DNA from: an uncultured Candidatus Saccharibacteria bacterium | Lineage (GTDB): Bacteria; Patescibacteriota; Minisyncoccia; Phycocordibacterales; PALSA-1337 | NCBI GenBank assembly: GCA_964416985.1 | Contig: CAYQFS010000001.1 | Coordinates: 83,413-147,412 of the forward strand | DNA length: 64,000 nt | Direction of reading: 5' to 3' | In this document: in pieces, positions 1-64,000 of the stretch | Numbering within the stretch: the stretch's first letter is position 1 | Layout of the letters: each line of letters begins with the position of its first letter | Notes under the pieces: model-generated | What the model saw: only the letters and a program-made list of their open reading frames with translations | Told to the model about the DNA's origin: nothing | The model's database searches: none | Position numbers and translations under genes: made by a program

Positions 1-20
1 TTACATTTAATAAAACAAGT

Positions 21-374
21 ATGCCTGAGCTCGTTTTAGAGATTTCATATCTGAAAAATAAAATCCTTATTCTTGGCGACGTTTCAAAAACGATTCAGAA
101 ATCTTTCATTCCGCTTCTCGATCGGGTAGATATTATTGAATACGCTCATAGTGCGGGAGATTCTCGAACGTCGGGAGATCTTTTCGTGCAGTTACATCCA
201 AAGTATGCAGTTATAAAAAAGCAGATTCGTGCACCTTCTACCCGAGTGGCCAAAAATCCTCCCAAAAAACCACCATTTAATATAGAAAAACAAGAAGGGG
301 TGGGGGCGATTAATTTAGAAACGGAGGGGACTGCCCACTTTATTATCGATGAAAAGGGAACTAAAAAACAATAA
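21..374 (+). CDS. hypothetical protein (may be the 3' part of a gene starting upstream of the window; no stop in frame between nt 3 and 20)
   Basis: Open frame of 117 aa from the first Met. No recognisable motif. Its C-terminal KK/PP-rich tail may reflect low-complexity sequence rather than real coding. Confidence 0.3.
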   Translation: MPELVLEISYLKNKILILGDVSKTIQKSFIPLLDRVDIIEYAHSAGDSRTSGDLFVQLHPKYAVIKKQIRAPSTRVAKNPPKKPPFNIEKQEGVGAINLETEGTAHFIIDEKGTKKQ

Positions 375-486
375 AAATGGGCCGGTAGTTCTTGCGAACT
401 CCGTGCCCTCCCACAAACAGTGTGGTGTTTTTGCACGATGTGTATTTTCGGGACAAATAAATTCTACACCCGCGACTTATTTTTGT

Positions 487-1107
487 CTACTCCACCCCCA
501 CAATCACTTTAAAAATAAAAGGAATGATTGGCTCGACGTATTTCCAGAGGACAAAAACGAGAATTAAAAAGAAAAAGATTGAATATTGTTCGAGCACTTG
601 TCGAACACGGATGAGACGTGGAGGAAGAAGGGAGAAAAGAATTTTGGAACCATCGAGGGGTGGAAGGGGAATGAGATTAAAAATGGCGAGAGCGATGTTG
701 ATGCTTACAACATATACAGCAATCATAATAAAAGAAGGAGGCAGAGAGGAGAGACCGATTCGGATGACAATTCCGAAGACAAGTGCGATTAAAATGTTTG
801 AGGCCGGCCCGGCGAGGGCGATCGCAAATTCTCCCCATCTTTTGTTCTTTACATTGTATGGATTCCATTCAACAGGTTTAGCCCAACCAAAAGGAAAGCC
901 TGCAAGAGAAGTAAGGACTGGCACAATAAAGGAGCCAAAAAGCTCGAGATGCTTCAAGGGATTCAGGGTAAGCCGACCCTGGAGTCGTGCCGTGGGATCA
1001 CCCAAGAGCTCAGCAACATAGCCATGGCAAAGCTCATGTACTACAACTGACATGATAAGAATGGCGAGGGAAATAATGAGGGTGAGAGTATCCATGTGGT
1101 TCGGCAC
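487..1107 (-). CDS. site-2 protease family (peptidase M50-like) zinc metalloprotease, membrane
   Basis: 206 aa with an HExxH motif (HELCHGYVA) inside an N-terminal TM helix, several further hydrophobic helices, and LTLNPLKHLE/LPPLDG motifs typical of small M50 proteases. Confidence 0.7.
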   Translation of the reverse strand: MPNHMDTLTLIISLAILIMSVVVHELCHGYVAELLGDPTARLQGRLTLNPLKHLELFGSFIVPVLTSLAGFPFGWAKPVEWNPYNVKNKRWGEFAIALAGPASNILIALVFGIVIRIGLSSLPPSFIMIAVYVVSINIALAIFNLIPLPPLDGSKILFSLLPPRLIRVRQVLEQYSIFFFLILVFVLWKYVEPIIPFIFKVIVGVE

Positions 1108-1159
1108 TTACTTGCCAAATTTCATACGTATGATAGCATGACTATCACTTACAAAACAT

Positions 1160-1402
1160 ATGGCAAAGGTCTGCGCAATTACAAAAAGAGGTTCAATGAT
1201 GGGGGGCGGTTACTCAAACCGTACTCGTGCTACCCAGTTCAACCCCACAGGAATGGTTCGAAAATACCCAAATCTTCAGAAAAAGAAGATCTATGTTCCT
1301 GAACTCAAGAAATCTTTTAACCTTACAATCTCGACTCGGGCTTTGAGGACTATCCAGAAGCATGGTGCGTTTGCAACACTCAAAAAAGCGGGGATTATAT
1401 AA
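1160..1402 (+). CDS. rpmB: 50S ribosomal protein L28
   Basis: 80 aa, MAKVCAITKRG... followed by a basic region, as in L28 N-termini. Confidence 0.8.
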   Translation: MAKVCAITKRGSMMGGGYSNRTRATQFNPTGMVRKYPNLQKKKIYVPELKKSFNLTISTRALRTIQKHGAFATLKKAGII

Positions 1403-1407
1403 GAAAA

Positions 1408-1430
1408 AACTGCTTGAGGCAGTTTTTTCT
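1408..1430 (+). terminator. rho-independent terminator after rpmB
   Basis: AACTGC-ttgag-GCAGTT hairpin followed by TTTTTTC. Confidence 0.55.
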
Positions 1431-1475
1431 TGACTATGTCTGTACTTAACTCTATTGTTATAGGGGAGGTAAAAC

Positions 1476-1874
1476 ATGAACTATATTGTTGATAGACTTG
1501 AGTATAATTTAATACAATTTTGTCCTGCCGAAGCTTTATCGAACGAAACTTCGTTCCGAACGGCCGCAATTTGTGCAAGAAATGAGGAGTATTTTTGGTT
1601 TTTGCAGGATCAAAAACTTCGGAAAGATCTTCCTGAAATAGTCCAAGCGACTCTCTCAGGTTCTGAACTACCTAACTCGGAACTGGTCTGCTATCATCCG
1701 GACGATAAACTAATTCTCATCGTTCGTTCGACAGATTCTCACTTGTACACTGCTCAGCTCGGTTTTCGTTGTTTCCTTGTAAGTTTCAGAAAAAAGAAGG
1801 GTAATATAACAATACGTTTTCCACAAACTGGGAAAACGGTAGATGGAAGATCTGCAGGACTCAATACTGAATAA
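1476..1874 (+). CDS. hypothetical protein
   Basis: 132-aa ORF preceded by a GGGGAGGT RBS. No recognisable domain. It sits between rpmB and rpsL. Confidence 0.4.
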   Translation: MNYIVDRLEYNLIQFCPAEALSNETSFRTAAICARNEEYFWFLQDQKLRKDLPEIVQATLSGSELPNSELVCYHPDDKLILIVRSTDSHLYTAQLGFRCFLVSFRKKKGNITIRFPQTGKTVDGRSAGLNTE

Positions 1875-2032
1875 TTCAAAGGCGCTACCTCACTTTAGTT
1901 TGGGAGAGCGCCCTTTTCTTGCCTTTTTTGGCTGGTATGGTAAAGTACTGCAACGACCAAAATCGCGTAGAAGGATGAGTAACCACTCGGTGAAAAAATC
2001 AGCTTTCTACTTATTAAATAAATAATTAACGA

Positions 2033-2449
2033 ATGCCCACACTTAACCAGCTTGTGCGAAAGAATCGCAAGCGCTTTGTCCGAAAATCAAAATCGGTCGC
2101 GCTTACAAAGACATTTAATACAATTAAAAACCGTCCAAGTTTCCTCGCATCTCCATTTAAAAGAGGAGTATGCATTAAGGTCACAACAAAGACCCCAAAG
2201 AAGCCTAACTCAGCTATCCGAAAGATTGCCCGAGTTCGACTTTCAAATGGAATGGAAGTAACAGCCTATATTCCAGGAGAAGGACACTCACTTCAGGAAC
2301 ACTCAGTTGTTCTCCTTCGAGGTGGTCGTGTAAAGGACGTAGGACTCCGATATACAGTTGTACGAGGAGTGCTCGATGCAGCAGGAGTAGAGAAGAGACG
2401 AAAGGGTCGAAGCCAGTACGGAAACAAGAGACCAAAAGCTGCAAAATAA
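2033..2449 (+). CDS. rpsL: 30S ribosomal protein S12
   Basis: [13 protein letters not shown]...; conserved S12 core ([20 protein letters not shown]). Confidence 0.95.
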
Positions 2450-2473
2450 TTTTTCTAATCTAACCACACTACA

Positions 2474-2941
2474 ATGCGAAGAAAAATAAAGAATAAATAT
2501 CCCCTTAAGCCAGAATCAACCTACGAATCTCTCAAGGTTGCAAAGCTTATCAACTATATAATGGACTCAGGAAAGAAAAACGCCGCACGAAAGATCGTGT
2601 ACGATTGTTTTGATCTTCTTAAGGAAAAGACAAAGTCAGAACCGCTCGAAGTTTTTGAGCTTGCTTTGAAGAACACAACTCCAGCTATGGAAGTTCGATC
2701 ACGACGAGTCGGAGGAGCAAACTACCAGGTTCCACGAGAAGTTCGTCCAGAACGACAGCGAGCACTCTCTATGAAATGGATTGTTGAGGCAGCACGAGGA
2801 AAAAAGGGAAAGCCAATGCATGAAAAGCTTGCAGAAGAAATCATTGCAGCATCAAAGAACGAAGGGGAAGCGGTCAAGAAGCGAGAAAATACTCACAAGA
2901 TGGCAGAAGCAAACAAGGCCTTCGCTCACTTTGCGTGGTAA
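2474..2941 (+). CDS. rpsG: 30S ribosomal protein S7
   Basis: 155 aa, S7-like sequence, in the canonical str-operon position after rpsL. Confidence 0.9.
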   Translation: MRRKIKNKYPLKPESTYESLKVAKLINYIMDSGKKNAARKIVYDCFDLLKEKTKSEPLEVFELALKNTTPAMEVRSRRVGGANYQVPREVRPERQRALSMKWIVEAARGKKGKPMHEKLAEEIIAASKNEGEAVKKRENTHKMAEANKAFAHFAW

Positions 2942-2995
2942 TACAGAGTTACTATTTATTAGTTCATTTAATTTTCTTATTAATTAATTCAATTT

Positions 2996-5161
2996 ATGCA
3001 ACGCGATTATCCACTCGAAAAAGTTCGTAACTTCGGTATTATTGCCCACATCGACGCAGGAAAAACCACCACTTCAGAGCGAATCCTCTATTACACCGGT
3101 GAAATTCACAAAATTGGTGAAGTGCATGACGGTGAGACAACAACAGACTGGATGGAGCAGGAACGAGAGCGAGGTATTACCATTACCGCAGCGGCTATTA
3201 CCTGCTTTTGGAATCCTACATACATGCGAGGAATTGTAGGTGCTGATGGAAAGCCAGATATGACCAAGAAACATCGTTTCAATATTATTGATACGCCTGG
3301 TCACATCGACTTTACTGTAGAGGTAAAGCGATCTCTTCGTGTTCTCGACGGTGCGGTTGTGGTATTTGACGGGGTTGCTGGAGTAGAGCCTCAGTCAGAG
3401 ACAAACTGGAGATATGCCGACGAAGGAAATGTGCCTCGACTCTGTTTCATCAATAAAATGGATCGAACAGGAGCTTCTTTTGAAAAATCTTTCGCTTCAA
3501 TTCTCGAGCGACTCAATAAAAATGCAATTCGATTCCAGCTTCCGGTTGGTCTCGAGAGTGAGCACGAGGGGGTTGTTGATCTTTTGAAAATGAAAGCGTA
3601 CTACTTTGACGGAGAGAAGGGGATCAATGTCATTGAAAAGGAAATTCCCGAAAGCATGCTTGCTGATGCAAAAAAATACCGAGCAGAACTCATCGAAAAA
3701 GTCTCAGAGCATGATGATGCCGCAATGCACGCATACCTTGAGGGTAAGGAACTCTCGATTGACGAACTTAAAAAAGTCATACGAAAGGCAGTTATTGCAA
3801 ACAAGATTTTCCCAGTGTTTACAGGATCTGCTTTGAAGAACGTGGGAGTGCAGCTCGTTCTCGATGCTGTCGTCGACTATCTTCCATCTCCTCTCGACAT
3901 TCCTCCTGTCAAAGCAACTGACGTCAATACTGGCGAGACAGTCCTTCGACATGCTTCAGACGAAGAGCCTTTTACCGCTCTTGCCTTTAAACTCCAGAAC
4001 GATCCATTCGTAGGACAACTTACATTCTTTAGGGTGTATTCTGGAACTATTGAATCAGGAACATATATTTATAACGCAACAACAGGAAAGAAAGAGCGAC
4101 TTGGACGTATTGTACGACTTCAGGCAAATGATCGAGAAGAGGTGAAGAAGGTATTTGCAGGAGAAATTGCCGCAGCTGTGGGTATCAAGGACGCACTTAC
4201 ATCTCACACATTCTCTGATGAGAACCACCCAGTTCTTCTCGAAACTATAAAGTTTCTCGATCCTGTGGTTTCTCTCCGAATTGAACCAAAAACAAAAGCT
4301 GATCAGGAAAAAATGGGAATGGCTCTTCGAAAGCTTGCAAATGAGGACCCAACATTCAAGATTTCTTCAAACTCTGAAACAGGAGAAACACTCATTGCTG
4401 GTATGGGAGAACTTCATCTCGAAATTATGATTGATCGAATGAAACGAGAATTTGGTGTCGAAGCAAATGTTGGAAAGCCTCAGGTAGCGTATCGAGAAAC
4501 TATTCTTGGAACTGCAGAAGCGGAGCACAAGTATATCAAGCAGTCGGGAGGTAAGGGACAGTACGGTCACGTAAAGATTACTTTGAAGCCTCTTCCACCC
4601 CTTGTTCCTGGAGAAAAGATCCCAAAGAACGTTAGTCGATATGATGACTTTGAATTTATTAACTCGATCAAGGGAGGAGTTATTCCTCAGGAATTCATCC
4701 CTGCTGTTGAGAAGGGGGTTCATGAAGCGATGGATCGAGGTATTGTCGCTGGATTCCGTATGGTAAATGTTTCCTGTGAACTTACCTTTGGTTCTTACCA
4801 CGATGTCGACTCATCCGAAATTGCCTACAAAATCGCAGCGTCTCAGGCATTCCAGGAAGGAGCAAAGAGAGCAAAGCCGGTTATTCTCGAACCTATCATG
4901 AAGCTTGAAGTTCTTTTCCCTGATAAATTCATGGGAGACGTAACAGGAAGCATCTCATCAAAGCGAGGAACGATTGAGGAAATGACGGAGCGAGGCCAGG
5001 CAAAGGTTCTCCACGCCAAAGTTCCTCTTTCAGAAATGTTCGGTTATACAACCCAGCTCAGATCGATGACATCAGGACAGGGAAGTGCGACAATGGAATT
5101 CGATCACTACGAAGTGGTACCACCGAATGTCGAGAAGACGATAGTGGAGGCGAGGAAATAA
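2996..5161 (+). CDS. fusA: elongation factor G
   Basis: 721 aa with G1 motif AHIDAGKTTT, DTPGHIDF and NKMD motifs, and the EF-G domain IV/V region. Confidence 0.97.
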   Translation: MQRDYPLEKVRNFGIIAHIDAGKTTTSERILYYTGEIHKIGEVHDGETTTDWMEQERERGITITAAAITCFWNPTYMRGIVGADGKPDMTKKHRFNIIDTPGHIDFTVEVKRSLRVLDGAVVVFDGVAGVEPQSETNWRYADEGNVPRLCFINKMDRTGASFEKSFASILERLNKNAIRFQLPVGLESEHEGVVDLLKMKAYYFDGEKGINVIEKEIPESMLADAKKYRAELIEKVSEHDDAAMHAYLEGKELSIDELKKVIRKAVIANKIFPVFTGSALKNVGVQLVLDAVVDYLPSPLDIPPVKATDVNTGETVLRHASDEEPFTALAFKLQNDPFVGQLTFFRVYSGTIESGTYIYNATTGKKERLGRIVRLQANDREEVKKVFAGEIAAAVGIKDALTSHTFSDENHPVLLETIKFLDPVVSLRIEPKTKADQEKMGMALRKLANEDPTFKISSNSETGETLIAGMGELHLEIMIDRMKREFGVEANVGKPQVAYRETILGTAEAEHKYIKQSGGKGQYGHVKITLKPLPPLVPGEKIPKNVSRYDDFEFINSIKGGVIPQEFIPAVEKGVHEAMDRGIVAGFRMVNVSCELTFGSYHDVDSSEIAYKIAASQAFQEGAKRAKPVILEPIMKLEVLFPDKFMGDVTGSISSKRGTIEEMTERGQAKVLHAKVPLSEMFGYTTQLRSMTSGQGSATMEFDHYEVVPPNVEKTIVEARK

Positions 5162-5175
5162 TATGTACTAAGAAA

Positions 5176-5208
5176 GCCGCTCCGAAAGGGGCAGTTTTCT
5201 TTTGTTTG
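5176..5208 (+). terminator. putative rho-independent terminator after fusA
   Basis: CGCTCC-GAAA-GGGGCAG hairpin followed by a T-rich run (TTTTCTTTTGTTTG). Confidence 0.4.
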
Positions 5209-5216
5209 AGAAAAAT

Positions 5217-5245
5217 TTGACTTAAAACTGACCCTCTGCTAGTAT
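5217..5245 (+). promoter_or_regulatory. sigma70-like promoter upstream of tuf (TTGACT - 17 nt - TGcTAGTAT extended -10)
   Basis: TTGACT at 5217-5222, 17-nt spacer, TG-C-TAGTAT at 5237-5245. The same architecture recurs at 9616. Confidence 0.5.
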
Positions 5246-5369
5246 AGCCATTACGCAGTTTTCTTGCGTTGGTGTGTTTATTTAACAGCATTTATTTAAT
5301 TTATCTTTAGTTCTCTTAGGCATGGACTCTTCACGCCCATACCAAAGGGAGGTAAAGCGCTAAAAACAT

Positions 5370-6557
5370 ATGGCAGCAGAATTTAATCGTACGAAGCCGC
5401 ACGTTAACGTTGGTACTATTGGCCACGTCGACCACGGAAAGACAACACTTACTACATCTATCCTCGCAGTCCAGGCAAAGGATGGTCTTGCTCAGCTCAA
5501 GGCCTATGCCGACATTGCAAAGGGAGGAACAGTTCGAGACGCAACAAAGGTGGTTACCATCTCTCTTGCACACGTAGAATACGAGTCAGATGCTCGACAC
5601 TACGCTCACATCGACGCCCCAGGTCACGCCGACTACATCAAGAACATGATTACTGGTGCCGCTCAAATGGACGGTGCTATTCTCGTTGTATCAGCAACTG
5701 ATGGAGTTATGCCACAGACACGAGAACACATTCTTCTTGCAAAGCAGGTTGGAGTTCCTCGCGTTGTAGTTTTCCTTAACAAGTGCGATATGGTCCCTGA
5801 AAAGGATCTTCTCGACCTCGTTGAAGAGGAAGTTCGAGACCTTCTTACAAAGAACGGATTCGACGGAAAAGCAGCTCCAGTTATCCGAGGTTCAGCTTTG
5901 AAGGCTCTCGAAGGGGATCCTGCATACGTAGCAAAGATCAAGGAACTTATGACAGCTCTCGATACATTTATTCCTACACCAGTGCGTGAAGTTGATAAGC
6001 CTTTCCTTATGCCGATCGAGGACATTTTCTCAATCGAAGGACGAGGAACGGTGGTAACAGGACGCATTGAGCGAGGTATGATCAAGGTTGGAGAAGAAGT
6101 TGAAATTCTTGGATTCAAGGATACTTCAAAGACAACTATTACTGGTATCGAAATGTTCAACAAGTCACTCAAAGAGGGAATGGCCGGAGACAATGCAGGT
6201 CTTCTTCTCCGAGGTACTGGAAAGGACGATGTTACTCGAGGTATGGTTCTTGCAAAGACTGGCTCAGTAAAGCCACACACAGAGTTCGAGTCTGAAGTGT
6301 ACATTCTCAAGAAAGAAGAGGGAGGACGACACACACCATTCTTCACAGGATACAAGCCTCAGTTCTATATCCGAACAACAGACGTTACAGGAGAAGTTAC
6401 TCTTGCAGCAGGTGTTGAGATGGTTATGCCAGGAGACACAGTTACTTTCAAGGTTAAGCTTGTAGCTCCAGTTGCTCTTGAAGACAAGATGCGATTCGCT
6501 ATCCGAGAAGGAGGAAAGACTGTCGGTGCAGGAGTTGTAACAAAGATCACAGCTTAA
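5370..6557 (+). CDS. tuf: elongation factor Tu
   Basis: 395 aa with [19 protein letters not shown] and NKCD motifs. GGGAGG RBS upstream. Confidence 0.98.
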
Positions 6558-6567
6558 TCTCATTATT

Positions 6568-6948
6568 ATGGCAACTGCTTCAAAAGAAACAATCAAGAAA
6601 GTTCCAAAGGCACGAGTTGCCAAGGTAGCAAAGGACGCTAATGAGCCTCGACTTCGAATTCGAGTACGAGCGTATGAGCACAAGATTCTCGATGCTTCTT
6701 TGAAGCAAATCATGGATACTGCAATCCGATATGATGTGCAGTTCTATGGTCCTATTCCTCTCCCTACAGAAATTAAAAAGTATACAGTAAACCGCTCTTC
6801 ATTTGTATTTAAGAATGCACGAGAACAGTTTGAGATGAGAGTTCACAAGCGACTCATTGACATTCTTAACCCAAACCAGAAGATTATCGAAGCGCTTACC
6901 AACCTCTCTCTTCCATCTGGTGTGAACATCGATGTGAAGATGATGTAA
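6568..6948 (+). CDS. rpsJ: 30S ribosomal protein S10 (with ~22-aa K/A-rich N-terminal extension)
   Basis: The RIRVRAYEHKILD core matches S10. No internal alternative start before the core, so the extension appears genuine. Confidence 0.9.
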   Translation: MATASKETIKKVPKARVAKVAKDANEPRLRIRVRAYEHKILDASLKQIMDTAIRYDVQFYGPIPLPTEIKKYTVNRSSFVFKNAREQFEMRVHKRLIDILNPNQKIIEALTNLSLPSGVNIDVKMM

Positions 6949-6984
6949 TAGCACTGCACGACCGAAATAACCGTACGAAAATTT

Positions 6985-7590
6985 ATGAAATTTATTCTTG
7001 GACGAAAATTGCATATGACTCAGATCTTCGACAAAGAAGGCGTGGTTCGTCCTGCCACTCTTGTTGAAGCTTCTCCGGTGGTCGTTACTCAAGTAAAGAC
7101 TGCAAAGACTGACGGCTACAACGCTCTTCAAATTGCTTCTGGTACAAAGAAAGCGGCAAATATAACAAAGGCACTCAAGGGTCATTTCAAGGATCTTGGG
7201 GCTTTTGCTGATCTCCGCGAATTCAGAATGGATGAAGTTACTCACAAAGTGGGAGACAAAATTGAACTCACTCAGTTCCAGGAAGGAGATACTATCGAAG
7301 TGAGTGCTCTTTCAAAAGGAAAGGGATTTCAAGGAGTTGTTAAGCGCCATGGTTTCGGAGGAGGTCCTCGAACTCACGGTCAGAAGCACTCTGAGCGAGA
7401 ACCAGGTTCTATCGGAGGAGGTCTTCGAAACAAAGTTCCAAAGAAAATGCGAATGGCAGGAAGAATGGGAGGCGACCGCATCACTGTAAAGAATCTTAAG
7501 GTTCTTCACATCGATGGGGCTACAAACACTCTCTATATTTCCGGAGCTATTCCAGGTCGCCGAGGTACTCTTGTCGAAATAATCGGTTAA
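6985..7590 (+). CDS. rplC: 50S ribosomal protein L3
   Basis: 201 aa with an L3-like MTQIFDKEG... segment and a Gly-rich basic loop. Confidence 0.9.
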   Translation: MKFILGRKLHMTQIFDKEGVVRPATLVEASPVVVTQVKTAKTDGYNALQIASGTKKAANITKALKGHFKDLGAFADLREFRMDEVTHKVGDKIELTQFQEGDTIEVSALSKGKGFQGVVKRHGFGGGPRTHGQKHSEREPGSIGGGLRNKVPKKMRMAGRMGGDRITVKNLKVLHIDGATNTLYISGAIPGRRGTLVEIIG

Positions 7591-7600
7591 TAACACACAT

Positions 7601-8254
7601 ATGGAAACTACTGTATACAATCAGAAAGGACAAGAGACAGGAAAGTTCACACTTCCCGAATCAGTTTTTGGACTTGCATGGAATGCCGACCTCGTTCACC
7701 AGGTTACTGTTTCAATGACCTCAACTATGCGAGATTCTATCGCTAACACAAAGACCCGAGGAGAGGTAAGTGGAGGAGGAAAGAAACCTTGGCAGCAGAA
7801 GGGAACCGGACGAGCTCGACACGGATCTACCCGATCTCCTATCTGGGTTGGTGGAGGAGTTGCTCATGGACCACGAAGTGAGAAGAATTATGATCGAAAG
7901 GTCAACAAAAAGGCAAAGGTAAAGGCTCTCTTTACCATCCTTTCCCGAAAATTCCGAGATGGAGAAATTCTCCTCGTTGACTCACTTTCATTTGGTGCTC
8001 CAAAGGCAAAAGATGCAAAAACAGCTCTCATTTCTCTTGCAAAGGTAAAGGGATTTGAAAAGCTCGGAACAAAGCCAAAGAATGCGGCTATCATTGCAAT
8101 CGACAAGAAATATCCTGAACTCACAAAGAGCTTCAAGAACTTTGGAAATGTCGCGGTCGAAGAACTTCGAAACATCAACCCTGTTTCAGCCCTTAATCAC
8201 AAATACATAGTGATCGCTAATCCAAAGGAGTCGCTTAAGATTTTTACTAAATAA
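7601..8254 (+). CDS. rplD: 50S ribosomal protein L4
   Basis: 217 aa with an L4-like WQQKGTGRARHGS loop, in the conserved position. Confidence 0.9.
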   Translation: METTVYNQKGQETGKFTLPESVFGLAWNADLVHQVTVSMTSTMRDSIANTKTRGEVSGGGKKPWQQKGTGRARHGSTRSPIWVGGGVAHGPRSEKNYDRKVNKKAKVKALFTILSRKFRDGEILLVDSLSFGAPKAKDAKTALISLAKVKGFEKLGTKPKNAAIIAIDKKYPELTKSFKNFGNVAVEELRNINPVSALNHKYIVIANPKESLKIFTK

Positions 8255-8262
8255 TAACTACC

Positions 8263-8655
8263 ATGGCACTCTTCGGACTAAAAAAGAATACAGAAAAGAA
8301 AGTAAAAGCTCCTGTTAAGGCTGCAAAAACAGCAAAGGCTGAAAAAGTCGTCGCAGTTCGAGAATCTGCAGCTCCTACATTTACTCGGGACATCATTCTC
8401 CGACCTCGAATCACTGAGAAGTCAGGACTCATGAATGAATCTTTGAATGTCTACACATTTGAAGTCGTAAAACTTGCAACAAAGGACTCAGTAGCAAAGG
8501 CAATCAAGGCTGCTTACAAGGTCACTCCAGAAAAAGTCCGAATCATTAATCTTCCTATGAAGAGTGTTATGGTAAGGGGACGAAAGGGAACGCATTCAGC
8601 TGTAAAAAAGGCTCTCGTGTTCCTTAAGAAAGGAGACAAGATCGAATTCGCATAA
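8263..8655 (+). CDS. rplW: 50S ribosomal protein L23 (K/A-rich N-terminal extension)
   Basis: 130 aa. The core (ILRPRITEKS... FEV) matches L23, with N-terminal KKVKAPVKAAKTAKAEK repeats. Confidence 0.85.
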   Translation: MALFGLKKNTEKKVKAPVKAAKTAKAEKVVAVRESAAPTFTRDIILRPRITEKSGLMNESLNVYTFEVVKLATKDSVAKAIKAAYKVTPEKVRIINLPMKSVMVRGRKGTHSAVKKALVFLKKGDKIEFA

Positions 8656-8672
8656 GTATTTATATTATTATC

Positions 8673-9527
8673 ATGAAAAAATACGCACCAACAACCCCAT
8701 CACGACGCCACCTTACTACGCTTCCATACGGTAAGTATGTTACTACCCAGGATCCGTACAAGCCTCTCACAAAGGGAATGAAGCGTGACATGGGACGAAA
8801 TGCGTCTGGACGAATCACTGTTCGTCACAAGGGGGGAGGAAACAGCAAGCTCTACCGAATGATCGACTTTTCATACGACAAAAAGAACATGTTTGCGACA
8901 ATCAAGACTGTCGAATATGATCCATACCGAACAGGGTACATCGCTCTTGTTCAGTACGAAGACGGAGAACGACGGTACATTCTCATTCCAAAGACGATGA
9001 AGGTTGGAGACAAATTCATTGTTTCTGAAACAGCTCTCGTTGAAGTCGGAAACAGACTTCCTCTCAAGCGAATTCCTGTGGGTACTTTTGTTTTTAATAT
9101 CGAAGTACGACCAGGAGGGGGATCAAAGATGGTTCGGTCAGCGGGATCATTTGCTCAGGTCATCGCAAACGATGCTCCGTACACTCACCTCAAACTTCCT
9201 TCAACTGAAATCCGAAAAGTTCATGACAATGCATGGGCAACTATTGGTACAGTTTCAAACGAGGAATCTCGCCTCGTAAATATTGGAAAGGCAGGACGTT
9301 CACGATGGATGGGTATCCGCCCAACCGTCCGAGGTTCCGCTCAGAACCCTGTAGACCATCCTTACGGAGGAGGAGAACAGCGAACCGGTCGAGGTTTGCG
9401 CCGACTCAAGACCCGATGGGGTAAGCCGGCTGGAAAGGGTCAGAAGACTCGAACACCGAAGAAGTACTCAAACGTGTTCATTGTCTCTCGACGCCGAGTG
9501 GGCAAGAATAAGTCAGTAGAGCAATAA
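8673..9527 (+). CDS. rplB: 50S ribosomal protein L2
   Basis: 284 aa, GGGxxxKxYR and L2-like C-terminal motifs (...HPYGGGEQRT). Confidence 0.95.
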   Translation: MKKYAPTTPSRRHLTTLPYGKYVTTQDPYKPLTKGMKRDMGRNASGRITVRHKGGGNSKLYRMIDFSYDKKNMFATIKTVEYDPYRTGYIALVQYEDGERRYILIPKTMKVGDKFIVSETALVEVGNRLPLKRIPVGTFVFNIEVRPGGGSKMVRSAGSFAQVIANDAPYTHLKLPSTEIRKVHDNAWATIGTVSNEESRLVNIGKAGRSRWMGIRPTVRGSAQNPVDHPYGGGEQRTGRGLRRLKTRWGKPAGKGQKTRTPKKYSNVFIVSRRRVGKNKSVEQ

Positions 9528-9615
9528 TCACCAATGTTTGAACGTCACCTTAAAAAATTAATCAAGAAGATCAACTGGCTCCTCGAGCGATTCTTTGATT
9601 ATATCAGCCCATAAG

Positions 9616-9643
9616 TTGACTTTAAGCCACGGTTTGCTAGTAT
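9616..9643 (+). promoter_or_regulatory. internal sigma70-like promoter in the unusual 142-nt rplB-rpsS gap (TTGACT - 16 nt - TGcTAGTAT)
   Basis: TTGACT at 9616-9621, TAGTAT at 9638-9643 preceded by TGC. Near-identical to the tuf promoter. Confidence 0.45.
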
Positions 9644-9669
9644 TTGGAAGCTTTATTACATAAAAACAC

Positions 9670-10017
9670 ATGTCAAGATCCCTCAAAAAAGGACCATACG
9701 TCGAAGAACGACTTCTCGCGAAGATCGCCGGAAAGAAACCCATAGAAACTGGGGTTATTAAGACATGGTACCGACGAAGCCAGATTGCCCCTGAAATGGT
9801 AGGGTTCAATTTTGGCGTCTACAATGGGAAGCAGCATATTGAGGTTCTTGTCACCGAGGAAATGGTTGGTCACCGCCTCGGTGAGTTCTCGCCTACACGA
9901 AAATTCATCCGACACGGAGGAAAGATGCAGAAGGAGATTGAGATGAAGGCAAAGGAGGCTGAAGTTAATGCTGCAAAGTCAGCAAAGGAGGCAGCGGCTG
10001 CTCCAGCAAAAAAATAA
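9670..10017 (+). CDS. rpsS: 30S ribosomal protein S19 (K/A-rich C-terminal tail)
   Basis: [11 protein letters not shown]... matches S19. Extra C-terminal [19 protein letters not shown]. Confidence 0.93.
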
Positions 10018-10026
10018 TAATTTTTT

Positions 10027-10389
10027 ATGATACAAGCTTCACTCAAAAATTTTAGACAGTCACCTCGAAAGGTTCGCGGAGTCGCAAATCTTATTCGAGG
10101 CAAGTCAGCTGTCAACGCTTTGAATACTCTCAACTTTTTGAGCAAGAAAGCTGCAGATCCTCTCTTTGGACTTCTTACCTCTGCTCTTGCAAGTGCAAAG
10201 AACAACAACAATCTCGAGAAGGAAGCTCTCGTGGTAAAGGAAATTCGAGTTGATTCAGGATATATTTTGAAGCGCAGAATGCCACGAGCTCGAGGTACAG
10301 CATATCCAATTAACAAGCGGACAAGCCACGTCCTTCTTGTTCTTGCTCCTGCTCCTGAAAAGAAAGCTAAGAAAGTAAAAACAAAATAA
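10027..10389 (+). CDS. rplV: 50S ribosomal protein L22
   Basis: 120 aa, L22-like (SPRKVR, GKSA), in the conserved position. Confidence 0.9.
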   Translation: MIQASLKNFRQSPRKVRGVANLIRGKSAVNALNTLNFLSKKAADPLFGLLTSALASAKNNNNLEKEALVVKEIRVDSGYILKRRMPRARGTAYPINKRTSHVLLVLAPAPEKKAKKVKTK

Positions 10390-10393
10390 TTTT

Positions 10394-11101
10394 ATGTCAC
10401 ACTCAGTACACCCATATTCACATAGACTTGGAATCATCAGAGACTGGAAAAGTCGCTGGTTCGGCGTAAACAAGGGTTACAGATCAGCTCTCAAGGGAGA
10501 CCTCCTTATCCGTGAATTCCTTACGAAGGAACTCCGAGCTTTCTATCTTGCGGACGTTCAGATTGAACGAAACCAAAAATTCCTCCGTATCGTTGTTCGA
10601 ACATCACGACCAGGAATGATCATTGGACGATCAGGAGACGGGGCAGTGAAGCTTCGAGAAAAGATTCTCGCTCTCTTGAAAAAGAACAACATTAGCCTTG
10701 CAGGACAGGAATTGAAACTCGATATCGAAGAAGTTCGAAATCCAGAATCAAACGCAGCGATCGTCGGCCTCATGGTTGCCGAAGGACTTGAAAAGCGACT
10801 CCCATTCCGACGAGTTTTGAAGCAGACTCTTGAAAAGGTTCTTGCAAATCGAGAAGTGAAGGGAGCAAAGATCAAGCTCTCAGGACGACTTGGAGGTGCA
10901 GATATGGCTCGCCAGGAAGATTTGAAGAAGGGACAGATTCCTCTTCAGACTCTTCGAGCCGATATTGACTATGCCCGAGAGAAGGCTCACATGACCTATG
11001 GAGATATTGGGATCAAAGTCTGGATCTACAAGGGTCAGATCTTTGAGAAGGATCTCAAGGCTGCTGCAAACCAGGCTTCAACTAACGCAAGTCGATCATA
11101 A
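10394..11101 (+). CDS. rpsC: 30S ribosomal protein S3
   Basis: 235 aa with a KH domain (GRSGDGAVKLREKI region) and the S3 C-terminal domain. Confidence 0.93.
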   Translation: MSHSVHPYSHRLGIIRDWKSRWFGVNKGYRSALKGDLLIREFLTKELRAFYLADVQIERNQKFLRIVVRTSRPGMIIGRSGDGAVKLREKILALLKKNNISLAGQELKLDIEEVRNPESNAAIVGLMVAEGLEKRLPFRRVLKQTLEKVLANREVKGAKIKLSGRLGGADMARQEDLKKGQIPLQTLRADIDYAREKAHMTYGDIGIKVWIYKGQIFEKDLKAAANQASTNASRS

Positions 11102-11110
11102 TTTACTACC

Positions 11111-11542
11111 ATGTTATTTCCTAAAAAAGTAAAATTCAGAAAGTGGCACACCGGCCGAAAAAACGCAAAGAAGCTTGCGAATGCTGTTGAGACACGCGGA
11201 GTGAGTCTTGCCTTCGGTTCATATGGACTCAAGGTTCTTCAGTACGGACGCCTCACATCAAACGAGATCGAAGCTGCCCGAAAGGTTATGTCACGCTATG
11301 CTACAAAGTCAGGAAAGGTCTGGGTACGCATTTTCCCTGACCGACCATTCACCCAGAAGCCTCCGGAAGTAAAGCTCGGAAAGGGTAAGGGAGACCCAGT
11401 CGGATTTGTTGCTCCGGTCAAGGCAGGGCGCATCCTCTTTGAAATTGATGGAGTTGATGATAAGGTAGCTGCTGAGGCCCTCCGAAAGGCTGGAACAAAG
11501 ATCTCCCTTAGGACAAAGATCGTTAACCGTAACCTCTTTTAA
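11111..11542 (+). CDS. rplP: 50S ribosomal protein L16
   Basis: MLFPKKVKFRKWHTGR... is an L16 hallmark. Confidence 0.95.
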   Translation: MLFPKKVKFRKWHTGRKNAKKLANAVETRGVSLAFGSYGLKVLQYGRLTSNEIEAARKVMSRYATKSGKVWVRIFPDRPFTQKPPEVKLGKGKGDPVGFVAPVKAGRILFEIDGVDDKVAAEALRKAGTKISLRTKIVNRNLF

Positions 11543-11550
11543 TTACCACC

Positions 11551-11751
11551 ATGAAAGAATATAAAGACAAAACAATAGGGGATCTCCACAAGCTCATCAC
11601 TGAGAAGCGAGAGGGAATACGGGCTTTCAGATTTGGTTCAACAGGAAGCAAGACAAAGAACGTCAAACTTGGCAAGACCCTTACAAAGGAAATTGCTCGG
11701 ATCATGACAGAGCTCTCACTTCGAAAGAAGTCTGAAGTAAAGGCAAAATAA
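11551..11751 (+). CDS. rpmC: 50S ribosomal protein L29
   Basis: 66 aa helical protein in the conserved position. Confidence 0.8.
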   Translation: MKEYKDKTIGDLHKLITEKREGIRAFRFGSTGSKTKNVKLGKTLTKEIARIMTELSLRKKSEVKAK

Positions 11752-11758
11752 TTTATTT

Positions 11759-12034
11759 ATGGAAAAAAATACAGCACAAAAGAATACAAAAACAGTAGCA
11801 TCTGCCCCAAAGAGACAGACTCTTTCAGGTGTTGTTGTTTCTGATAAAATGAAGGACACAGTTGTAGTTCTTGTGGAGCGCTATGTAAAAAACGAAAAGT
11901 ACCAGAAATTCATAACTCTCCGCAAGCGCTATAAAGTGCACGATGCTGGAAATACAAAGAAAGTGGGGGACAAGGTTACCATCGAATCATGCCGACCTAT
12001 TTCAAAAACAAAGTCATTTAAGATTCTTGCATAA
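11759..12034 (+). CDS. rpsQ: 30S ribosomal protein S17
   Basis: 91 aa, S17-like (GVVVSDKMKDTVVV... RPISKTK). Confidence 0.9.
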   Translation: MEKNTAQKNTKTVASAPKRQTLSGVVVSDKMKDTVVVLVERYVKNEKYQKFITLRKRYKVHDAGNTKKVGDKVTIESCRPISKTKSFKILA

Positions 12035-12044
12035 TTAAACCACT

Positions 12045-12416
12045 ATGATTCAACCACGTTCAATAGTACGAATAACAGATAACAGCGGCGCAAAGATTGG
12101 CCGAATTTTCAAAGTGCTCGGTAGCTCAAAGAAGCGATATGCGGAACTCGGAGACCTCGTTGTTCTCTCAGTACAGAAAGCAGAGCCGCGAAAGGCTATC
12201 AAGAAGAAGGATGTTCTCCAGGCTGTAGTTGTCCGACAGGTAAAGGCCTTTCGACGACAGGATGGATCATACATTCGGTTTGATGAAAACGCAGTTGTTA
12301 TTCTCGAAAAGGGAAAGAAAGAACCGATCGCTGGCCGTGTTTTCGGTCCAATTCCTCGAGAGCTTTCAGAAAAGGGATTCCAGACAATCGCTTCACGAGC
12401 ACCAGAAATCGTGTAA
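12045..12416 (+). CDS. rplN: 50S ribosomal protein L14
   Basis: MIQPRSIVRITDNSGAK matches L14. Confidence 0.95.
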   Translation: MIQPRSIVRITDNSGAKIGRIFKVLGSSKKRYAELGDLVVLSVQKAEPRKAIKKKDVLQAVVVRQVKAFRRQDGSYIRFDENAVVILEKGKKEPIAGRVFGPIPRELSEKGFQTIASRAPEIV

Positions 12417-12427
12417 TATACAAAACC

Positions 12428-12706
12428 ATGACTATCAAAAAGAATGACAGCGTAATAGTACTCACTGGAAAGGACAAGGGAAAGTCTGGCAAGGTTCTCA
12501 TTTCTATGCCAAAGACTCACCAGCTCATTGTTTCTGGAATTAACAAAATGAAGAAACACCAGAAGCCTCGCCAGAAAGGGCAGAAGGGACAGATGATCGA
12601 GAAGGAAATGCCAATTGATGTTTCAAATGTCATGCTTGAAAGCGAAAAAACTGCAAAGCCAAAGAAGGTCACAGCTCCAAAAGTAGCAAAGGCCGCAAAG
12701 AAATAA
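12428..12706 (+). CDS. rplX: 50S ribosomal protein L24 (K-rich C-terminal tail)
   Basis: MTIKKNDSVIVLTGKDKGKSGKV has the L24 KOW motif. Confidence 0.92.
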   Translation: MTIKKNDSVIVLTGKDKGKSGKVLISMPKTHQLIVSGINKMKKHQKPRQKGQKGQMIEKEMPIDVSNVMLESEKTAKPKKVTAPKVAKAAKK

Positions 12707-12720
12707 TTACCTGAAATTTT

Positions 12721-13284
12721 ATGAAAATCACAGCCCCAACAAGCACATACGAACTCAACAAGCAGTCATTCAAGGCTCTTAAGGAGCAGTTCGGCTGGAA
12801 AAATCCTATGCAGGCCCCTCAGCTCAAGAAAGTGGTTATTTCTACCGGTATTGGTTCAATGAAGGACAAGAGAAAGATTGAACTCATTGCCGATCGTCTT
12901 GCAAAGATCACTGGCCAAAAACCAGCTGTTCGTGGTGCAAAGAAATCAATCGCTTCATTCAAAGTTCGAACTGGAGATCCTGTTGGTTATCAAGTTACTC
13001 TTCGTGGAAAAAGAATGATGGACTTTGTTGATCGTCTCATCCACATCGCCCTTCCTCGAACAAAGGACTTCCGAGGAATTTCAAAGACAGGAGTCGACCA
13101 AATGGGGAACTACACTCTCGGAATCAAGGAACACACTATTTTCGCAGAAACATCAGACGAAGATTTGAAGGATGTGTTTGGGCTTGGAGTGACATTTGTT
13201 ACTTCATCAGAAAAGAAGGATCAGACGATCGCTTTCCTCGAATATCTCGGATTTCCATTTAAGAAAGAGGAGGGGAAGAAGTAA
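12721..13284 (+). CDS. rplE: 50S ribosomal protein L5
   Basis: 187 aa, L5-like, in the conserved position. Confidence 0.93.
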   Translation: MKITAPTSTYELNKQSFKALKEQFGWKNPMQAPQLKKVVISTGIGSMKDKRKIELIADRLAKITGQKPAVRGAKKSIASFKVRTGDPVGYQVTLRGKRMMDFVDRLIHIALPRTKDFRGISKTGVDQMGNYTLGIKEHTIFAETSDEDLKDVFGLGVTFVTSSEKKDQTIAFLEYLGFPFKKEEGKK

Positions 13285-13292
13285 TAAAAGAA

Positions 13293-13320
13293 AAACAGAT
13301 CGCTCGGTCTGTTTTTTTTG
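13293..13320. terminator. bidirectional rho-independent terminator between rplE and the convergent methyltransferase
   Basis: CAGATCG-ctc-GGTCTG hairpin (bulged loop) flanked by AAAAA upstream and TTTTTTTTT downstream. Confidence 0.6.
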
Positions 13321-13391
13321 ACGCTAAAAAAGAAAACCCACCGAACGACAGGGGTGGGTTCCTGTGGGGCGGTGGGGTATTAAACCAAAGT

Positions 13392-14249
13392 TTATTTGCG
13401 ACGAAGAACAAGTCGTGTGTGCCAATCCCGAATCGTGGGTTGGTCGTAGCCGAGAGGAGTGGGGTTAGGAATATCGGTTAGCTCCTCAAGTTCGAACCCA
13501 ACCTCTTTGAAACGACGTACCCAACCCTCTTCAGTCTCGTAAGTACCAGGAACTGGTATATCGGCTGAATGGAATAGCCGATTGTAAACGTAATCACTGA
13601 CGAATGTACGTTCGAATTCATTAGGATCGTTCCGAATCGGCACTGTCTCGATGACGACGAGCCGACCACTAGGACGAATAATCCGAGCAAGTTCACGAAG
13701 GATTTTCTCATTGTTCTCTTCATGATGAGCGACGTTTGTCATAAGACCAGCATCGAAGTGTCCATCAGATACCGGAATAGATATTCCGTCGAAATGTTTG
13801 ATTGGGGCCATCACTCCATGAGTAGGGTAGTTGCGTACATCATACCCTGTTATGTTGTGAGTGATATGGTCATAGACATAGTTTGTAACTTGCCCATCAC
13901 CGCACCCAAAGTCAATTATCGTTTCATCTTGACGAAAGAACTTTGAGATCTGCGCGTAAACGATCTGAGCACGATCCACCATTTTCTCCTCGAGAACTTG
14001 GATGAGGGTTGCGCCATCGATGAAGATTTCAGAGAATTCAGAATTGACTAATCGTTCGGTGTGTTCGATATCTGTGGTATTGGCCACGGTCTGCGTTACG
14101 AATTTCACCACTGACTGTGCTCGATCGTTGAGACCGAGATTCATGAATGTATGCATGAGGTCTTTGCGGACTAACTCATGCACTTGAGGGTTTGCCAATG
14201 CAGCTTTAAGACGTTGCTGCATCTTGGCGATATCTGGACGTTGTTGCAT
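13392..14249 (-). CDS. class I SAM-dependent methyltransferase (antisense insert inside the ribosomal protein supercluster)
   Basis: 285 aa with motif I IIDFGCGDGQV and post-I acidic residue. Rossmann-fold MTase signature. Local GC is higher than the flanks. Confidence 0.75.
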   Translation of the reverse strand: MQQRPDIAKMQQRLKAALANPQVHELVRKDLMHTFMNLGLNDRAQSVVKFVTQTVANTTDIEHTERLVNSEFSEIFIDGATLIQVLEEKMVDRAQIVYAQISKFFRQDETIIDFGCGDGQVTNYVYDHITHNITGYDVRNYPTHGVMAPIKHFDGISIPVSDGHFDAGLMTNVAHHEENNEKILRELARIIRPSGRLVVIETVPIRNDPNEFERTFVSDYVYNRLFHSADIPVPGTYETEEGWVRRFKEVGFELEELTDIPNPTPLGYDQPTIRDWHTRLVLRRK

Positions 14250-14476
14250 AGGATTTTCAGGGGTTATTGATTTATGACGAGGTTCAATTAAACTAGGCTA
14301 TTATTAGCATATTTAACACATATTGTCAACCCCTTTACTTTATTATCCCTTTCGTTTACTATGCTTACTACCTTACAAGAAGGAAACAAATTAGTGATTG
14401 GAAGCACATCGCCTCGAAAGGGGAGGAAAAGCTAACCAATCCCCATTTTTATTGCAAAAACAGCAAAAAGTAACCC

Positions 14477-14662
14477 ATGGCAAAAAGATCAGTAACAGCA
14501 CGATCAAAAAAGACACCCAAGTTTAAGTCTCGGGTAGTTCGACGATGTTTCCGATGTAGTCGAAAGAATGGCTATATGAGAGACTTTGATCTTTGCCGTA
14601 TTTGTTTCCGAGAATTCGCTAACGAAGGAGTTATCCCAGGAATCAAGAAATCATCATGGTAA
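14477..14662 (+). CDS. rpsZ: 30S ribosomal protein S14 type Z (zinc-binding)
   Basis: 61 aa with CxxC...CxxC (CFRCSRK ... CRICFRE). Confidence 0.93.
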   Translation: MAKRSVTARSKKTPKFKSRVVRRCFRCSRKNGYMRDFDLCRICFREFANEGVIPGIKKSSW

Positions 14663-15048
14663 CAGACCCTATCTCAAACTTCATAACCGGAATCAAGAAT
14701 GCAAGTGACGCTCGAAAGGCGACAGTCACAGTTCCATATTCAGCACTCAAGGAATCAATCGCACATGTTCTCTCAAAAGCAGGATACCTTTCAACAATTG
14801 AAAAGAAAGGAAAGAAAGTCGTAAAGACCCTCGAAGTTGGAATTGTTTATTTTGGAAAGGAACCACGAATCAACGGAGTTGACCGAATTTCAAAGCCCTC
14901 ACGACGAGTCTATCAGAAGTCAAAGGACATCCGAATGTTCAAGAGCGGATTTGGAAACACGGTTCTTTCAACACCAAAGGGAATTCTTTTGGATGTTGAT
15001 GCAAAGAAGCACAAGGTCGGAGGAGAAGTTCTCTTTAAAATCTGGTAA
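14656..15048 (+). CDS. rpsH: 30S ribosomal protein S8
   Basis: MVTDPISNFITGIKNA... is an S8 hallmark. Confidence 0.93.
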   Translation: MVTDPISNFITGIKNASDARKATVTVPYSALKESIAHVLSKAGYLSTIEKKGKKVVKTLEVGIVYFGKEPRINGVDRISKPSRRVYQKSKDIRMFKSGFGNTVLSTPKGILLDVDAKKHKVGGEVLFKIW

Positions 15049-15060
15049 TAAATTATCTAT

Positions 15061-15594
15061 ATGTCACGAATCGCAAAAAAACCAATACCAGTTCCAGCAA
15101 AGACCGAAGTTAGCTACGCTAACGGAACTCTTACCGTGAAAGGACCTTTGGGAACTCTTGTAAAAGAATTCCGACCTGAGATCGAAGTAAAAGTCGAGAA
15201 CAACGAAGTGTCTCTTGTTCCTGTACGAAACTCACTCGACATCCTTGCTCTCTGGGGAACATACGCTTCACATCTCCGAAATATGCTCGCAGGTGTACAT
15301 ACTCCATATCAGAAGAAGCTCATTGTTGAGGGAATTGGATACAAGTCGGATGTAAAGGGAAAAGAGCTCGTCCTCTCTCTTGGATTCTCTCACCAGGTCA
15401 AGGTAATCGTTCCAGATGATCTCAAGGTTACAGCCGACAAGAACGTCATTACTGTTTCAGGAATTGACTGTGAAAAAGTAGGTCAGTTCGTTGCAAAGGT
15501 CCGATCATTGAAGAAGCCTGAACCATACAAAGGGAAGGGAATTCGATACGAAGGAGAAGTTATTCGCCGAAAACAGGGTAAGAAGTCGGTCTAA
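15061..15594 (+). CDS. rplF: 50S ribosomal protein L6
   Basis: [12 protein letters not shown]... matches L6. Confidence 0.93.
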
Positions 15595-15608
15595 TTGAAA
15601 AAACCGCT

Positions 15609-15932
15609 ATGAATACAAGCAAACAAAAACAAATGAAGATCGCACGACGACACAAGAGAATCCGAGCAACTATCTCGGGTACTTCAGAACGACCTCGTCT
15701 TTCTGTTTTTCGATCAAACAAGTTTATCTATGCTCAGCTCATTGATGATGTGAAAGGACACACATTTGCTGAAGCACATGCAACTGATGCAAAGACAGTC
15801 GGTATTGATCTTGCAAAGAAGGCGAAGACTTTGAAGATCGATAAAGTTGTTTTTGACCGAGGAGGATACCTCTACACTGGAAAGATCAAGGCAGTGGCAG
15901 ATGCGGCTCGGGAAGGAGGATTGAAGTTTTAA
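15609..15932 (+). CDS. rplR: 50S ribosomal protein L18
   Basis: 107 aa, L18-like ([18 protein letters not shown]). Confidence 0.9.
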
Positions 15933-15943
15933 TTTACATACAT

Positions 15944-16603
15944 ATGGAAACTAACGAAACAAAACTTACAGAGACAACACCAGCAGCAACAGCTCCAGTT
16001 GTTTCAGCTGATACAAAGGCTGCGGAACCACGACCCGATTCTCGAGGAGGATACGGATCACCACAGGGAAGTCAGGGTAGCCGACGACCTGCTGGACGTC
16101 GTCCACAGCGAGAGAGCAAGGAGCGTGTTAAGCCTGAATTTGATACAAAGATCATCGCTATCCGACGAGTGACTCGAGTTGCTTCTGGAGGACGACGATT
16201 TACATTCTCAGTTGCAGTTGTTTCTGGAGACCGAAAGGGACGAGTGGGAGTTGGACTTGGAAAAGCGGGGGATACATCTCTTGCAATCGACAAGGCCACA
16301 CGACACGCAAAGAAAAACATGATCAAAGTTCCTCTTTCACCTGCAATGACAATTCCACACGCAATCCAGACAAAATTCTCAAGCGCTATTGTCATGCTCA
16401 TGCCAGCGCGAGGACGAGGAGTGGTAGCAGGAAGCTCAGCTCGAAATGTTATCGAGCTTGCGGGTATCAAGGACATTTGCGTCAAGCTTCTTTCAGGAAG
16501 CAAGAACAAATTGAACATTGCTCGAGCGACAGTCAAGGCTCTTACCATGCTTTCAAAGCAGCCACGAAGCGCCCTTCTTCCAAAATCTGAAACAACTAAA
16601 TAA
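15944..16603 (+). CDS. rpsE: 30S ribosomal protein S5 (long N-terminal low-complexity extension)
   Basis: The S5 core (IIAIRRVTRVASGGRRF... GVGLGKAG) is preceded by ~55 aa rich in P/A/R/G/S. Confidence 0.9.
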   Translation: METNETKLTETTPAATAPVVSADTKAAEPRPDSRGGYGSPQGSQGSRRPAGRRPQRESKERVKPEFDTKIIAIRRVTRVASGGRRFTFSVAVVSGDRKGRVGVGLGKAGDTSLAIDKATRHAKKNMIKVPLSPAMTIPHAIQTKFSSAIVMLMPARGRGVVAGSSARNVIELAGIKDICVKLLSGSKNKLNIARATVKALTMLSKQPRSALLPKSETTK

Positions 16604-16609
16604 ACAGCC

Positions 16610-17053
16610 ATGCAAACACACAATCTCATTCCAAAGACAAAGAACAAGAAGACTATGATCGTAGCCCGAGGAGGGAAGCGAGGAAAGACATCTGGCCGAG
16701 GTGGAAAGGGTCAGACAGCTCGTGCTGGAAATAAGCGACGCCCAGAACTTCGAGACTTCATCAAGCGAATCCCAAAGCTCCGAGGACGAGGAGTTAATCC
16801 TCACAAATCTATTGAGACAAAGCCTCTTGCTATTAACCTTGGCGTTATTGACGCTGTAGCAAAAGCTGGCTCAATCATTACTCCAAAAACTCTTATCGAA
16901 ATGAAAGTGATCTCAACCTTCGAAGGAAAGATTCCTCAGGTTAAAATACTAGCTGGTGGAGATATTTCAAAAAAGATCTCTGTCGAGAACTGCATTGTCT
17001 CAAAGGAGGCAAAGGCAAAGATCGAAAAGGCAGGCGGTTCAGTGAAGATCTAG
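16610..17053 (+). CDS. rplO: 50S ribosomal protein L15 (directly after rpsE; no rpmD/L30 gene)
   Basis: 147 aa with a Gly/Arg/Lys-rich L15 N-terminus (ARGGKRGKTSGRGGKGQ). Confidence 0.9.
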   Translation: MQTHNLIPKTKNKKTMIVARGGKRGKTSGRGGKGQTARAGNKRRPELRDFIKRIPKLRGRGVNPHKSIETKPLAINLGVIDAVAKAGSIITPKTLIEMKVISTFEGKIPQVKILAGGDISKKISVENCIVSKEAKAKIEKAGGSVKI

Positions 17054-17093
17054 TTGGAAGTTATACTTTAGCAGCACGAATATAGAGAACATC

Positions 17094-18365
17094 ATGAATA
17101 CATTTTTTCAAAAAATAGCAGTCGTTCTCAAGGATCCGGTCATACGAAAGCGCATTTTCTTTACTCTCGGAGCGCTTGTCGTATTTCGACTTCTTGCGAC
17201 AATTCCGGTCCCTGGAGTTGATATTTCAAATCTCCAAAGACTCCTTGCTGGGAACCAGTTCCTTGGTCTTCTTGATATTTTCTCAGGAGGGGGAATTTCT
17301 ACTCTCTCAATCGTAATGCTCGGAGTTGGTCCGTACATCACTGCTTCTATCATCGTCCAGCTCTTGACCATGATGTTCCCGAAAATGAAGGCTATGATGC
17401 AGGAAGAAGGGGAAATTGGACGCCAGAAACTCTCTCAGTATTCTCGAATCCTCTCTATTCCGCTCGCTGCACTTCAAGCTCTTGGATTTATTGCCCTCCT
17501 TGCAAGTCAGAATGTCCTCCCTCACCTCGGGGGAATGGCTCTCTTTACAAATATCGTAGTCATCACGGCAGGATCAGTTCTCCTCATGTGGATTGGAGAG
17601 CTCATTTCTGAGTTTGGAATTGGAAACGGAGTCTCTCTCATTATTTTTGCAGGTATTATTACACGAATTCCTACGACCATTTACCAATTTTTCGTGAGCT
17701 TTGATGCTTCACAGATTCCTCAGTATCTTGTCTTCCTCGTCATCGGAATAATCGTGATTGTTGGAGTCGTGCTCGTCACCGAAGCTGAACGACCTATTTC
17801 TGTAACATACGCAAAGCAGGTTCGTGGAAACAAAGTCTACGGAGGAGTTTCTACATATCTTCCTCTCCGATTGAACCAGGCCGGAGTTATTCCAATCATC
17901 TTTGCCCTCTCAATCCTCCTTTTCCCTCAGATTATCGCAAACTTCCTTGCTCAGGTTTCAAATGTCGCCGTTGCCAACGCCGCTTCTTCCATTGCAACAT
18001 TCCTCGCGGATCCTTGGGCTCATGCACTCATTTACTTCTTCCTTGTTTTTATCTTCACATATTTCTACACTGCCGTTACATTTGATCCAAAGATGATTTC
18101 TGAGAATCTTCAGAAGGGTGGTGCCTTCATTCCGGGAGTTCGTCCAGGTGAATCGACCCAGACATATCTTGGAAAGGTTGTAACCCGAATTACCCTTGTT
18201 GGTGCTCTCTTCCTCGGTATCGTGGCCGTTCTCCCTCTCGTCATGCAGGGCTTTACAGGCAACCAAAGCCTTTCAATCGGCGGTACAGCCCTTCTCATCG
18301 TGGTATCCGTAGTTCTCGATCTCTTGAAGAAAGTGGACGCTCAGGCCTCAATGAGGGAGTACTAG
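17094..18365 (+). CDS. secY: preprotein translocase subunit SecY
   Basis: 423 aa, 10 TM segments, SecY-like. Confidence 0.95.
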   Translation: MNTFFQKIAVVLKDPVIRKRIFFTLGALVVFRLLATIPVPGVDISNLQRLLAGNQFLGLLDIFSGGGISTLSIVMLGVGPYITASIIVQLLTMMFPKMKAMMQEEGEIGRQKLSQYSRILSIPLAALQALGFIALLASQNVLPHLGGMALFTNIVVITAGSVLLMWIGELISEFGIGNGVSLIIFAGIITRIPTTIYQFFVSFDASQIPQYLVFLVIGIIVIVGVVLVTEAERPISVTYAKQVRGNKVYGGVSTYLPLRLNQAGVIPIIFALSILLFPQIIANFLAQVSNVAVANAASSIATFLADPWAHALIYFFLVFIFTYFYTAVTFDPKMISENLQKGGAFIPGVRPGESTQTYLGKVVTRITLVGALFLGIVAVLPLVMQGFTGNQSLSIGGTALLIVVSVVLDLLKKVDAQASMREY

Positions 18366-18375
18366 AAAAAGAGAA

Positions 18376-18405
18376 AAAGCGGTCCAAAAGACTGCTTTTT
18401 GCTTT
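18376..18405 (+). terminator. rho-independent terminator after secY
   Basis: GCGGTC-caaaa-GACTGC hairpin followed by TTTTTGCTTT. Confidence 0.5.
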
Positions 18406-18412
18406 ATGATTA

Positions 18413-19033
18413 ATGCGATATACTGAATCAATGAAACCTCAATCATTTATCTTCATCGGCCGTTCCGGCTCTGGAAAGGGCACTCAGGCCAAGCTTTTGC
18501 AGGAGTATTTAAAAAAAGTAGATCCATCTCGAAATGCTCTCTATGTTCAGAGCGGTGCTGAGTTCAGAGAATTTATCAAGGGAGGAAGTGCGACACAAAA
18601 ACTTTCGAGAGACATTTATGATAAAGGAGGATTGCAGCCGGAGTTTCTTGCGACATTTATGTGGACTAATGTTCTCGTAAAGAATTACACGCTTGGCGAG
18701 CACCTTATTATGGATGGAATGCCACGAAAATATCATGAAGCGGGAGTTCTCGATTCTATTTTTGATTTTTATAAAATAACGAAACCTTTTGTCGTTTACA
18801 TTGATATTAAAAAAGAAGAATCGGTCAATCGACTGATGGCTCGAGGACGCATTGATGACAACAGAAAGGAGATAGAGGAGAGGCTATCGTGGTTTGAGAC
18901 AGAGGTTTCGCACGCTCTTGATTTTTATCGTGACAATCCCCAGTATAACTATCTCGTGGTAAACGGTGAGCAACCTGTTGAGAAGGTTCATGCAGATATT
19001 ATTGAAAAAATTGTTGCAAAATTACAGAAATAG
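18413..19033 (+). CDS. adk: adenylate kinase
   Basis: P-loop GRSGSGKGTQA. NMP-binding and LID regions. The true start may be Met-7 (nt 18431). Confidence 0.9.
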   Translation: MRYTESMKPQSFIFIGRSGSGKGTQAKLLQEYLKKVDPSRNALYVQSGAEFREFIKGGSATQKLSRDIYDKGGLQPEFLATFMWTNVLVKNYTLGEHLIMDGMPRKYHEAGVLDSIFDFYKITKPFVVYIDIKKEESVNRLMARGRIDDNRKEIEERLSWFETEVSHALDFYRDNPQYNYLVVNGEQPVEKVHADIIEKIVAKLQK

Positions 19034-19804
19034 ATGATACAGCTTAAAGGAAAAGAAGATATACAGATTCTCCGCGAAGGGGGAAAAATTACTGCAGGAG
19101 TGATGCAGAAGCTAGTTGCCATGGTCAAGCCAGGGCTTGTTACGAGTGAACTCGAAGTGGCTGCAAGAAAACTGATAAAGGAAGCAGGAGCAGAATCATC
19201 AATTCTCGACTACCAGCCCTACGGAGCTGATCGACCTTTTCCTGCGGCAATTTGTGTTTCAGTAAATGACGAAGTGGTTCACGGAATCCCGAATGAGAAT
19301 CCTATTACCCTCAAAGAAGGAGATGTTGTAACAATCGATGTAACGCTCACCTACAAAGAAATGGTTACTGATATGGCAATGACAGTGCCGGTGGGAAAGG
19401 TTTCTTCAGACATCGAGAGACTCATCAAGGGGACGAAAGAAGCCCTTATGGCGGGGATAAAGGCGGCCAAAGGGGGGAAGAGAATAGGGGATATAAGCTC
19501 GGCTATTGAGCTTGTAGGGCTTTCACACAAGCTTGGTGTGGTAGAGGAACTCGCAGGGCATGGAGTAGGTTTTAGCGTACACGAGGAGCCATTTGTACCA
19601 AACTACGGTGAACCCGGAAAAGGTGAAGTTTTGAAACCAGGACTTGTTATTGCAATTGAGCCGATGTTTAATCTTGGTTCACGCCATGTGCAGCTCGATC
19701 CTGATGGATACACCTATCGGACAGAAGATGGGAAGCCAAGTGCGCATTTTGAACACACCGTTCTCATCACAAAAGGAGACGCGGAGATACTGACTTTGCT
19801 ATAA
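19034..19804 (+). CDS. map: methionine aminopeptidase type I
   Basis: 256 aa, MetAP pita-bread fold motifs. Confidence 0.9.
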   Translation: MIQLKGKEDIQILREGGKITAGVMQKLVAMVKPGLVTSELEVAARKLIKEAGAESSILDYQPYGADRPFPAAICVSVNDEVVHGIPNENPITLKEGDVVTIDVTLTYKEMVTDMAMTVPVGKVSSDIERLIKGTKEALMAGIKAAKGGKRIGDISSAIELVGLSHKLGVVEELAGHGVGFSVHEEPFVPNYGEPGKGEVLKPGLVIAIEPMFNLGSRHVQLDPDGYTYRTEDGKPSAHFEHTVLITKGDAEILTLL

Positions 19805-19811
19805 TAGATTC

Positions 19812-20432
19812 ATGACACACAACAAAGAACCGCATCCAAAGAACGAAAGAACGCTCGTTATTATAAAACCTGACGGAATACAGAGAACCCTCATCGGAGA
19901 AATAATTTCTCGTTATGAAAGGGTCGGCCTTAAACTCGTTGGAATCAAGATGGTTATTCCCACAAAGACCCAGGCCGAGAAGCATTATACCCTCGACCCA
20001 AACTGGCTCCTTAGTGTTGGAGAAAAAAATCTGAGGGCGTACAAGGAAAAAGGACTCAAGGCTCCCTTTGATAATGCTCTCGATCAAGGAAATGCGATTT
20101 TGAAGAAACTCATTACCTACTTGAGCTCGGGTCCGGTCATTCCCATGGTTTGGCAGGGGGCCCATGCTGTAAAAATTGTCAGAAAAATCACTGGAGGAAC
20201 GGAGCCACTCACGACTGATGTCGGAACTATTCGAGGAGACTTTGTTCTTGATTCGTATGAAATTTCAGACAACTATGTTCGAGCCTTAAGGAATCTTGTT
20301 CATGCTTCGGGATCTGTTTCTGAAGCTGAAGCAGAGATCAAGCACTGGTTTTCTCCTGATGAAATTGCAAAGTACACTCATTTCCAGGAGAAAATTCTCT
20401 ACGATGTCAATCTCGACGGAATCCTCGAATAG
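19812..20432 (+). CDS. ndk: nucleoside diphosphate kinase with ~40-50-aa internal insertion
   Basis: ERTLVIIKPDGIQR... and NLVHASGS (catalytic His). 206 aa versus the typical ~140. Confidence 0.85.
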   Translation: MTHNKEPHPKNERTLVIIKPDGIQRTLIGEIISRYERVGLKLVGIKMVIPTKTQAEKHYTLDPNWLLSVGEKNLRAYKEKGLKAPFDNALDQGNAILKKLITYLSSGPVIPMVWQGAHAVKIVRKITGGTEPLTTDVGTIRGDFVLDSYEISDNYVRALRNLVHASGSVSEAEAEIKHWFSPDEIAKYTHFQEKILYDVNLDGILE

Positions 20433-20669
20433 TTCTCTATTTAGTTTTGCACTTGTATTCAAAATTAGGAGTTTTATAATGAATACAGGTTACTTGAGTA
20501 TTAACTCTATAACTTTTTATTTGGGATGCCAACGAATCCTCGCGATTCACATTAGACAGCACCTTGGTGTTTGTCTTGAGGTAACCCACCTAGTAACATA
20601 CTAGGCTTGATACTCATGTAACCTAACGAAGACGCCTGCCAGAAAACTCTGTGCAGGTGTTTTTGTTAG

Positions 20670-21101
20670 ATGTTTTTGTGGGGTGATTACGATATAATGT
20701 GGAGCATGAATGAAAAGATGAACAAAGCATACATTCCAACCCTCATTATTCTCGTTCTTCTTTTTATCCTCCATTACTGCGGTAATAATTTCTATTTTTA
20801 CGTTCGCTACCCAGGTTTTGATGTTCTCATGCATGTTCTTGGGGGAGTTGCTATTGCTCTTTCTCTATACTGGTTCCAGGTGACATTTCTCAAGAATACA
20901 TTTTTCGGAAGGAATCTCTGGACCATTATTTTCCTTACTCTCATTGCTGGTTTTGCTTGGGAGTGGTTCGAGGCGTACTACGATATTGCCGGAGCAAAAG
21001 TGGGGACTCATGCGTATAGCATTGATGCCGCCAAGGATCTCATCGATGATACATTCGGTGCACTTATAGTCTATTTCGTACTTCTTAGAAAGAAAAAATA
21101 A
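20670..21101 (+). CDS. hypothetical integral membrane protein
   Basis: 143 aa with 4 predicted TM helices. Confidence 0.5.
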   Translation: MFLWGDYDIMWSMNEKMNKAYIPTLIILVLLFILHYCGNNFYFYVRYPGFDVLMHVLGGVAIALSLYWFQVTFLKNTFFGRNLWTIIFLTLIAGFAWEWFEAYYDIAGAKVGTHAYSIDAAKDLIDDTFGALIVYFVLLRKKK

Positions 21102-21102
21102 C

Positions 21103-22458
21103 ATGTCAGCACAGATTACTTTTTGGAGTGGAATAGGGAGCGTTACGGGAGCGAATTTTCTCGTAGAGTTTGGGTCGACAAGAGTTCTTGTTGACTGTGG
21201 ACTTATCCAGGGAGACAAGGTGGCCATGCGGGACAACCGTGAGCCTTTTGGCTACGATCCTTCATCGATCGAAATTCTTTTCATTACTCATGCCCACCTC
21301 GACCATGTAGGGAGAATTCCAAAACTCGTCAAAGAAGGATTCAATGGAGTCATTTACTCGACTCCTGAGACCATGGCCCTCGCTGAGCTCATTCTCGAAG
21401 ATGCAGTGAGTCTCCTTGATAAAGAAGCTAGAGAGGAAGGGGTTTTGCCAATGTATGAAGTTCAGGATTTTCGAAAGGCGATGAGCCTATGGAAAACTAT
21501 TCCATATCACACTGAAACCCAGATCAAGAATTTTTCTGTATATTTGAAGGATGCTGGGCACATTCTCGGATCATCGATGTTCCAGTTTTCTTTTGAAGGC
21601 AAGAAAATAGTATTTACCGGTGATCTTGGGAACAGTCCGACACCTCTTCTCAAAGACACAGAGTCGATCGAGGGTGCAAACTATGTAGTCATGGAAAGTG
21701 TTTATGGAGATAGAAACCATGAATCAAAAGATGAAAGATCAGAGAAATTTAAGAAAATAATTATCGATACAATTTCCCGTGGAGGCACCTTGGTCATTCC
21801 GGCCTTTTCTCTTGAAAGGACCCAGGTAATTATTTATGAAATTAATAAACTTGTTGAGACGAGGGCCATTCCCTCGGTTCCGGTTTATATAGATTCTCCT
21901 CTGGCAACTCGGGTGACTGATGTTTACAAGGGAAGCACCCATCTTTTTAATGAAAAGGCACAGGCAGAAATAAAAGCAGGGGACGATCTCTTCAATTTTC
22001 CACGACTCATGTATACAGCGAGCGTAGAAGAATCTCGAGAGATTGATCATTCAAAACAGTCAAAAATTATCATTGCCGGTTCGGGTATGTCGATCGGAGG
22101 GCGGGTTCGTCACCATGAGCAAGTATATTTGCCCGATCCAAACAGTACTATTCTTCTTGTTGGGTACCAGACTCTGGGAAGCGTCGGGAGATATCTTCTT
22201 GATGGGGCAAAAAAAGTGGTCATTGATAAAGGAGAAGTTCATGTCAAAGCGCATATCGAATCGATTCTCGGTTTCTCATCTCACAAAGATTCAGATCATC
22301 TCGTAGAGTTTGCAGCAACAGCCCAAAAATCAGCAAAAACTATTTTTGTAGCAATGGGGGAGCCGAAAGCGTCAACATTTCTTGCTCAAAGAATACGAAA
22401 TGAGGCAGGTGTGAAAGCAGTCTGTCCGGAGAGGGGAGTACCGTATGAGTTGAAGTAA
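21103..22458 (+). CDS. beta-CASP family MBL-fold ribonuclease (RNase J / CPSF-like)
   Basis: The metallo-beta-lactamase motif HxHxDH (ITHAHLDHVG) is followed by beta-CASP region motifs. 451 aa. Confidence 0.8.
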   Translation: MSAQITFWSGIGSVTGANFLVEFGSTRVLVDCGLIQGDKVAMRDNREPFGYDPSSIEILFITHAHLDHVGRIPKLVKEGFNGVIYSTPETMALAELILEDAVSLLDKEAREEGVLPMYEVQDFRKAMSLWKTIPYHTETQIKNFSVYLKDAGHILGSSMFQFSFEGKKIVFTGDLGNSPTPLLKDTESIEGANYVVMESVYGDRNHESKDERSEKFKKIIIDTISRGGTLVIPAFSLERTQVIIYEINKLVETRAIPSVPVYIDSPLATRVTDVYKGSTHLFNEKAQAEIKAGDDLFNFPRLMYTASVEESREIDHSKQSKIIIAGSGMSIGGRVRHHEQVYLPDPNSTILLVGYQTLGSVGRYLLDGAKKVVIDKGEVHVKAHIESILGFSSHKDSDHLVEFAATAQKSAKTIFVAMGEPKASTFLAQRIRNEAGVKAVCPERGVPYELK

Positions 22459-22460
22459 AC

Positions 22461-22487
22461 AAAAAACCGGCAGATACCGGTTTTTTG
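22461..22487. terminator. bidirectional rho-independent terminator between the beta-CASP RNase gene and rplT
   Basis: AACCGG-cagata-CCGGTT hairpin flanked by A6 and T6. Confidence 0.6.
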
Positions 22488-22505
22488 TACTTTATCGTTT
22501 CCTTT

Positions 22506-22856
22506 TTACGAAACCTTCTCTACGATCTTCTTGAAAGCCTCTGGATTTGTATCAGCGAGAGTTGAGAGGATCTTTCGGTCGATGACAATGTTTGCTTTCT
22601 TGAGGTTTCCGATGAACTTGCTATATGAGTTCTTTGGGTCAATTGCTCGGAGAGCGGCATTGATTCGGACATTCCAGAGTCGGCGATAATCACCCTTCTT
22701 GTCTCGTCGGTGAGCAAATGCAGAAGCACCAGCGTGTGAGATAGCTTCATAAGCTGCTCGCTCGTTTGTTGATCGGCGAAAACGATAGCCTTTTACTTGC
22801 TTGAGTATATTTCTTCGGGTTTTGAGAGCGTGAACTCCTTTCTTAACGCGTGACAT
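22506..22856 (-). CDS. rplT: 50S ribosomal protein L20
   Basis: MSRVKKGVHALKTRRNILKQVKGYR... matches L20. Confidence 0.93.
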   Translation of the reverse strand: MSRVKKGVHALKTRRNILKQVKGYRFRRSTNERAAYEAISHAGASAFAHRRDKKGDYRRLWNVRINAALRAIDPKNSYSKFIGNLKKANIVIDRKILSTLADTNPEAFKKIVEKVS

Positions 22857-22874
22857 GGTGGTGAATTAAATTAA

Positions 22875-23063
22875 TTATGCATTTACTAAAAATCGGCTCT
22901 TCTCCTTGTTGGTCATATGGAAGGGAACCTTTGCGTTCTTCTTGTGAAGCTGTGAACGTCGGCTTTCCTTTGAATTGAAATGGTTCTGGCCTGTTGCACG
23001 CGCAAGAATCTTACCATTCTTGGTAACCTTGAGGCGCTTTAAATATGATTTGTTTGATTTCAT
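22875..23063 (-). CDS. rpmI: 50S ribosomal protein L35
   Basis: 62 aa basic protein in the infC-rpmI-rplT arrangement. Confidence 0.85.
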   Translation of the reverse strand: MKSNKSYLKRLKVTKNGKILARATGQNHFNSKESRRSQLHKKNAKVPFHMTNKEKSRFLVNA

Positions 23064-23064
23064 G

Positions 23065-23577
23065 TTATTTCTTTTCGATAATTGCGGTCAGTCCCTTGAG
23101 GCTCTTTGTTGGCGGGCTTGAGATCTTGAACTCAGTCGTGATGAGCTTCAGTATTCGTTCCATTCGTTCCTTAAGGAAGTTCTGGTCCATGTACTTTGAT
23201 CGTCCGATGAGGAAGAGGTCTATTTTGACGCGATTTCCTTCGGAGAGCCATTCTGAGGCCTTCTTTGCCTTGAGCTCAAGATCGTGCTCTCCCGTGCCTA
23301 TTTTGACCTGGATATTCTTTAAATCCGAGATCTGGGTTCGCGCTTTTGCCACTTTCTGCTTCTTCTTTTCGTCGTACTGAAATTTACCATAATCCATGAT
23401 TTTTGCAACCGGAGGGACTGCGGTAGGGGAGATTTCGATAAGATCGAGATTTCGAGCCCTAGCTTCCTTGAATGCTTGTTCAAGGCTTATAACGCCGAGG
23501 TTTTCACCGGCATCAGTAATAACCCTTAGCTGGGGCGACTTTATGAAGTTGTTGATGCGTACTCGTGCTGTGCTCAA
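23065..23577 (-). CDS. infC: translation initiation factor IF-3 (TTG start)
   Basis: 170 aa, IF3 N- and C-domain motifs. A non-AUG start codon, as is common for infC. Confidence 0.9.
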   Translation of the reverse strand: MSTARVRINNFIKSPQLRVITDAGENLGVISLEQAFKEARARNLDLIEISPTAVPPVAKIMDYGKFQYDEKKKQKVAKARTQISDLKNIQVKIGTGEHDLELKAKKASEWLSEGNRVKIDLFLIGRSKYMDQNFLKERMERILKLITTEFKISSPPTKSLKGLTAIIEKK

Positions 23578-23595
23578 TGAGCCCTATTTATAGCA

Positions 23596-24696
23596 TTAAA
23601 GGAACTTTCTGACAAGTCGTATAAGCATTTCTGGTATTTTCTCGATAAATGAGCGTTTTCGCCATTCCAGAAGCTTCACTTCTCTTGAATTTTGTATGTC
23701 ATGAATGAAATGGGACTCGAGCTCTTCCGCGAACTTTCCATTTCTTGTTACGATATTTGCCTCGAAGTTGTAGAGCAGACTCAAGCGATCAAGATTTAAA
23801 GTTCCCACTGTTGCCCAGTCGCCGTCAATGACTGCTGTCTTGCTGTGCATGTTATTGTCTTGATACAGGAAAATACGGATGCCGGATGAGAGAAGTGTTT
23901 CAAAGTATGACCGAGCGCCAAAGTCGAGAGTGGGGTATTTGTCAGATTTTTCAGGAAGGAGAATGCGAACGTCGACTCCTCGATGAGCGGCGAGCTTTAG
24001 AACACGGATTAGTCTGTGTGTCGGCACGAGAAAGGGGGTAGCGATGTAGATAAATTTTCGTGCAGAACGAATAGCACTCACGAGTTCGGCATAGATGTGC
24101 CTTCGGCCAGGGGCAGGGTAGTTTGTAATGTAGCGAAAGGCTACATCACGTGCAAATTTTCTTTTAGGGAGGTTCTTCATTCCTTTTGCCCGGCCCCACA
24201 TGCGGTCGAAAGCATTTACCATTTCCTTGACCACCGGTCCCTCGAGGCGGAGGTTAGTATCCCTCCAATTCACACTGCTTTTTCTGATACAGATACTTCC
24301 TGTGTAGCCAATTTTTTCATCGATAACAATTGTCCTTCGGTGGTTTCTGAGAAACCACGAGCGGTAGTTTGGTACTTTAAAATATGCTGGAATGAGAGTC
24401 TTCCAGAAGACAAGCTCGATCCCTTTTTTCTTGAGGTCGTCGGCAATATTTGATCCCCAGAAGGTAAAACTTCCCGCCGCATCCCAAAGAAATCGAACCT
24501 TTACACCCTTTGCCGCCCGCTCGCTGCAGATGTCGATGAGCTTGTTTCCAAAGTCATCCGCTACAAAGATGAATTGTTCAAGACAGATGCTTTTTTCGGC
24601 CTTGGCGCAATCTGCAAGGAGGGAATCCCAGGCTTCTTCGTTTGTGGTATAGAGATTAAAGTGTGTTTCTTCTGACATGTCTCTACAGAATATCAT
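23596..24696 (-). CDS. phospholipase D family protein / cardiolipin synthase-like
   Basis: Two PLD HKD motifs: a degenerate first (NHRRTIVID) and a canonical second (HSKTAVIDG...GTLNLD). No TM segments. Confidence 0.75.
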   Translation of the reverse strand: MIFCRDMSEETHFNLYTTNEEAWDSLLADCAKAEKSICLEQFIFVADDFGNKLIDICSERAAKGVKVRFLWDAAGSFTFWGSNIADDLKKKGIELVFWKTLIPAYFKVPNYRSWFLRNHRRTIVIDEKIGYTGSICIRKSSVNWRDTNLRLEGPVVKEMVNAFDRMWGRAKGMKNLPKRKFARDVAFRYITNYPAPGRRHIYAELVSAIRSARKFIYIATPFLVPTHRLIRVLKLAAHRGVDVRILLPEKSDKYPTLDFGARSYFETLLSSGIRIFLYQDNNMHSKTAVIDGDWATVGTLNLDRLSLLYNFEANIVTRNGKFAEELESHFIHDIQNSREVKLLEWRKRSFIEKIPEMLIRLVRKFL

Positions 24697-24971
24697 ATAT
24701 TCGACTTGATGATATGGTGTATACTATACCCATGAACGGAGCCGTTTCAGTCATCGAATTTCTCGTTACCATCGCTATCGCCCTCATTCCTGTAGGAATT
24801 GTCCTTGGAGTTGTCACTGCTATTAGGGCCACCAACGAAGAAACAGAAAAAAAGAAGAAAAGGCTCATTCGTCGGATGTGCATCTACTTCGCGTTTCCTT
24901 TTGTCCTCCTTCTCATGATCGTGGCAGTCTGGGGATTGTTTATCTTTCTCGCGAACAGATTTATCCTGTAG
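24663..24971 (+). CDS. small membrane protein (2 TM)
   Basis: A 102-aa ORF with two hydrophobic helices separated by an EETEKKKKR loop. The true start is likely Met-18 (nt 24714) or later, since the 5' end overlaps the cls start. Confidence 0.4.
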   Translation: MFLLTCLYRISYIRLDDMVYTIPMNGAVSVIEFLVTIAIALIPVGIVLGVVTAIRATNEETEKKKKRLIRRMCIYFAFPFVLLLMIVAVWGLFIFLANRFIL

Positions 24972-24980
24972 AATATTCTT

Positions 24981-25178
24981 ATGAACGAATCGAAAGATAT
25001 TATATTTGATGACATTCCAGCCCGGGCAGAGCTCGCCCAAGACGGAGAATGCTTCCATGTTTCTGTTTTCTCACGAGAGACTGGAAATGAGCTCGTCCAA
25101 GGGAGCACTCTTCAGTCAATTTCCTTTGACACGGAAAATGAGGCGAGGGATTATTTCGACGGTCTTGGCAAAATTTAA
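24981..25178 (+). CDS. small acidic hypothetical protein
   Basis: 65 aa, highly acidic (D/E-rich), co-directional with the flanking small ORFs. Confidence 0.3.
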   Translation: MNESKDIIFDDIPARAELAQDGECFHVSVFSRETGNELVQGSTLQSISFDTENEARDYFDGLGKI

Positions 25179-25193
25179 TTTTTAACTATTTAT

Positions 25194-25292
25194 ATGGAAA
25201 ATATTGGCTACCTAGTTCTCATCGGAATCTTCATCTATGTGTTTTATGGGCCACATATGGGAGGAGGGGGTGATAAGAAGGGGAAGAAGTAG
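25194..25292 (+). CDS. putative 32-aa single-TM micropeptide
   Basis: MENIGYLVLIGIFIYVFYGPHMGGGGDKKGKK*, read directly from the sequence. Below the ORF-track cutoff. No obvious SD. Confidence 0.2.
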   Translation: MENIGYLVLIGIFIYVFYGPHMGGGGDKKGKK

Positions 25293-25355
25293 ATTGGCCG
25301 TAGACAAGAAGAAAGCCGACCCATGATGGATCGGCTTACCTGAGATTTCGAAGAG

Positions 25356-26147
25356 TCAGGGTTTCGGAAGGAGGATGTCCTCGACACTTTTCCTTATTGT
25401 CGGCCACCGCGAGAGTAGTTGAACTAGTTGCAGTTGCTGTTCTGGTGTTGCTTCAGATTTGTAGCCGATTGTCTCAACCCATTTCCAGAACGCCCCCTGA
25501 AGCAGGGGCAAGAAGTCCTGATTGCAAAAAAGGAACAGAGAGCATTTCTCTCGGACTTCTGCAACGGATTTTGCTCCCATTCCCTGAATTTGTTGAAGCG
25601 TCCGTGGTGACAACACACATACCTGCCAGACATACTCGAAGTTTCCTCGACAGAGGCAGTTGGCGGCACGTGACTGTAATTCCAATTCATTTACCGATGA
25701 TGCAAGTAGCGTTGCCACACCGTTAATCGTGTTTTTGTTAATGGCTAGGCCTAGGAATTTCTCGCACACTATTCTTCCCATAATCTCTGGTCGACAGTGT
25801 GAATGAAGTCCGGCATCACATCCCGCCTCAATCATTGATTGACGATTGTCCACCCGGCAGCTCACTGCAACCATCTTTAAGTTTGGGTTTTTTTGTCTCA
25901 CTGAGCTAATGATCTGTCGGACTTCCTGTTCTGAAAATCCCAAATCCCAGACAATGAGTATGACGTCGTAGCAAGCCTCCCTGATCTGATTAATGAGGCT
26001 CGCTATTTTTTCATGAGCGTCGCACTTGAACAGTTCAGTCTGACAGCGTTCATCATTGCCAACAGCCGACATCACTTTTTGACTACAGTCCTCTTCCTGT
26101 CCTACAGAGAAATGCCTTAGGCTAACTACTAAAATCTTCTTTTCCAT
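25356..26147 (-). CDS. Cys-rich protein: degenerate CheY-like receiver domain fused to RNA polymerase alpha-subunit C-terminal-domain-like HhH domain
   Basis: N-terminal segment with receiver-like spacing: KILVVS, then YDVILIVWDLGF (Asp at the phospho-acceptor position), then KMVAVSC. C-terminal segment: LELQSRAANCLCRGNFEYVWQVCVLSPRTLQQIQGMGAKSVAEVREK aligns with E. coli alpha-CTD [48 protein letters not shown]. 16 Cys in 263 aa. Confidence 0.6.
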   Translation of the reverse strand: MEKKILVVSLRHFSVGQEEDCSQKVMSAVGNDERCQTELFKCDAHEKIASLINQIREACYDVILIVWDLGFSEQEVRQIISSVRQKNPNLKMVAVSCRVDNRQSMIEAGCDAGLHSHCRPEIMGRIVCEKFLGLAINKNTINGVATLLASSVNELELQSRAANCLCRGNFEYVWQVCVLSPRTLQQIQGMGAKSVAEVREKCSLFLFCNQDFLPLLQGAFWKWVETIGYKSEATPEQQLQLVQLLSRWPTIRKSVEDILLPKP

Positions 26148-26259
26148 AGAAGTCTCCTTTCAACGAACATTCGCATAGTGCTCGTAAGAGCGGTTGAAGC
26201 CAAGCGAGGGCGAAGTAAATACTAAAACCACACTATAATAAAATAGCGTCTTTGTCAAA

Positions 26260-26675
26260 TGGTGGAGATGGGCGGAATTGAACCGCCGTGCAGTTGAAGT
26301 TTCATGATGCTTCTACAATGTGTAGCTAGCTTTAGCGAGATCTCTCTCTTTTGACCTGCATGCTTGAAAGCAAGCAAAACACATGCAGGCGATTCCCCAA
26401 GTTTCGGATTACAAGCAGGGAAGAGAATGTAATCCACGTCGGAGGTTATATCAACTCATCACAGCTTCCGATGCGAAGTGAGAGCCGTCGCCTAAGGCAG
26501 AGTTTAAGCTGCGTAAGCGAAAGCAAGGTCCTGTGTTCCAAAATATGGAGACACGAGAGACTTTACCTTTGCAACTGATGATTTTGCAGTTACGGTGTCC
26601 GTTAGTTTTAAGAGGTAACGGAACTCTACATTGCGCGGCATGAAGGGACCCCAGCTGTCGAGGCCTTTCATCCCC
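26260..26675 (-). ncRNA. ssrA: tmRNA (SsrA)
   Basis: 5' end GGGGAUGAAAGGCCUCGACAGCUGGGG (compare E. coli GGGGCUGAUUCUGGAUUCGACGGG). 3' end GGUUCAAUUCCGCCCAUCUCCACCA, with the acceptor pairing 5'-GGGGAUG with CAUCUCC-3'. Internal tag ORF ends ...LAFAYAA-UAA. smpB is immediately upstream on the same strand. Confidence 0.85.
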
Positions 26676-26711
26676 ATTCAGGGACAGTTGATTGTCCCCA
26701 TATTAAAATTG

Positions 26712-27161
26712 TTAACGATCTGAAAATTCTCTTCGAATCTCTCGGTCGGTGTCGCGCTTCCTGATGTCCTGGCGCTTATCAAATTTCTTTTTACCACGGA
26801 CAACAGCGATTTCAACCTTGATTTTCTTACCTTTATTATACAGCGAAATAGGCACTATTGTCAATCCTTTCTTTGAATCGAGTGCCGCGAGCTTTGCAAT
26901 CTCAGCTTTTGTAAGGAGAATGCGGCGATTTCTTTTTGGATCATAGGAGTCGGGAGTGTTTTTAATTTGATACGGGGCAATGCTTGCTCCAATCATGAAC
27001 GCTTCGCCACCGCGCACAGTTATGTGAGAACCGAGGAGGGAGCCCTGGTTTGTACGGAGGCTTTTGACTTCGATTCCAAGAAGCTCAATACCAGCCTCGA
27101 ATGTTTCGAGGATTTCGTAATCAAGCGACATTTTCTTGTTGTAGGCGAGTGATTCGGCCAT
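26712..27161 (-). CDS. smpB: SsrA-binding protein SmpB
   Basis: 149 aa; DYEILETFEAGIELLGIEVKSLR matches the SmpB core, with a basic C-terminal tail. Confidence 0.92.
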   Translation of the reverse strand: MAESLAYNKKMSLDYEILETFEAGIELLGIEVKSLRTNQGSLLGSHITVRGGEAFMIGASIAPYQIKNTPDSYDPKRNRRILLTKAEIAKLAALDSKKGLTIVPISLYNKGKKIKVEIAVVRGKKKFDKRQDIRKRDTDREIRREFSDR

Positions 27162-27299
27162 AATGATGACGTTCTCCAGTATACATTACTCTGACATTTC
27201 TTTCATTTTTAGTTGATTCTTGCTTTTAAAAAATAATTGCCAGACCGTGTGTGTGCCGGTCTGGCAAAAGATTCGTTCTGATGATTCAGTGATCAGTGA

Positions 27300-27563
27300 T
27301 CAGTGATTAGGGTGATACAGGTCACTTGCGAGCATGCTCGCAACTTCTGCATTACCCGTCAACACACTTGTCGTGGTTTCTCCACCAAATGCTAACGTGA
27401 TCAGCAGAATGATAATCGCGATTGCGTAACAAATCTGACGATTTATTCTTGACTTGCTCCGGCGTCGGAGACGTCGACCTTGACGTCTCCGGGAGCGCTC
27501 CATATTTGCTAAGTCAAGTGGTGTGCCAGAGTTGAAGTCTGGCGGCAGTTCATACGTTGCCAT
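27300..27563 (-). CDS. small hypothetical membrane protein
   Basis: 87 aa with an Arg-rich segment (RSRRRQGRRLRRRSKSR), then one TM helix. (TCAGTGA)x3 tandem heptamer overlapping the stop codon. Confidence 0.4.
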   Translation of the reverse strand: MATYELPPDFNSGTPLDLANMERSRRRQGRRLRRRSKSRINRQICYAIAIIILLITLAFGGETTTSVLTGNAEVASMLASDLYHPNH

Positions 27564-27733
27564 GTTTTTCCTTCCTGTGATGTTGTTACTGTTGTTTCTG
27601 ACAACATACTAGCATATTAAAGTATAATGTCAATAGGTGGTAGTATGTTTAAAAGTGGATAACAAACGTATTAAAAGATGATCATAAAAGAGCATATTTC
27701 CCTTAGGTGAGGCTATTGTAGGTAGTGTATTCA

Positions 27734-27742
27734 TGGTATAAT
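27734..27742 (+). promoter_or_regulatory. extended -10 promoter element (TGgTATAAT) for the large surface protein gene
   Basis: Perfect TGnTATAAT 20 nt upstream of ATG 27762. Confidence 0.5.
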
Positions 27743-27761
27743 TTGGTGACTGATAATAGCC

Positions 27762-30700
27762 ATGAAACATTCCTGGATCAAGAAGATTTTTATCGCATCC
27801 TTTTTCATAGTAGTTTTCTTGTCTCCTCTTAGTAATGTACGTGCTGATATTACCTCGAGCTTTCTTGGTCACTGGACATTTGATACTACTAACACGAATT
27901 GGGGCACTAATACAACATCTGACACATCCAGTAATGGGTATAATGGTACATTAACTAATTTTTATTCTGCGACGAGTACTGTTGTTGGGCAGCTCAATCA
28001 AGGTCTCTATTTTGATGGTGTCGATGATAAAGTAAGTCTCCCAACATCAGTTGTTGGCAGTAGTATAACACTTTCTGCATGGATAAAGCCTGCGGTGGTT
28101 AACAAGGAGCAACGCATCATTAACTACCATAACCGGTATCGACTCGAACTTTCTGATAATGGAAAACTATACTGTGCATTTCATACTGTAAATCAGTCAT
28201 GGAACTTCTGTAGTACTCTCGGAAATACCACACTTGTAGCGAATCGTTGGTACCACGTCGCTGTAACATACGATGGATCGTCGACGTATACGTATTATCT
28301 AAATGGAGTCGCAAACGGAAGTAACTCATCTCAATTTACTGGGGCATTAACTGGAGGGTCACTTACTCCTTGTATTGGTGATGCCTGTGGAGATGGAAAT
28401 ACTACAGCTTTTTTTAAGGGATCAATGGATGATGTCAACATCTACAGTCGAGCCCTTTCTTCTGGCGATATGCTTGAGTTGTATACTTCTGCTTTTGTAC
28501 CCACCATCACTACCTCCGATGCATCTTCCATCACCGCTACAACTGCCACTCTCAATGGTTCGATAGATGTTGCCAATGCCGCCTCCTCAACAATCCGAGG
28601 ATTTGCTTATGGGACGAGCGCAACACTTTCTACGGTAATAGCTACTACAACCGAGAGTGGGATATTTGATTCGGGAGCATTTACTTCAGCTGTTTCCGGT
28701 CTTACAGGAAATACGACATATTATGTACGAGCATATGCGTCAAATGCTACATCGACAGGGTATGGAACTATCAAATCTTTCACCACCTCTGTGGCTGTGG
28801 TTGTCCCTACAGTGACAGTTCAGTCGGCTTCCTCAATTACTGCAACTATGGTTACCCTGAATGGGACAATGACGTCTGATGGGAATGCTTCCTCTACTGT
28901 ACGAGGCTTTGCATATGGGACAGATACTAGTTACAGTCTGGGAACAACTACCGAGAATGGTACCTTTGCAATAGGTTCTTTCACAAGTAGCATCTCTTCT
29001 CTCACGTGTAATACGACGTATCATGTGCGTGCATACTCTACAAATTCGGCGGGAACAGGCTTTAGCGGCGATCAGACATTTTTAACAAGCCCATGTGTTC
29101 CAGGAAATCCAACCTCCGTTGTTGCTGTAGCGGGGAATGGTCAGGCGACTATATCATTTACTATTCCTGGAAGTGATGGGGGGTCTACGATTTTGTACTA
29201 CACTGCATCTTCGACCCCAGGAACCCAAGCTGGTTACGGGACTTCTCCGATTACAGTCTCGGGACTTTCAAATGGAACCACATATACATTTACTGTAACT
29301 GCTACAAATGCAGTTGGGACAAGTACCGCAAGTTCTGCATCAAACTCGATAACTCCTTCTACAACACCCACCATCACTACCTCCGACGCATCTTCCATCA
29401 CCGCTACAACTGCCACTCTCAATGGTTCGATAGATGCTCTCGGGGGAGCTTCTGTTACTGATCGTGGTTTTGAATGGGGTACTAATAATGCTTATGGAAA
29501 TAGTATTTCAACAAACGGCAGTTACTCGGTAGGAACATATAATGCAGATCTTTCTGGTTTGACGTGTAATACTGAATATCATGTACGAGCATTTGCAACT
29601 AACTCTGTCGGGACTGCTTCATCAAGCGATTCTTCTTTTACAACTTCTGCCTGCCCGGTATCATCTACTCCTTCCTCAAGCAGCGGTAGTTCTTCGGGCG
29701 GTGGGGGGAGATCAGGATTTGTTCAAATACTTCCCACCCCTTCTCTTGTTACAAAAGTTTTTGATATCATTACCCCTTCTTTTCTAAAGCCTAAAGTAGT
29801 TCCTGCCGCTGTTGCTCCCATCATAGAAATTAAAAACCCTCTTGACGGGTCGTGGAAACTTCTTCCTCAAGAGCCAGTGAAATCTTTTGTCCTTGCTCCA
29901 TTACCTGAGGAAGTGCTCGTTCTCACTGCCAAGTTTCCTGAATTAGAAAAGACGTTCAAAACACTTGGTATTACCAAGGTAAGTGATCTCGGTAAACTTA
30001 AAAATGCAAGTATCAATCTACCCAACTTGAGTGCACGAGTAGGTGCTAATGGGGCAGTTCCAATTGGTTCTTTAACTCCAGATCAGAAGAAGATGCTTCC
30101 GACCGAAGTTGTTTTTGCAAGATCGGGTACTGTTGATTATAACGTAGGACTTACTGTAAATAACGGAAATCCTGAACAGCAGGTAAAAACAATTGTTGGA
30201 AAGCCACTCGATCTTGCCATTAAAGCCGATAAACCCGTTAAAGAAATAAAAGGTTACTTGACCGTGAAAAACATCGAAAGAAAGTCTGTTTCAAGGCCTA
30301 TCCCTTCCGATTCAATGCTTGCTTCAGTCGTTGCTGCGATATTACCAACACCACATCCACGGACTGAAGGGGTTGAAGTAGAACAAAAACTTGTTCTTCA
30401 GGAATTTAATTATAGTGATGATAATAATGACGGGATTTACACTGCCCAAGTTCAGACTCCCTTACTTAAGGGTGAATACGATATTATTTCAGTAATGCAG
30501 TATCGGGATATTAAATTAGGTTCCAAAGAGTTTCATTTGACAACTGTCGTTGATCCGGAAGGATATATTTATCGTGATAGTGGTAATGGAGAAGAGACTC
30601 GTATTCATGACGCTACTGTCACTATTTTTCAAAAGAATCTTAGTACATCAGATTTTGAATTATGGCCGGCAAATAATTTCCAACAGACAAATCCTCAATT

Positions 30701-30893
30701 GACGGATAAGAGCGGAACTTACTCGTTCCTTGTTCCTGAAGGTATTTACAAAATTACTGTATCTGCACCTGGTTACGAGGATTATATAGGCAGTGAGTTC
30801 TCTGTTGTACAGGGTGGGGGAGTACATACAAACATTGTTCTCAAGCCGAAAGGTGTGTGGAATCGTTTCTTGCGTTCAATAAAATTAAATTAG
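27762..30893 (+). CDS. large secreted/surface protein: signal peptide, LamG (concanavalin A-like) domain, ~5 tandem Fn3-like repeats, C-terminal carboxypeptidase-regulatory-like beta-sandwich
   Basis: 1043 aa. N-terminal signal peptide (MKHSWIKKIFIASFFIVVFLSPLSNVRA). LamG-like block (...YFDGVDDKV...LSAWIKP...WYHVAVTYDG...). Repeated ~95-aa units with SSITATTATLNGSID...YYVRAYASNA..G.G..SFTTS. G/S-rich linker. C-terminal DATVTIFQKN...GTYSFLVPEGIYKITVSAPGYEDY. Confidence 0.75.
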   Translation: MKHSWIKKIFIASFFIVVFLSPLSNVRADITSSFLGHWTFDTTNTNWGTNTTSDTSSNGYNGTLTNFYSATSTVVGQLNQGLYFDGVDDKVSLPTSVVGSSITLSAWIKPAVVNKEQRIINYHNRYRLELSDNGKLYCAFHTVNQSWNFCSTLGNTTLVANRWYHVAVTYDGSSTYTYYLNGVANGSNSSQFTGALTGGSLTPCIGDACGDGNTTAFFKGSMDDVNIYSRALSSGDMLELYTSAFVPTITTSDASSITATTATLNGSIDVANAASSTIRGFAYGTSATLSTVIATTTESGIFDSGAFTSAVSGLTGNTTYYVRAYASNATSTGYGTIKSFTTSVAVVVPTVTVQSASSITATMVTLNGTMTSDGNASSTVRGFAYGTDTSYSLGTTTENGTFAIGSFTSSISSLTCNTTYHVRAYSTNSAGTGFSGDQTFLTSPCVPGNPTSVVAVAGNGQATISFTIPGSDGGSTILYYTASSTPGTQAGYGTSPITVSGLSNGTTYTFTVTATNAVGTSTASSASNSITPSTTPTITTSDASSITATTATLNGSIDALGGASVTDRGFEWGTNNAYGNSISTNGSYSVGTYNADLSGLTCNTEYHVRAFATNSVGTASSSDSSFTTSACPVSSTPSSSSGSSSGGGGRSGFVQILPTPSLVTKVFDIITPSFLKPKVVPAAVAPIIEIKNPLDGSWKLLPQEPVKSFVLAPLPEEVLVLTAKFPELEKTFKTLGITKVSDLGKLKNASINLPNLSARVGANGAVPIGSLTPDQKKMLPTEVVFARSGTVDYNVGLTVNNGNPEQQVKTIVGKPLDLAIKADKPVKEIKGYLTVKNIERKSVSRPIPSDSMLASVVAAILPTPHPRTEGVEVEQKLVLQEFNYSDDNNDGIYTAQVQTPLLKGEYDIISVMQYRDIKLGSKEFHLTTVVDPEGYIYRDSGNGEETRIHDATVTIFQKNLSTSDFELWPANNFQQTNPQLTDKSGTYSFLVPEGIYKITVSAPGYEDYIGSEFSVVQGGGVHTNIVLKPKGVWNRFLRSIKLN

Positions 30894-30898
30894 ATAAT

Positions 30899-31276
30899 AT
30901 GAAGAATATGTTTACAAAAAATTCCTTCATGATCATAGCTATTGGGGTACTTGCAATTACAACAATTTTGTATTCTATAAAAAGTTACTCCTTGGCGCAG
31001 AGACTTGCAGAAATGGAAAAAAATCTCCAACCACAGGTTGCTCACACGGAGATTGCGAAGTTTACGAAATTATTTATTGATAAAGTTTTGAATGCAGAAG
31101 GTTCGGTAAGTTTTGACACAAGACTTGAGCTAGAGAATGCTGTACGTGCGACGAGAGATGATGAGCTTTTATCTCAGTGGAATGCCTTTGTGAATAGTAA
31201 GACAGAAGCAGAGGCACAGACTCAAGTTAAAAGATTGTTGGCTATGTTGGTAACAAAGATTGTTCCAGCTCAATAA
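30899..31276 (+). CDS. membrane-anchored hypothetical protein (N-terminal TM + helical domain)
   Basis: Start chosen at MKNMFTKNSF... right after the upstream stop (ORF track gives 30857). 126 aa. Confidence 0.45.
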   Translation: MKNMFTKNSFMIIAIGVLAITTILYSIKSYSLAQRLAEMEKNLQPQVAHTEIAKFTKLFIDKVLNAEGSVSFDTRLELENAVRATRDDELLSQWNAFVNSKTEAEAQTQVKRLLAMLVTKIVPAQ

Positions 31277-31330
31277 ATAAAAAAGCCCCGAAAAAATTCG
31301 GGGCTGTGAAAGGGGGCTATAAGCCTCCCG
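31271..31330. terminator. tandem hairpin terminators between convergent genes
   Basis: AGCCCCGAA-aaaa-TTCGGGGCT perfect hairpin (31284-31305) with A-tract upstream, which is a T-tract on the minus strand. Second hairpin GGGGGCT-ata-AGCCTCC (31312-31329). Confidence 0.6.
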
Positions 31331-31343
31331 ATTCTAATTTATT

Positions 31344-33512
31344 TTACTGATGGCCAAGGAGCCATGAAGGTAGGGCGGTACCTCGTACTGCCTGCTTTCG
31401 ATTAATTTCTTCAACCGCGACCTCTTTCTTCACTCTTTCAACAATGCGGTCATCGATGAATGTTTTTTCTCCGACGAGATACTCGGGGAGACCGAAGGGG
31501 TTGAAAGGTAATGGAGGAGCATCTGGGTGCGTCAATGAATATTTTGACACCGTTGGGTCACCATTTTCCTTACCATCCAGAATCGTACCAATTTCTATTA
31601 GCTGTTGGCGAGCCATTTTTCGTGACTCGGATTGAGATGATTTTAGTGTGTAGCTTTGTTGCATCATCATCTGTTGTCCCGATTGGTATGAACCACTTGG
31701 CCAGACTGTTCGGAAGAATAGTGTCTGGCGATTGTTAACTGCGATTGCGGCTACCGCTTTTCGCAGCGGTCCTACAACAACCGTTGCCTCGACTGTCCAA
31801 GGACCATCGATGCTCTCTGCGACAAGTACGTCGTTCGTGGTATTTGGGATTGAGTGTACCACCAGATAGTTCGTCGTCCGGTCGAGAGTGAGTCCGTTGT
31901 AGTTGATAGGATCATCGTACACGTAGTTGGTGATTGCTGGCCCAAATGGCCCTTCAACAAGGGGATACCATTCCCGACTCAGATTCCAGAACGTGTTCGA
32001 ACTGGCTTTGTTGAGGGCGAAACCTTCACCGACAGCAAGTTGTGGCATTGTTGGCCACCACGAGTTACTTGTATACATGTAATTCGTGTATGTCCCGCTT
32101 GTGGGAAGGTATTGGTATAAGATGTCACCTTCAGTCACGGGTAACTTAAAACTCTCAGGATTTCCTGCCCGTGGATAAGGATATGACAGAATACTTTCGT
32201 GGTCGAGGATTTCACGTCCTATTCCTCCTTGTAAAACACGTCCTGCAAATGTGACAGAGATAGTGCTTCCTGAGGGGTTCGAAACCAGAGCTGCTTCTCC
32301 TGCAACAAGTTTGTCATTAGGGATAGTCCAGTTTGTTCCATCCCATATGTTTGTCGTCCATGTAGACCCGTACGACTTTTCAACCCTGCTTCCCGCAGGT
32401 AACTTGTAGAAGAGTTTCTTAATTCGAGGATCCATCACCGAAAACTGATTTGCGACAAGTGCTTTCTTGCCTGCAGCGATGGAAACCGTGTAGTACCCAA
32501 TAATATTCGAGACATCATTGGTTGATCTTATCCTGAAGTACAGGTTACTCGCTCCACCACTATAAACGTTCAGGGACATGATACCGTTTGTGGTAGAGTT
32601 TGCTGAACTTGATATTGTCGTCGACACTATAGTCCAATCTTGGGAGAGCAGATTGGTCTTTGATTCAAGGATGTAGGTTGTGCCTTCCGTTACCCATCCG
32701 AGTTTCAATGTCAGTAACTCATTTTGCCCAACAACATTTACTCCTTTAGGCAGACCTTGCTGCCATAAGCTAATTGTGTGTTTTTGAATTCCTATTGCTG
32801 GCTGAGCAAAGACATTTGTCACGATTATTGCAAGTGGGTTAGTACTTACCACTTTCACATCCCACGTTGCGATACTTGTATTTGAAGCTTTGTACGCTGT
32901 GGTTGCTGAGCCGTTTGTCCCTTTTACTGTAAAGGCAGCAAAAGGCCGACTGAGATGATCCATAAAAGGATCGTATAGTATGCTCACTGTCGCTTCGTTA
33001 GTTACTGATAAGCCGAAGCCATCAGGTGAATTGCCTAGACCCACATCACTTGAACCTCCAGATGAGTTATTTGTGGATGCTGCAATTTCCATGAAGTTTA
33101 ATGGAGGGTAGTACGGGTCCCCTGGACCAGAAGGAATGTGACCGCCATAGACGACCGGTGGGTCTGGCTGCATCCAGTCGTCGAATATACCACCGAAGTC
33201 TGGATCAAATGATGGTATGATCGGTGGCGGTTCATTGTTTGTGTAATTTGGGTATGATGGTTTTCCCGAAGGGAAATCGGGAGGAAAGGTGGGTGGTTCG
33301 TATGGAGGGCTATTGGTTTTTCCACTATTGATCTCGTCGATCAGGTTACTCGAAACTTCAGAGATCAAGTTTGTGAAGTCGTTGTTTAGTGTGTTGGTGA
33401 CGCCCACGTAGGGATCTGTGTATGTGGGGACACCTAGTGCCTGATTTAACCAACCAGTAACAATTAATGTTACCACAATGCTCATGAGAGCGTTCAACGG
33501 ATTTCGTTTCAT
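31344..33512 (-). CDS. large secreted hypothetical protein, Pro-rich N-terminal region
   Basis: Start chosen at MKRNPLNALMSIVVTLIVTGWLNQALG (signal peptide) with an AAAGGAAG RBS; ORF-track start 33650 rejected. 723 aa. PPYEPPTFPPDFPSGKPSYP low-complexity region, then S/T/N-rich beta-rich body. No known catalytic motif. Confidence 0.6.
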   Translation of the reverse strand: MKRNPLNALMSIVVTLIVTGWLNQALGVPTYTDPYVGVTNTLNNDFTNLISEVSSNLIDEINSGKTNSPPYEPPTFPPDFPSGKPSYPNYTNNEPPPIIPSFDPDFGGIFDDWMQPDPPVVYGGHIPSGPGDPYYPPLNFMEIAASTNNSSGGSSDVGLGNSPDGFGLSVTNEATVSILYDPFMDHLSRPFAAFTVKGTNGSATTAYKASNTSIATWDVKVVSTNPLAIIVTNVFAQPAIGIQKHTISLWQQGLPKGVNVVGQNELLTLKLGWVTEGTTYILESKTNLLSQDWTIVSTTISSSANSTTNGIMSLNVYSGGASNLYFRIRSTNDVSNIIGYYTVSIAAGKKALVANQFSVMDPRIKKLFYKLPAGSRVEKSYGSTWTTNIWDGTNWTIPNDKLVAGEAALVSNPSGSTISVTFAGRVLQGGIGREILDHESILSYPYPRAGNPESFKLPVTEGDILYQYLPTSGTYTNYMYTSNSWWPTMPQLAVGEGFALNKASSNTFWNLSREWYPLVEGPFGPAITNYVYDDPINYNGLTLDRTTNYLVVHSIPNTTNDVLVAESIDGPWTVEATVVVGPLRKAVAAIAVNNRQTLFFRTVWPSGSYQSGQQMMMQQSYTLKSSQSESRKMARQQLIEIGTILDGKENGDPTVSKYSLTHPDAPPLPFNPFGLPEYLVGEKTFIDDRIVERVKKEVAVEEINRKQAVRGTALPSWLLGHQ

Positions 33513-33729
33513 TTGCTTCCTTTCATCTGACCTGTTTTGGTTGTACCCCCTTGTAAAGGAAAGACCATCGGGGGGTAATGCGATGGTCGGCTGGCTATCA
33601 AATAACAAAATAACCAATCTAAAATTGAGGGTATCATAAAATAAGTCCATCGACCATTGACAGATTGGGAAACATGTCCTCCGTTGGAAAACTGTTTTCT
33701 TTCATTTTCCCCAATTTATCGTATAATCA

Positions 33730-35658
33730 ATGCCTATGAAGAAACACAATGACCCGCAAGGAGAAAAGGGAAAAAAGGGACAGAAGAAGCCCTCGAAACT
33801 TCGCTTTTTGAATACGATTTCCACAGCAATTCTCATCCTTTTCCTCATCACTGGATTTTATTCAATTCTTGTCGACCAGACGGCTGAGAAAAATCTTATT
33901 CCACTTTCAGAACTTGTTCACGATGTTGGTATGGGTAAAGTCACAGCTATTACTGTTCAGGGAAATACGCTTATTGCAGAATACGAAGACAAGGCGACCA
34001 AGATTTCCAAAAAGGAAACCGACGCTTCTGTCACAGAGACATTTACAAGTTATGGATTGACTCCTGAAAAGTTGAACGCAGTTAAAATTTCGATTGAAGG
34101 ACCGAGTGGGTTCTGGTTCTGGGTCGGACAGCTTGCACCCTTCATTGCACCTCTTTTCTTTTTAGCGCTCATTATTTGGTTTTTGACGCGGCAAGTGAGA
34201 GGTCAGGGAGGACTTCAGGCCTTCTCATTTGGTCAGTCGAAGGCCCGCATCACATTGCCAGACGACAAAAAGCAGAAAGTAACATTCAAGGATGTTGCTG
34301 GAGCAAAAGAAGCAAAGCAGGAACTTTCAGAAATCGTGGATTTTTTGAGAAATCCAAAAAAGTTTTTGGAAATTGGTGCGGTTATTCCAAAAGGAATTCT
34401 TCTCATGGGAGCTCCAGGAACTGGAAAGACCCTGCTCGCGCGAGCGGTGGCTGGAGAAGCGGGTGTGGCGTTCTTTGCTATTTCTGGATCTGAGTTTGTA
34501 GAAATGTTTGTGGGAGTTGGAGCATCGAGAGTCCGGGATCTCTTTAAAATTGCAAAGGAAAGTGCACCAGCAATTATTTTTGTTGATGAAATTGATGCAG
34601 TTGGGCGAGTGCGAGGGACGGGAGTTGGGGGAGGAAATGATGAGAGGGAACAGACATTGAACCAGATCCTTGTTGAGATGGACGGATTCGAGCCAAATGA
34701 GAAAGTGATTGTCATGGCTGCAACAAACAGACCTGATGTTCTTGATCCAGCACTTCTTCGACCAGGGCGATTTGACCGTCGGGTGACTATTGACCTTCCT
34801 GATCGAAATGATCGCGAGGAAATTTTGAAAATACATTCCGCAAAGAAACCTTTTGCTGAAGATGTCGCCCTTCGAGTCATTGCCGAGAGAACTCCGGGAT
34901 TTTCTGGTGCCGACCTCTATTCTCTTATGAATGAAGGAGCGATTCTTGCTGCTCGGGAAAATAGGACAAAAGTCTCTCAGTATGATCTCATTCGCGCTAT
35001 TGAAAAAGTAATGCTCGGGCCTGAGAGGAAAAGTCATCTTTTGTCTAAAAAAGAGAAAGAAATTACTGCGTATCATGAAGCAGGTCATGCTCTCGTTGCC
35101 TCAGTTCTTCCATTTGCTGATCCAGTTCACAAGATTTCAATTATTTCTCGGGGACGGGCTGCTGGATATACTTTGCACCTTCCTCTCGAAGATCGTAAGA
35201 TGCAATCAAAGAGGGAATTTCTCGATGACATCGCTGTCTCTCTCGGAGGCTACGTCGTGGAAAAAATGATGTTTGGAGATGTCACTACCGGCCCTTCAAA
35301 TGATCTCCAGGTTTCAACGGCTCTCGCTCGTGACATGGTTACGAAATATGGAATGTCAGAAAAGATCGGAGTCCTTGCTCTCGAAGGTTCTGGAGGTCGG
35401 GCGATGTTTGGAAAGGGAGTGGAAGACAGGGAATATTCTGAAAAAGTTGGAGCTGATATCGACAGTGAAGTCGCTCGTATTATGAAAGAAGGGTTTGAGA
35501 AAGCAGAAAAGATTGTGACTGAAAATAAAAAGGCCCTCGACGCTATTGCCCGAAGACTTGTCGAAGTCGAGACGATCGAAAGAGAAGAGTACGAGTCAAT
35601 CATCATTGCTCATGGGATTCAGCCAAAGAAAAAGCTCGACATTGAACATCAGTCGTAA
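33730..35658 (+). CDS. ftsH: ATP-dependent zinc metalloprotease FtsH
   Basis: N-terminal TM, AAA+ Walker [19 protein letters not shown] zinc site. Confidence 0.97.
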
Positions 35659-35678
35659 TTTTTTGTCTGGCCGTTTAA

Positions 35679-36587
35679 TTGCTTACGATGTCTTTCATTA
35701 AAAAATCATTTGTGTGGATTGTGCTCATTGTGATGATGGGCTTATGGAGTTACCAGTATTTTGTCATAAACGCCCCGTGTGCCCAACCCATCTACTATCA
35801 TCTCGGAGTATTTGATACGAGATTCAACATTAGCAAAGTAGATTTTCTTTCTGCTGTTGATGAGGCGACTCTCATTTGGGAAAAGGCCCTTGGCAAGGAT
35901 CTTTTTTCTCCGAGTACAGAGGGGAGGCTTGATATAAATTTGGTTTACGACGATCGTCAAGCTCTCGCCGAAAAGAACCGTACGCTTACAGCACAGGTCG
36001 ACACACAAAAAGTTTCGGCTGATGCAATCAAGGCGCAATTTCTATCTCTCCAAAATCGCCTTGATGAAAGAAAAAAAGAATACGAAGCGCTCGTTTCTGA
36101 GTTCGAGAAGGCACAGGATTCCTACAACACCGAAGTTCGTTTATGGAATCGAAAGGGGGGTGCTCCGAAAGATGAGTATGAAAAATTGAATAACGACAAG
36201 GATGCCCTCGTTGCTTTCCAAGCTAGAGTTGAAACGAAACGCCTCGAGGTTAATGCTCTCGTTGATGAAATAAATGCTCTTGTCAAAAAGTATAATTATC
36301 TCGTCGGAACGGTCAATTCTACTATTTCGACAATTAACAAAGATGCAGGGAAGGAGTTTGAGGAAGGGGAATTTATTTCTGACAGAAATGGAGAAAGAAT
36401 AAATATTTATGAATTTGGAAACCACCAGGTTCTCGTCAGAGTTCTTGCTCATGAGTTTGGACATGCCTTGGGACTTGATCACAATGATAATCCAGATTCT
36501 ATTATGTATTACCTGAATAACAGCAAAAATATGAAATTGACGGCTGAGGACACAGCGGCCGTGAAGGCGGTGTGTGGGGTGGAGTGA
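35679..36587 (+). CDS. membrane-anchored matrixin-like (metzincin, M10-like) zinc metalloprotease with coiled-coil linker
   Basis: N-terminal TM helix. Long coiled-coil region (LQNRLDERKKEYEALVSEFEKAQ...). C-terminal HEFGHALGLDHNDNPDSIMYY, i.e. HExxHxxGxxH plus Met-turn. Confidence 0.7.
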   Translation: MLTMSFIKKSFVWIVLIVMMGLWSYQYFVINAPCAQPIYYHLGVFDTRFNISKVDFLSAVDEATLIWEKALGKDLFSPSTEGRLDINLVYDDRQALAEKNRTLTAQVDTQKVSADAIKAQFLSLQNRLDERKKEYEALVSEFEKAQDSYNTEVRLWNRKGGAPKDEYEKLNNDKDALVAFQARVETKRLEVNALVDEINALVKKYNYLVGTVNSTISTINKDAGKEFEEGEFISDRNGERINIYEFGNHQVLVRVLAHEFGHALGLDHNDNPDSIMYYLNNSKNMKLTAEDTAAVKAVCGVE

Positions 36588-36634
36588 GCTTGATTTGAAA
36601 GTCAACCAACTTTAGTCTATGATAAGCCTTACAT

Positions 36635-36708
36635 GCGCCTTTAGCTCAGTTGGTTAGAGCACAGAGCTTATACCTCTGGGGTCCTTGGTTCGAATCCAAG
36701 AAGGCGCA
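36635..36708 (+). tRNA. tRNA-Ile (anticodon UAU)
   Basis: Cloverleaf: acceptor GCGCCTT/AAGGCGC; D-arm GCTC-AGTTGGTTA-GAGC; anticodon stem CAGAG/CTCTG with loop CT-TAT-AC; T-arm CTTGG-TTCGAAT-CCAAG; discriminator A. CCA not encoded. Confidence 0.85.
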
Positions 36709-36710
36709 CA

Positions 36711-38954
36711 TTACTCAAAATGCACCTTCTCCGTTTCTTTGCTCTCTGCTCGGCGTTTGACTTCTGGCCATTGTGAAAGCGTCTCGTCCTCGACGATGAG
36801 TGCTTGTGCCTCGGTGCGGGCAGCTTCCACCATTTTTATATTTTGAAGCGCTTCCATTGCAATATCGGAAACACCCCATTGCTTGCCTCCGGAAAGTTCT
36901 CCAGAACCACGAAATTTGAGATCATATTCTGCAAGTTCAAAACCATTTTTTGCAGTTTTGAGAGCAGTGAGACGCTCAACAGTCTTTGGATTCGGAGCGG
37001 ATTTTTGAGAGCCATCTCCGGTGAAAACATAGCAGTACGCCTGATGATTTGAGCGAATGACTCGACCGCGTAGTTGGTGAAGCTGGGCAAGACCAAAACG
37101 TTCGGCTCCCTCAAGAATAATGGATGTAGCATTTGGAACATTTACTCCGACCTCGACAACGGATGTCGCGCAGAGGATGTGAATTTTTCCCGCTTTAAAA
37201 TCGAGCATCACTCTGTCTTTTTCCGCCGGCTTCATTTTGCTATGAAGAATTCCAATTTGATATTCAGGAAAAATATCTTTTGAAAGTCGCTCTGCTTCTT
37301 CTTTGACCGACTTTGCATTGACCGCCGCTTCTTTTTCGGGATCAGGTTCGTTGATACGGGGACAGATCACATAGGCCTGGCGGCCGGCCTCAAGCTCAGT
37401 CCGGATTTTCTCGTAGACGAGATGTCGCTCATCTGGTCGCACGATTTCGGTGATGATTGGTTTTCTTCCATGAGGCATCTGGTCGAGAAGAGTGAGATCG
37501 AGGTCTCCATAAATTGTGAGGGCAAGGGTGCGGGGAATCGGGGTTGCGGTCATTGAGAGAAGGTGAGGAGCGCGCGCCTGGCCAAGCTCGTCCTTGTGGA
37601 CAAGTGAGGCTCGCTGCTTTGTTCCAAAGCGATGTTGCTCGTCAATGATGACGTAGGCAAGATTTTTAAATTTGACCGTTTTCTGAATGAGGGCGTGAGT
37701 TCCGATGAGGATGGGAATCTCTCCGTTTGCAACCCATTTCAATAGTTGAGCTCGAGAAATATCTGCCCAGCCTTTCGGGTTTAATTTTGAAGGAAATTTT
37801 CGGCAACCACTTCCGGTTATGAGTCCAACCTGAATTCCTAGATATGAAAAATACTGAATGAATGACTCAAAATGTTGGGTGGCGAGAATTTCGGTAGGGC
37901 ACATGTAGGCGACCTGGAGATTTCCATATTTTTGTCCCTTTGGTCGTGTTGTTACGACTGTATACGCCGTCGCAGCGGCTACAGCGGTTTTTCCCGAACC
38001 TACATCTCCTTCGAGAAGTCTAGACATTGGTGCATGTTTGGCAAAGTCTCCGGTAATGGTGGAGATAGCTTTGTTCTGGGCCTCTGTGGCGGAAAAAGGG
38101 AAGCGTTTCAAAAATTCCCCAAGGTTTTTTTGGTCTGTTTCAATGACGAAACTTTTGTGTTTCTCGTATGCTTTTTTGGCGAGTTGTTTGCCGAGCTGTA
38201 TGAAGAATACCTCTTCAAACGCAAAACGCTTTCGTGCTGCGAGGGCGTCTTCGAGTTTCATTGGCGCGTGTATCCAAATGAGTGCAGTTTTGAGTCCAGG
38301 CAGGCTGTATTTTTTGAGAATTTCATCGGGAATTGGATCGGTGATTGCATCGAGCATTCCTGTTCTAAAAAACTCCACGATCTTGTGATAGATCCAGTTC
38401 GATGTGATTCCTCGGGATTCGGGATATACAGGATAGAGTGTGTGGGATTCTCCCTCGCTTCCAAAAAGGGACTCTCCGACTCCGAGGGGAAGGCGATTGA
38501 CCACTTCAATTTTCGGATTTGAGAAATATAATTCACCAGTAGATTCTTGAGAGGCGTCTTTCCCTTGGACCTCTCTACTTCGCCTTTGAGAGATTTTTCC
38601 TTCGATTCGCACGAGTGCTCCTTCGGGGGTCATCTTTGCAAGATATGGCTGGTTGAACCAAACACAATGGATCTTTCCACTTTCATCCTCGACCCAGGCA
38701 TCAGCCATGGCGATTTTTGTGCGGAAACCTTTGCTCGTTTTTAATTTTGTAATTTTTCCGAAGACAACAGCTTCTTCGCCTTTTTCAAGAGAAGAAATAT
38801 TTTTGGTTTCGGAAATATCACTATAACGGGAAGGGAAATGATATAGAAGATCCTCGATTGTCAAAATTCCAAGGCGATGAAGAGCTTTTTTTTGGAACTC
38901 ATTCAGTCGCGCGGCAGTTTCGATGTGATCGGAAATGAGGCGGGCGCTCTTCAT
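36711..38954 (-). CDS. recG: ATP-dependent DNA helicase RecG
   Basis: 747 aa with wedge domain, helicase motif I GDVGSGKT, DExH, and the conserved C-terminal domain. Confidence 0.9.
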   Translation of the reverse strand: MKSARLISDHIETAARLNEFQKKALHRLGILTIEDLLYHFPSRYSDISETKNISSLEKGEEAVVFGKITKLKTSKGFRTKIAMADAWVEDESGKIHCVWFNQPYLAKMTPEGALVRIEGKISQRRSREVQGKDASQESTGELYFSNPKIEVVNRLPLGVGESLFGSEGESHTLYPVYPESRGITSNWIYHKIVEFFRTGMLDAITDPIPDEILKKYSLPGLKTALIWIHAPMKLEDALAARKRFAFEEVFFIQLGKQLAKKAYEKHKSFVIETDQKNLGEFLKRFPFSATEAQNKAISTITGDFAKHAPMSRLLEGDVGSGKTAVAAATAYTVVTTRPKGQKYGNLQVAYMCPTEILATQHFESFIQYFSYLGIQVGLITGSGCRKFPSKLNPKGWADISRAQLLKWVANGEIPILIGTHALIQKTVKFKNLAYVIIDEQHRFGTKQRASLVHKDELGQARAPHLLSMTATPIPRTLALTIYGDLDLTLLDQMPHGRKPIITEIVRPDERHLVYEKIRTELEAGRQAYVICPRINEPDPEKEAAVNAKSVKEEAERLSKDIFPEYQIGILHSKMKPAEKDRVMLDFKAGKIHILCATSVVEVGVNVPNATSIILEGAERFGLAQLHQLRGRVIRSNHQAYCYVFTGDGSQKSAPNPKTVERLTALKTAKNGFELAEYDLKFRGSGELSGGKQWGVSDIAMEALQNIKMVEAARTEAQALIVEDETLSQWPEVKRRAESKETEKVHFE

Positions 38955-38961
38955 GAAGGGA

Positions 38962-39132
38962 TTATTCGAGTTCGATGGTCGTCGATGCGCTTATGTCGAT
39001 AGTTCGCTCCTCTTGCACTGTAGCGGCTGAGTTTGTCGGGGCAACTGCCTTCTTTGGGCCGGTGTAAAAGGCAAAGTAGATAATGAGTCCGATAATAAGT
39101 ATCCCGATAAATGTAATTGTCATTTTTGCTGC
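38962..39132 (-). CDS. small membrane protein (1 TM)
   Basis: Shortened to start at MAAKMTITFIGILIIGLIIYFAF... to avoid overlap with the upstream glycosylase gene. Confidence 0.35.
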   Translation of the reverse strand, partial: AAKMTITFIGILIIGLIIYFAFYTGPKKAVAPTNSAATVQEERTIDISASTTIELE

Positions 39133-39157
39133 CATATGAATATTCTTTAGGATTGTA

Positions 39158-39976
39158 TTATAGCACAGCGGTTTTAATGCAATACAATCCTTTTTTTGCT
39201 GCAATGAAACCCTCTTTCTCAAGGTTTTTTATATTTTTGAGAATATTTTGTGGTTTTTGATGCGAGAATTTTTTGACAATATCTTGAGCAGCAAGAGATT
39301 CATTGATAATGGCTTTCAGAATATGCGAACGAAGCTCGCGATTTGATCCTTTAAACGCACTTTGTTTTCCGTGATGAGAACTTTTTCGTGAAGGATTTAT
39401 TTCTGTTCGTTTCAGCATTGCCCCGTAATCCATGAGAGCATAGTGCCATTCGCGAGGATTCTTCAAATCGAGGTTTTCTTCGATAAGTGGCAGCAGTTTT
39501 TTGTCATGAACTTTTCCTCGGTGACTTGCAAAAAAGAAATGGATAAAGACTGTTCGAATGTTCGTTTCGATAAAAGGGTGGGGAATATTGAAGGCAAAGG
39601 CAAGAACAGAACCGGCAGTGTTTGGGCCGATTCCAGGAAGATCAAGCAACTCTGTATACGTTTGAGGCAGTTTCCCTTTATATTTTGAAACCACCTCTTG
39701 TGCCAGTCTGTGGAGATTCAAAGCTCTGCGATTGTATCCGAGTCCTTGCCACTCCTTGAGAACATGAGTGAGGGGCGCTCGTGCCAGCTTTTCGAAACTC
39801 GGAAATGTATTGAGAAATGAATCAAACTTTTTTGTTACGCGACTTGCCTGGGTTTGCTGGAGCATTATTTCTGATACAACGATGCGGTATGGAGTCAAAT
39901 TTCTTCTCCAAGGCATGTCACGCCCAGCTTTTTTGTAATAGTCCCAGATTATTTTTCTGAATTTCTTGTTATTCAT
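39158..39976 (-). CDS. HhH-GPD family DNA glycosylase (MutY/endonuclease III-like) with C-terminal winged-helix domain; no Fe-S Cys cluster
   Basis: LLDLPGIGPNTAGSVLAFAF (HhH-GPD loop) and QTQASRV. The C-terminal ~70 aa are wHTH-like. The C-x6-C-x2-C-x5-C motif is absent. Confidence 0.7.
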   Translation of the reverse strand: MNNKKFRKIIWDYYKKAGRDMPWRRNLTPYRIVVSEIMLQQTQASRVTKKFDSFLNTFPSFEKLARAPLTHVLKEWQGLGYNRRALNLHRLAQEVVSKYKGKLPQTYTELLDLPGIGPNTAGSVLAFAFNIPHPFIETNIRTVFIHFFFASHRGKVHDKKLLPLIEENLDLKNPREWHYALMDYGAMLKRTEINPSRKSSHHGKQSAFKGSNRELRSHILKAIINESLAAQDIVKKFSHQKPQNILKNIKNLEKEGFIAAKKGLYCIKTAVL

Positions 39977-40634
39977 TCACCTCACGAGCGGAGATTTCGG
40001 CAGTTACAATGAATTCATCATCAACACTTGCGACAAAAGGAACATTTGGAATGACAAGCTTGAAGTCGCTTCTTTTTATCTTTGTCGTTGCAATTCCTGA
40101 GATTCCATTTTCATCAACCTTCATGTTGACTGAAAAGATTGCCGGCTGTGTTACGCCTGAAATAGTGAGATCTCCCATGACGCTGAAGGCGAGAGTGGAG
40201 CTTGCTACGAGGGCGGGAAGGCCTGTTACCGGAGCTGATTTGAAATACATGAATTCATTTGCTGGATCTTCTGCTCGAAGGATAGCACGACTGATTGCTC
40301 CGTCACGCTGCTTGCTGTCTGTTTTGAAAGTCTTTGCATTGATTGCAAGGGTTCCTACGGTAATAGTTCCCGACGCTACTCGAATATCTCCCGCGATCTC
40401 GCTTGTTGTTCCGACTGCTGTGAACGGCTTCCCATTTAACACTTCTTTGATGCTAAATTGAACCTTTGAATTTTCAGATGAAATTCGATAGAGCTTTTCG
40501 CTCGATGTTGCGGTAAGTGTGTCTGTTGCAGTATTAATATCCCGACTCGGAGCGCTCGGTGCTCTGGTTATATAGAGATATGCGAGGGCGGCGATGACTA
40601 CGATCACGACGATGATTTGTATTGCTTTTTTCAT
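39969..40634 (-). CDS. YceI-like periplasmic/lipid-binding protein
   Basis: N-terminal TM/signal; beta-barrel-like sequence with a D..RD motif (TDSKQRDGAI) typical of the YceI family. Confidence 0.5.
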   Translation of the reverse strand: MKKAIQIIVVIVVIAALAYLYITRAPSAPSRDINTATDTLTATSSEKLYRISSENSKVQFSIKEVLNGKPFTAVGTTSEIAGDIRVASGTITVGTLAINAKTFKTDSKQRDGAISRAILRAEDPANEFMYFKSAPVTGLPALVASSTLAFSVMGDLTISGVTQPAIFSVNMKVDENGISGIATTKIKRSDFKLVIPNVPFVASVDDEFIVTAEISAREVNE

Positions 40635-40725
40635 ATGAGTGTATTGTATATGAAGATTCTTTTGATTAAAAGTCGCTTTTGTGTCAGAATGTCAAAACCC
40701 ATTACAAGCTACGCGGGCTTGAATT

Positions 40726-40812
40726 GGAACCGTGGTGGAGTGGTCTAACATACCTCTTTGCTAAAGAGGCAGGGGCGAAAGCTCCTCGAGGGTTCGAATC
40801 CCTCCGGTTCCG
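40726..40812 (+). tRNA. tRNA-Ser (anticodon GCU), type II with long variable arm
   Basis: Acceptor GGAACCG/CGGTTCC; anticodon stem CCTCT/AGAGG with loop TT-GCT-AA; long variable arm; T-arm GAGGG-TTCGAAT-CCCTC; discriminator G. Confidence 0.8.
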
Positions 40813-40846
40813 CAACGAGAACCTGTTATCGGCATGACCTGAGTGT

Positions 40847-41485
40847 CTAAGAAATCTTCTTAAATACCAAATCGCCCGAGATTCTGTCTTTCGTGTGAGG
40901 TCGTTTCCACAGGAAGACATTTTGGGTGACTTCGGTAGGATTTTGAATTACCGAGGCCGGGTGATTGTAAATATTGATTCCTCGTTCTTTCATTATCTCG
41001 ATTATTCTTGGTTCAAATTGCTCTAACGATACGAAAAAACTTTCTCGTGCCACTCTCTCAAATTCCTTTGCTAATTTTTCCCAATCCCTAATGAAGTAAA
41101 GGGAGCTAAGTGCTGTGATGTGGTCTATAGATTTATCGCCGAAAGTTTCAATGACATCCTCAACCGCTCCAATATGTCCCTCAAAGCCTCGCTTTTTTGC
41201 TTCCTCAATCATGGTAGGAGAAATATCGATTCCCTTGTATATAAATGAGCCACCTAAATATTCCTTGAGCTTTCCCGTACCACAACCAATATCGAGCAAG
41301 GTTCCTTTGGTTATTCCATATTTTTGATATGTTTCTAGTAGAATCCTTGGGATCTGATATTCGGCTTTTCCTTCAAAAGATTCGTCGTAGACTGGTGCAG
41401 CCTGGTCATACAAAAGAGCCACATTTCTCCTTTGTATTTCAAGTTCAGTTTTTTCCTGACTCGGGAGTATTTCTTCCATATTCAT
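40847..41485 (-). CDS. class I SAM-dependent methyltransferase
   Basis: Motif I LLDIGCGTGKL, with an acidic residue after beta2 (KGIDISP). Confidence 0.7.
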   Translation of the reverse strand: MNMEEILPSQEKTELEIQRRNVALLYDQAAPVYDESFEGKAEYQIPRILLETYQKYGITKGTLLDIGCGTGKLKEYLGGSFIYKGIDISPTMIEEAKKRGFEGHIGAVEDVIETFGDKSIDHITALSSLYFIRDWEKLAKEFERVARESFFVSLEQFEPRIIEIMKERGINIYNHPASVIQNPTEVTQNVFLWKRPHTKDRISGDLVFKKIS

Positions 41486-41627
41486 TAGATTATCGCTAAA
41501 GGCGAAATTAGGCTAGTGACCAACATACTTTATTTCAACTCATGAAATAGCGCTAAAATATTCTTATGGTTTCTTATGCCTCCGGTACTTAACCCATATG
41601 GCCCACAGCATTTGATTTAAGTTACCC

Positions 41628-42038
41628 TCACTTCTCTATCGTATCCTTCTTCTGCGCCAGTGCACTGATTTCTTTTTTCAAATCAAGAATCTCTTGTCGA
41701 ATATGCTTAAGCGTAACCTCCTCTTCCTTAACGAGAGTCTTTGTGGCTTCTTCTACTTTTTTCTCATGACGAATTCCTGAAAGAATAATATGATCTCCGA
41801 TAAAGATCGAAACCATGAGCCCAATGAGCATGAGACCAAGGATGGAAATAATGATCTGAGCAGGAGGGTAAAAGAAAATCTCGAAGAAACGGTTTGTGTG
41901 CGAAAGAATTTCTGCAGTTTCCCAAACACCTCTCCAGAAGAGAACGATGCCGGTTCCACCGATGATGGAGTAGGGAATAGGGTAACGGGAGAGATGACCA
42001 CGAACATTGTCTTCGAGCTTGTCAAAAAAGTTGAACAT
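41628..42038 (-). CDS. hypothetical membrane protein with C-terminal coiled coil
   Basis: 136 aa, 2 TM helices, then EEVTLKHIRQEILDLKKEISALAQKKD. Confidence 0.45.
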   Translation of the reverse strand: MFNFFDKLEDNVRGHLSRYPIPYSIIGGTGIVLFWRGVWETAEILSHTNRFFEIFFYPPAQIIISILGLMLIGLMVSIFIGDHIILSGIRHEKKVEEATKTLVKEEEVTLKHIRQEILDLKKEISALAQKKDTIEK

Positions 42039-42108
42039 GATAATGACAAGTATACCGCACTATGCTACATTGTAGTCAAGTAGTTTATCAACTATGAAAC
42101 TTTAATTT

Positions 42109-42420
42109 TTGATGAAAAAGTCACCACTTCCAAAAGAGGCATATCAAAAAAACGCCCTTATATACAAGATTCTCGCCAACTCAAAAAGATTGGAAATTTT
42201 GAATATTTTGAAAGTATCTGAGACTTCTGTAGAGGATCTTCTTTCAATTACAAAGCTTCCAAAGGCAAATCTCTCACAACACCTTGCACTCATGAGACAC
42301 AATGGCCTCGTAGTAGCGCGAAGGGAAGGGCTCAATCTTTTTTATACAATAGTTGATCCAAGAATTGTCGAGCCGTGCAAGATTCTTCACGGACTTCGCC
42401 ACCGCCACATGGTCGTCTAG
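42109..42420 (+). CDS. ArsR/SmtB family transcriptional regulator
   Basis: 103 aa wHTH (ILANSKRLEILNIL...VEDLLSITKLPKANLSQHLALMRHNGLV). Confidence 0.75.
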   Translation: MMKKSPLPKEAYQKNALIYKILANSKRLEILNILKVSETSVEDLLSITKLPKANLSQHLALMRHNGLVVARREGLNLFYTIVDPRIVEPCKILHGLRHRHMVV

Positions 42421-42498
42421 CATTCCATTTTTTCAGTTTTTGTGTCTTGATGAATAAATCGCGATCTTTTCCACAATTTTTTGCTATATATTTAATTT

Positions 42499-42532
42499 CG
42501 TTATTGCGAAATAACGAAACAAAAACTATAAT
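42499..42532 (+). promoter_or_regulatory. nrdD promoter with overlapping 7-4-7 palindromic operator (CGTTATT-gcga-AATAACG)
   Basis: Perfect inverted repeat at 42499-42516 overlapping -35-like TTGCGA (42505-42510). 16-nt spacer. Consensus TATAAT at 42527-42532, 9 nt before ATG 42541. Confidence 0.5.
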
Positions 42533-42540
42533 GGGAACCT

Positions 42541-44688
42541 ATGCCAAAAAAAATTATAAAAAGGAACGGTGTCCAGGAAGATTTTAATAGTACAAAAATT
42601 GCCGCAGCCATTGCCAAAGCAGGAAAGGCCACGGGAGAGCTTACTGAAAAGGAAGCCAAGGTCATTACAAAGCAGATCGTGGACATTCTTGATAAAGAAT
42701 CGCGGGAAAAGATTCCCACGGTCGAGAATGTCCAGGATATTGTCGAGAGAGTGCTCATGCGATCGAGATTCAAGCTCACAGCCAAGGCCTACATCCTTTA
42801 TCGAGAACAGCACGCGGAACTTCGGGCATTTGCGACGGCCCGTTCTCTTGATCTTGTCGACAGTTACCTCGACCGGCTTGACTGGCAGGTTAAGGAGAAC
42901 AGCAACATGGGCTACTCGCTCCAAGGTCTGAACAACTATATTTTTTCAGAAGTAAGTAAGACCTACTGGCTCAACAAAATCTATCCTCATGAGATCCGCG
43001 AGGCATATGAAAAGGGGGATCTTCATATTCATGACCTTGGAACCATTTCTATTTATTGTGTTGGATGGGATCTCATGGATCTACTTCTCGAGGGATTTAA
43101 GGGAGTTTCGGACAAAATTGAATCGGCTCCTCCAAAGCATCTTCGCACAGCACTCGGTCAGGTTGTGAACTTCATGTACACCCTCCAGGGAGAGGCTGCG
43201 GGTGCAATTGCTTTCTCGAACTTCGATACACTTCTCGCTCCGTTCATTCGTTATGACAAACTTTCCTTTGCCGAGGTCAAGCAATGCCTTCAGGAATTTA
43301 TTTTTAACATGAATGTTCCGACTCGTGTCGGTTTTCAGACTCCATTCTCAAATATAACTCTTGACCTTACACCGTCACCAAACTTCAAGAAGCAGGGTGT
43401 CGTTATCGGTGGGAAAATCATGAAAGAAAAATACTCTGAATTCCAGGAGGAAATGAATACCTTGAACAGAGCACTTTTTGAGGTAATGGGAGAAGGGGAT
43501 GCGGCAGGAAGAGTCTTCACCTTTCCGATCCCCACAGTTAATGTCACAAAGGATTTTGAATGGAACAATCCAAATCTCGCAGGGCTTTGGGAAATAACGG
43601 CTAAGTATGGCGTTCCGTATTTCAGCAATTTTGTAAATTCCGACATGAAACCGGAAGATACTCGCTCAATGTGCTGCAGACTTCGCCTCGACCTCGAGGA
43701 GCTCGACCGAAGAGGGGGAGGACTTTTTGGGGCAAATGCTCTCACAGGTTCTGTCGGTGTGGTGACCATGAATCTTCCTCGTTTTGCATATCTTGCTTCA
43801 AAACAGAAGGGTGCACGTGCGGAAAAAGCTTTCTTTGACATGCTTGCTCAAAAAATGGACATTGCAAAAGAAAGTCTCGAAATTAAACGAAAGATGCTCG
43901 AAAAACTAACTGATGCAAATCTCTATCCTTATACAAAATTCTATCTAAGAAAAATAAAAGCCGGCTTCGGGGAATATTGGAGGAATCATTTCTCGACGAT
44001 CGGGCTTGTAGGAATGAATGAGGCCTGCCTCAATCTTATCGGAAAAGATATTGGGACGGCTGAGGGAGCAGCTTTTGCAGGTAGGGTCCTCGACTACATG
44101 AGAAATCGACTCATTGGCTACCAAAAAGAGACGGGAAATTTGTTTAATCTTGAGGCAACTCCGGCAGAGGGAACTGCGTACCGCCTTGCTCTCCGTGACA
44201 AAAAACTTTACCCAGAAATTATCGTTGCAAATGAAGAGGAATTCAAAAAGGGTGCGCAGCCATTCTACACAAATTCCTCACATCTCCCGGTGTATTATAC
44301 GGATGATATTGTGGAGACCCTCGATATTCAAGACAAACTTCAGACAAAATATACAGGAGGAACTGTCATCCATCTTTTCCTAGGTGAAAGAATCCGCGAT
44401 GCAGCAGCTATCCCGGCTCTCGTAAAAAAGATTTGCGAGAGATATCATCTTCCGTATTTTACTATTACTCCGACATTCAGCGTCTGCCGTTCTCATGGGT
44501 ATCTCGCCGGCGAGCACACCCTGTGTCCGTCATGCAGCGCAGAGTGTGAAGTGTATTCGCGCATTGTTGGGTATTTGCGGCCAGTCAGTCAGTGGAATGA
44601 GGGTAAACAGGCAGAGTATGAACTAAGAAAGGAATATGAGCCGGCGATAAAGGTCGGAAGGAGTATAAAAACATCGACAACAGCGTGA
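42541..44688 (+). CDS. nrdD: anaerobic ribonucleoside-triphosphate reductase (class III RNR)
   Basis: 715 aa. N-terminal ATP-cone (KIIKRNGVQEDFNSTKI). C-terminal Cys4 zinc ribbon (CPSC...C) and glycyl-radical loop RIVGYLRPV. Confidence 0.9.
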   Translation: MPKKIIKRNGVQEDFNSTKIAAAIAKAGKATGELTEKEAKVITKQIVDILDKESREKIPTVENVQDIVERVLMRSRFKLTAKAYILYREQHAELRAFATARSLDLVDSYLDRLDWQVKENSNMGYSLQGLNNYIFSEVSKTYWLNKIYPHEIREAYEKGDLHIHDLGTISIYCVGWDLMDLLLEGFKGVSDKIESAPPKHLRTALGQVVNFMYTLQGEAAGAIAFSNFDTLLAPFIRYDKLSFAEVKQCLQEFIFNMNVPTRVGFQTPFSNITLDLTPSPNFKKQGVVIGGKIMKEKYSEFQEEMNTLNRALFEVMGEGDAAGRVFTFPIPTVNVTKDFEWNNPNLAGLWEITAKYGVPYFSNFVNSDMKPEDTRSMCCRLRLDLEELDRRGGGLFGANALTGSVGVVTMNLPRFAYLASKQKGARAEKAFFDMLAQKMDIAKESLEIKRKMLEKLTDANLYPYTKFYLRKIKAGFGEYWRNHFSTIGLVGMNEACLNLIGKDIGTAEGAAFAGRVLDYMRNRLIGYQKETGNLFNLEATPAEGTAYRLALRDKKLYPEIIVANEEEFKKGAQPFYTNSSHLPVYYTDDIVETLDIQDKLQTKYTGGTVIHLFLGERIRDAAAIPALVKKICERYHLPYFTITPTFSVCRSHGYLAGEHTLCPSCSAECEVYSRIVGYLRPVSQWNEGKQAEYELRKEYEPAIKVGRSIKTSTTA

Positions 44689-45371
44689 TCTTTGGAGGAT
44701 TTGAAAAGTTTACGCTTATAGACTACCCCGGAAAAATTTCGTCCGTGGTTTATACAATAGGATGTAACTTTCAATGCCCATATTGCCACAATCCTGAACT
44801 TGTAAATGAGACAGTCGAAAAAAGATTTAAGGAAAAGGAGATTCTGGAATTTTTGGAACACAGAAAAGGGATGATTGATGCACTCGTCATTACAGGAGGA
44901 GAGCCAACTATGCACGATGAACTTCTCGCGTTTATGGAGAAGGTTAAATGGCTCGGGATTCTTGTTAAACTCGATTCAAATGGAACAAGACCTGACATTT
45001 TGAAAAAGGCGGTGGAGAGAAAAATTGTCGACTACATTGCAATGGACATAAAATCTCCCTTATCAAAATATAGCGCTATTGTGGCGAGGCCGGTCGATAT
45101 CGATGCTGTCAAAGAGAGCATCACATTTCTCCTCGAATCAAAGGTCGAGTACGAATTCCGCACTACTGTTGTCAAAGCACTTCTTTCTCCGGCCGATATT
45201 GAACAAATGGGAAAAGAAATCCGGGGAGCAAAGAGATACTATCTCCAAAAATTCATTCCAACAAAAATACTCAATCCTCAATTTAAGAAAAAAGTGTGCT
45301 ACACAGATGCTGAAATGAAAAGTTTTAGAACCAAAATATTGAAATATGTCGACCACTGCGAAATTAGGTAA
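44685..45371 (+). CDS. nrdG: anaerobic RNR activating enzyme (radical SAM)
   Basis: CNFQCPYCHN radical-SAM CxxxCxxC. Overlaps the nrdD stop (ATGA). Confidence 0.9.
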   Translation: MIFGGFEKFTLIDYPGKISSVVYTIGCNFQCPYCHNPELVNETVEKRFKEKEILEFLEHRKGMIDALVITGGEPTMHDELLAFMEKVKWLGILVKLDSNGTRPDILKKAVERKIVDYIAMDIKSPLSKYSAIVARPVDIDAVKESITFLLESKVEYEFRTTVVKALLSPADIEQMGKEIRGAKRYYLQKFIPTKILNPQFKKKVCYTDAEMKSFRTKILKYVDHCEIR

Positions 45372-46566
45372 GAAAATATATCTCGATCACGCTTCTGCGA
45401 CAGCTATTGATCCGGAAGTTCTCAAAAAAATGCTGCCGTACTTTTCACCCGTCTACGGAAACCCGTCATCGATGCATACGAGTGGAAGACGAGCTGGCCA
45501 GGCACTCAGAAGGGCCAGAGCAGATGTTGCATCCGTCATCAATTCGCTTCCTTCAGAGGTTATTTTTACTAGTTCAGGAACAGAATCTGACAATCTGGCT
45601 CTCATCGGAACCGCAAGGGCGTATAGGTCGCAGGGAAATCACATCGTCATCTCTTCAATTGAGCACAAAGCTGTAATTGAGGCAGCGGAATTACTCAAGA
45701 AAGATGGATTTTATGTGAGTGTTGTTCCTGTTCTACATGACGGTCTCGTCGACATTGCCCAGTGTGTGAGCCTTGTCAATGAAAAGACAATTCTTGTCTC
45801 AGTCATGTATGCAAATAATGAGATTGGAACGATTGAACCAATAAAAGAAATTGCTGCCGCACTCAAAAATTTCCGAGGATCGCGTCCATTTCCTCTCTTT
45901 CATACTGATGCTTGCCAGGCAGCAGGTGCACTTTCTCTTGATGTTCGTGAACTCGGGGTTGACCTCATGACTCTCAATGGAGCAAAAATATATGGGCCAA
46001 AAGGAACTGGGATTCTTTATAAAAGATCCGGAGTGAGGATTGATCCCTTGATTGTAGGGGGTGAACAGGAAATGAATCTTCGTGGAGGGACAGAAAATCT
46101 TCCACTCATTATTGGTTTTGCCGAAGCCTTGAAAAAAGTTGATACAAAAAGAACGAGTGAATCAGCACGACTAACAATCTTGCGCGATTACTTTATCAAA
46201 CGACTTTTTCATGAAGTTCCAGGGGCGATTTTGAACGGTCACCCAAGAGAACGGCTCCCTGGAAATATTCATATTTCCATCCCTCATGTCGAAGGGGAAT
46301 CGATGCTCCTTATGCTCGACACCTACGGCATCGAAGTCTCGACTGGTTCGGCGTGTTCCGCTCTCGATCTCAAACCTTCACATGTACTTCTTGCTATTGG
46401 GCAAAGTTCTGAATTTGCGCATGGGAGTATTAGATTTTCACTTGGAAGAGAGACGACAAAAAGAGAGATAGAGGATGTCATGAAAGTATTTCCAGGTATT
46501 GTTGAGAACTTGAGAGGGATTTCCGCCCTAACTTCGTGTGCCATGAATATTCCAGCAAATATATGA
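45346..46566 (+). CDS. iscS: cysteine desulfurase (IscS/NifS family)
   Basis: 406 aa, class V aminotransferase. PLP-Lys region and the conserved SGSACS active-site Cys loop. Confidence 0.9.
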   Translation: MSTTAKLGKKIYLDHASATAIDPEVLKKMLPYFSPVYGNPSSMHTSGRRAGQALRRARADVASVINSLPSEVIFTSSGTESDNLALIGTARAYRSQGNHIVISSIEHKAVIEAAELLKKDGFYVSVVPVLHDGLVDIAQCVSLVNEKTILVSVMYANNEIGTIEPIKEIAAALKNFRGSRPFPLFHTDACQAAGALSLDVRELGVDLMTLNGAKIYGPKGTGILYKRSGVRIDPLIVGGEQEMNLRGGTENLPLIIGFAEALKKVDTKRTSESARLTILRDYFIKRLFHEVPGAILNGHPRERLPGNIHISIPHVEGESMLLMLDTYGIEVSTGSACSALDLKPSHVLLAIGQSSEFAHGSIRFSLGRETTKREIEDVMKVFPGIVENLRGISALTSCAMNIPANI

Positions 46567-47006
46567 AGAAAAAAACATCACAAAAAAATCTTGCTCTCTG
46601 CGACGGAATTGATTGGCTCTATAGCGATGTAGTAAAAGACCATTTTTTTAATCCAAGGAATATTCTTCTCGATGATCTTTCGTATGAAGCCCATGGAGTC
46701 GGTGTTGTCGGAAGTCCAGCCTGTGGAGATATGATGGCAATCTGGGTAAAGATTTCTTCTGACAAGCGAATTATGGAGTGTAAATGGAGGACATTTGGAT
46801 GCGCTTCTGCCATTGCATCGACCTCCATGCTCTCTGTAATGGCCACAGAAAAAGGTGGGATGACACTTGCTCGTGCAAAAAGAATTACTCCTGAATCAAT
46901 CATTGAAAGACTCGGAGGACTTCCTGATAGAAAGTATCACTGCTCAGTTCTCGGACACCTCGCCCTTAGAGAAGCAATTAAAGACTATGAAACAAACGGA
47001 AAATAA
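46563..47006 (+). CDS. iscU: Fe-S cluster scaffold protein (IscU/NifU N-terminal type)
   Basis: GSPACGDMMAIWVKI..., KWRTFGCASAIASTS, three conserved Cys. Start chosen at the ATGA overlap with the iscS stop (ORF track gives 46536). Confidence 0.8.
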   Translation: MKKKTSQKNLALCDGIDWLYSDVVKDHFFNPRNILLDDLSYEAHGVGVVGSPACGDMMAIWVKISSDKRIMECKWRTFGCASAIASTSMLSVMATEKGGMTLARAKRITPESIIERLGGLPDRKYHCSVLGHLALREAIKDYETNGK

Positions 47007-47703
47007 ATATATATACGTCGTCGAGAAAAATATTCAGGAGACCTACGATGTCTCCACTCTCGAATTGCATGTTTTAAATGAAAAACTTCCTCGCTATGTT
47101 GCGGGGCAGTACATTACTGTATATTTTCCTCAGAGCGGAACTCCAGAAGGAAAGGCATACAGCATCTCCAATCCACCGGGTTCAACGACTTTGAACATCA
47201 GTGTAAAATCAATGGGAGAATTTTCGAGGAAACTCGTAGCCCTTCGTCGTGGCGATACTGTTACTGGTTCGCTCCCGTACGGATATTTTTTTAGTGAATC
47301 ACTCGAAATACCTCTTGTGCTCATTGCTGCTGGGATTGGTATTTCTCCGTTCAGGTCGATCATTTTTGATGCAATTTCGAAAAATCCTTTACGGCAAATC
47401 ACGCTTCTTTACAGTAGTAAGACTGCTGGTGATATTATTTTCCGGGAGGAATTTGATACACTACATTCTTTGCAAGCAAACTTTAAAGTGAGGTATTTCC
47501 TGACACGTGAGACGACCAACCATCAAAACATTACATGCTCGAGAATTGACGAGAAAGCTCTCGAAAAATATCGAAGTCCAAGCAATGAAGCAGAATACAT
47601 GATCTGCGGAAGTATTTCATTTACTCGTGACATGTGGAAGTTACTCAAAAGGATCGGAGTTTTAGAAGAGAAAATCTACACCGAAGCGTTCTTTTCCCAT
47701 TAG
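46987..47703 (+). CDS. FAD/NAD(P)-binding oxidoreductase (ferredoxin-NADP reductase-like)
   Basis: FAD-binding R.YS motif (GKAYSISNPP) and NAD(P)-binding GxGxxP motif (LIAAGIGISPFRS). Start chosen at MKQTENK, overlapping the iscU stop (ORF-track start 46867 rejected). Confidence 0.7.
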   Translation: MKQTENKYIYVVEKNIQETYDVSTLELHVLNEKLPRYVAGQYITVYFPQSGTPEGKAYSISNPPGSTTLNISVKSMGEFSRKLVALRRGDTVTGSLPYGYFFSESLEIPLVLIAAGIGISPFRSIIFDAISKNPLRQITLLYSSKTAGDIIFREEFDTLHSLQANFKVRYFLTRETTNHQNITCSRIDEKALEKYRSPSNEAEYMICGSISFTRDMWKLLKRIGVLEEKIYTEAFFSH

Positions 47704-48335
47704 TGCGCCACTGTTATTGTCTGAACATCTTCATATCCTGCCCGAAGAAGTGTTTCCCGAGCTTCTTTTGCGGTGCTTCCTGTCGTCACAACATCGTCGA
47801 TGAGAATTATTTTCTCTTCGATCAGAGTCCTAGTAACGGCAGTTTCTGTAACAGTGAAAATATTTTTTGCATCCTCAATTCTTTCAGCGCGACCCTTCAG
47901 AGTTTGTCTCTCAATATGTTTTGAACGGACAAGTAGTTCGTAATTTTTGGCAAATCTTTTTTCTGAGTCTAATGTAATAATCTCATCAATAATTAGCTCA
48001 CACTGGTTGTAGCCCCTTTCTCGTCTGCGCTTTTTTGAAATGGGAATGGGAATGAGAGTAATGGGGCACGAAAACTCAGAAAGCTTTTTATATAGAGCAT
48101 ATGCAGCGATCCGAGCAGCGTGCCTGTTTTTCTTGTATTTAATTTGCCAAACGAGTTCACGGACGAGAGGATCTTTGTAAGCAAAAAGGGGGAAAATGAA
48201 GGAATAAGGGGGCGGCGGGGCTTTCGAGGCTTTTTTCTCGAAATTTTCGGGTGAAAGGGAACGAATTAGGAGCTCCTTCTCTGATGGAGGAAAGAAAATG
48301 TCGATAATGAATACAAATGCCTTGTGCATCTGCAT
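47700..48335 (-). CDS. comFC: ComF family protein (competence-associated phosphoribosyltransferase domain)
   Basis: C-terminal PRTase motif IILIDDVVTTGST. Lacks the N-terminal Cys zinc ribbon. Confidence 0.7.
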   Translation of the reverse strand: MQMHKAFVFIIDIFFPPSEKELLIRSLSPENFEKKASKAPPPPYSFIFPLFAYKDPLVRELVWQIKYKKNRHAARIAAYALYKKLSEFSCPITLIPIPISKKRRRERGYNQCELIIDEIITLDSEKRFAKNYELLVRSKHIERQTLKGRAERIEDAKNIFTVTETAVTRTLIEEKIILIDDVVTTGSTAKEARETLLRAGYEDVQTITVAH

Positions 48336-48410
48336 ACCTTAGCAAACTGAAATGAAGAAAAAATAAAATTCTAGCAGTGGAGGGTTGATTCGTGTGATAT
48401 AATTAAAACC

Positions 48411-49520
48411 ATGAGTCTTGGCAGTCTATTTTCCTTTTTTTCCAAAAAAGACCGAAGCGTCCTTGGTATCGACATCGGTTCTTCAGCTATAAAGATCGTC
48501 CAGATCAAGCGTAAGCGGGGAAGGGCTGTTCTCGAGACGTATGGAGAGCTTGCTCTCGGTCCTTACGCCGGCATCGAAGTTGGTCGTTCAACAAGTCTTG
48601 CTAATGATAAGTTAATTGAGGCTCTCAAGGATATTCTTCGCGAAGCAAAAACTACGACAGTTTCAGCGGGAGTAGCACTACCTCTTTCATCGAGCCTCAT
48701 TTCCTTCATTACCCTCCCTCAAGTCCCTGATAATAAAATGGCAGAAGTCATTTCGATTGAAGCTCGAAAGTATATTCCTGTACCGATGAATGAGGTAATG
48801 CTCGACTGGTCTCCAATTCCTCGCGAAGAAGCCTTCAATACGGATGATGATCCAAAAAAAGACATAAAACAGCAGACTCAAGATGTGCTTATTGTTGCGA
48901 TTCATAACGAATACATAAGCAACTACCAAACAATCATGGCCGGGACAGGAATTTCTCCCTCATTTTATGAGATTGAACTCTTCAGTTCCATTCGTGCGGT
49001 GGTCGATCAGGGAATTCAGGCAGTGATGGTTATTGATATGGGTGCTCATGCTACAAAGCTTTATATTATCGAGCGTGGAATACTTAGATCATCACATATC
49101 ATCAACAAGGGCGGGCAGGACATCACTCTTGCTCTCTCAAAATCGTTGAGTATTAGTGTAAATGAAGCGGAAAATATGAAACGGGCTTACGGGCTCAAGG
49201 GAGGACCTGAGTACAAAGAGCTTACGGAAATTGTGACGGTCAATCTCGACTATGTTTTCTACGAAGCAAATGCAACCCTTCTTAATTATCAGAGAAAATC
49301 AATGAAAAATATTTCGAAAGTCATTCTCACAGGAGGGGGAGTGCTTCTCAAGGGATTTACTGATCTTGCAAAGATAAGTTTCCAGACGGAAGTGGTGTAC
49401 GCAGATCCATTTGGGAAATTGGAGACCCCCGCTTTTCTTGTCGAGCAACTCTCACAAGCTGGACCTGAATTTGCTGTGGCGATAGGCGCTGCCCTGAGGA
49501 GACTTTCTGAAGTTCAATAG
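48411..49520 (+). CDS. pilM: type IV pilus assembly protein PilM (actin-like ATPase fold)
   Basis: LGIDIGSSAIKIVQI... is a PilM hallmark. 369 aa. Confidence 0.88.
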   Translation: MSLGSLFSFFSKKDRSVLGIDIGSSAIKIVQIKRKRGRAVLETYGELALGPYAGIEVGRSTSLANDKLIEALKDILREAKTTTVSAGVALPLSSSLISFITLPQVPDNKMAEVISIEARKYIPVPMNEVMLDWSPIPREEAFNTDDDPKKDIKQQTQDVLIVAIHNEYISNYQTIMAGTGISPSFYEIELFSSIRAVVDQGIQAVMVIDMGAHATKLYIIERGILRSSHIINKGGQDITLALSKSLSISVNEAENMKRAYGLKGGPEYKELTEIVTVNLDYVFYEANATLLNYQRKSMKNISKVILTGGGVLLKGFTDLAKISFQTEVVYADPFGKLETPAFLVEQLSQAGPEFAVAIGAALRRLSEVQ

Positions 49521-49578
49521 ATATACACAGGATGGGGAATGCGGTCGCACCCCTTCTGTACTATAATTAGGGAGAATC

Positions 49579-50292
49579 TTGTATTCCCAAAGCCTTTTAA
49601 TAATGGAAACCAAATTTCAAACATCGTTCATTCCAAAGAAACCTCTCATCACTGGTGAGCGGCCACGAAGTCCTGTTGGAGTGAGTATTTTTATGGGACT
49701 TGCCGTCGTTCTCTTTGTCGCGTCTCTTGCGGGTGCAGGCTTTGTCTTTGCTTGGAAAAGTCTTCTTATTGACAGTCAGAAAAAATACCAGATCGAACTC
49801 ACTGAGCAGGAGAAAAGATTTAAACCAGAAGAAATAGAACGCCTCAAAAAGAAGAATATTCGCATTGATTTTGCGAAGGAACTTCTAAAGAATCATCTTT
49901 CTGTTTCTGAAATCTTTACCATCATTGGTGGATTGACGATCGATGGTGTTCGTTTTGCGAGCCTCGACTACTCTGGCCCTGATCCGAAGTCCCAGAATGG
50001 AGGAAACCTAGCAAAAATTTCAATGAAGGGATTGGCAAATAGCTTCTCGAGTATTGCGTGGCAGTCAGATGTTTTTGGAAATTCACAAAAATATGGAACG
50101 AACAAGATCTTGAAGAATCCAGTTCTCTCGGATCTTGCGGTCGATGCGACGGGAAATGTCGGTTTCTCTTTTGCGGCAAACATTGATCCAGCTGACATTT
50201 CATATGAGAAAACTTTGGTCGAAAAACTTCAGTCGGAAGGACTCATTGTTCCTCCTCCTGCAAGTGCTGGAGCTTCATCAACACCACAATAA
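49579..50292 (+). CDS. pilN: PilN-like pilus assembly protein
   Basis: Single N-terminal TM plus periplasmic domain, following pilM. Confidence 0.6.
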   Translation: MYSQSLLIMETKFQTSFIPKKPLITGERPRSPVGVSIFMGLAVVLFVASLAGAGFVFAWKSLLIDSQKKYQIELTEQEKRFKPEEIERLKKKNIRIDFAKELLKNHLSVSEIFTIIGGLTIDGVRFASLDYSGPDPKSQNGGNLAKISMKGLANSFSSIAWQSDVFGNSQKYGTNKILKNPVLSDLAVDATGNVGFSFAANIDPADISYEKTLVEKLQSEGLIVPPPASAGASSTPQ

Positions 50293-50295
50293 TTT

Positions 50296-50865
50296 ATGAG
50301 CAAAAACATTACAGCACTTATACTCATAGTTCTCGCCATAGGGACTTACTTTACATTTACCAAGAACAAGCTCAATGAATTGGCTGCTATTAAGGCTGTA
50401 AATGCCGAGTACAAGACAGCTATTGATAATGCAAATCGCCTCGTTGCTATTCGAGAAAAGGTGGTAAAGGATGACATCAATATCTCAGAATCGGATAATA
50501 TTCGTCTCGCAAAGATTCTTCCAGACAATGTTGACAATGTTCGCCTTATTATCGATGTAAAAGACAATATTGCAGCTCGCCACGGACTTTTTTTGAAGGG
50601 AATAAAGACGAGCTCTCCGACCGACGTTGCTCAGAATTCAAGTGAAAACAGGGGGGTTGCCGAGGCCATTGCAAATGGATATGGGACAGTTAGTCTCTCT
50701 TTCTCTGTTACGACAAATTACCAAACCTTCCTCGATTTCATGCAGGATCTCGAGGCGAGCCTCCGCATCATGGATATTTCCAAGCTCAACGTGATTGCGA
50801 GTGAGGGAGGAAACGGTTCGTATGATTTTAATGTCGAGGTGAAGACCTACTGGCTCAAGCAATAA
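50296..50865 (+). CDS. pilO: PilO-like pilus assembly protein
   Basis: N-terminal TM, coiled coil, periplasmic domain, in conserved synteny. Confidence 0.55.
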   Translation: MSKNITALILIVLAIGTYFTFTKNKLNELAAIKAVNAEYKTAIDNANRLVAIREKVVKDDINISESDNIRLAKILPDNVDNVRLIIDVKDNIAARHGLFLKGIKTSSPTDVAQNSSENRGVAEAIANGYGTVSLSFSVTTNYQTFLDFMQDLEASLRIMDISKLNVIASEGGNGSYDFNVEVKTYWLKQ

Positions 50866-50870
50866 CACAT

Positions 50871-51215
50871 ATGTCATCATCAAAGAAAAATAGTATCGTA
50901 ATTATCATTCTTGTAGTACTTGCAGGGTTTGCTTACTTTTACTTTACAGGAGATCCGACAGACCCATCTGCTCTTGCTCCGGAGGCATCTCCTGAGGCTG
51001 CGGCCTCGGTCGCCGAGGCCGCCCATGTGCTTTCTCTCTTGAACCAGATTCAGTCAATTCACATTGATACAAAGTTTTTTGAGTCGACGGTTTTCAAATC
51101 ACTTGTCGATAACATGGTCGTTGTCCCTGAACAAAATGTTGGAAGGCCAAATCCCTTCGTTGCTGTCCCGGGAGCATTTGCTGCGCCAGCTCAGCCTTCG
51201 GCTCCGCGACGCTAG
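50871..51215 (+). CDS. small membrane-anchored protein in pil operon (PilP-like?)
   Basis: N-terminal TM, Ala/Pro-rich linker, short C-terminal domain. Confidence 0.4.
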   Translation: MSSSKKNSIVIIILVVLAGFAYFYFTGDPTDPSALAPEASPEAAASVAEAAHVLSLLNQIQSIHIDTKFFESTVFKSLVDNMVVVPEQNVGRPNPFVAVPGAFAAPAQPSAPRR

Positions 51216-51227
51216 CCTTATTTATAT

Positions 51228-52943
51228 ATGAGCATAACAGACGTACTTCTCAGTAAAAATCTTATCTCAAAAGATGATATTCGGGAGATCAAGAGAAGAA
51301 TGGGAGAGGGAGATTCTCTCGATCAGATTCTCATTGAACGTGGGGTAAAAGTAGAGGACATCCTTGCTGCACGAGGAGAATTTTTGAACATCCCTGTCCG
51401 AAGTCTCGGAGATACGTCGGTCCCCTTTGAGGCACTCGAATATATTCCTGAGGAATCGGCCGCACACTATCGTTTTGTTCCAATCGGAATTAAAGAAGGG
51501 ATGCTCGAGGTTGGAATCGTGGATCCTGATAATATCGAAGCCCGTGACGCCCTCAATTTCATTGCTGCAAAGAACAATATTCCTTATAAGATTTATATCA
51601 TCAGTCTCGATGATTACAACAAGGTCATTGAATCCTACAAAGGTCTTTCAGGAGAAGTTTCAAAGGCGCTTTCTGAGCTTGAGACGGTTCTTTCGGTCGA
51701 CACTGAAGGAACAATTGATACAAAAAAATCGAAAACAGATCCAAAGTCCGAAGCCTTCATCATTGAGGACGCTCCTGTTGTAAAGATTGTGGCGACTATC
51801 GTTCGATATGCAACCGAAGGAAATGCTTCCGACGTTCATATTGAGCATATGCACGACAAAGTCCGTGTTCGTTTCCGTGTTGATGGAACATTGAACACAA
51901 GCCTCGTTCTTCCTCCACAGGTTCACAGTGCAGTCATTGCTCGTATCAAGGTGCTTTCGAACATGAAGCTTGATGAAAAGCGAAAGCCTCAGGACGGACG
52001 ATTCTCCGCGCGAATCGATGGAAGAAAAATAGACTTCCGTGTTTCGACATTCCCAGCATACTACGGTGAAAAGATCGTGATGCGAATCCTCGATCAGGAA
52101 AAAGGTGTAAAGAAACTCGACGACATGGGTCTCACAAAGAAAAATGTCGATCTCATTCGGGAAGCTATCGGCCGCCCATATGGGCTCATTCTCATAACTG
52201 GTCCTACAGGATCCGGAAAGTCTACAACTCTCTATTCGATGCTCAATGAGGTCGACAAGGAAGGTTCAAATGTACTTTCCCTCGAAGATCCGATCGAATA
52301 TAACATGGAAGGCGTGAGTCAGTCGCAAGTTCATCCTGAAATTGGTTATACATTTGCATCTGGACTAAGAACGACACTACGTCAGGACCCAGACATTATC
52401 ATGGTGGGTGAGATCCGAGATAAAGAGACGGCACAGCTTGCGGTACAAGCTGCTCTTACCGGTCACCTCGTGTTCTCGACACTTCACACCAACAACGCTG
52501 CTGGAGTTATTCCTCGTCTCATTGACATGGGAGTTGATCCCTACCTCATCGCACCAACACTCATTCTTGCAGTTGCTCAGCGTCTCGTAAGTCTCCTTTG
52601 TCCTGGTGGAGGAAAGCCGATACCTGTTGAGGGAAGTATCAAACTTCTCATTGACAGGCAGTTTGCCGATATTCCTGAACAATTTAAGAAGGACATTCCA
52701 TTTACTGATACAGTTTACCAGGCTTCACCAACTCCCGATTGCCCAAAGGGAATTAGAGGAAGAACTGCTGTGTTTGAAGGTTTCAAGATGGATAAGGATA
52801 TTGAAGCGGCGATTCTCAAATCTCCGACAGAGCTTGAAATCTCAAGAATTCTTCGCCAAAAAGGAATGCTTACTATGAGAGAAGATGCCATGCTCAAGGC
52901 TTTCCAAAAGCTCATTCCTTTTGAGGAGGTTAACAAGTTGTAA
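51228..52943 (+). CDS. pilB: type IV pilus assembly ATPase PilB (GspE family)
   Basis: Walker A GPTGSGKSTT; Asp and His boxes; tetracysteine region (CPGGG...C). Confidence 0.92.
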   Translation: MSITDVLLSKNLISKDDIREIKRRMGEGDSLDQILIERGVKVEDILAARGEFLNIPVRSLGDTSVPFEALEYIPEESAAHYRFVPIGIKEGMLEVGIVDPDNIEARDALNFIAAKNNIPYKIYIISLDDYNKVIESYKGLSGEVSKALSELETVLSVDTEGTIDTKKSKTDPKSEAFIIEDAPVVKIVATIVRYATEGNASDVHIEHMHDKVRVRFRVDGTLNTSLVLPPQVHSAVIARIKVLSNMKLDEKRKPQDGRFSARIDGRKIDFRVSTFPAYYGEKIVMRILDQEKGVKKLDDMGLTKKNVDLIREAIGRPYGLILITGPTGSGKSTTLYSMLNEVDKEGSNVLSLEDPIEYNMEGVSQSQVHPEIGYTFASGLRTTLRQDPDIIMVGEIRDKETAQLAVQAALTGHLVFSTLHTNNAAGVIPRLIDMGVDPYLIAPTLILAVAQRLVSLLCPGGGKPIPVEGSIKLLIDRQFADIPEQFKKDIPFTDTVYQASPTPDCPKGIRGRTAVFEGFKMDKDIEAAILKSPTELEISRILRQKGMLTMREDAMLKAFQKLIPFEEVNKL

Positions 52944-52981
52944 TGGAGAGGTGGTAACGACTCCTGTGATATAATAAACAC

Positions 52982-53386
52982 ATGGAAATTTCTGAAACAA
53001 CAAAACCACGATCAATCCTCTTCGTCGATGATGACAAATTTCTCCTCGATATGTATGCTTTGAAGTTTTCAAAGAATAATTTTGAGGTAAAGACTGCGGA
53101 GGGTCCGGAAGCTGCCCTCAAGATCATCCATGACGGCTTTGAACCCGATATTCTTCTTGTCGACGTTGTCATGCCTGGCATGGACGGTATCGAATTTCTT
53201 TCAATCATTCGAAAAGAGGAGCTTCTCAAGAAATCAATCATCATTATGCTTACAAATCAGGGTCTTCCTGACGATATTGCTCGGGCAAAGAAGCTCAATG
53301 TCGACGGATACATCATCAAGGCCACAACCATTCCATCCGAAGTCCTTGAGGAGGTAAATAAGATCGTTCGATCTACCAAAAAATAA
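52982..53386 (+). CDS. single-domain response regulator (CheY-like receiver)
   Basis: ILFVDDDKFLLDM..., phospho-acceptor Asp in LLVDVVMPGMDG, conserved Thr/Lys region. Confidence 0.85.
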   Translation: MEISETTKPRSILFVDDDKFLLDMYALKFSKNNFEVKTAEGPEAALKIIHDGFEPDILLVDVVMPGMDGIEFLSIIRKEELLKKSIIIMLTNQGLPDDIARAKKLNVDGYIIKATTIPSEVLEEVNKIVRSTKK

Positions 53387-53403
53387 TCTAATCAACAAAC
53401 AGC

Positions 53404-54462
53404 ATGGAATATAAAAAAGAAATTGAGGAACTTGTAGCGACAGTTGTCCATGAGGGCGCTTCCGATCTCCATCTTTCGGAGGGGAGGAATCCCCTTATTC
53501 GTGTTTCTGGTGGGCTTATACCTCTTATAAAGAGGCCAGTTCTTACCAATACTGACATGCTTGGATTTATCCAGGAGTTTTTGAGTGAAAAGAATAAGAA
53601 GATTCTCGAAACTGCACGATCGGCTGATTTTTCATATGGACTTCCCGACGTCCGCTTTCGAGGAAATGTTTTTTATCATCAAAACCAACTTTCCATTGCT
53701 CTCCGTCTTATTCCTAAAAGCATACGGACACTTGCCGAGCTCAATCTTCCTCCAATTCTCGAGTCATTTGCCCGAAAACAGCAGGGATTTTTCCTCTGCG
53801 TGGGGCCAATCGGCCAAGGAAAGACGACAACTCTCGCCGCACTTATTGAAATAATAAACCAGACTCGAACAGAGCATATTCTGACCATTGAAGACCCTGT
53901 CGAGTATCTTTATGAATCCAAAAAGTCTATTATTGACCAGAGAGAAGTGGGGACGGATGCTCCGGATTTTAACAGTGCGCTTGTGGCAATGTTCCGAGAG
54001 GATATTGACGTTTGTCTCGTGGGAGAAATGAGAGACACCAACACTATTTCCACAGCTGTTACAGCTGCCGAGACCGGTCACCTCATCTTTTCCACACTTC
54101 ACACAAATAATGCCGCCCAGACCATCAACCGTATTATCGACTCGTTTCCACCAGCCCAGCAGGATCAGATCCGCGTTCAGCTTGCTGGATCTCTCACGGG
54201 TATTTTCTCTCAGCGTCTTGTCCCTCGAATCTCAGGAGGTCTCGTTCCAGCATACGAGCTTCTCATCAACAACTCAGCTGTGGCAAACCTCATTCGGGAA
54301 AAAAGAATTCATGAAATTAACACCGTCATAGAGACGAGCTCAAAGGACGGGATGGTTGACATGAATCGATCTTTGGCCGAGCTTGTGCGGGCGGGGGAGA
54401 TTACGGTCGAAAGTGCATATTTGAATTCCCTCAATCCAAAAAATCTCGAAAGAATTATTTAA
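53404..54462 (+). CDS. pilT: twitching motility ATPase PilT
   Basis: Walker A GPIGQGKTTT. PilT-specific AIRNLIRE-like motif (AVANLIREKR). Confidence 0.9.
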   Translation: MEYKKEIEELVATVVHEGASDLHLSEGRNPLIRVSGGLIPLIKRPVLTNTDMLGFIQEFLSEKNKKILETARSADFSYGLPDVRFRGNVFYHQNQLSIALRLIPKSIRTLAELNLPPILESFARKQQGFFLCVGPIGQGKTTTLAALIEIINQTRTEHILTIEDPVEYLYESKKSIIDQREVGTDAPDFNSALVAMFREDIDVCLVGEMRDTNTISTAVTAAETGHLIFSTLHTNNAAQTINRIIDSFPPAQQDQIRVQLAGSLTGIFSQRLVPRISGGLVPAYELLINNSAVANLIREKRIHEINTVIETSSKDGMVDMNRSLAELVRAGEITVESAYLNSLNPKNLERII

Positions 54463-54471
54463 TACACACAT

Positions 54472-55680
54472 ATGCTTTTTAATTACCAAGCAGTTGATGC
54501 GACAGGAGCGGAGAAAAATGGATCAATTGATGCGGTGAATGTTGATATTGCAATCGGGTCTCTCCAGCGCAGAGGTCTTGTCATCACCTCTATTCACGAG
54601 GATAGCAAGGGAGGGGGACTTCTCAGTATGAACCTCGCCTTTTTTGATCGCGTTTCAAACAAAGACGTGGTCATTCTCTCTCGACAGCTCGCAACTCTTT
54701 TTCAAGCACAAGTTTCTGCTCTCCGCATTTTCCGTCTTCTTTCCGGTGAAGCTGAGAACAAGGTTCTTGGGAAAAAGCTTGCAACTATCGCAGACGATCT
54801 CCAGGCCGGAACCTCCATTTCTGCCTCTCTTGCAAAACATCCAAAAGTTTTCTCTGAATTTTATGTAAGTATGGTCAAAGCTGGAGAAGAGTCGGGAAAG
54901 CTCAATGAAACATTCAACTACCTCGCTGATTATCTCGACAGAACCTACGAACTCGCCGGAAAAGCCAAGGGAGCCCTCATTTATCCTGCTTTCGTCATCA
55001 TAACTTTTGTAACCGTTATGATCCTCATGTTTACGGTCGTTATTCCAAAGATCAGCGCAATTCTCGTTGATTCTGGTCAGGATATTCCTATCTATACAAA
55101 AATAATCCTCGGTATGAGCAATTTCCTTGTATCGTATGGTTTTCCTCTCCTCATGGTTGTCATTGTCGGAGGCTTCTTTCTCTTTAGATACACACAGACT
55201 CCATCTGGGACAGAGGCTCTTGACCGAGTGAAGCTCGGCATTCCATACTTGAGCACTCTCTTCCGTAAACTTTACCTCTCTCGTCTAGCTGACAACATGA
55301 ACACTATGCTTGTTTCTGGTATTCCTATGGTTCGCTCTCTCGAACTTACTTCATCAGTTATCAACAATGTTATTTACAAGAGAATCATTTCTGATGCCGT
55401 TGAGGCAGTTAAAGGTGGAAAAGCAATCTCCGAGGCCCTCTCAGGAAATACCGAAATTCCAGGAATTATGATCCAAATGATGAAAGTGGGGGAGGAGACA
55501 GGAGAACTCGGCAGTATTTTGAAGACCCTTGCAGCCTTTTATGCTCGTGAAGTGACAACTGCCGTCGACGCTCTCGTGGATCTTATCGAACCCTTGATGA
55601 TCGTCCTTCTCGGAGCTGGTGTGGCTATTCTTCTCGCTTCCGTCCTTGTTCCTATCTACAATATTGCTTCTGCACAGTAA
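54472..55680 (+). CDS. pilC: type IV pilus inner-membrane platform protein PilC (GspF family)
   Basis: Two GspF repeats, 3 TM. 402 aa. Confidence 0.9.
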   Translation: MLFNYQAVDATGAEKNGSIDAVNVDIAIGSLQRRGLVITSIHEDSKGGGLLSMNLAFFDRVSNKDVVILSRQLATLFQAQVSALRIFRLLSGEAENKVLGKKLATIADDLQAGTSISASLAKHPKVFSEFYVSMVKAGEESGKLNETFNYLADYLDRTYELAGKAKGALIYPAFVIITFVTVMILMFTVVIPKISAILVDSGQDIPIYTKIILGMSNFLVSYGFPLLMVVIVGGFFLFRYTQTPSGTEALDRVKLGIPYLSTLFRKLYLSRLADNMNTMLVSGIPMVRSLELTSSVINNVIYKRIISDAVEAVKGGKAISEALSGNTEIPGIMIQMMKVGEETGELGSILKTLAAFYAREVTTAVDALVDLIEPLMIVLLGAGVAILLASVLVPIYNIASAQ

Positions 55681-55724
55681 GGTAAACGGTTATCCACACG
55701 TTGTATACCCAGTTTTTAAGGGGG

Positions 55725-55733
55725 TGCTATAAT
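55725..55733 (+). promoter_or_regulatory. extended -10 element TGcTATAAT upstream of major pilin gene
   Basis: Seen directly at 55725-55733, ~55 nt upstream of ATG 55788. Confidence 0.45.
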
Positions 55734-55787
55734 TACTGGCATACGTAAGTATTTAAAAGTTATTTATTAGTAATTAAATTAGTTAGT

Positions 55788-56237
55788 ATGAAAAATACAA
55801 ATAAAGGTTTTACATTGATTGAACTTCTCGTGGTCATCGCGATCATCGGTATCTTGTCATCGATCGTCCTCGCGTCGCTCAACACGGCACGAAATAAGGG
55901 ATCAGACGCAGCAGTGAAGGGTAACCTTACAGGAATTCGACCACAGGCTGCTATTATCTATGACAATACTGGATCATACGCGACCCTCTGTTCAGATACA
56001 ACAGTGAGCGCAGCTATCAATGCAGCAAAGAGTGCAGCTGGAATTGCATCAGCAACTAATGTGACCCTTGGTACAGCAGGATCTGCAGGAACAGCAACTT
56101 GCCACGCAAATGGATCAACAGGATGGGCAGTCGAGGTTCCTCAGAAGACATCAGGATTTTTCTGTGTTAATGATGCTGGACTTGCAGCAAGCACATCAGC
56201 CTCAACTCTTGGAGCAAACGAGACAGATTGTCAATAG
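55788..56237 (+). CDS. pilA: type IV pilin (likely major pilin; followed by strong terminator)
   Basis: Class III signal peptide KGFTLIELLVVIAIIGIL (G-1/F+1/E+5). Confidence 0.88.
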   Translation: MKNTNKGFTLIELLVVIAIIGILSSIVLASLNTARNKGSDAAVKGNLTGIRPQAAIIYDNTGSYATLCSDTTVSAAINAAKSAAGIASATNVTLGTAGSAGTATCHANGSTGWAVEVPQKTSGFFCVNDAGLAASTSASTLGANETDCQ

Positions 56238-56256
56238 AAGTTTAGTTGACCTAGAC

Positions 56257-56290
56257 TCAAAACCACTCCATAAGGAGTGGTTTTGTTTTG
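56257..56290 (+). terminator. strong rho-independent terminator after pilA
   Basis: AAAACCACTCC-ataa-GGAGTGGTTTT (11-bp stem) followed by GTTTTGTGTT. Confidence 0.7.
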
Positions 56291-56299
56291 TGTTATAAT
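56291..56299 (+). promoter_or_regulatory. extended -10 TGtTATAAT positioned for a leaderless transcript of the second pilin gene
   Basis: TATAAT ends 6 nt before ATG 56306; the predicted TSS coincides with the A of the ATG. Confidence 0.4.
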
Positions 56300-56305
56300 T
56301 ATCGA

Positions 56306-56788
56306 ATGAAAAATTTTACAAAAGGGTTCACTCTTATTGAATTGTTGGTAGTGATTGCAATTATAGGTATCTTGGCAGCGATTATTTTGCCAGCACTTAA
56401 TTCTGCCCGGCTAAAGAGCGAGGTTGCAAAATATAAAGGAGAAATGGATAATGTTAAAAAAGCAGCCGCTATATTTTTGAGCAACTCTTCAAATTACACA
56501 GGTCTTTTTACAGTAACAGGAAGTCCTGAAATAATCGATGTGGCTAATGCCGATGATACTGTGAAAAACTTGCTTGCAAGTCTTGCTGAAAAATCTTCGG
56601 ATACATCAATCTATGGGGTAGTCTCATCAGATGGAGCTAACTATGCTGTATACGGAAGAATGCCGGGTACTGCATCTTCCACTCTCACAGCAGCAGATAT
56701 CTGGTGTGTGGACAATAATGGTACAGCGAATAATCCATCGATTGATGCTGTAGATCAATTCACCACAGCAGTTTCTGCATGTTGGTAA
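56306..56788 (+). CDS. type IV pilin paralog
   Basis: MKNFTKGFTLIELLVVIAIIGIL. Start moved to Met-7 of the ORF-track frame. Confidence 0.85.
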   Translation: MKNFTKGFTLIELLVVIAIIGILAAIILPALNSARLKSEVAKYKGEMDNVKKAAAIFLSNSSNYTGLFTVTGSPEIIDVANADDTVKNLLASLAEKSSDTSIYGVVSSDGANYAVYGRMPGTASSTLTAADIWCVDNNGTANNPSIDAVDQFTTAVSACW

Positions 56789-56830
56789 GCTCCTCTGCAC
56801 CGCTTTGCTGCCCTATGCTACAATAGAGGC

Positions 56831-57310
56831 ATGAAAATATCTCACAAAGGATTTACCCTCATCGAGCTTCTTGTCGTCATAGCAATCATTGCACTTTTGA
56901 CTGCAATAGTAACAAGTAATCTCACTACATCGAGATCAAAATCTCGTGATGGGAAGCGAGTTTCAGATCTGGCCCAGATCCAGCTAGCTCTCGAACTTTT
57001 TTTCGATAGGTGTAATGGGTATCCGGGGGTTGTTTCGAACCCCACCTCAGGTATTACTATCGCCTCATGTCCGAGCGGCATAAATCTAAGTACTTTTCTA
57101 GGGCAAGTGCCTAACCCACCAACTTCAGTAAGTGGGGATGTTTATACGTACTCGGTAAATTCAGTAAGTCCCGCTACTGACTATGTATTACGAGCCAGAC
57201 TCGAAAATAACAATCAGTCGGTCCTGAATGATGATGTCGATGGAACTGTATTTTCTACAGATTGCACCGATTCTGCGTCAAACTATTACTACTGCGTCCA
57301 GCCAAAATAA
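56831..57310 (+). CDS. type IV pilin paralog
   Basis: MKISHKGFTLIELLVVIAIIALL. Preceded by aTGcTACAAT and an AGAGG RBS. Confidence 0.85.
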   Translation: MKISHKGFTLIELLVVIAIIALLTAIVTSNLTTSRSKSRDGKRVSDLAQIQLALELFFDRCNGYPGVVSNPTSGITIASCPSGINLSTFLGQVPNPPTSVSGDVYTYSVNSVSPATDYVLRARLENNNQSVLNDDVDGTVFSTDCTDSASNYYYCVQPK

Positions 57311-57324
57311 TTTTATTTGATGTA

Positions 57325-58116
57325 ATGAACAGCCTCTTTCTCCTCTTCTCATTTATTCTCGGAACCATAATCGGAAGCTTCTTGAATGTTGTTGCCCTCC
57401 GCTACAACACCGGCATGACTCTTAAGGGAAGATCAAAATGCTTTTCTTGCAATAGTAGCCTCAGTTGGATGGAACTCATCCCACTCTTTAGCTTTATTTT
57501 TCAGGGAGGAGCATGTAAGAAATGTAAGAGCAAAATTTCGTGGCAGTATCCAGTAATCGAGCTTCTCGCTGGTCTTCTCTTTATCCTTATTTTTTACTTT
57601 TTTCCACCAGTTTCAATTGCCGCTGGAGTGATGACTGTCTTTTATCTCTTTATTACCTCACTTCTCCTTGTGATCATTGTGTATGATGTAAAGCACAAGA
57701 TTATTCCTAACGCTCTTGTATACACATTTGCTTTTGTAGCCTTTGCTCATCTCTTTATTTCACCAGATCTTTCTTTTCAAATTCCGACAACACTCGAACT
57801 TCTGTCTGGCATTATCGTAGCCCTTCCATTTGCTGCTCTCTGGCTTGTCTCAAAGGGAACATGGATGGGACTTGGGGATGCAAAACTTGCTCTCGGAATA
57901 GGCTGGACACTCGGACTTCTTCCGGCAATCTCAGCTATCGTTCTTGCATTCTGGATCGGGGCAGTGGTAAGTGTCGTTTGGATGCTTCTCGTTTTTAGAA
58001 AACTCAAAGCACGATACGAAATTCCGTTTGGACCATACCTGATCCTCGGAATGTATATTGTCCTCTTTACGGGAATACAGGTTATGGACATTGCCGCATT
58101 CTTTTCACCACTATGA
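57325..58116 (+). CDS. pilD: prepilin peptidase (A24 family)
   Basis: N-terminal CxxC...CxxC zinc motif (CFSCNSS...CKKCKSK); 6-8 TM; catalytic Asp region (GLGDAKL). Start chosen at MNSLF after the pilin stop. Confidence 0.88.
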   Translation: MNSLFLLFSFILGTIIGSFLNVVALRYNTGMTLKGRSKCFSCNSSLSWMELIPLFSFIFQGGACKKCKSKISWQYPVIELLAGLLFILIFYFFPPVSIAAGVMTVFYLFITSLLLVIIVYDVKHKIIPNALVYTFAFVAFAHLFISPDLSFQIPTTLELLSGIIVALPFAALWLVSKGTWMGLGDAKLALGIGWTLGLLPAISAIVLAFWIGAVVSVVWMLLVFRKLKARYEIPFGPYLILGMYIVLFTGIQVMDIAAFFSPL

Positions 58117-58718
58117 TTGTAAAGAATTTAAAAAAAATTCGAATTGACAAAGGCTTTACGGTTGTTGAGCTTGTAGTTTCTATCGCAATATTTGCGCTGA
58201 TGACAGCTCTTCTTCTTGCAAAATATGGGACTTTCAATGATGGAGTCCTCATGACAAATCTTGCGTATGATGTCGCACTCACCATTCGCAATGCTCAATC
58301 GTATAGTCTTAATGTAAAAAGCGCTCCCTCAGGTGGCGCAAATTATTCGGATCAATTTAATTATGGGTATGGTGTCCATTTTGATATTGTAAATAATAAG
58401 CAAATAATCTTTTTTGTCGATACAGATGGTGATCAAGAGTATGACAGTGGGGAACAGATTTCAGTATATAATCTCAAGAGGGGGAGTATATTGAGAGCTA
58501 TCTGCGTAGGGCCTACATCGTGTTCAGGACCAGCTACATATTCTCTTGATGTTAGTTTCAAAAGACCAAACCCAGATGCTATATTGTTTGCGAGAGATAC
58601 TGCTAGTCACGCTGTTATAAGTGGAGTCGGATACGCGATTATTGAGTTCAATTCTTCAAATGGAACTAGGAAAAGGATCAGGTTAAATTCAGGAGGTCAG
58701 ATAAATGTAATTAACTAG
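58113..58718 (+). CDS. minor pilin / pseudopilin (FimT/GspH-like)
   Basis: KGFTVVELVVSIAIFALM prepilin signal. Confidence 0.75.
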   Translation: MIVKNLKKIRIDKGFTVVELVVSIAIFALMTALLLAKYGTFNDGVLMTNLAYDVALTIRNAQSYSLNVKSAPSGGANYSDQFNYGYGVHFDIVNNKQIIFFVDTDGDQEYDSGEQISVYNLKRGSILRAICVGPTSCSGPATYSLDVSFKRPNPDAILFARDTASHAVISGVGYAIIEFNSSNGTRKRIRLNSGGQINVIN

Positions 58719-58719
58719 T

Positions 58720-59391
58720 ATGAAATATTTTTCTTCACTTTCAAATACAAAAGGATTTACTCTTGTCGAGATGATTGTCTCAGTTTCGATTTTTGCTATA
58801 GTTGCTCTTGTTGCCCTCGGAGCATTGCTCAAAATCACTGACGTTAACAAGAAGGCTCAGTCCATGAAGACAGCTATTAACAGCATGAACTTCATGCTTG
58901 AATCATTGTCGAGGGAGCTTAAGGTTGGTACACGCTATTATTGTGCTGCATCATTTTCGTTCACTCCGAGTCCACCCGGTAGTCCCGCTACGCTTCTTAC
59001 TCCGACATCCTGTAATTTCACCTCATTTCCGAGTGGGAATACGTCATGGTATATTGCGTTTCATTCGTCAAAAGTAATGCCTAAATCGGGAGGGGGCACT
59101 TGTAATTTGATATATTACTATCGTTTTGCGTTTAACCTCGCAACAGAGCAAAAAATTCAGCTTTTAAAGTATGAACAGCCTAATTGTGAGGCAGGTTCTG
59201 CTGCTTTTCTACCTCTCGGGCTTGTTAATACAGATGATCTCTATTTTACAAGTGGGTCGATGATAGTAAATAGTAGCACGACCTTTCAACCGTATGTAAA
59301 ATGGCATTTTGTTGGATATTCCGGTTTGAAGGAAAAAAATAGAACGTATTTTGATCTACAGACGAGCGCATCTCAACGTATTGCAAACTAA
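58720..59391 (+). CDS. minor pilin (PilW-like)
   Basis: TKGFTLVEMIVSVSIFAIV prepilin signal. Confidence 0.7.
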   Translation: MKYFSSLSNTKGFTLVEMIVSVSIFAIVALVALGALLKITDVNKKAQSMKTAINSMNFMLESLSRELKVGTRYYCAASFSFTPSPPGSPATLLTPTSCNFTSFPSGNTSWYIAFHSSKVMPKSGGGTCNLIYYYRFAFNLATEQKIQLLKYEQPNCEAGSAAFLPLGLVNTDDLYFTSGSMIVNSSTTFQPYVKWHFVGYSGLKEKNRTYFDLQTSASQRIAN

Positions 59392-59392
59392 T

Positions 59393-59959
59393 ATGAAAAA
59401 CATTTCATTATTACAGAAAAATAGTCTGCAACATCGTGGATTTACTATCGTGGAGACGCTTGTTGCTGTTGCTATACTTATGATAGCAATTGCAGGACCA
59501 TTGACCATTGTTAATAAGTCTCTTCGTGCTGCTATGGAGGCACAAGATCAAGTTACAGCCTCGTATCTTGCCCAGGATGCAGTTGAATACATCAAGAATG
59601 TCAAAGATAACAATATGATAAACAACCGGACATGGCTCGATAAGCTTTCTCAGTGTATCGATACTGATTCAGGATATTGTAGCGTAAATACTCTTACCGG
59701 AAATCCGAATGCAAGCGGTCCTGCCCTCAATGCCGGAATAGCTCCATGTATTTCTTCATGCAGACTCTATCTCTCAAGCTCGGGATACAGCCCCGACAAT
59801 ACTGGAACTGCGACGAAATATTCGAGATACTTTTATATCGTTCCTAATAAGAACAACCCAAGCGGTGAAGTCAAAATTGTTGTAATAGTAAAGTGGATGA
59901 ATGGATCTCTCGAGAGTGTTGTGACATATGAAAATGAAATATTTAATATTATAAAATAA
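59393..59959 (+). CDS. minor pilin (PilV-like)
   Basis: HRGFTIVETLVAVAILMIAI prepilin signal. Start chosen at MKNISLL after the upstream stop. Confidence 0.7.
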   Translation: MKNISLLQKNSLQHRGFTIVETLVAVAILMIAIAGPLTIVNKSLRAAMEAQDQVTASYLAQDAVEYIKNVKDNNMINNRTWLDKLSQCIDTDSGYCSVNTLTGNPNASGPALNAGIAPCISSCRLYLSSSGYSPDNTGTATKYSRYFYIVPNKNNPSGEVKIVVIVKWMNGSLESVVTYENEIFNIIK

Positions 59960-60474
59960 TGAAACGTGTGAATTATAAAGATACATCAGTTTATAAAAAG
60001 GGTTACACACTTCTTTTTGCAGTACTCGTTTCTTCTCTTGTGCTCGCAATCGGGATTTCCATTCTCAATATAAGTAAAAAAGAATTTCTTCTTGCGACTT
60101 CGGCAAGAGATTCATCTGCTGCTTTCTATGCTGCAGATGGAGGAGTTGAATGTGCTGCATATGGTGACCAAACATACGGCAGTTTCTCGACTTCTACCAC
60201 GCCAACTGCCGCTCTTTCATGTGGAGAAGCTCAAACTACCCCTGTACTTGACGATATAAATGCTGCCACAACGACATTTACTTTCTCTGTTAAATTTGGA
60301 AAAGAGGCAGCATCGTGTGCTGATATTACTGTACAGAAAGGCTACGCCAATGGAAGTGAGGTAACAATCATCGATGCTCGAGGCTACAATCTTGGTTGGA
60401 ATGAACAGACATCTGGTCCGTGCAATGTTCAAAGTCCCAAGAAAGTAGAGCGAGGACTCCGTCTCTCATACTAG
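59959..60474 (+). CDS. PilX-like pilus assembly protein
   Basis: GYTLLFAVLVSSLVLAIGISIL..., PilX N-terminal-like hydrophobic segment without the canonical G-F-T-L-E. Confidence 0.55.
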   Translation: MKRVNYKDTSVYKKGYTLLFAVLVSSLVLAIGISILNISKKEFLLATSARDSSAAFYAADGGVECAAYGDQTYGSFSTSTTPTAALSCGEAQTTPVLDDINAATTTFTFSVKFGKEAASCADITVQKGYANGSEVTIIDARGYNLGWNEQTSGPCNVQSPKKVERGLRLSY

Positions 60475-60495
60475 TCATAAATATGATATTCTTAG

Positions 60496-62517
<2,022 letters not shown>

Positions 62518-62541
62518 CTCATATTTTGCTAAACTCATCTC

Positions 62542-62835
62542 ATGATCACTGTCGCTGAAGTTGAAAAGCTGGCTCAATTGGCTCGTATTAAGCTTGATCC
62601 TACTGAAAAACAGGCTCTTACAAAAGAAATTGATTCTATTTTGTCGTACGTAGACGAAATCAAAAAAGCCACTGTTGCAATGGACTATACTCCGACTCCC
62701 GGAGCAGTTCACAATGCAATGAAGGATGATGTTGCCCGAACCATTTCTCCAGAAAGCCGGGAAGCGATTCTCAATGAAGCTCCGGATAGAGAAGGCGATT
62801 TTGTTGCAGTTAAAAAGATAATTGCTCAGGATTAA
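62542..62835 (+). CDS. gatC: Asp-tRNA(Asn)/Glu-tRNA(Gln) amidotransferase subunit C
   Basis: 97 aa; MITVAEVEKLAQLARIKLDPTEK is GatC-like. Confidence 0.85.
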   Translation: MITVAEVEKLAQLARIKLDPTEKQALTKEIDSILSYVDEIKKATVAMDYTPTPGAVHNAMKDDVARTISPESREAILNEAPDREGDFVAVKKIIAQD

Positions 62836-62844
62836 TTGATTTCT

Positions 62845-64000
62845 ATGATTGATCTCTCTAAACTTACAATTACAAAAGCTCACGAAGCCATGAAAAAGGG
62901 TGAGTTTTCTGCTGTCGATCTCGCGCAGGCTTACCTCAGTGAAATTTCAAAGAAAAATAAGGAAATACATGCCTACCTTGAAGTTTTTTCTGATGTACTT
63001 GAGCAGGCCAAAGAGGCTGACAAAAGGTTCAAAGAGGGAAGGGCGACAATGCTCACCGGTATTCCTTTTGCCATTAAAGATAATATTTTAATTGAAGGAA
63101 GGATCGCAAGTTCAGCTTCAAAAATTCTCGAGAACTATCGTGCGACGTACGACGCCACTGTTATTGAAAAATTAAAAAAAGAAGGAGCAGTTTTTCTCGG
63201 AAGGACAAACATGGATGAGTTTGCTATGGGAGGCTCGACCGAAAATTCTGCTTTCGGTCCTACAAAAAATCCTCACGATATTTCGCGGGTTGCAGGAGGT
63301 TCATCTGGTGGATCTGCGGCTGCTCTTGCCATGAACGGGGCACTCGCTGCTTTGGGAACTGACACTGGGGGATCAATTCGCCAGCCGGCAAGCTTCTGTG
63401 GACTTGTCGGACTAAAGCCAACATACGGACGAGTTTCCCGATCTGGAGCGATGGCCATGGGTTCATCTCTCGATCAAATCGGTCCTTTTGGCAAGACCGT
63501 TTCTGACACAGAAATTATCTATACTGTTATTAAAGGAAAAGATGTGCTTGATGGGACAACTATCTCTGAGACGACATATCTAGAGAAGCGAATTGGAAAA
63601 AAGAAACCTATCATTGGTGTGCCTCGCCACTTTTTAAAAGGGGATGGAATTACAAAAGATATCCTTGATAATTTTAATCAATCTCTTGAGAAATTTAAAA
63701 AAGCCGGATATGAAATAAAGGATGTTGAGTTGCCAAATATTTCATATTCTCTCGCGGTATATTATGTCATTATGCCTGCCGAAGTTTCGTCAAACCTTTC
63801 CCGTTTTGACGGTGTTAAATACGGCTTGCACAAGGATGGTAAGGACGGCATTGATGACTATTTTGAGACTCGGGGCGCTGGATTTGGAAAAGAAGCACGA
63901 AGAAGAATCCTTCTTGGAACATACGTACTTTCTTCGGGGTATTATGATGCCTACTACAACCGTGCAAACGCAGTACGTAGAATTATTACACAGGACTTCC
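62845..64000 (+). CDS. gatA: Asp-tRNA(Asn)/Glu-tRNA(Gln) amidotransferase subunit A (3'-truncated by window end)
   Basis: Open frame from ATG 62845 to the window end. Amidase signature GGSSGGSAAALA and Ser-cisSer-Lys triad context. Confidence 0.85.
   Translation, partial: MIDLSKLTITKAHEAMKKGEFSAVDLAQAYLSEISKKNKEIHAYLEVFSDVLEQAKEADKRFKEGRATMLTGIPFAIKDNILIEGRIASSASKILENYRATYDATVIEKLKKEGAVFLGRTNMDEFAMGGSTENSAFGPTKNPHDISRVAGGSSGGSAAALAMNGALAALGTDTGGSIRQPASFCGLVGLKPTYGRVSRSGAMAMGSSLDQIGPFGKTVSDTEIIYTVIKGKDVLDGTTISETTYLEKRIGKKKPIIGVPRHFLKGDGITKDILDNFNQSLEKFKKAGYEIKDVELPNISYSLAVYYVIMPAEVSSNLSRFDGVKYGLHKDGKDGIDDYFETRGAGFGKEARRRILLGTYVLSSGYYDAYYNRANAVRRIITQDF

Follow-up and report, generated by a model that had tools for sequence, protein, structure and literature searches.

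Gene X, located in the 64-kb stretch of DNA analyzed here (the window), most likely encodes an atypical response regulator whose predicted output is unusual, a domain like the C-terminal domain of the RNA polymerase alpha subunit (alpha-CTD), followed by a novel C-terminal extension. Going further, we consider it evenly poised between right and wrong that the product (X) is an orphan, atypical response-regulator-like transcription factor that would bind DNA through the alpha-CTD-like module. A search for homologues with the same fusion, as suggested in the first-pass annotation of this DNA, yielded three fused sequences in total among 5.8 billion proteins: X and two orthologues of 77% and 65% identity, which were equal in length and identical in architecture. 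The two orthologues came from independent samples, one of them from Hainich groundwater collected on a 0.1-um filter, and the pairwise dN/dS values among the three fused sequences were 0.19-0.31. Considering that length and architecture were kept in independent samples and that dN/dS was low, gene X is, by these sequence measures, a genuine gene under purifying selection. The AF2 model of the full-length protein (pLDDT 87.4, pTM 0.72) resembled regulators composed of a REC domain and a helical output, such as NarL, RcsB, and VraR, when compared with the PDB by Foldseek.

The features of the locus were collected in table 1. As the first-pass annotation had stated, the gene adjoins ssrA-smpB, with the tmRNA gene and smpB directly upstream on the same strand. 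The promoter-like element has a sub-optimal 15-nt spacing and was absent from the output of our consensus scan, which demands a spacer of 16-18 nt; we infer it only as a candidate promoter. The GC content of gene X had been described as clearly above that of its surroundings. It was 46.7%, compared with 43.5 +/- 2.7% for the 68 ORFs of the window (+1.2 SD), and several genes were higher. Gene X is therefore no outlier, and horizontal transfer signalled by GC was ruled out.

Table 1. Coordinates of gene X, its predicted domains and signals, and the adjoining genes.
Feature	Position	Strand	Details
Gene X (pseudo-receiver, alpha-CTD-like domain, three-helix extension)	25356..26147	-	263-aa ORF; stop codon 25356-25358
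N-terminal pseudo-receiver, (beta/alpha)5	25746..26147	-	residues 1-134; AF2/DSSP, Foldseek, hhalign, BLASTP
Alpha-CTD-like (HhH)2 domain	25530..25730	-	residues ~140-206; PF03118, PDB matches, AF2 superposition
Family-specific C-terminal extension	25359..25529	-	residues 207-263 (57 aa); three helices
Shine-Dalgarno AAGGAG of gene X	26154..26159	-	6 nt before ATG; read from sequence
Promoter-like TTGACA-15 nt-TATAGT, gene X	26232..26258	-	begins directly after the tmRNA CCA end; read from sequence
Intrinsic-terminator-like hairpin, gene X	25313..25337	-	11-bp stem, T-rich tail; 19 nt past stop codon
tmRNA (ssrA)	26260-26675	-	ARAGORN and Rfam, 98.9 bits
smpB	26712-27161	-	directly upstream of ssrA-gene X

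The alpha-CTD pattern reported for this protein was borne out by several lines of evidence. PF03118 (RNA_pol_A_CTD) matched residues 146-201 at E=1.8e-11, with 44 bits against a gathering cut-off of 23.8, the motifs LELQSRAANCL and GMGAKSVAEV were both present, and all significant PDB sequence matches were RpoA C-terminal domains. X shares the fold of the RNA polymerase alpha-CTD (1LB2, 3K4G, 1Z3E), and the AF2 model of its C-terminal half (pLDDT 81.5) superposed on the E. coli domain (1LB2, 3N4M, 3K4G) with 0.9 A over 58-59 residues. The domain is central, and not in the C-terminal ~50 aa to which it had been assigned, because about 57 aa of extension follow it. R160, N163, C164, G191, K193, and S194 of X correspond in the alignment to R265, N268, C269, G296, K298, and S299 of E. 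coli alpha, the residues that contact the minor groove of UP elements, and all six are kept. W174 stands in place of G279 and is an invariant Trp in the family of this C-terminal domain (the C-domain family), in which R160, G189, G191, W221, G228, V242, W248, and P249 are also invariant. The equivalents of R265 and G296 were invariant across the whole C-domain family, while those of N268 and K298 varied among its more distant relatives, so the family as a whole may not share sequence-specific binding to UP-like DNA. The net charge of the C-terminal half is near neutral.

The possibility that gene X is a fragment of a disrupted rpoA was ruled out. No remnant of the alpha-NTD exists (Pfam RNA_pol_L and RNA_pol_A_bac gave nothing in X at E<=10), the tmRNA gene is directly upstream, and gene X is equipped with a Shine-Dalgarno sequence and a terminator of its own; moreover, the same architecture is found in the orthologues, and in one genome a relative occurs alongside an intact rpoA. 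The NCBIfam rpoA equivalogs scored 17-38 bits on X, compared with cut-offs of 228-523, and matched the CTD part only. X has the PF03118 match of RpoA, but neither its alpha-NTD nor its location in the rpsM-rpsK-rpsD-rpoA-rplQ operon, and for want of an alpha-NTD it is not RpoA. Compared with the alpha-CTD of RpoA, that of X is preceded by a pseudo-receiver, followed by the 57-aa three-helix extension, and marked by the invariant Trp for G279. Since each half is encoded on its own by small genes of related bacteria, X represents a fusion of domains and not the remains of an rpoA. The 64-kb window was found to lack rpoA, as had been claimed, and also any second alpha-CTD.

The extension forms three helices in the full-length model (residues 212-226, 235-244, and 251-259) and carries the motif FWxW...G...TPE(E/Q)..(F/L)V..L..WP; no relative of it was found in the PDB or Pfam. 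An extension of this kind, with no known fold relative, might alter the role of the alpha-CTD surface.

Outside RpoA, PF03118 modules are common and occur in tandem arrays with Sigma70_r4, HTH_3, HARE-HTH, or LRR domains, so that they are found combined with DNA-binding domains related to transcription. A free-standing alpha-CTD-like module, as had been proposed for X, is therefore not unique to it, and such a module is not new in itself. The alpha-CTD-like sequence of X was closer to these non-RpoA arrays than to RpoA: the uncharacterized multi-domain proteins with tandem repeats (e.g., P0008-P0019 and P0078) gave the closest alpha-CTD-like sequences outside the X family, with E values down to 1e-12. 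Unlike X, they consist of 3-5 repeats in 200-1400 aa and lack both a receiver-like domain and the FWxW...WP extension. A further group is made up of six Patescibacteria proteins of 131-143 aa (P0004, P0007, P0026, and P0089-P0091), which consist of the alpha-CTD and the same extension (C-domain-only proteins) and are homologous to X over its entire C-terminal half at 25-35% identity. They have no pseudo-receiver, several of them lack the equivalents of N268 and K298, and the gene of P0004 is syntenic with gene X, following smpB-ssrA.

These relationships bear on whether X acts, as the first-pass annotation had suggested, as a decoy or competitor of the alpha-CTD and not as a classical site-specific regulator, occupying UP elements or titrating the proteins that dock on the alpha-CTD, with the pseudo-receiver as an on/off switch, an explanation that we consider unlikely. 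The modeled mimicry of the alpha-CTD is very close, and competition at UP elements would be compatible with the DNA-contact residues kept in X, which are nearer to those of E. coli than the residues of a Patescibacteria RpoA, encoded at locus L009, are (RTTKAL / GSKG). An acidic 'ELEL' segment, which matches the 259/261 determinant of E. coli alpha, can be counted in the same direction, as can a C-domain-only gene directly behind the rpoA operon in L009. However, the domain is related most closely to non-RpoA arrays and not to RpoA, which points to an ancient module for DNA or protein binding with an evolution of its own, and not to recent mimicry. Furthermore, the invariant Trp in place of G279 probably packs on the extension and may bury or reshape the activator-contact surfaces, and gene X has no partner or operon association. 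If titration occurred, the candidates would be activators, Spx-like factors, sigma region 4, and NusA-type partners.

The N-terminal half of X is, on alignment, a full pseudo-receiver (aspartate-less receiver). The first-pass annotation had taken the N-terminal ~130 aa for a CheY-type receiver, and the fold supported this. In the AF2 model, DSSP assigned a (beta/alpha)5 fold to residues 3-131, and the best PDB matches found by Foldseek were the response regulators NarL, RcsB, VraR, and PorX, with TMt ~0.7 for isolated REC domains. The profile of the N-domain family aligned across the entire domain with a receiver profile built from CheY, Spo0F, PhoB, P0067, and P0072 (hhalign 96.2%, E=2.6e-9), and two canonical receivers, P0067 and P0072, were matched at E~3e-4 when 1.8 billion representatives were searched exhaustively with phmmer. 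The proposed check against Pfam Response_reg (PF00072) was negative, with a nonsignificant E of 0.15 and 12.7 bits compared with the gathering threshold of 30.2. The N-domain profile searched against PDB sequences returned de novo designed alpha/beta proteins, and receivers not significantly.

The catalytic site of the receiver was mapped by hhalign, and by BLASTP to true receivers at the acceptor and the second position after it. S9/L10 replace the acidic pair D12/D13 of CheY, whose loss had been recognized correctly. V66 occupies the place of the phospho-acceptor D57 (both methods), W67 that of W58, D68 that of N59 (both methods), S96 that of the beta4 Ser/Thr T87, and S116 that of the conserved Lys K109. 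The Asp of VWDLGF, previously assigned to the acceptor position, is D68 and lies two residues past that position. The acceptor residue was V or I throughout the N-domain family, in which C42, W67, F71, P88, S96, and A108-G109-C110 were invariant. Thus, the N-domain of X is a receiver homologue that departs from the catalytic site at four of the five points compared, only the beta4 Ser (S96) being retained, and its acceptor site is V66 without Asp; from these residues, it is predicted that the domain cannot perform canonical phosphotransfer.

X is indeed Cys-rich, although it contains 13 cysteines instead of the 16 that had been counted. They make up 4.9% of the protein, the highest share among the 68 ORFs of the window (mean 0.75%), and the members of the N-domain family are Cys-rich in general (2.3-4.9%). 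Only C42 and C110 were invariant across the N-domain family (8/8 aligned N-domains). A redox or metal regulator along the lines of the first-pass annotation, in which dimerization or DNA binding would be controlled by a thiol switch or metal site made up of C42 and C110, by analogy with RitR, is nevertheless distinctly unlikely in our judgment. RitR is a precedent for an aspartate-less regulator controlled by Cys, whose chemistry can replace phosphorylation (PMC5965902, PMC4395418), the Cys-ALRs are a further precedent, and the host looks anaerobic, because NrdD/NrdG are encoded in the window. On the other hand, less than half of the cysteines (6/13: C35, C42, C110, C177, C202, and C208) were invariant in the three fused orthologues, and the orthologue P0002 has only 7. 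No CxxC-type or CxxH motif was found in X, and C42, at the end of beta2, and C110, ahead of beta5, would lie on opposite edges of the sheet, judging from their positions in the secondary structure. Moreover, Cys-ALRs have Cys at the acceptor position (PMC4395418), where X has Val, and X is therefore not a Cys-ALR.

The class to which the predicted regulator is best compared is that of aspartate-less regulators, which combine a pseudo-receiver with a DNA-binding output and include RitR, HP1043, ChxR, and GlnR (PMC4395418, PMC12632262). Like them, X has a receiver fold without acceptor Asp, a short linker, and a helical nucleic-acid-binding domain, and its gene is an orphan, no histidine kinase homologue being present in the 64-kb window. 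It differs in its output, which is of the alpha-CTD-type (HhH)2 and not of the OmpR, NarL, or other HTH type, and in a receiver too divergent for Pfam to call. Neither the part of the ALR output-domain supplement that was covered nor full-text searches of the open-access literature yielded a receiver or pseudo-receiver described with an alpha-CTD-type output, and open-access searches for PF03118, RNA_pol_A_CTD, and alpha-CTD-like proteins returned nothing relevant. The first-pass annotation had known of no characterized regulator with this architecture, and none came up in these searches.

Constitutive dimerization without phosphorylation is common among bacterial pseudo-receivers, which work by diverse and poorly known mechanisms (PMC12632262). 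For X as an atypical response regulator, the pseudo-receiver would give phosphorylation-independent control, most likely by a dimerization that pairs two alpha-CTD-like modules, by analogy with the alpha dimer; control through a ligand, a partner protein, or the chemistry of the cysteines would also be possible. The alpha-CTD-like module may bind the minor groove of A/T-rich DNA, or promoter-upstream DNA generally, and transcription could be affected by occlusion of UP-like sites, titration of alpha-CTD partners, or recruitment of RNA polymerase via the extension. Since the N-domain lay below the Response_reg threshold and the profile search of the PDB gave no significant receivers, its regulatory logic is conjecture. 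With X, the pseudo-receiver class, about whose mechanisms little is known (PMC12632262), would gain an output domain not recorded before.

The architecture also suggests the testable idea of surrogate alpha-CTDs. The Patescibacteria proteins consisting of the alpha-CTD and the extension might be free, trans-acting surrogates that sit at UP-like DNA or capture docking factors, with X placed under the switch of a Cys-rich pseudo-receiver that answers to redox state or a partner protein and not to phosphorylation, an idea that we regard as improbable. If true, this would amount to global control of transcription in a way that has not been described before. The alpha-CTD is a hub where bacterial activators and UP elements contact RNA polymerase, and Patescibacteria have small genomes with few classical regulators. 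An independent, regulated copy of the alpha-CTD that bound the same DNA or partners would provide a new means of promoter tuning, notably in Patescibacteria. The general importance of X is limited unless the mechanism is transferable, as only three fused sequences are known from a tiny family of uncultivated organisms.

This family comprised about a dozen clusters, and its modular groups were drawn from the exhaustive search of the representatives together with index searches. Besides the fused and the C-domain-only proteins, four N-domain-only proteins of 123-142 aa were found (P0005, P0006, P0027, and P0088), and in two proteins of 257 aa (P0011 and P0012) the N-domain lies at the C-terminus behind an unrelated N-terminal part, which means that it is reused with other partners. 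The N-domain family profile returned only two proteins from the index of 5.8 billion proteins, and alignment-based searches of genome contigs and metagenome contigs gave no match for the gene X family. In HMM searches of 92 loci, there was no locus where separate N- and C-domain genes were neighbors.

The nearest SmpB relatives of the window belonged to 'Ca. Taylorbacteria' (Patescibacteria/Paceibacteria), with 79% SmpB identity. Gene X is followed downstream by a PLD-family gene, infC, rpmI, and rplT, and comparison of the loci gave a conserved backbone of ftsH / smpB-ssrA-[variable]-pld-infC-rpmI-rplT. The segment 3' of ssrA, which holds gene X, is 1.56 kb in the window; it measured 150 nt in L012, 600 nt in L011, 2.4 kb in L013, and 4.4 kb in L015. 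Conserved smpB-ssrA-X synteny was ruled out, because a gene for the N- or C-domain was found within 8 kb of smpB in none of the 80 related GTDB smpB loci, and the fused orthologue in L002 is not beside the tmRNA gene. Hence, the adjacency of gene X to ssrA-smpB is not functionally conserved. Gene X is accessory and restricted to its lineage, and the spot 3' of ssrA in which it lies is variable. In L007 (GCA_964619985.1), smpB-ssrA is followed by a C-domain-only gene and then by two histidine kinases, the only kinases found beside a C-domain-only gene. The flanking PLD protein of L007 is 70% identical to that of the window, but the C-domain only 35%, which indicates that the gene X family evolves fast.

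It is very unlikely that X acts together with ssrA/smpB in trans-translation or remains from an element that integrated at the tmRNA 3' end. In favor of such a role, the window and L007 (C-domain only there) have the smpB-ssrA-X order on a single strand, the segment that follows ssrA is hypervariable in close relatives, other C-domain genes follow a tRNA-Ala, and the segment of L015 carries an Xre-HTH gene and a distant receiver-like gene. However, the 80 related smpB loci and the orthologue in L002 speak against it, the GC content of gene X is ordinary, and the window contains no integrase or att-like repeat of the tmRNA 3' end. The gene X family had no matches in viral contigs, PHROGs, or PADLOC either, and a prophage or island at ssrA thus received no support.

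Relatives of gene X lie in varied neighborhoods. The receiver-like gene of L015 encodes 119 aa and is a distant relative of the N-domain (hhalign 88%, E=3e-6). In L009, the C-domain-only gene directly follows rpsM-rpsK-rpsD-rpoA-rplQ-rplM-rpsI, and the same genome has a complete RpoA of 334 aa. In L010 and L092, the C-domain-only genes come after tRNA-Ala, downstream of uvrC-ddl, and in L091 the C-domain-only gene adjoins a RhuM/Fic gene.

The genes flanking the family of X, the accessory protein that joins an N-terminal pseudo-receiver to an alpha-CTD-like domain and a three-helix extension, were compared among loci. In L010 and L092, two loci of other genomes, the C-domain-only genes (alpha-CTD-like domain plus extension) of the P0089/P0091 subfamily were located directly 3' of tRNA-Ala(tgc), in the order uvrC-ddl, tRNA-Ala(tgc), C-domain-only gene. 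Therefore, a family gene followed a co-oriented tRNA or tmRNA gene in 4/7 loci, counting those with sufficient flanking sequence to judge. In L007, the C-domain-only homologue was directly followed by two tandem HisKA/HATPase_c histidine kinases sharing 39% identity, and no receiver gene was detectable on this 13.6-kb contig. The hypervariable spot 3' of the tmRNA gene, where X sits in the window, was occupied in the related locus L015 by an Xre-type HTH gene and a receiver-like gene. The 119-aa product of the latter was a distant relative of the N-terminal domain of X (hhalign 88%), and its match to Pfam Response_reg (E=8e-4) did not reach the cut-off.

Features of the window and of loci from other genomes.
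Feature	Sequence	Coordinates	Strand
tmRNA gene (ssrA)	window	26260-26675	-
sigma70 consensus	window	26835-26864	-
Second variable segment	window	27300-33650	
tRNA-Ile (anticodon UAU)	window	36635-36709	+
NrdD and radical-SAM activase	window	42541-45371	+
Two histidine kinases	L007	6536-9032	
tRNA-Ile(tat) next to ftsH	L007	11639-11713	
tRNA-Ile(tat) next to ftsH	L013	5903-5979	
tRNA-Ile(tat) next to ftsH	L015	2991-3066	
Xre-type HTH gene	L015	8987-9427	
Receiver-like gene	L015	9901-10260	
Region with C-domain-only gene	L010	7569-8396	
Region with C-domain-only gene	L092	3469-4169	
rpoA (Patescibacteria genome)	L009	5556-6560	

Alpha-CTD modules were also found elsewhere. The alignment indicated that X kept all of the E. 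coli DNA-contact residues, unlike the RpoA encoded in L009, whose alpha-CTD had diverged at several of these positions (RTTKAL vs RSANCL, GSKG vs GKKS). An exhaustive sequence search with X returned large uncharacterised proteins (P0008-P0019; 227-1414 aa) with 3-5 alpha-CTD-like repeats in tandem, most of them also carrying Sigma70_r4 and some HARE-HTH or LRR. These are apparently a class of alpha-CTD-array proteins without prior study.

Upstream of X, a consensus scan located a perfect sigma70 match (TTGACA-18 nt-TATAAT, 12/12) within the smpB reading frame. Located about 160 nt 5' of the tmRNA start, it is a candidate ssrA promoter. The tmRNA tag was unusually long, with 27 residues (AKSSVAKVKSLVSPYFGTQDLAFAYAA). 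Tags of relatives comprised 18-29 residues and shared the core SPYF and an Ala-rich, hydrophobic but variable C-terminus (FAYAA, FALA, FALATA, FVYATA, FAYATV).

The second variable segment lies between smpB and ftsH, a gap of only tens to a few hundred nt in the closest relatives (L011-L016). In addition to ORFs of 87 and 139 aa, it encoded a surface-type protein with LamG/FN3 (1043 aa) and a protein of 768 aa for which Pfam gave no match. The tRNA-Ile adjoining ftsH was similarly paired in three loci of related Paceibacteria. Finally, the presence of the anaerobic ribonucleotide reductase NrdD and its radical-SAM activase in the window is consistent with an anaerobic lifestyle of the host.

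What the first reader, a model, noticed from the sequence alone, without database searches (positions are those of the whole stretch)
27734..33512. Surface-protein locus: 1043-aa LamG plus Fn3-repeat protein, membrane-anchored partner, and convergent 723-aa Pro-rich secreted protein
Three genes with secretion signals and no metabolic function occupy ~5.8 kb. They have their own strong extended -10 promoter and paired hairpin terminators. The first gene combines a lectin-like LamG domain, about five Fn3-like repeats and a CarboxypepD_reg-like C-terminal beta-sandwich, an adhesin-like architecture. The convergent protein has a PPxxPP-rich stalk followed by a large S/T/N-rich beta domain with no known motif. 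In an organism with a reduced genome and a type IV pilus cluster 15 kb away, these are prime candidates for host/cell-surface attachment factors. That is inference only.
Basis: partly seen in the sequence, partly recalled or inferred. Interest (0 to 1): 0.65.

Follow-up and report, generated by a model that had tools for sequence, protein, structure and literature searches.

The report
Accessory surface-protein island in a Taylorbacteria genome
A tiny symbiotic-type bacterium (Candidatus Taylorbacteria) carries a 6.5-kb insert, absent from this spot in its relatives, with genes for non-enzymatic exported proteins. They look like cell-surface binding proteins, a kind already suspected in this group, and their role is untested.

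Summary
Three real genes lie at the stated coordinates:
- a 1043-aa protein with a signal peptide, LamG domain, four Fn3-type repeats and a CarboxypepD_reg-like end;
- a 125-aa single-pass membrane protein starting 5 nt after it;
- a convergent 722-aa protein with a signal peptide and a Pro-rich region.

An extended -10 motif and two hairpins are present. No catalytic domain was found by sequence or fold.

The organism is a Candidatus Taylorbacteria-like Patescibacterium. In its closest relatives smpB and ftsH are adjacent. Here 6.5 kb (27162-33729) sits between them, so this is an accessory island, not a conserved locus.

The three genes are not one conserved unit. The 722-aa family occurs alone elsewhere. 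The small membrane protein, however, was found only directly downstream of genes ending in the same ~390-aa C-terminal module (10 of 10 informative loci). That module carries interchangeable heads and usually a C-terminal membrane anchor, which this copy lacks.

The 722-aa protein is not motif-free. It contains an unannotated ~175-aa beta domain. Outside the Taylorbacteria-type family, every hit a source assigns to an organism (four) is from Verrucomicrobiota.

An adhesin role is plausible but remains inference. LamG proteins are already proposed as CPR adhesins, so this is a modest variant of a known kind.

The parts
27162..33729 (.). 6.5-kb accessory island between smpB (26712-27161, -) and ftsH (33730-35658, +)
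   Evidence: In 13 of 24 related Paceibacteria loci smpB and ftsH are divergent neighbours less than 200 bp apart, including the two closest (FtsH 85% and 84% identical). Seven others hold unrelated accessory genes of 0.8-1.8 kb there. There is no GC anomaly and there are no flanking direct repeats.
27300..27563 (-).
   Evidence: ORF. A TTGACA-16-TG-TAGTAT promoter-like site lies at 27633-27606 on the minus strand. A GC-rich hairpin followed by a T-run lies at about 27237-27267 (sequence). No homologs were found in 80 related loci and there is no PHROG hit.
27734..27742 (+). Extended -10 motif TGGTATAAT, 20 nt upstream of the ATG of the 1043-aa gene
   Evidence: Sequence. The motif is enriched 8 vs 1.4 expected in the window. 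Function is not tested. There is no clear -35 element or Shine-Dalgarno sequence.
27762..30893 (+). Gene for the 1043-aa secreted modular protein (LamG head, four Fn3-type repeats, S/G linker, conserved C-module)
   Evidence: The signal peptide MKHSWIKKIFIASFFIVVFLSPLSNVRA|D was read by eye; hydrophobic window.
28014..28463 (+). LamG / concanavalin A-like lectin domain (aa 85-234)
   Evidence: Pfam PF13385, E = 2.2e-27, 96.5 bits vs a cutoff of 27.6.
28491..29657 (+). Four tandem Fn3-type beta-sandwich repeats (aa 244-343, 346-445, 446-536, 537-632)
   Evidence: Pfam fn3 on aa 452-527. The other three repeats are 51-54% identical to each other and 34-38% to the canonical one. NCBIfam and PHROG hits fall only on these repeats.
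28499..28569 (+). First copy of a 71-nt, 99% identical direct repeat inside the repeat region
   Evidence: family D2. The spacing of 867 nt equals 289 codons and is in frame, so this is a substrate for repeat-number change by recombination.
29366..29436 (+). Second copy of the 71-nt direct repeat
29727..30890 (+). Conserved C-terminal module (aa ~656-1043). It is always at the extreme C-terminus of Patescibacteria proteins with different heads.
   Evidence: Local BLASTP and alignment against 11 other proteins at 37-53% identity. Heads are LamG, Gly_rich_2, Rax2 propeller, PATR-like repeats and GWINF repeats. The AlphaFold model shows tandem beta-sandwiches at low-to-moderate confidence. The nearest solved structures are Gram-positive pilins and adhesins.
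30684..30845 (+). CarboxypepD_reg / transthyretin-like beta-sandwich (aa 975-1028)
   Evidence: Pfam PF13620, E = 8.6e-8, 32.9 bits vs 32.3. Foldseek matches carboxypeptidase D transthyretin-like domains.
30849..30890 (+). Short amphipathic basic/aromatic tail (GVWNRFLRSIKLN) in place of the C-terminal TM helix of more distant homologs
   Evidence: Homologs in L095-L097, L099-L101 and L106 end with a TM helix plus a basic tail. TM-less relatives end in similar W/F-rich tails. The model predicts a helix here.
30899..31276 (+). Gene for the 125-aa single-pass membrane protein (TM aa ~9-27, then a helical domain). It is the partner of the C-module.
   Evidence: It starts 5 nt after the stop of the big gene. 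Homologs at 33-47% identity lie directly downstream of a C-module gene in 10 of 10 loci with enough upstream DNA. No Pfam family matches.
31284..31305 (.). Hairpin 1 between the convergent genes, T-run on the minus strand
31312..31329 (.). Hairpin 2 between the convergent genes, T-rich tail on the plus strand
31344..33512 (-). Gene for the 722-aa exported protein: signal peptide or anchor, Pro-rich disordered region, chain of beta-sandwich domains, C-terminal helices
   Evidence: NCBI annotates it from 33650 as 768 aa.
33093..33311 (-). Pro-rich segment (aa 68-140), predicted disordered
   Evidence: Composition. pLDDT is below 50 for aa 1-139. The same compositional feature appears in homologs P0125 and P0126.
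31977..32510 (-). Conserved, unannotated ~175-aa beta domain (aa 335-512)
   Evidence: The exhaustive HMMER search gave 457 cluster representatives at E <= 1e-3. pLDDT is 95-98. There is no Pfam, NCBIfam or PDB sequence match. Of the top 148 representatives, 60 are standalone small proteins and 63 of the 88 longer ones carry it at the extreme C-terminus.

Best explanation
This is a lineage-specific accessory island in a Candidatus Taylorbacteria-like (Patescibacteria/CPR) genome. It sits in the variable smpB-ftsH intergenic spot and encodes non-enzymatic, exported, cell-surface-type binding proteins. It holds two independent units, not one system.

**Unit 1: a two-gene operon**
- The 1043-aa protein is exported by Sec. 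It has a lectin-like LamG head, four Fn3-type spacer domains and a flexible S/G linker.
- It ends in a ~390-aa conserved C-module of beta-sandwiches, the last one transthyretin-like. In more distant homologs this module ends in a transmembrane anchor. Here it ends in a short amphipathic basic tail.
- The tightly linked 125-aa protein is a single-pass membrane protein. It is probably N-in with its helical domain outside.
- This small protein is found only next to C-module genes. It most likely holds, positions or helps assemble the C-module at the membrane. The Fn3 array then projects the LamG head outward to bind a glycan or protein ligand.

**Unit 2: the convergent 722-aa protein**
- It is an unrelated exported protein. 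A Pro-rich, disordered wall-spanning segment follows its N-terminal signal or anchor.
- A chain of beta-sandwich domains follows. One is a ~175-aa domain that also occurs in many extracellular proteins outside this family; the four that a source assigns to an organism are from Verrucomicrobiota. There it is usually the extreme C-terminal domain or a standalone secreted protein.

**Shown**
- The genes, the domains and the absence of any detected catalytic domain.
- The insertion relative to related genomes.
- The gene-pair conservation.

**Inferred**
- Surface location, the anchoring role of the small protein, and ligand or host-cell binding.
For: **Genes and domains**
- Genes and signals.
- LamG, fn3 and CarboxypepD_reg.
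- No catalytic family in Pfam, NCBIfam or PHROGs.
- AlphaFold models plus Foldseek give only Ig/Fn3 chains, Gram-positive pilins and adhesins (BcpA, PilA, RrgA, UafA) and transthyretin-like domains.

**Island**
- The organism is Taylorbacteria-like, with FtsH 85% and 84% identical to L001 and L012.
- smpB and ftsH are adjacent in the closest relatives, while 6.5 kb separates them here.
- Other relatives carry unrelated accessory genes at the same spot.

**C-module and partner**
- The C-module is always C-terminal in 11 other proteins with different heads.
- A small-protein homolog lies immediately downstream of a C-module gene in L091, L092, L095-L101 and L106.
- A C-terminal TM anchor is present in L095-L097, L099-L101 and L106 and absent here.

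**722-aa family**
- It has a full-length homolog, P0125 (35% identity, E = 3e-102), and Candidatus Taylorbacteria homologs in the P0126 cluster (31% identity for P0126), all in different genomic contexts.
- Its ~175-aa domain co-occurs with Ig, cadherin-like, Big and Fn3 domains and with subtilase and M36 peptidase domains in other proteins.

**Literature**
- LamG and concanavalin-like proteins are already proposed as CPR attachment factors (PMC11310336, PMC12911398).
Against: - There is no experimental evidence for location, ligand or function.
- The big protein here has no TM anchor, LPXTG motif or known wall-binding domain, so it could simply be released.
- The small partner is missing downstream of four of seven independently sampled C-module genes (L093, L104, L105, L107). 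It is therefore not required for the module.
- The C-module model has low confidence (mean pLDDT 58), and all fold matches have low TM-scores.
- LamG and ConA-like domains also serve as carbohydrate-binding modules of enzymes.
- Only about 20 kb of each related genome was inspected. The island genes could therefore exist elsewhere in those genomes.
Confidence: 0.6

Rival explanations
1. Nutrient capture rather than cell attachment. The LamG head and the beta-sandwich domains act as carbohydrate-binding modules. They would trap polysaccharide or debris at the cell surface, or work with separately encoded hydrolases, to feed an auxotrophic cell.
For: - PF13385 belongs to the concanavalin A-like lectin/glucanase superfamily.
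- Some relatives combine LamG with a pectate-lyase-like beta-helix (P0085) or with sialate esterase-type or PG_binding domains.
- The ~175-aa domain of the 722-aa protein sits at the C-terminus of subtilases and an M36 peptidase in other organisms.
- PMC12911398 also discusses this reading.
Against: - No hydrolase domain lies in or next to the island.
- The architecture of head, spacers and anchor module is that of a display protein.
- This rival differs from the main explanation only in the ligand.
Confidence: 0.15
2. Envelope structural proteins. The S/T-rich beta-sandwich proteins would be components or accessories of an S-layer-like coat, and the small membrane protein would be its membrane tether. 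There would be no specific ligand binding.
For: - The proteins are large, S/T/N-rich and all-beta, with export signals.
- The C-module is membrane-proximal and conserved across many Patescibacteria.
Against: - The island is absent from this position in relatives, and no close orthologs exist among 5.8 billion proteins (best 40% identity over the full length). A core coat protein should be conserved.
- No SLH or other S-layer family matched in the Pfam and NCBIfam scans.
- Interchangeable heads on one module suggest variable binding functions.
Confidence: 0.12
3. Cargo or remnant of a mobile element or prophage. The LamG protein would be a phage- or element-encoded receptor-binding or host-modifying protein left behind after integration next to smpB/ssrA.
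For: - Related LamG + C-module genes sit beside serine recombinases, Bro-N, RhuM, AbiEi and SocA-type genes in L093, L104, L105 and L106.
- CPR phages are reported to encode LamG proteins (PMC11310336).
- The island lies next to smpB and tmRNA. Established knowledge: ssrA is a classic integration site.
- There is a PHROG minor-tail hit on one Fn3-type repeat.
Against: - There is no recombinase, phage structural gene or flanking direct repeat in or around the island.
- The insert is upstream of smpB, not at the 3' end of the tmRNA gene.
- GC content is unremarkable.
- No relatives of the small protein or the C-module were found in IMG/VR.
- The PHROG hit covers only a generic Ig-like repeat.
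Confidence: 0.08
4. Polymorphic toxin and immunity pair. The C-terminal module would be a delivered effector and the small downstream membrane protein its immunity factor.
For: The gene order resembles toxin-immunity pairs: a large secreted protein whose C-terminal region is paired with a small, specifically linked downstream gene.
Against: - The polarity is reversed. Here the C-terminal part is conserved and the N-terminal head varies.
- The module is made of beta-sandwiches ending in a transthyretin-like domain, and usually a TM anchor with a basic cytoplasmic tail.
- No toxin family matched.
Confidence: 0.03

Closest known systems
LamG / concanavalin A-like domain surface proteins of CPR (Patescibacteria) and DPANN, proposed attachment factors
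   Same: The organism group is the same. Both have a Laminin_G_3 head, Ig/Fn3-type repeats and an export signal, are large and S/T-rich, and are patchily distributed. More than 1300 relatives were found, including proteins annotated from Candidatus Taylorbacteria and Paceibacterota. The literature treats them as putative adhesins (PMC11310336, PMC12911398).
   Different: Those reports do not, as far as I could find, define the conserved ~390-aa C-terminal module, its optional TM anchor, or its linkage to a small membrane protein. None of these proteins has a demonstrated ligand.
Gram-positive wall-anchored adhesins and pilins (MSCRAMM, BcpA, RrgA, UafA type)
   Same: Both have a modular head, beta-sandwich stalk and anchor layout. 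The C-module model's best solved-structure matches are such proteins, and it ends in a CnaB/transthyretin-like fold. The 722-aa protein has a Pro-rich segment next to its membrane-proximal end.
   Different: There is no LPXTG sorting signal and no pilin YPK motif. Fold matches are weak (TM-score about 0.2). In homologs, anchoring appears to be by a C-terminal TM helix, and here possibly through a partner protein or amphipathic tail.
Extracellular proteins, including four from Verrucomicrobiota, that carry the same ~175-aa beta domain
   Same: They share a significant sequence relationship over aa ~335-510 of the 722-aa protein, E down to 7e-30. In many hits the alignment also begins upstream, at aa ~275-300, and so takes in the preceding small beta-sandwich with an FYR-type ending. 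The Verrucomicrobiota-assigned members are P0127, P0131, P0285 and P0287.
   Different: In the other hits the domain is a standalone ~210-aa secreted protein or the extreme C-terminal domain of large multidomain proteins. In the Taylorbacteria-type family it is internal. It is preceded by a Pro-rich region and followed by another beta-sandwich and, in this copy, a helical tail. Its function is unknown in both groups.
Polymorphic toxin / immunity gene pairs (CdiA-CT/CdiI, Rhs, LXG)
   Same: A large secreted protein is followed at once by a small gene that tracks its C-terminal region.
   Different: The conserved and variable ends are swapped, the C-terminal region is structural with a membrane anchor, and no toxin domain was found.

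Membership tests
Pfam Laminin_G_3 (PF13385), concanavalin A-like lectin/glucanase superfamily | Profile match above the gathering threshold | tested here: met
   96.5 bits vs 27.6, E = 2.2e-27, aa 85-234.
Pfam fn3 (PF00041) | Profile match above the gathering threshold | tested here: met
   38 bits vs 25, aa 452-527. Three further repeats are related to it at 34-38% identity but do not reach the model themselves.
Pfam CarboxypepD_reg (PF13620), transthyretin-like fold | Profile match above the gathering threshold, and fold agreement | tested here: met
   32.9 bits vs 32.3 when the C-terminal 404 aa are scanned alone. This is marginal, and not reported for the full-length protein. Foldseek matches carboxypeptidase D transthyretin-like domains.
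Sortase-anchored Gram-positive surface proteins / pilins | C-terminal LPXTG-type sorting signal (motif, hydrophobic stretch, basic tail); pilin YPKN motif | tested here: not met
   No LP.TG, LP.T[GA] or YPK in the 1043-aa protein, and the 1043-aa protein has no C-terminal hydrophobic stretch. The motif search was not run on the 722-aa protein, which also has no C-terminal hydrophobic stretch.
   None in Pfam, NCBIfam or PHROGs. The NCBIfam arabinanase hit (53.6 bits vs 600) covers only the Ig-like repeats. Foldseek on both models gives only beta-sandwich proteins.
Type IV pilus components or pilus-tip adhesins | Prepilin N-methylation motif, or location inside the pilus gene cluster | tested here: not met
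   No N_methyl match in the three proteins. The pilus cluster is at 51.2-58.1 kb, separated by ftsH, recG, nrdD and other housekeeping genes. In another Taylorbacteria lineage, a 722-aa-family homolog does lie next to a divergent gene with a weak N_methyl hit.
   Homologs of the 722-aa protein lie next to RNase III (L081, L082) or between a pilin-like gene and dnaB (L083-L090), with no LamG or small gene nearby. The LamG + small pairs lack a 722-aa homolog nearby.
C-module + small membrane partner gene pair (defined here) | A small single-pass protein with the F.KLF.DKVL...W..F...KTE..AQ motif directly downstream, on the same strand, of a gene ending in the C-module | tested here: met
   Window: a 5-nt gap. 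In 10 of 10 loci with upstream sequence (L091, L092, L095-L101, L106) the C-module gene lies directly upstream. The converse holds in only 3 of 7 independently sampled C-module genes.
Prophage / integrative element | Integrase or recombinase, phage structural genes, attachment-site repeats | tested here: not met
   No such ORFs in 24.7-36.6 kb. No flanking repeats. No IMG/VR relatives. One PHROG hit, on a generic repeat only.

The most novel reading that the evidence does not exclude
- The ~390-aa C-module plus its dedicated small membrane protein would be a previously undescribed, Patescibacteria-wide display platform. It would hold interchangeable binding heads (LamG, Gly-rich, beta-propeller, PATR, GWINF repeats) at the cell surface.
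- Independently, the 722-aa family's ~175-aa domain would have been acquired from Verrucomicrobiota. That would point to Verrucomicrobiota as partners or hosts of these Taylorbacteria.
Probability: 0.15. Interest if true: 0.65.

Novelty: new variant of a known kind. Interest (0 to 1): 0.38.

Why it matters
- Patescibacteria are thought to live attached to other cells, yet almost none of their attachment machinery has been identified. Hosts are unknown for most lineages, including Taylorbacteria.
- This locus adds another example of the already suspected LamG surface proteins. It also gives two concrete, testable handles:
  1. A conserved C-terminal module with a dedicated small membrane partner. 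This may explain how such proteins are held on a cell that lacks sortase-type signals.
  2. An unannotated extracellular domain also found in Verrucomicrobiota proteins. This could be followed up as a clue to partner organisms.
- The smpB-ftsH gap is a strain-variable spot, so it is a convenient marker for comparing accessory surface repertoires between related genomes.
- If none of this holds, it is an ordinary variable surface-protein island.

Tried and rejected
1. **Orphan status of the 722-aa protein.** Word-indexed searches returned only the protein itself. The second, profile-based search was wasted. The exhaustive HMMER search then found 457 relatives, so the orphan reading was rejected.
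2. **Exact-sequence look-ups.** Look-ups of the window proteins found no contig on record, so the source assembly could not be fetched.
4. **Identifying the ~175-aa domain.** Pfam, NCBIfam and PDB sequence searches all came back empty.
5. **Phage origin.** IMG/VR scans with the small protein and the C-module found nothing. The alignment of the 722-aa family was too divergent to scan with.
6. **Integration scars.** There are no flanking direct or inverted repeats and no GC shift.
7. **Paralogs.** None elsewhere in the window.
8. **Literature.** Searches for Taylorbacteria-Verrucomicrobia links, or for descriptions of the module, found nothing relevant.
9. **Toxin-immunity reading.** Considered and rejected because the conserved and variable ends are reversed.

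Full report
**1. What is in the sequence**

The three ORFs exist as described:
- 27762..30893 (+), 1043 aa.
- A small ORF on the same strand ending at 31276. It is 139 aa from a GTG at 30857, or 125 aa from the ATG at 30899, 5 nt after the upstream stop codon. NCBI annotates 122 aa.
- A convergent ORF, 31344..33650 (-). NCBI calls it 768 aa from 33650.

I favour that start. It puts a typical signal sequence (MKRNPLNALMSIVVTLIVTGWLNQALG) at the N-terminus, as in the full-length homolog P0125.

Other sequence features were confirmed:
- The 1043-aa protein also starts with a signal peptide (…SNVRA|D). The small protein has one hydrophobic helix at aa ~9-27.
- TGGTATAAT lies at 27734-27742. The motif TGNTATAAT occurs 8 times in the window against 1.4 expected.
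- Two stable hairpins lie between the convergent genes, with z-scores of about -5 on either strand.

**2. Domain content**

The 1043-aa protein:
- Pfam gives Laminin_G_3 (aa 85-234, E = 2e-27) and one fn3 (aa 452-527).
- Three more Fn3-type repeats are 51-54% identical to each other and flank the canonical one. That makes four repeats, not about five.
- The C-terminal 404 aa scanned alone match CarboxypepD_reg just above threshold.
- There is no LPXTG or pilin motif.

No catalytic family matches any of the three proteins. The only enzyme name, an arabinanase model, matches through its Ig-like repeat far below its cutoff.

AlphaFold models were made for the 722-aa protein and for the C-terminal 404 aa of the 1043-aa protein:
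- The 722-aa protein has mean pLDDT 66, but 85-98 over aa 250-510, and is all-beta.
- The C-terminal part of the big protein has mean pLDDT 58 and forms tandem beta-sandwiches.
- By Foldseek these resemble only chains of Ig/Fn3 domains, Gram-positive pilins and adhesins (BcpA, PilA, RrgA, UafA), and the transthyretin-like domain of carboxypeptidase D.

**3. Organism and genomic setting**

- The window carries ribosomal protein genes (as inferred from ORF sizes and order, not scanned against a family library), smpB, tmRNA, ftsH, recG, nrdD and the pilus genes.
- FtsH is 85% and 84% identical to those of a Candidatus Taylorbacteria MAG and a related MAG. The next-best matches are all Paceibacteria/Patescibacteria.
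- In those two closest relatives, and in 11 other related loci, smpB and ftsH are divergent neighbours less than 200 bp apart. Seven further loci carry 0.8-1.8 kb of unrelated accessory genes at the same place: patatin-like, oligoendopeptidase, MazF-like and small membrane proteins.
- In the window 6.5 kb (27162-33729) lies there. It holds an 87-aa membrane-protein ORF with its own promoter-like site and hairpin plus the three genes of the finding.
- None of these four genes has a relative in the 80 related loci.

This is an accessory island in a variable intergenic spot. It has no recombinase, no flanking repeats and no GC shift, so how it arrived is unknown.

**4. The 1043-aa protein and its partner**

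- The protein has more than 1300 relatives, mostly through its repeats. The best full-length match is only 40% identical (P0013), and annotated ones come from Candidatus Taylorbacteria and Paceibacterota.
- Its last ~390 aa form a module that recurs at 37-53% identity at the extreme C-terminus of 11 other retrieved proteins. Their N-terminal heads differ: LamG, Gly_rich_2 or a Rax2-type propeller.
- A metagenome scan with the small protein found 10 loci. In all seven with enough upstream DNA, and in L091/L092 and L106, the small-protein homolog (33-47% identity) lies directly downstream of a gene ending in this C-module. The heads again differ (GWINF-type repeats, PATR-like repeats, LamG).
- The converse is weaker. 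Of seven C-module genes sampled independently of the small gene, three have the partner (window, L091, L106) and four do not (L093, L104, L105, L107).
- In L095-L097, L099-L101 and L106 the module ends in a hydrophobic helix followed by a basic tail. That is the layout of a type I membrane anchor.
- The window protein and its closer relatives stop just before that helix, ending in a short amphipathic W/F/R/K-rich tail.

My reading, which is inference:
- The C-module is the envelope-proximal base of a display protein.
- The small protein is probably N-in with its conserved helical domain outside. It would be an accessory that tethers or assembles the module.
- The Fn3 array is a spacer, and the LamG domain is the binding head.

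A 71-nt, 99% identical direct repeat 867 nt apart, in frame, inside the repeat array gives a ready route to repeat-number change.

**5. The 722-aa protein**

- Word-indexed searches found only the protein itself. The exhaustive HMMER search found 457 cluster representatives.
- One full-length homolog is P0125 (35% identity, E = 3e-102). Its contig resembles a CPR genome and the gene lies next to RNase III.
- A second group (31% identity for P0126) comes from Candidatus Taylorbacteria of groundwater. There the gene sits alone between a weak-N_methyl pilin-like gene and dnaB.
- This gene family therefore moves independently of the LamG pair, and the three-gene locus is a juxtaposition.
- The family shares an N-terminal signal, a Pro-rich disordered segment (17 Pro in aa 61-120; pLDDT below 50), beta-sandwich domains with FYR-type endings, and a very confidently modelled ~175-aa domain (aa 335-512).
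- That domain has no Pfam, NCBIfam or PDB sequence match.
- Among the top 148 representatives, 60 are standalone ~210-aa proteins, and the five I read begin with a signal-peptide-like segment. In 63 of the 88 longer proteins the domain is at the extreme C-terminus. The longer proteins also carry Ig, cadherin-like, Big, Fn3, subtilase or M36 domains.
- Every relative outside the Taylorbacteria-type family that a source assigns to an organism is from Verrucomicrobiota: four of four.
- A Pro-rich stretch right after the N-terminal hydrophobic segment fits a wall-spanning stalk of an N-terminally held surface protein. This is inference.

**6. Comparison with what is known**

- LamG and concanavalin-like proteins are already listed among the cell-surface features thought to mediate attachment of CPR bacteria to other cells. 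They are reported even on CPR phages (PMC11310336, PMC12911398).
- The finding is therefore another member of a suspected, but never experimentally tested, class.
- I did not find three things described: the conserved C-module, its optional TM anchor, and its dedicated small membrane partner. The ~175-aa domain is likewise unannotated in Pfam, NCBIfam and PDB sequences, and my literature searches found nothing on it.
- The proteins fail the sortase-anchoring test and are not pilus components.
- A prophage origin is hinted at by the mobile-element genes next to related cassettes elsewhere. Nothing inside this island supports it, and IMG/VR has no relatives.
- A toxin-immunity reading is unlikely because the conserved and variable ends are reversed.

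**7. Verdict**

The architecture is that of exported, non-enzymatic, modular binding proteins, and the locus is variable. Host attachment is still only inference, and the three genes are two independent units.
- Novelty is modest: a new variant of a known kind.
- Interest is 0.38. The main value lies in the testable C-module/partner pairing and the domain shared with Verrucomicrobiota.

Noticed in passing
window 19797-19805, 48395-48403, 52967-52975 (also 27734-27742, 55725-55733, 56291-56299): Perfect extended -10 motifs (TGNTATAAT) are about 6-fold enriched in the window (8 vs 1.4 expected). Three of them end only 6-8 nt before an ATG start codon (19812, 48411, 52982). That would give leaderless or near-leaderless mRNAs in this organism.
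   Followed up: partly
window 36635-36709 (+): A tRNA-Ile with anticodon UAU. This is unusual for bacteria, which normally read AUA with a lysidine-modified CAU tRNA.
   Followed up: no
window 26260-26675 (-): The tmRNA gene lies directly downstream of smpB. ARAGORN predicts a long tag peptide (AKSSVAKVKSLVSPYFGTQDLAFAYAA). The accessory island lies on the other side of smpB, not at the tmRNA 3' end where islands usually integrate.
   Followed up: partly
window 27300-27563 (-), with a promoter-like site at 27606-27633 and a hairpin at about 27237-27267: An 87-aa ORF for a very basic single-pass membrane protein lies inside the island. It has its own strong promoter-like site (TTGACA-16-TG-TAGTAT) and a terminator-like hairpin. 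No homologs were found in the 80 related loci and there is no PHROG match. A 7-nt tandem repeat (TCAGTGA x3) overlaps its 3' end at 27286-27307.
   Followed up: partly
window 33540-33580 (- strand, 5' of the 722-aa gene): An 8-bp inverted repeat (GACCATCG…CGATGGTC) lies in the likely 5' untranslated region of the 722-aa gene. It falls inside the N-terminal extension that NCBI annotates as coding.
   Followed up: no
L106 2501-9107; L105 1-2313; L104 6611-7974; L093 12986-17608: In other Patescibacteria, LamG + C-module genes sit next to serine recombinases and to Bro-N, RhuM, AbiEi and SocA/Panacea-type genes. In L106 two LamG genes are in tandem with the small partner between them. These surface-protein cassettes seem to travel with the mobilome.
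   Followed up: partly
L083-L090, genes at about 8764-9342 and 9503-9808 (L083 coordinates): In groundwater Taylorbacteria, the homolog of the 722-aa protein is divergently adjacent to a 192-aa gene with a weak prepilin N-methylation motif and to a 101-aa gene. This could link the family to pilus-like structures.
   Followed up: no
L095, L096, L100, L101 (N-terminal halves of the C-module genes): Several C-module proteins have heads built from repeated 'GYAWGENIGWINF'-type motifs. These motifs were not scanned against any family library here. They look like another uncharacterised Patescibacteria surface repeat.
   Followed up: no

Follow-up and report, generated by a model that had tools for sequence, protein, structure and literature searches.

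A Predicted Membrane-Anchored, Matrixin-like Zinc Endopeptidase of Patescibacteria with a Coiled-Coil Hairpin Inside Its Catalytic Domain

Introduction

The window, the 64,000-nucleotide stretch of DNA analysed in this study, contains directly downstream of ftsH an open reading frame whose product combines a hydrophobic N-terminal segment with a metzincin-type zinc-binding signature near its C terminus. The question raised by this locus is what kind of protease is encoded and how its catalytic domain is built and placed with respect to the membrane. A preliminary description, made from the sequence, had taken the protein for a matrixin-like protease whose C-terminal catalytic domain sits at a fixed distance from the membrane, at the end of a coiled coil of about 150 residues. 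It had considered this combination unusual for bacteria and had suggested co-expression with ftsH.

Results

The open reading frame is located at positions 35679–36587 (+), with the TTG at 35679 as its mechanical start. The start codon is likely to be the ATG at 35688 rather than this TTG, since the identical database protein (P0001) consists of 299 amino acids and the homologues start at the aligned Met; the predicted coding sequence of the split matrixin-like protease is 35688–36587 (+), 299 codons plus a stop codon. The context gene ftsH (33730–35658, +), which is not part of the protease, ends on the same strand 20 nt before the TTG and 29 nt before the ATG. No terminator-like site was found on the + strand between the two genes, in agreement with the preliminary description, and the 29-nt spacer (35659–35687, +) is devoid of a terminator-like hairpin.

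The signature HEFGHALGLDHNDNPDSIMYY (aa 255–275, nt 36450–36512) contains both the HExxHxxGxxH motif and the Met-turn of metzincins, as originally recognized. Conservation was counted in 263 aligned family sequences. H255, E256, G258, H259 and H265 of the zinc-binding motif HEFGHALGLDH (36450–36482, +; H255, E256, H259 and H265 being the zinc-site residues) were found in 263/263 sequences and G262 in 229/263. Met273 of the Met-turn (SIMYY; 36504–36506, +), eight residues past H265, was present in 260 of the 263, Tyr274 in 235, and Asp288 of helix C, which aligns with the Asp of the QDD sequence of MMP-8, in 261. The Ser that follows the third His in matrixins (HExxHxxGxxHS) is not a feature of position 266 in the 263 sequences, where Asn (141), Val (61) and Thr (19) were found. 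On these residues the protease is predicted to be catalytically competent; an inactive pseudoprotease was considered and rejected, since the catalytic residues are invariant.

An HMM search matched the protein to Pfam Peptidase_M10 (PF00413) with 44.3 bits against a gathering cutoff of 24 (E = 2.2e-11), which bears out the initial assignment to matrixin-like metzincins. The domain looks C-terminal by sequence alone because this match spans only aa 236–295, corresponding to profile positions 102–157 of 159; the N-terminal half matched PF00413 weakly (7.1 bits, conditional E = 1.6e-4). MMP-8 was the top PDB match both with the single sequence (E = 9.5e-6) and with the family profile (E = 5.9e-9), other MMP catalytic domains were also among the best PDB sequence matches, and the family profile aligned with MMP-8 in two collinear stretches, 34–90 with 9–62 and 246–293 with 105–155. 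The idea of a purely C-terminal protease was thus not sustained, as aa 32–88 (35781–35951, +; strand I, helix A, strands II and III) form the N-terminal half of the catalytic domain. This half ends in Y87-D88-x-R90-Q91, and W64, F46, D88 and Q91, all located before the coil, are invariant or near-invariant in the family alignment. The C-terminal half (aa 219–299; 36342–36584, +) comprises the acidic segment EFEEGE, strands IV and V, the active-site helix B, the Met-turn and helix C.

The AlphaFold2 model of the window protein (pLDDT 94.2, pTM 0.72) showed, in this order, the transmembrane helix, strand I, helix A, strands II and III, a helix at 89–155, a turn, a helix at 161–218, strands IV and V, and helices B and C. 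The N-terminal half contains strands at 35–42, 73–75 and 81–85 and a helix at 50–68, and the C-terminal half contains strands at 227–232 and 235–240 and helices at 246–260 and 286–296. In the model the metzincin fold is present, with a five-stranded sheet that includes the antiparallel edge strand IV and with helices A, B and C. The top Foldseek matches in the PDB were MMP-3, MMP-2, MMP-11, karilysin and snapalysin (probability 1.0, target TM-score 0.6–0.74).

Two features of classical matrixins were sought. No conserved His or Cys that could serve as a structural-zinc ligand was found between aa 88 and 254 in the 263 sequences, and a structural zinc is considered absent since the total His count is only three in 39 of the 263 proteins. 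No prodomain with a cysteine switch (PRCGxPD) was found either: in the model strand I starts at aa 35, some 6–7 residues past the transmembrane helix, and it is because only about six residues separate the two that a prodomain has no place. Traits of serralysins (M10B; HExxHxxGxxHP and a C-terminal RTX beta-roll) were likewise not found in the window protein, which has no Pro after H265 and no RTX match and ends three residues after C296; position 275, two residues past the Met and the site of the zinc-ligating Tyr of serralysins, is Tyr in only 110/263 sequences. The Asp that serves as third ligand in snapalysin (M7) was not found in the family, His265 being invariant despite the high fold similarity.

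The AlphaFold2 model, the PDB profile search and Foldseek agreed in placing an antiparallel helical hairpin (aa 89–218) between strands III and IV, splitting the catalytic domain. The long coiled coil noted initially is thus real as about 130 residues of heptad-patterned helix, but it is a hairpin inside the catalytic domain and not a linker. In the model the hairpin is about 85–100 Å long, both of its ends join the catalytic domain in the gap between beta-strands III and IV, and in MMPs this place is taken by the S-loop, which binds structural Zn (through three His plus Asp) and Ca. The outgoing helix (aa 89–155; 35952–36152, +), modelled with a pLDDT of 91–98 and also delineated by column statistics and helical wheel, bears aromatic residues at the heptad "a" positions 111, 118, 125, 132, 139, 146 and 153. 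The return helix (aa 161–218; 36168–36341, +) leads straight to edge strand IV. In P0145, a short variant that occurs in nature, the modelled helices lie at 88–134 and 137–174, so that each has lost 20 residues, which is what a hairpin predicts; the hairpin measures 130 aa in most members and about 95 aa in a minority.

Two parts of the hairpin are about as strongly conserved as the active site. At the tip (aa 150–164; 36135–36179, +), which includes the modelled turn at aa 156–160, residues V150, W153, N154, G157, G158, A159, P160 and Y164 are kept in 173–216 of the 221 tip-bearing sequences. The remaining 42/263 sequences (16%), a short-hairpin subfamily, lack the tip, and a function dependent on it is therefore not universal. 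In the return helix, column conservation revealed a ladder of Asn residues, N189, N196, N203, N210 and N217 (36252–36338, +), kept in 232, 252, 260, 258 and 260 of the 263 sequences, respectively. A family-averaged helical-wheel analysis placed them one per heptad at the "b" position flanking the hydrophobic face, 104 degrees from the hydrophobic moment. The ladder period of about 10.5 Å is close to the length of three residues of extended peptide or of one disaccharide of a glycan strand.

The N-terminal anchor proposed in the preliminary description corresponds to a hydrophobic helix modelled at aa 2–27 (35691–35768, +), about 21–26 residues long and annotated as a signal-anchor or transmembrane segment after K5 and K6. 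Across the family the hydrophobic 19-mer starts at a median residue 6, K or R precedes the hydrophobic segment in 213/256 sequences, and the region before it is net positive (K+R 1.57 vs D+E 0.23); the positive-inside signal is moderate, the net charge before the segment exceeding that after it in only 149/256 sequences. No conserved small-x-small motif for signal peptidase was found at positions 27–29 of the 263 sequences. Pro30, in 241/263 sequences, directly precedes Cys31 in a P-C-x-x-P motif. Cys31 (35778–35780, +) is Cys in 261/261 sequences having that column, Cys296 at the end of helix C (36573–36575, +) is found in 263/263, and exactly two Cys occur in 238/263 proteins. From this pattern a disulfide probably joins Cys31 and Cys296 and staples the N and C termini together. 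Cys31 is unlikely to act as a cysteine switch, being four residues from strand I and co-invariant with Cys296, and a lipoprotein was rejected, as Pro and not a lipobox residue precedes the Cys. A Thr/Ser-rich linker of 60–120 aa lies between the anchor and the catalytic domain in 12 homologues. The basic n-region, the two invariant Cys, these linkers and the missing signal-peptidase and lipobox motifs favour a single uncleaved N-in/C-out anchor, the catalytic part being most likely extracytoplasmic. The extracytoplasmic location suggested at the outset is in this way retained as the probable one, whereas the fixed distance from the membrane is not, since the catalytic domain begins only about six residues after the anchor.

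For the gene neighbourhood, open reading frames were called and clustered in 80 species-level loci, 68 of which had at least 2 kb of upstream sequence. The window ftsH is 87–92% identical to AAA+/Peptidase_M41 genes located upstream of close homologues, and in these relatives, whose M10 proteins are 44–63% identical, the two genes are separated by 0–53 nt or overlap by a few nt. An ftsH gene was found upstream within 4 kb in only 4/80 loci, those of the closest relatives, and equally close homologues (47–49% identity) have no adjoining ftsH. The adjacency is a lineage-specific gene order and not a family-wide functional link. The suggested co-expression is plausible within the lineage of the window, where the two genes are probably co-transcribed, but it does not extend to the family. 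No conserved neighbour was found across the 80 loci. The recurrent clusters encoded an ABC ATPase, DUF2914, deoxyhypusine synthase, cyclophilin, SBP_bac_5, TPM and DUF4382, and guilt by association was rejected because none of them exceeded 9/80 loci. An oligopeptide-binding SBP_bac_5 gene was found within 4 kb in 7/80 loci, and FtsEX or cell-wall genes were not consistently adjacent in the 80 loci.

The family comprises at least 1397 clusters at 50% identity (E ≤ 1e-30), essentially all from Patescibacteria/Parcubacteria; the titled records belong to Patescibacteria lineages (Parcubacteria/Paceibacterota and others), whose reported habitats include groundwater, soil and lakes. The design is thus unusual for bacteria only when set against described enzymes, being common within Patescibacteria. 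The split, hairpin-bearing arrangement is shared by well over 1000 relatives and has apparently never been described: no description of it was found in the literature, save the phylogenetic mention of a clade of MMP homologues from CPR. This well-supported, Parcubacteria-centred "CPR MMP" clade of Parsons and Fournier (2025; PMC12587646) is very probably the same family. Their phylogeny is built on the alignable core of MMPs, and the study mentions neither the anchor nor the coiled-coil insertion nor the missing prodomain; the words "coiled", "transmembrane" and "insertion" are absent from the paper (PMC12587646).

Discussion

The reading that best accounts for these data, to which a probability of about 0.7 is given, is that the gene encodes a type-II anchored zinc endopeptidase of the matrixin/snapalysin branch, without a prodomain and split by a hairpin, belonging to a family restricted to Patescibacteria. 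The catalytic domain would lie at the outer surface of the cytoplasmic membrane, and the Cys31–Cys296 disulfide would staple its termini. The hairpin would point away from the membrane by about 9–10 nm, because in the topology of MMPs, taken here as an analogy, the termini are on the lower subdomain and the S-loop is on top of the upper one. The return helix would continue straight into the acidic segment EFEEGE and then edge strand IV, and these two would line the active-site cleft along its upper rim. The base of the hairpin probably stands in for the metal-clamped S-loop as a structural cover of the beta-sheet, and the distal part with its conserved tip is probably an arm by which the enzyme docks onto, or is positioned at, a conserved envelope partner or substrate. 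The substrates are most likely endogenous extracytoplasmic polypeptides near the membrane and not variable host proteins, a view suggested by the high conservation across orders, the ubiquitous presence of the gene in variable neighbourhoods and the membrane-proximal active site; a role in processing or turnover of surface or secreted proteins is proposed.

The arrangement originally envisaged, in which an extended coiled-coil stalk of about 150 aa keeps a C-terminal protease at a constant distance from the membrane, would explain why the Pfam M10 match is confined to aa 236–295 and why aa 89–218 are filled by heptad-patterned helices. It is nevertheless hardly tenable, given that strands I–III and helix A (aa 35–85) precede the coil and a tight turn interrupts it at aa 156–160 in the model, that aa 34–90 align with the N-terminal half of MMP-8, that the short variant lacks 20 residues from each helix, and that the pre-coil residues W64, F46, D88 and Q91 are so well kept. 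A secreted, soluble protease with a cleavable signal peptide would agree with the position of the hydrophobic segment at the very N terminus, after a short basic n-region, and with the secretion of known M10 and M7 enzymes. It is unlikely: the helix is some 21–26 residues long, small-x-small is missing at 27–29, the Pro before the invariant Cys31 would be at +1, where Pro blocks signal peptidase I, and P-C is not a lipobox. The possibility that the protease forms with FtsH an operon-encoded pair for membrane protein quality control, acting on opposite membrane faces, draws on the common strand, the 29-nt gap free of a terminator and the persistence of the pair in relatives; with ftsH near only four of the 80 loci, homologues of 47–49% identity lacking it and no family-wide neighbour, such a partnership is improbable.

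A protease that remodels the cell wall or surface layer under the control of its hairpin, the arm gating the active site or relaying a signal from a partner, would suit an enzyme that sits on its own cell surface without a prodomain, a return helix that feeds edge strand IV directly, and a tip motif and Asn ladder as conserved as the active site, the ladder lying off the core positions. EnvC (M23), PcsB (CHAP) and RipC (NlpC/P60) are extracytoplasmic hydrolases whose catalytic domains are regulated by coiled-coil arms of about 100 Å. The likeness to these is a functional analogy only, as the catalytic folds are unrelated, the coiled coil is an N-terminal domain in EnvC, PcsB and RipC and an insertion in the window protease, and their regulation by FtsEX is documented, while nothing here points to such a partner. 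Metzincins are not known to cut peptidoglycan, FtsEX and cell-wall genes are not consistent neighbours and 16% of the members have no tip, so this reading is unlikely. A nutritional protease degrading external proteins, of a host or of animal matrix, would agree with the reliance of Patescibacteria on external amino acids and with the SBP_bac_5 genes at 7/80 loci. Parsons and Fournier (2025; PMC12587646) have argued that bacterial MMPs may target animal matrix proteins, which also speaks for it. The SBP_bac_5 association is weak, however, the catalytic domain lies within about six residues of the membrane in most members, the lineages come from groundwater, soil and lakes, and the high conservation favours a conserved substrate; this role is quite unlikely.

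A bolder version of the preferred anchored endopeptidase, to be regarded as speculative and with small odds, makes the hairpin a rigid "antenna", about 10 nm long, that takes the place of zymogen control. The tip W-N-x-x-G-G-A-P would then touch a component of the wall, the S-layer or a partner cell far from the membrane, the Asn ladder would bind an extended polymer, and the return helix, by moving, would shift edge strand IV and so gate or guide catalysis. If true, Patescibacteria would possess a ruler-type metzincin of their own whose gating is mechanical or allosteric.

Among known enzymes, the family resembles most the matrixins (MEROPS M10A/PF00413; MMP-8, karilysin of Tannerella forsythia), with which it shares HEFGHxLGLxH with Gly after Phe, the Tyr after the Met of the Met-turn, the conserved Asp of helix C, the five strands and three helices, and the best sequence and fold matches. 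Unlike them it has no cysteine-switch prodomain, carries a coiled-coil hairpin of 95–130 aa where matrixins have the S-loop and its ligands for structural Zn and Ca, has Asn, Val or Thr instead of Ser after the third His, and bears an N-terminal membrane anchor together with an N-to-C Cys pair predicted to form a disulfide. In snapalysin the third zinc ligand is Asp (HExxHxxGxxD). This enzyme (MEROPS M7, Streptomyces caespitosus; PDB 1KUH, 4HX3) is similar in its minimal catalytic domain without a structural-zinc S-loop and was the best Foldseek match of a short-hairpin homologue (target TM-score 0.68–0.74, rmsd 3.5–4.7 Å), but it is secreted, soluble and without a helical insertion. The gelatinases MMP-2 and MMP-9 have three fibronectin type II repeats inserted in the catalytic domain as a substrate exosite and are a precedent for a module inside a matrixin domain, although their insertion has another fold, is located between strand V and helix B and leaves the S-loop in place. 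Membrane-type MMPs (MT1-MMP and others) also tether a matrixin domain at the cell surface for pericellular action; they are furin-activated zymogens with a C-terminal transmembrane helix or GPI anchor after a hemopexin domain, whereas the anchor of the window protease is N-terminal and neither a hemopexin domain nor a prodomain is present.

Conclusions

Matrixins are among the best-studied proteases, and the S-loop with structural Zn/Ca and the cysteine-switch prodomain are treated as their hallmarks. The family described here would be a very large bacterial branch in which the matrixin active site is kept and both hallmarks are dropped, and its modelled architecture indicates that the metzincin core tolerates a large structural replacement beside the substrate-binding edge strand. 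It adds a deep and diverse bacterial clade to the debate on the bacterial versus animal origin of MMPs. For the Patescibacteria, whose surface biology and host dependence are poorly understood, it represents one of the few widely conserved enzymes predicted to be exposed at the cell surface.

Results

The protease open reading frame announced in the preliminary description at 35679..36587(+) exists; its listed start is a TTG at 35679, with an ATG three codons further on at 35688. Since a 100% identical database protein (P0001) has 299 aa and the homologues begin at a Met aligned to this ATG, the gene likely spans 35688..36587 and encodes 299 aa. The metzincin signature HEFGHALGLDHNDNPDSIMYY described earlier was found, at aa 255-275. 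The Pfam Peptidase_M10 profile matched with 44.3 bits (gathering score 24, E = 2.2e-11), the match being limited to aa 236-295 (profile positions 102-157 of 159). NCBIfam gave metzincin and coiled-coil matches, all sub-threshold, and a PDB sequence search had as its best matches the matrix metalloproteinase MMP-8 and other MMP catalytic domains.

In the single-sequence PDB search, residues 48-90 aligned with MMP-8 chain residues 24-65 and, collinearly, residues 249-297 with 111-162. A family profile built from 60 sequences (overall E = 5.9e-9 against MMP-8) placed positions 34-90 on MMP-8 residues 9-62, comprising strand I, helix A and strands II-III (7.1 bits, conditional E = 1.6e-4), and positions 246-293 on residues 105-155 (29.8 bits). 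With the same alignment as input, AlphaFold2 gave a confident model (mean pLDDT 94.2, pTM 0.72) containing a helix (aa 2-27), a strand (35-42), a helix (50-68), two strands (73-75 and 81-85), a 67-residue helix (89-155), the turn GGAPK (156-160), a 58-residue helix (161-218), two strands (227-232 and 235-240), the active-site helix (246-260) and a helix (286-296). From this order of elements, the catalytic domain is predicted to start about 6 residues past the membrane helix, and the coiled coil to be an antiparallel hairpin between strands III and IV of that domain, roughly 85-100 Å long at 1.5 Å per residue. Foldseek against the PDB retrieved MMP-3, MMP-2, MMP-11, karilysin and snapalysin (probability 1.0, target-normalised TM-scores 0.6-0.73), and no solved structure covered the hairpin. 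The anchor, the long coiled coil and the metzincin proposed earlier were thus recovered, but both the model and the MMP-8 alignment speak against a stalk preceding a C-terminal protease: the long helices 89-155 and 161-218 are predicted as an inserted hairpin.

An independent test was provided by P0145, a natural short homologue of 254 aa (predicted fold, pLDDT 95.7), whose hairpin helices (88-134 and 137-174) are each exactly 20 residues shorter than those of the window protein, the equal loss required of a hairpin. Its top PDB fold match was snapalysin (TMt 0.68-0.74, rmsd 3.5-4.7 Å), followed by MMPs.

A word-indexed search gave 1098 homologues at E <= 1e-3. The best 120 of these were nearly all of 260-320 aa. 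The organisms named among them are Patescibacteria, Parcubacteria or Paceibacterota MAGs, and the protein names, where the source gives one, are 'matrixin family metalloprotease', 'predicted Zn-dependent protease', 'extracellular metalloprotease M10 family' and hypothetical protein, apart from two evident mis-annotations. An exhaustive profile search yielded 1397 clusters (50% identity) at E <= 1e-30 and 4093 at E <= 1e-3. At least 354 loci were confirmed in GTDB species genomes, the titled ones including Paceibacterota, Nomura-, Taylor-, Adler-, Zambryski-, Wolfe-, Sungi-, Doudna-, Falkowbacteria and similar. Two GTDB loci with family members (L051 and L077) are titled 'uncultured Gammaproteobacteria bacterium', which could reflect mis-binning, mislabelling or the CPR-to-proteobacteria transfer suggested by Parsons and Fournier (PMC12587646).

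Conservation was counted in an alignment of 263 sequences, using window-protein numbering. The zinc-site residues H255, E256, G258, H259 and H265 are each found in 263/263, the Met-turn residues M273 and Y274 in 260/263 and 235/263, and D288 of helix C in 261/263. Both cysteines, C31 (261/261) and C296 (263/263), are invariant, and 238/263 proteins contain exactly two Cys. In 39/263 there are only three His in all, which precludes a structural zinc site of the MMP type with its three His plus Asp. Entry into the hairpin is through D88 (259/263), R90 (258/263) and Q91 (263/263), and exit through F224 and G227 (259/263 each), inside the acidic EFEEGE segment. The length of the hairpin region is bimodal, about 125-135 aa in 214/256 and about 85-109 aa in 42/256.

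The outgoing helix carries aromatics at consecutive heptad 'a' positions (111, 118, 125, 132, 139, 146 and 153), and the return helix one Asn per seven residues (window 36252-36338, +): N189 (232/263), N196 (252/263), N203 (260/263), N210 (258/263) and N217 (260/263). At 88-99% across the 263 homologues, this ladder matches the catalytic residues approximately in its degree of conservation. A family-averaged helical wheel shows strong amphipathicity for the return-helix base, where positions a, d and e are hydrophobic, and the ladder Asn lie at 'b', 104 degrees off the hydrophobic moment. They would therefore flank the buried face outside the two-helix core, and two-helix packing alone does not explain their invariance. 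The tip residues V150, W153, N154, G157, G158, A159, P160 and Y164 are conserved among the 221 sequences having the tip; the short-hairpin subfamily is without it.

Across the family the hydrophobic segment begins at residue 6 (median), preceded by K/R in 213/256 sequences. Before it, K+R amounts to 1.57 vs 0.23 for D+E, and in the 15 residues past it to 1.18 vs 0.63. The 263-sequence alignment contains no small-x-small motif at positions 27-29, and Pro30 (241/263), directly before Cys31, counts by the established rules for such sites against signal peptidase I cleavage and against a lipobox. Both the invariant Cys pair and the Thr/Ser-rich linkers of some homologues are features typically seen in exported proteins. 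The N-terminal segment of MMPs lies, in solved structures, beside helix C, as in the Phe79 form of MMP-8 (PDB 1JAN), which makes a C31-C296 disulfide geometrically plausible. It is thus likely that the anchor has an N-in/C-out orientation, with the catalytic domain on the extracytoplasmic side: the hydrophobic segment noted earlier is present, and the basic pre-TM region, the Cys pair, the linkers and the lack of a cleavage motif speak for such an anchor. Twelve homologues of 357-404 aa (P0165, P0176, P0205, P0206, P0214, P0221, P0226, P0232, P0234, P0236, P0239 and P0253) have their anchor separated from the conserved P-C motif by a low-complexity, Thr- and Ser-rich linker of 60-120 aa; unlike in the window protein, the protease could here reach well away from the membrane.

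The ftsH gene (33730..35658) lies directly upstream on the same strand, with a 29-nt spacer to the ATG and, in agreement with the preliminary description, no terminator-like site between the two on the + strand. Co-transcription in the window is therefore plausible, but a family-wide link to ftsH is not borne out. Directly upstream ftsH genes (gap of 0-53 nt or few-nt overlap) occur at the homologue-bearing loci L004/L005, L007, L008, L011 and L014, where the M10 proteins are 44-63% and FtsH 87-92% identical to those of the window; loci of homologues at similar distance (47-49%) are without ftsH. Among 80 GTDB species loci, 68 of them with 2 kb or more of sequence upstream, only 4 have ftsH upstream, and clustering of all flanking ORFs found no family in more than 9/80; ftsH adjacency is thus local gene order and not a property of the protease family. 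Recurrent neighbours (ABC ATPase, DUF2914, deoxyhypusine synthase, membrane-anchored cyclophilin, SBP_bac_5, TPM, DUF4382) are mutually unrelated.

Directly downstream of the protease gene, ARAGORN placed a tRNA-Ile (36635..36709, +) with anticodon TAT (UAU), the loop cttatac being visible in the sequence. In most bacteria AUA is decoded by a lysidine-modified CAU tRNA, and a genomic UAU anticodon is uncommon. The recG gene is convergent. Just upstream of ftsH lie genes for two large putative surface proteins (31344-33650, −, and 27762-30893, +), one of 768 aa, Pro-rich and without Pfam match, the other of 1043 aa with Laminin_G_3 and fn3 domains. The window overall is a typical small-genome Patescibacteria segment with a ribosomal operon, tmRNA, large surface proteins, NrdDG and a type IV pilus cluster. 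A class-I SAM methyltransferase gene (13392-14249, −) sits between the L5 and L6 genes of the otherwise plus-strand spc operon. The tmRNA gene (26260-26675, −; tag peptide AKSSVAKVKSLVSPYFGTQDLAFAYAA) adjoins a 263-aa ORF (25356-26147, −) whose sole Pfam match is the RNA polymerase alpha C-terminal domain. The complete-looking pilus cluster (48411-59959, +) encodes PilM, PilO, PilB-like and PilT-like ATPases, PilC, prepilin peptidase and three N-methyl-motif pilins; at another locus, L006, the protease homologue has a pilM/pilO cluster about 2 kb away.

Discussion

From its sequence, the window protein appears to be an active-site-intact minimal metzincin of the matrixin type, membrane-anchored at its N-terminus; in the model, a predicted rigid hairpin replaces the S-loop (the MMP strand III-IV connection) and the prodomain is absent. 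It was positive in the metzincin tests and above the Pfam M10 threshold, and its catalytic core, homologous to that of matrixins, is predicted to work alike, although three M10A hallmarks (Ser after the third His, structural Zn/Ca S-loop, cysteine-switch prodomain) are missing. Its fold is closest to the minimal enzyme snapalysin, whose Asp as third ligand it does not share, and serralysin features are absent. An insertion inside the catalytic domain has a precedent in gelatinases, where it lies at a different site, and a membrane tether in MT-MMPs, where it is at the opposite terminus; the likeness to EnvC and PcsB is analogy only.

MMPs have both termini on the lower subdomain and carry the S-loop atop the upper one. 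By this topology, the termini, probably stapled by the C31-C296 disulfide, would face the membrane, the active-site cleft would stand a few nanometres above it, and the hairpin would project outward by about 9-10 nm. In the model the return helix is directly followed by the acidic EFEEGE segment and by strand IV, whose counterpart in MMPs is the 'bulge-edge' element that binds the substrate backbone. The hairpin base thus probably stands in for the metal-clamped S-loop, and may also give the cleft its shape on the non-primed side or act as a gate there. In the weakest step of this proposal, high cross-order conservation, unlinked genomic positions and the predicted membrane-proximal active site suggest that the substrate or partner would be conserved, endogenous and part of the envelope, and not a variable external protein.

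Family members are already annotated automatically as matrixin-family metalloproteases, and the MMP tree of Parsons and Fournier 2025 (PMC12587646) contains a well-supported CPR/Parcubacteria clade; according to these authors, the function of bacterial MMPs has in no case been tested. In that paper and in full-text literature searches, no description was found of the anchor, the inserted hairpin, the Asn ladder or the missing S-loop and prodomain.

Follow-up and report, generated by a model that had tools for sequence, protein, structure and literature searches.

The lysidine system is usually described as the bacterial route to decoding AUA, and its enzyme, TilS, is held to be essential and nearly universal, with exceptions counted in tens of species. 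Published bacterial carriers of a genomically encoded tRNA-Ile(UAU) number 9 to 19 species, and a 2026 preprint still refers to them as 'rare cases'. Among the closest described systems is that of Mycoplasma mobile, in which U34 is unmodified and the IleRS needs Arg865 to accept the UAU anticodon (PMC3575796). A U34 anticodon can read AUG through U-G wobble; what keeps AUG apart in M. mobile is a property of the organism's own ribosome, with tRNA-Met contributing as a competitor (PMC3575796). S12 and 16S rRNA have been named as candidates for this ribosomal property (Taniguchi et al. 2013; PMC3575796). Bifidobacterium and Neorickettsia also combine the absence of tilS with the presence of tRNA-Ile(TAT), a situation explained by a eukaryote-type IleRS. 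Lactobacillus casei/L. plantarum, Cyanothece and Ferrimonas possess tRNA-Ile(UAU) but have kept tilS (PMC3575796). Beyond bacteria, Nanoarchaeum equitans and Korarchaeum have a tRNA-Ile(UAU) and lack TiaS, so that U34 reads AUA directly in place of the modified-cytidine system. The eukaryotic cytoplasmic tRNA-Ile(UAU) carries a pseudouridine at position 34.

Here we analyse a 64-kb stretch of DNA (the window) with a genuine tRNA-Ile(UAU) gene. In this Taylorbacteria-like CPR bacterium, its product is probably the principal AUA decoder, and most likely the sole one, in place of the tRNA-Ile2(CAU)/TilS pair. The locus resembles that of M. mobile in having a genomic UAU isoleucine tRNA, with tilS absent where this is checkable (PMC3575796). 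It differs in belonging to CPR instead of Tenericutes, in representing a whole deep clade instead of a few species, and in offering positional evidence, in the neighbourhood of ftsH, for conversion of a CAU tRNA in place. The likeness to M. mobile is one of genes; unmodified U34, Arg865 of IleRS and ribosomal rejection of AUG are the hallmarks of M. mobile itself. The likeness to Bifidobacterium and Neorickettsia is likewise drawn from the tRNA gene, the fetched loci being without IleRS. Unlike in Lactobacillus, Cyanothece and Ferrimonas, tilS and the UAU tRNA never occur together at a locus in our data. Direct decoding of AUA through U34 is shared with Nanoarchaeum, Korarchaeum and eukaryotes, which however belong to other domains of life and have other modification machinery. 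With the lysidine system, as found in most bacteria, in Moranbacteria (loci L205-L207 and L209) and in Southlakia epibionticum, the locus shares the codon read and, in relatives, the same ftsH neighbourhood. The differences are U34 instead of C34 and a tilS slot without tilS. Because U34 replaces C34, lysidine is neither makeable nor needed in this tRNA.

RecG homologues at 67-92% identity to that of the window are named Candidatus Paceibacterota, Patescibacteria group and Candidatus Taylorbacteria, and Taylorbacteria MAGs are the nearest named neighbours in the FtsH tree. The window was therefore assigned to a CPR/Patescibacteria genome of the Parcubacteria group, near Candidatus Taylorbacteria. 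Its gene content includes a ribosomal-protein operon, IF3 with L20, smpB and tmRNA, ftsH, recG, an anaerobic ribonucleotide reductase, IscS/IscU and a type IV pilus cluster (Table 1). Within the ribosomal-protein operon, just past L5, a SAM-dependent methyltransferase gene is encoded antisense. Three RNA genes were retrieved with ARAGORN, namely tmRNA, tRNA-Ser(GCU) and tRNA-Ile(UAU). The GC content of the window is 43.5%, and the genome is thus only moderately AT-rich. ATA accounts for 10.8 per 1000 codons and 14% of isoleucine codons, a level of usage that would count as 'high' in one recent paper. An earlier note on this DNA, made by a model from the sequence, had described AUA as frequent in an AT-rich genome; the use of AUA stands, whereas the composition is more moderate than supposed.

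Table 1. Positions of the features discussed, counted from the first nucleotide of the window.
Feature	Position	Strand	Evidence or remark
S12 gene	2033-2449	+	
SAM-dependent methyltransferase gene	13392-14249	-	
tmRNA	26260-26675	-	ARAGORN
smpB, adjoining tmRNA	26712-27161		
Two large genes between smpB/tmRNA and ftsH	27762-33650		
Divergent 768-aa ORF upstream of ftsH	31344-33650	-	No Pfam match
ftsH	33730-35658	+	Pfam AAA and Peptidase_M41
Matrixin-like (M10) peptidase gene, between ftsH and tRNA	35679-36587	+	Pfam PF00413
Promoter-like TTGAAA-17-TATGAT	36595-36623	+	Consensus scan, 10/12 matches
tRNA-Ile(UAU) gene, 74 nt	36635-36708	+	ARAGORN, Rfam, direct reading, model R1, covariation
recG, convergent downstream neighbour and synteny anchor	36711-38954	-	Pfam RecG_wedge, DEAD and Helicase_C

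The tRNA gene reads GCGCCUU / UA / GCUC-AGUUGGUUA-GAGC / A / CAGAG-CUUAUAC-CUCUG in its 5' half, followed by GGGUC / CUUGG-UUCGAAU-CCAAG / AAGGCGC / A. By direct reading, these segments form an acceptor stem of 7 bp, a D stem of 4 bp, and anticodon and T stems of 5 bp each, with no encoded CCA. The anticodon loop is C32-U33-U34-A35-U36-A37-C38, with U34-A35-U36 as the anticodon; the T loop is UUCGAAU and the discriminator is A73. ARAGORN, which the earlier note had suggested as a check, returned the same identity and anticodon, tRNA-Ile (tat), at 36635-36709 (+). The Rfam model RF00005 aligned end to end with 36635-36708 (+) at 72.5 bits (gathering score 29; E = 6.4e-14), and the gene scored 98.4 bits with R1, a clade-specific covariance model built from 51 UAU tRNAs. 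ARAGORN, Rfam and the sequence itself thus agree with the earlier description of a real tRNA at these coordinates, with a UAU anticodon and a canonical cloverleaf (U33, A37 and a 5-bp anticodon stem). None of 200 dinucleotide shuffles matched its fold stability (z = -3.6). The minimum free energy fold differs from the cloverleaf, as is usual for single tRNA sequences, and support for the cloverleaf comes from covariation in the 51 orthologues and not from this fold.

The isoleucine identity set of Escherichia coli comprises A73, C4:G69, U12:A23 and A37. All of these are present in the window tRNA, together with C5:G68. In the 51 orthologues, A73, A37 and U12:A23 are invariant and C4:G69 is found in 45. 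Position 34 is T in the window tRNA and in all 149 collected members of the family, so the C34 of the lysidine system is missing throughout. The UAU anticodon and the Ile-type features bear out the view that this is not a mis-folded Met or Ile2 tRNA.

The meaning of AUA was examined through alignments of orthologous genes. The 644 ATA codons in the 55 FtsH genes of tRNA-bearing loci are matched in orthologues mainly by ATT/ATC (42%), then by Val and Leu codons. Met is outside the six commonest partners of ATA in this alignment, and ATG columns behave otherwise. A check on recG, a smaller sample and partly circular, gave ATA columns that are 85% Ile. From these substitution patterns, AUA is evidently used as isoleucine in the tRNA-bearing clade. 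The alignments, and also the E. coli Ile-type features of the tRNA, thus speak against the alternative that AUA has changed its meaning or that the tRNA receives an amino acid other than Ile, such as Met as in many mitochondria. In principle, AUG as well as AUA could be read by a UAU anticodon, and charging is here read from sequence only, but we consider such a reassignment highly improbable.

The tRNA gene is flanked by core genes. In the window, it follows ftsH and an M10 peptidase gene and faces recG, and the same arrangement, with the tRNA between ftsH/M10 peptidase and recG, was found in L002 (an 825-kb contig) and L003 (a 667-kb contig). Synteny with these two relatives indicates that the peptidase insertion belongs to the sub-clade of the window. 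The promoter-like site ends 11 nt before the 5' end of the tRNA and is possibly the tRNA's own predicted promoter; it is suggestive by position only, because sites of this kind are no more numerous in the region than expected by chance. Other core genes nearby are smpB/tmRNA and an nth-like HhH-GPD glycosylase gene.

This context bears on the idea that the gene plays no core role, being either a tRNA of a phage or mobile element or a pseudo-tRNA in decay. Phages and islands often bring tRNA genes for rare codons. However, no integrase was found among the window neighbours of the tRNA, the GC content is flat across the region, the position is conserved clade-wide, and strong covariation with no disrupted pairs, described below, argues against decay. 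We regard this as the least credible of the alternatives, with almost no weight.

Further upstream, smpB/tmRNA and ftsH are separated by two large genes, of which one encodes a 1043-aa LamG/fn3 surface-type protein and the other the 768-aa protein with no Pfam match. This segment looks like a lineage-specific insertion, because smpB directly adjoins ftsH in L002 and L003. The tmRNA of the window encodes a long tag of 27 residues (AKSSVAKVKSLVSPYFGTQDLAFAYAA), and a similar tag is found in L002.

A search with the window FtsH against metagenome contigs retrieved 80 ftsH loci at 49-75% identity, 28 of which have tRNA-Ile(TAT) downstream of ftsH. Across 54 ftsH loci with the tRNA downstream, the gap between the two genes has a median of 101 nt and is no longer than 150 nt in 29. 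The states of tilS and the tRNA were mapped onto a neighbour-joining tree of 108 FtsH sequences, taken from the metagenomic loci and from those genome-scan loci that contain ftsH. The tRNA-bearing loci constitute one large FtsH clade, and the tRNA is present in every member with enough downstream flank. FtsH identity within this clade falls to about 54%.

An alignment of 51 orthologous tRNAs from the clade placed 99.4% of the cells in standard pairs. Changes on both sides were detected in 17 of the 21 pairs, none of 500 shuffles reached the observed covariation score, and no disrupted pairs were found. Sliding the pair partners by one column collapsed the pairing. C32-U33-U34-A35-U36-A37 and A73 are invariant in all 51. 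This degree of conservation indicates that strong purifying selection has acted on tRNA-Ile(UAU) throughout a deep clade, and the pattern reads as the signature of an essential, functional tRNA and not of a dispensable extra copy.

In the saccharibacterium Southlakia epibionticum, a Tn-seq table places tilS directly upstream of ftsH and lists it as essential in two of three analyses. The TilS HMM matched only ORFs in this position, at seven of the 80 metagenomic ftsH loci (L156, L177, L185, L189, L190, L196 and L200). Five of these seven ORFs were compared with NCBIfam and all matched TilS models: TIGR02432 was above cutoff for the four that include the bulk of the N-terminal domain, and the truncated ORF of L200 exceeded the cutoff of TIGR02433, the model of the C-terminal domain. 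Five more tilS loci retrieved through TilS homologues (L205-L209) again have the order tilS-ftsH; L205-L207 and L209 are Moranbacteria, one of them a complete genome. At 19166-20578 in L206/L207, a reverse transcriptase gene (RVT_1) lies beside a bAvd-family gene, about 8 kb from tilS-ftsH, and the pair resembles a diversity-generating retroelement.

The two genes appear to exclude one another around ftsH. tRNA-Ile(TAT) was absent from all 12 tilS loci, and tilS was absent from the ftsH-upstream slot in every tRNA-bearing locus examined. In the 46 loci that extend far enough to either side to be informative, both genes were found together in none, tilS alone in six, the UAU tRNA alone in 23 and neither in 17 (Fisher's exact p = 0.02, a value that ignores phylogenetic non-independence). 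In the window itself, the slot is occupied by the unrelated 768-aa divergent ORF, which has no TilS HMM match; likewise, no match to the TilS HMM and no PP-loop motif SGGxDS, in any frame, was found within the 64 kb. A 334-aa ORF in the tilS slot of a complete Woesebacteria genome (L076) was considered as a divergent TilS and rejected, as it proved to encode a class Ib aminoacyl-tRNA synthetase; a tRNA_bind ORF accompanies it upstream of ftsH. No PP-loop ORF was found beside the tRNA in 120 listed genome loci, which says little because these loci are only 8 kb long each.

Wider searches with TilS bear indirectly on the genome outside the window. Among the best 120 relatives of the Moranbacteria-type TilS in a collection of 5.8 billion proteins, every named match was Moranbacteria, and non-CPR TilS proteins (Zixibacteria and the long Chloroflexi type) were reached by about rank 90. 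Taylor-, Nomura- and Paceibacterota names, common among the RecG matches, were missing from these best 120. The missing Taylorbacteria names are weak negative evidence, because lists of 120 and 150 matches sample an enormous family of which few members are named. A search with the TilS profile A1 retrieved mostly the long Chloroflexi-type TilS. A HMMER search with Moranbacteria TilS against 1.84 billion cluster representatives at 50% identity yielded tiny clusters with a single name, again Moranbacteria, and so adds little either way. The earlier note had taken the UAU tRNA to imply either loss of tilS or an alternative modification that prevents misreading of AUG. The window has no tilS, nor does the ftsH-upstream slot of the tRNA-bearing loci, and for the genome as a whole we infer its absence from the comparative evidence as quite probable; loss of tRNA-Ile2(CAU) is proposed on the same comparative grounds.

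Alternatively, the gene could be a redundant isoacceptor, with tilS and tRNA-Ile2(CAU) kept outside the window and the UAU tRNA an extra, as proposed for L. casei/L. plantarum. The 64 kb are only part of the genome, a tilS homologue alongside tRNA-Ile(TAT) is documented in a few bacteria (PMC3575796), and the 17 of 46 informative loci with neither gene near ftsH imply that both can lie elsewhere in some lineages. Nevertheless, a redundant gene would be expected to drop out sporadically, whereas the UAU tRNA is kept in every long-enough locus with an invariant anticodon loop. The slot is also without tilS in all UAU-tRNA-bearing loci, no non-Moranbacteria name from this group is among the best 120 TilS relatives, and probable Ile2-like CAU tRNAs, discussed below, were detected only in tilS-bearing loci. 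Considering both sides, redundancy is unlikely, and replacement of the tRNA-Ile2(CAU)/TilS pair is preferred.

The origin of the UAU gene was approached with the R1 model, with which UAU tRNAs score 83-98 bits. The two top-scoring CAU tRNAs are both in tilS-bearing loci: one lies beside tilS-ftsH in Moranbacteria GW2011_GWC1_45_18 (L206/L207; 81.9 bits) and the other adjoins tilS in L177 (80.0 bits). With 80-82 bits on a model of UAU tRNAs, the body of these CAU relatives is nearly the same as that of the UAU family. They are probably tRNA-Ile2; the label is probable and not certain because R1 is not highly specific, with tRNA-Val(GAC) at 76-78 bits and Met-like CAU tRNAs of UAU-tRNA-bearing loci at up to 74.3 bits. 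The CAU tRNA of L206/L207 fits R1 at the conserved loop and junction positions, and its anticodon loop differs at C34 only.

Gene order supports the correspondence. Just past tilS-ftsH in L206/L207, this CAU tRNA is located 13 nt upstream of tRNA-Val(GAC); in five loci of the UAU clade (L157, L165, L174, L175 and L180), tRNA-Val(GAC) follows the UAU tRNA after 1-90 nt. In the Microgenomates-like loci L007, L023, L076 and L084, the UAU tRNA is clustered near ftsH with initiator-like and elongator-Met-like CAU tRNAs, and the corresponding trio in the tilS-bearing L177 consists of three CAU tRNAs beside tilS-ftsH. The simplest history that we infer has three steps. The ancestor would have had tilS-ftsH followed by trnI2(CAU)-trnV(GAC); a change of C34 to U in trnI2(CAU) would have made lysidine unnecessary; and tilS would have been lost after this change. 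The M. mobile tRNA is likewise proposed to have arisen by way of a transition state, from which tilS and tRNA-Ile(CAT) then disappeared (PMC3575796).

To survey the distribution of the gene, each GTDB species was represented by a single genome and searched with a loose pattern, a D arm and then CTTATA, which retrieved at least 120 loci. Of the 120 loci listed, 118 were also called tRNA-Ile(tat) by ARAGORN (at least 118 overall), most of them from CPR. The count is an underestimate, because the pattern demanded GGTTAGAGC in the D arm and many members of the clade have other D loops. CPR titles among the listed loci include Taylor-, Nomura-, Uhr-, Magasanik-, Falkow-, Kuenen-, Buchanan-, Moran-, Curtiss-, Woese-, Shapiro- and Collier-bacteria, as well as Dojkabacteria, Peribacteria/Peregrinibacteria and Saccharibacteria. 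Outside CPR, the matches listed include a few Ignavibacteria, Chloroflexota, Dormibacterota, Actinomyces, Firmicutes and small DPANN archaea (L040, L052 and L054). These taxon counts are approximate because some record titles look unreliable, such as several of the form 'TPA_asm: uncultured Gammaproteobacteria / Candidatus Saccharibacteria' (L006, L021, L023, L077 and others). L077, for instance, is labelled Saccharibacteria and is placed among Taylorbacteria-like sequences in the FtsH tree. In Actinomyces spp. (L012 at 2802-2896, L072 and L088), the tRNA-Ile(TAT) calls of ARAGORN are 93-95 nt long. Their extra arm, GTGC-CTGATAA-GCAC, resembles a second anticodon stem-loop with GAT and could represent an insertion or else a variable arm of unusual length.

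In the loci collected here, tRNA-Ile(UAU) is the norm in a large clade of the ultra-small CPR bacteria and not a one-off. The rarity that the earlier note had ascribed to a UAU anticodon for isoleucine thus holds for published cultured bacteria (9 to 19 species) but not for this lineage, where it is a conserved, syntenic feature of a large clade; many other CPR groups have it too, with at least 118 confirmed loci in the scan. TilS-independent decoding of AUA by tRNA-Ile(UAU) is itself already known, and the gene of the window joins it. In our literature search, no paper tying tilS, lysidine or the UAU anticodon to CPR/Patescibacteria was found, and a clade-wide switch in CPR, with the states before and after it visible around ftsH, appears to be undescribed in the literature searched.

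For the preferred reading, in which the UAU tRNA decodes AUA, U34 would pair with the third-position A of the codon, and IleRS would have to accept U34. Misreading of AUG may be held down as in M. mobile, by an unmodified U34, discrimination by the ribosome and competition from tRNA-Met; alternatively, some modification of U34 may limit it. The window shows no obvious gene for tRNA modification. IleRS, sought for its residue equivalent to W905 of E. coli, was found neither in the window nor in any fetched locus; three ORFs with a KMSKS motif in the fetched loci were considered and set aside, as the motif of their HIGH region reads as ValRS-like. In the S12 protein of the window, the near-universal loop KDLPGVRY, situated close to the decoding centre, lacks its proline and reads KDV-GLRY. 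LPGVRY was present in all aligned PDB S12 chains and in the S12 of the Ignavibacteria locus L027. The deletion could be relevant to ribosomal discrimination between AUA and AUG. It would be at most lineage-specific, since L027 bears the UAU tRNA and has a normal S12.

A broader reading is that a large share of CPR swapped out the lysidine system, with CAU converted to UAU in place, tilS deleted, and AUA and AUG kept apart by a lineage-specific alteration of the decoding centre, such as the proline deletion in the KDLPGVRY loop of S12, or by an undescribed modification of U34. It would take in most Parcubacteria/Paceibacteria except Moranbacteria, and many Microgenomates, Dojkabacteria, Peribacteria and ABY1. 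We put this forward tentatively, as a possibility that is rather doubtful in its full extent.

The path of such a decoding switch is testable, because tilS goes with a CAU tRNA in some of the related genomes and is missing from others, which have a UAU tRNA, and the ftsH neighbourhood is in this respect an unusually clean natural experiment. CPR carriers may account for some of the 371 metagenomic tDNA-Ile(TAT) sequences that were left unassigned in 2013 (PMC3575796). In the annotation of CPR genomes and in estimates of their completeness, tilS should not be relied on as a marker that every genome carries. The CPR lineages with the UAU tRNA also offer a place to ask how a U34 tRNA avoids AUG. 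The evidence suggests that what has been treated as an exception in the decoding of AUA is the rule in a radiation that forms a large part of bacterial diversity.
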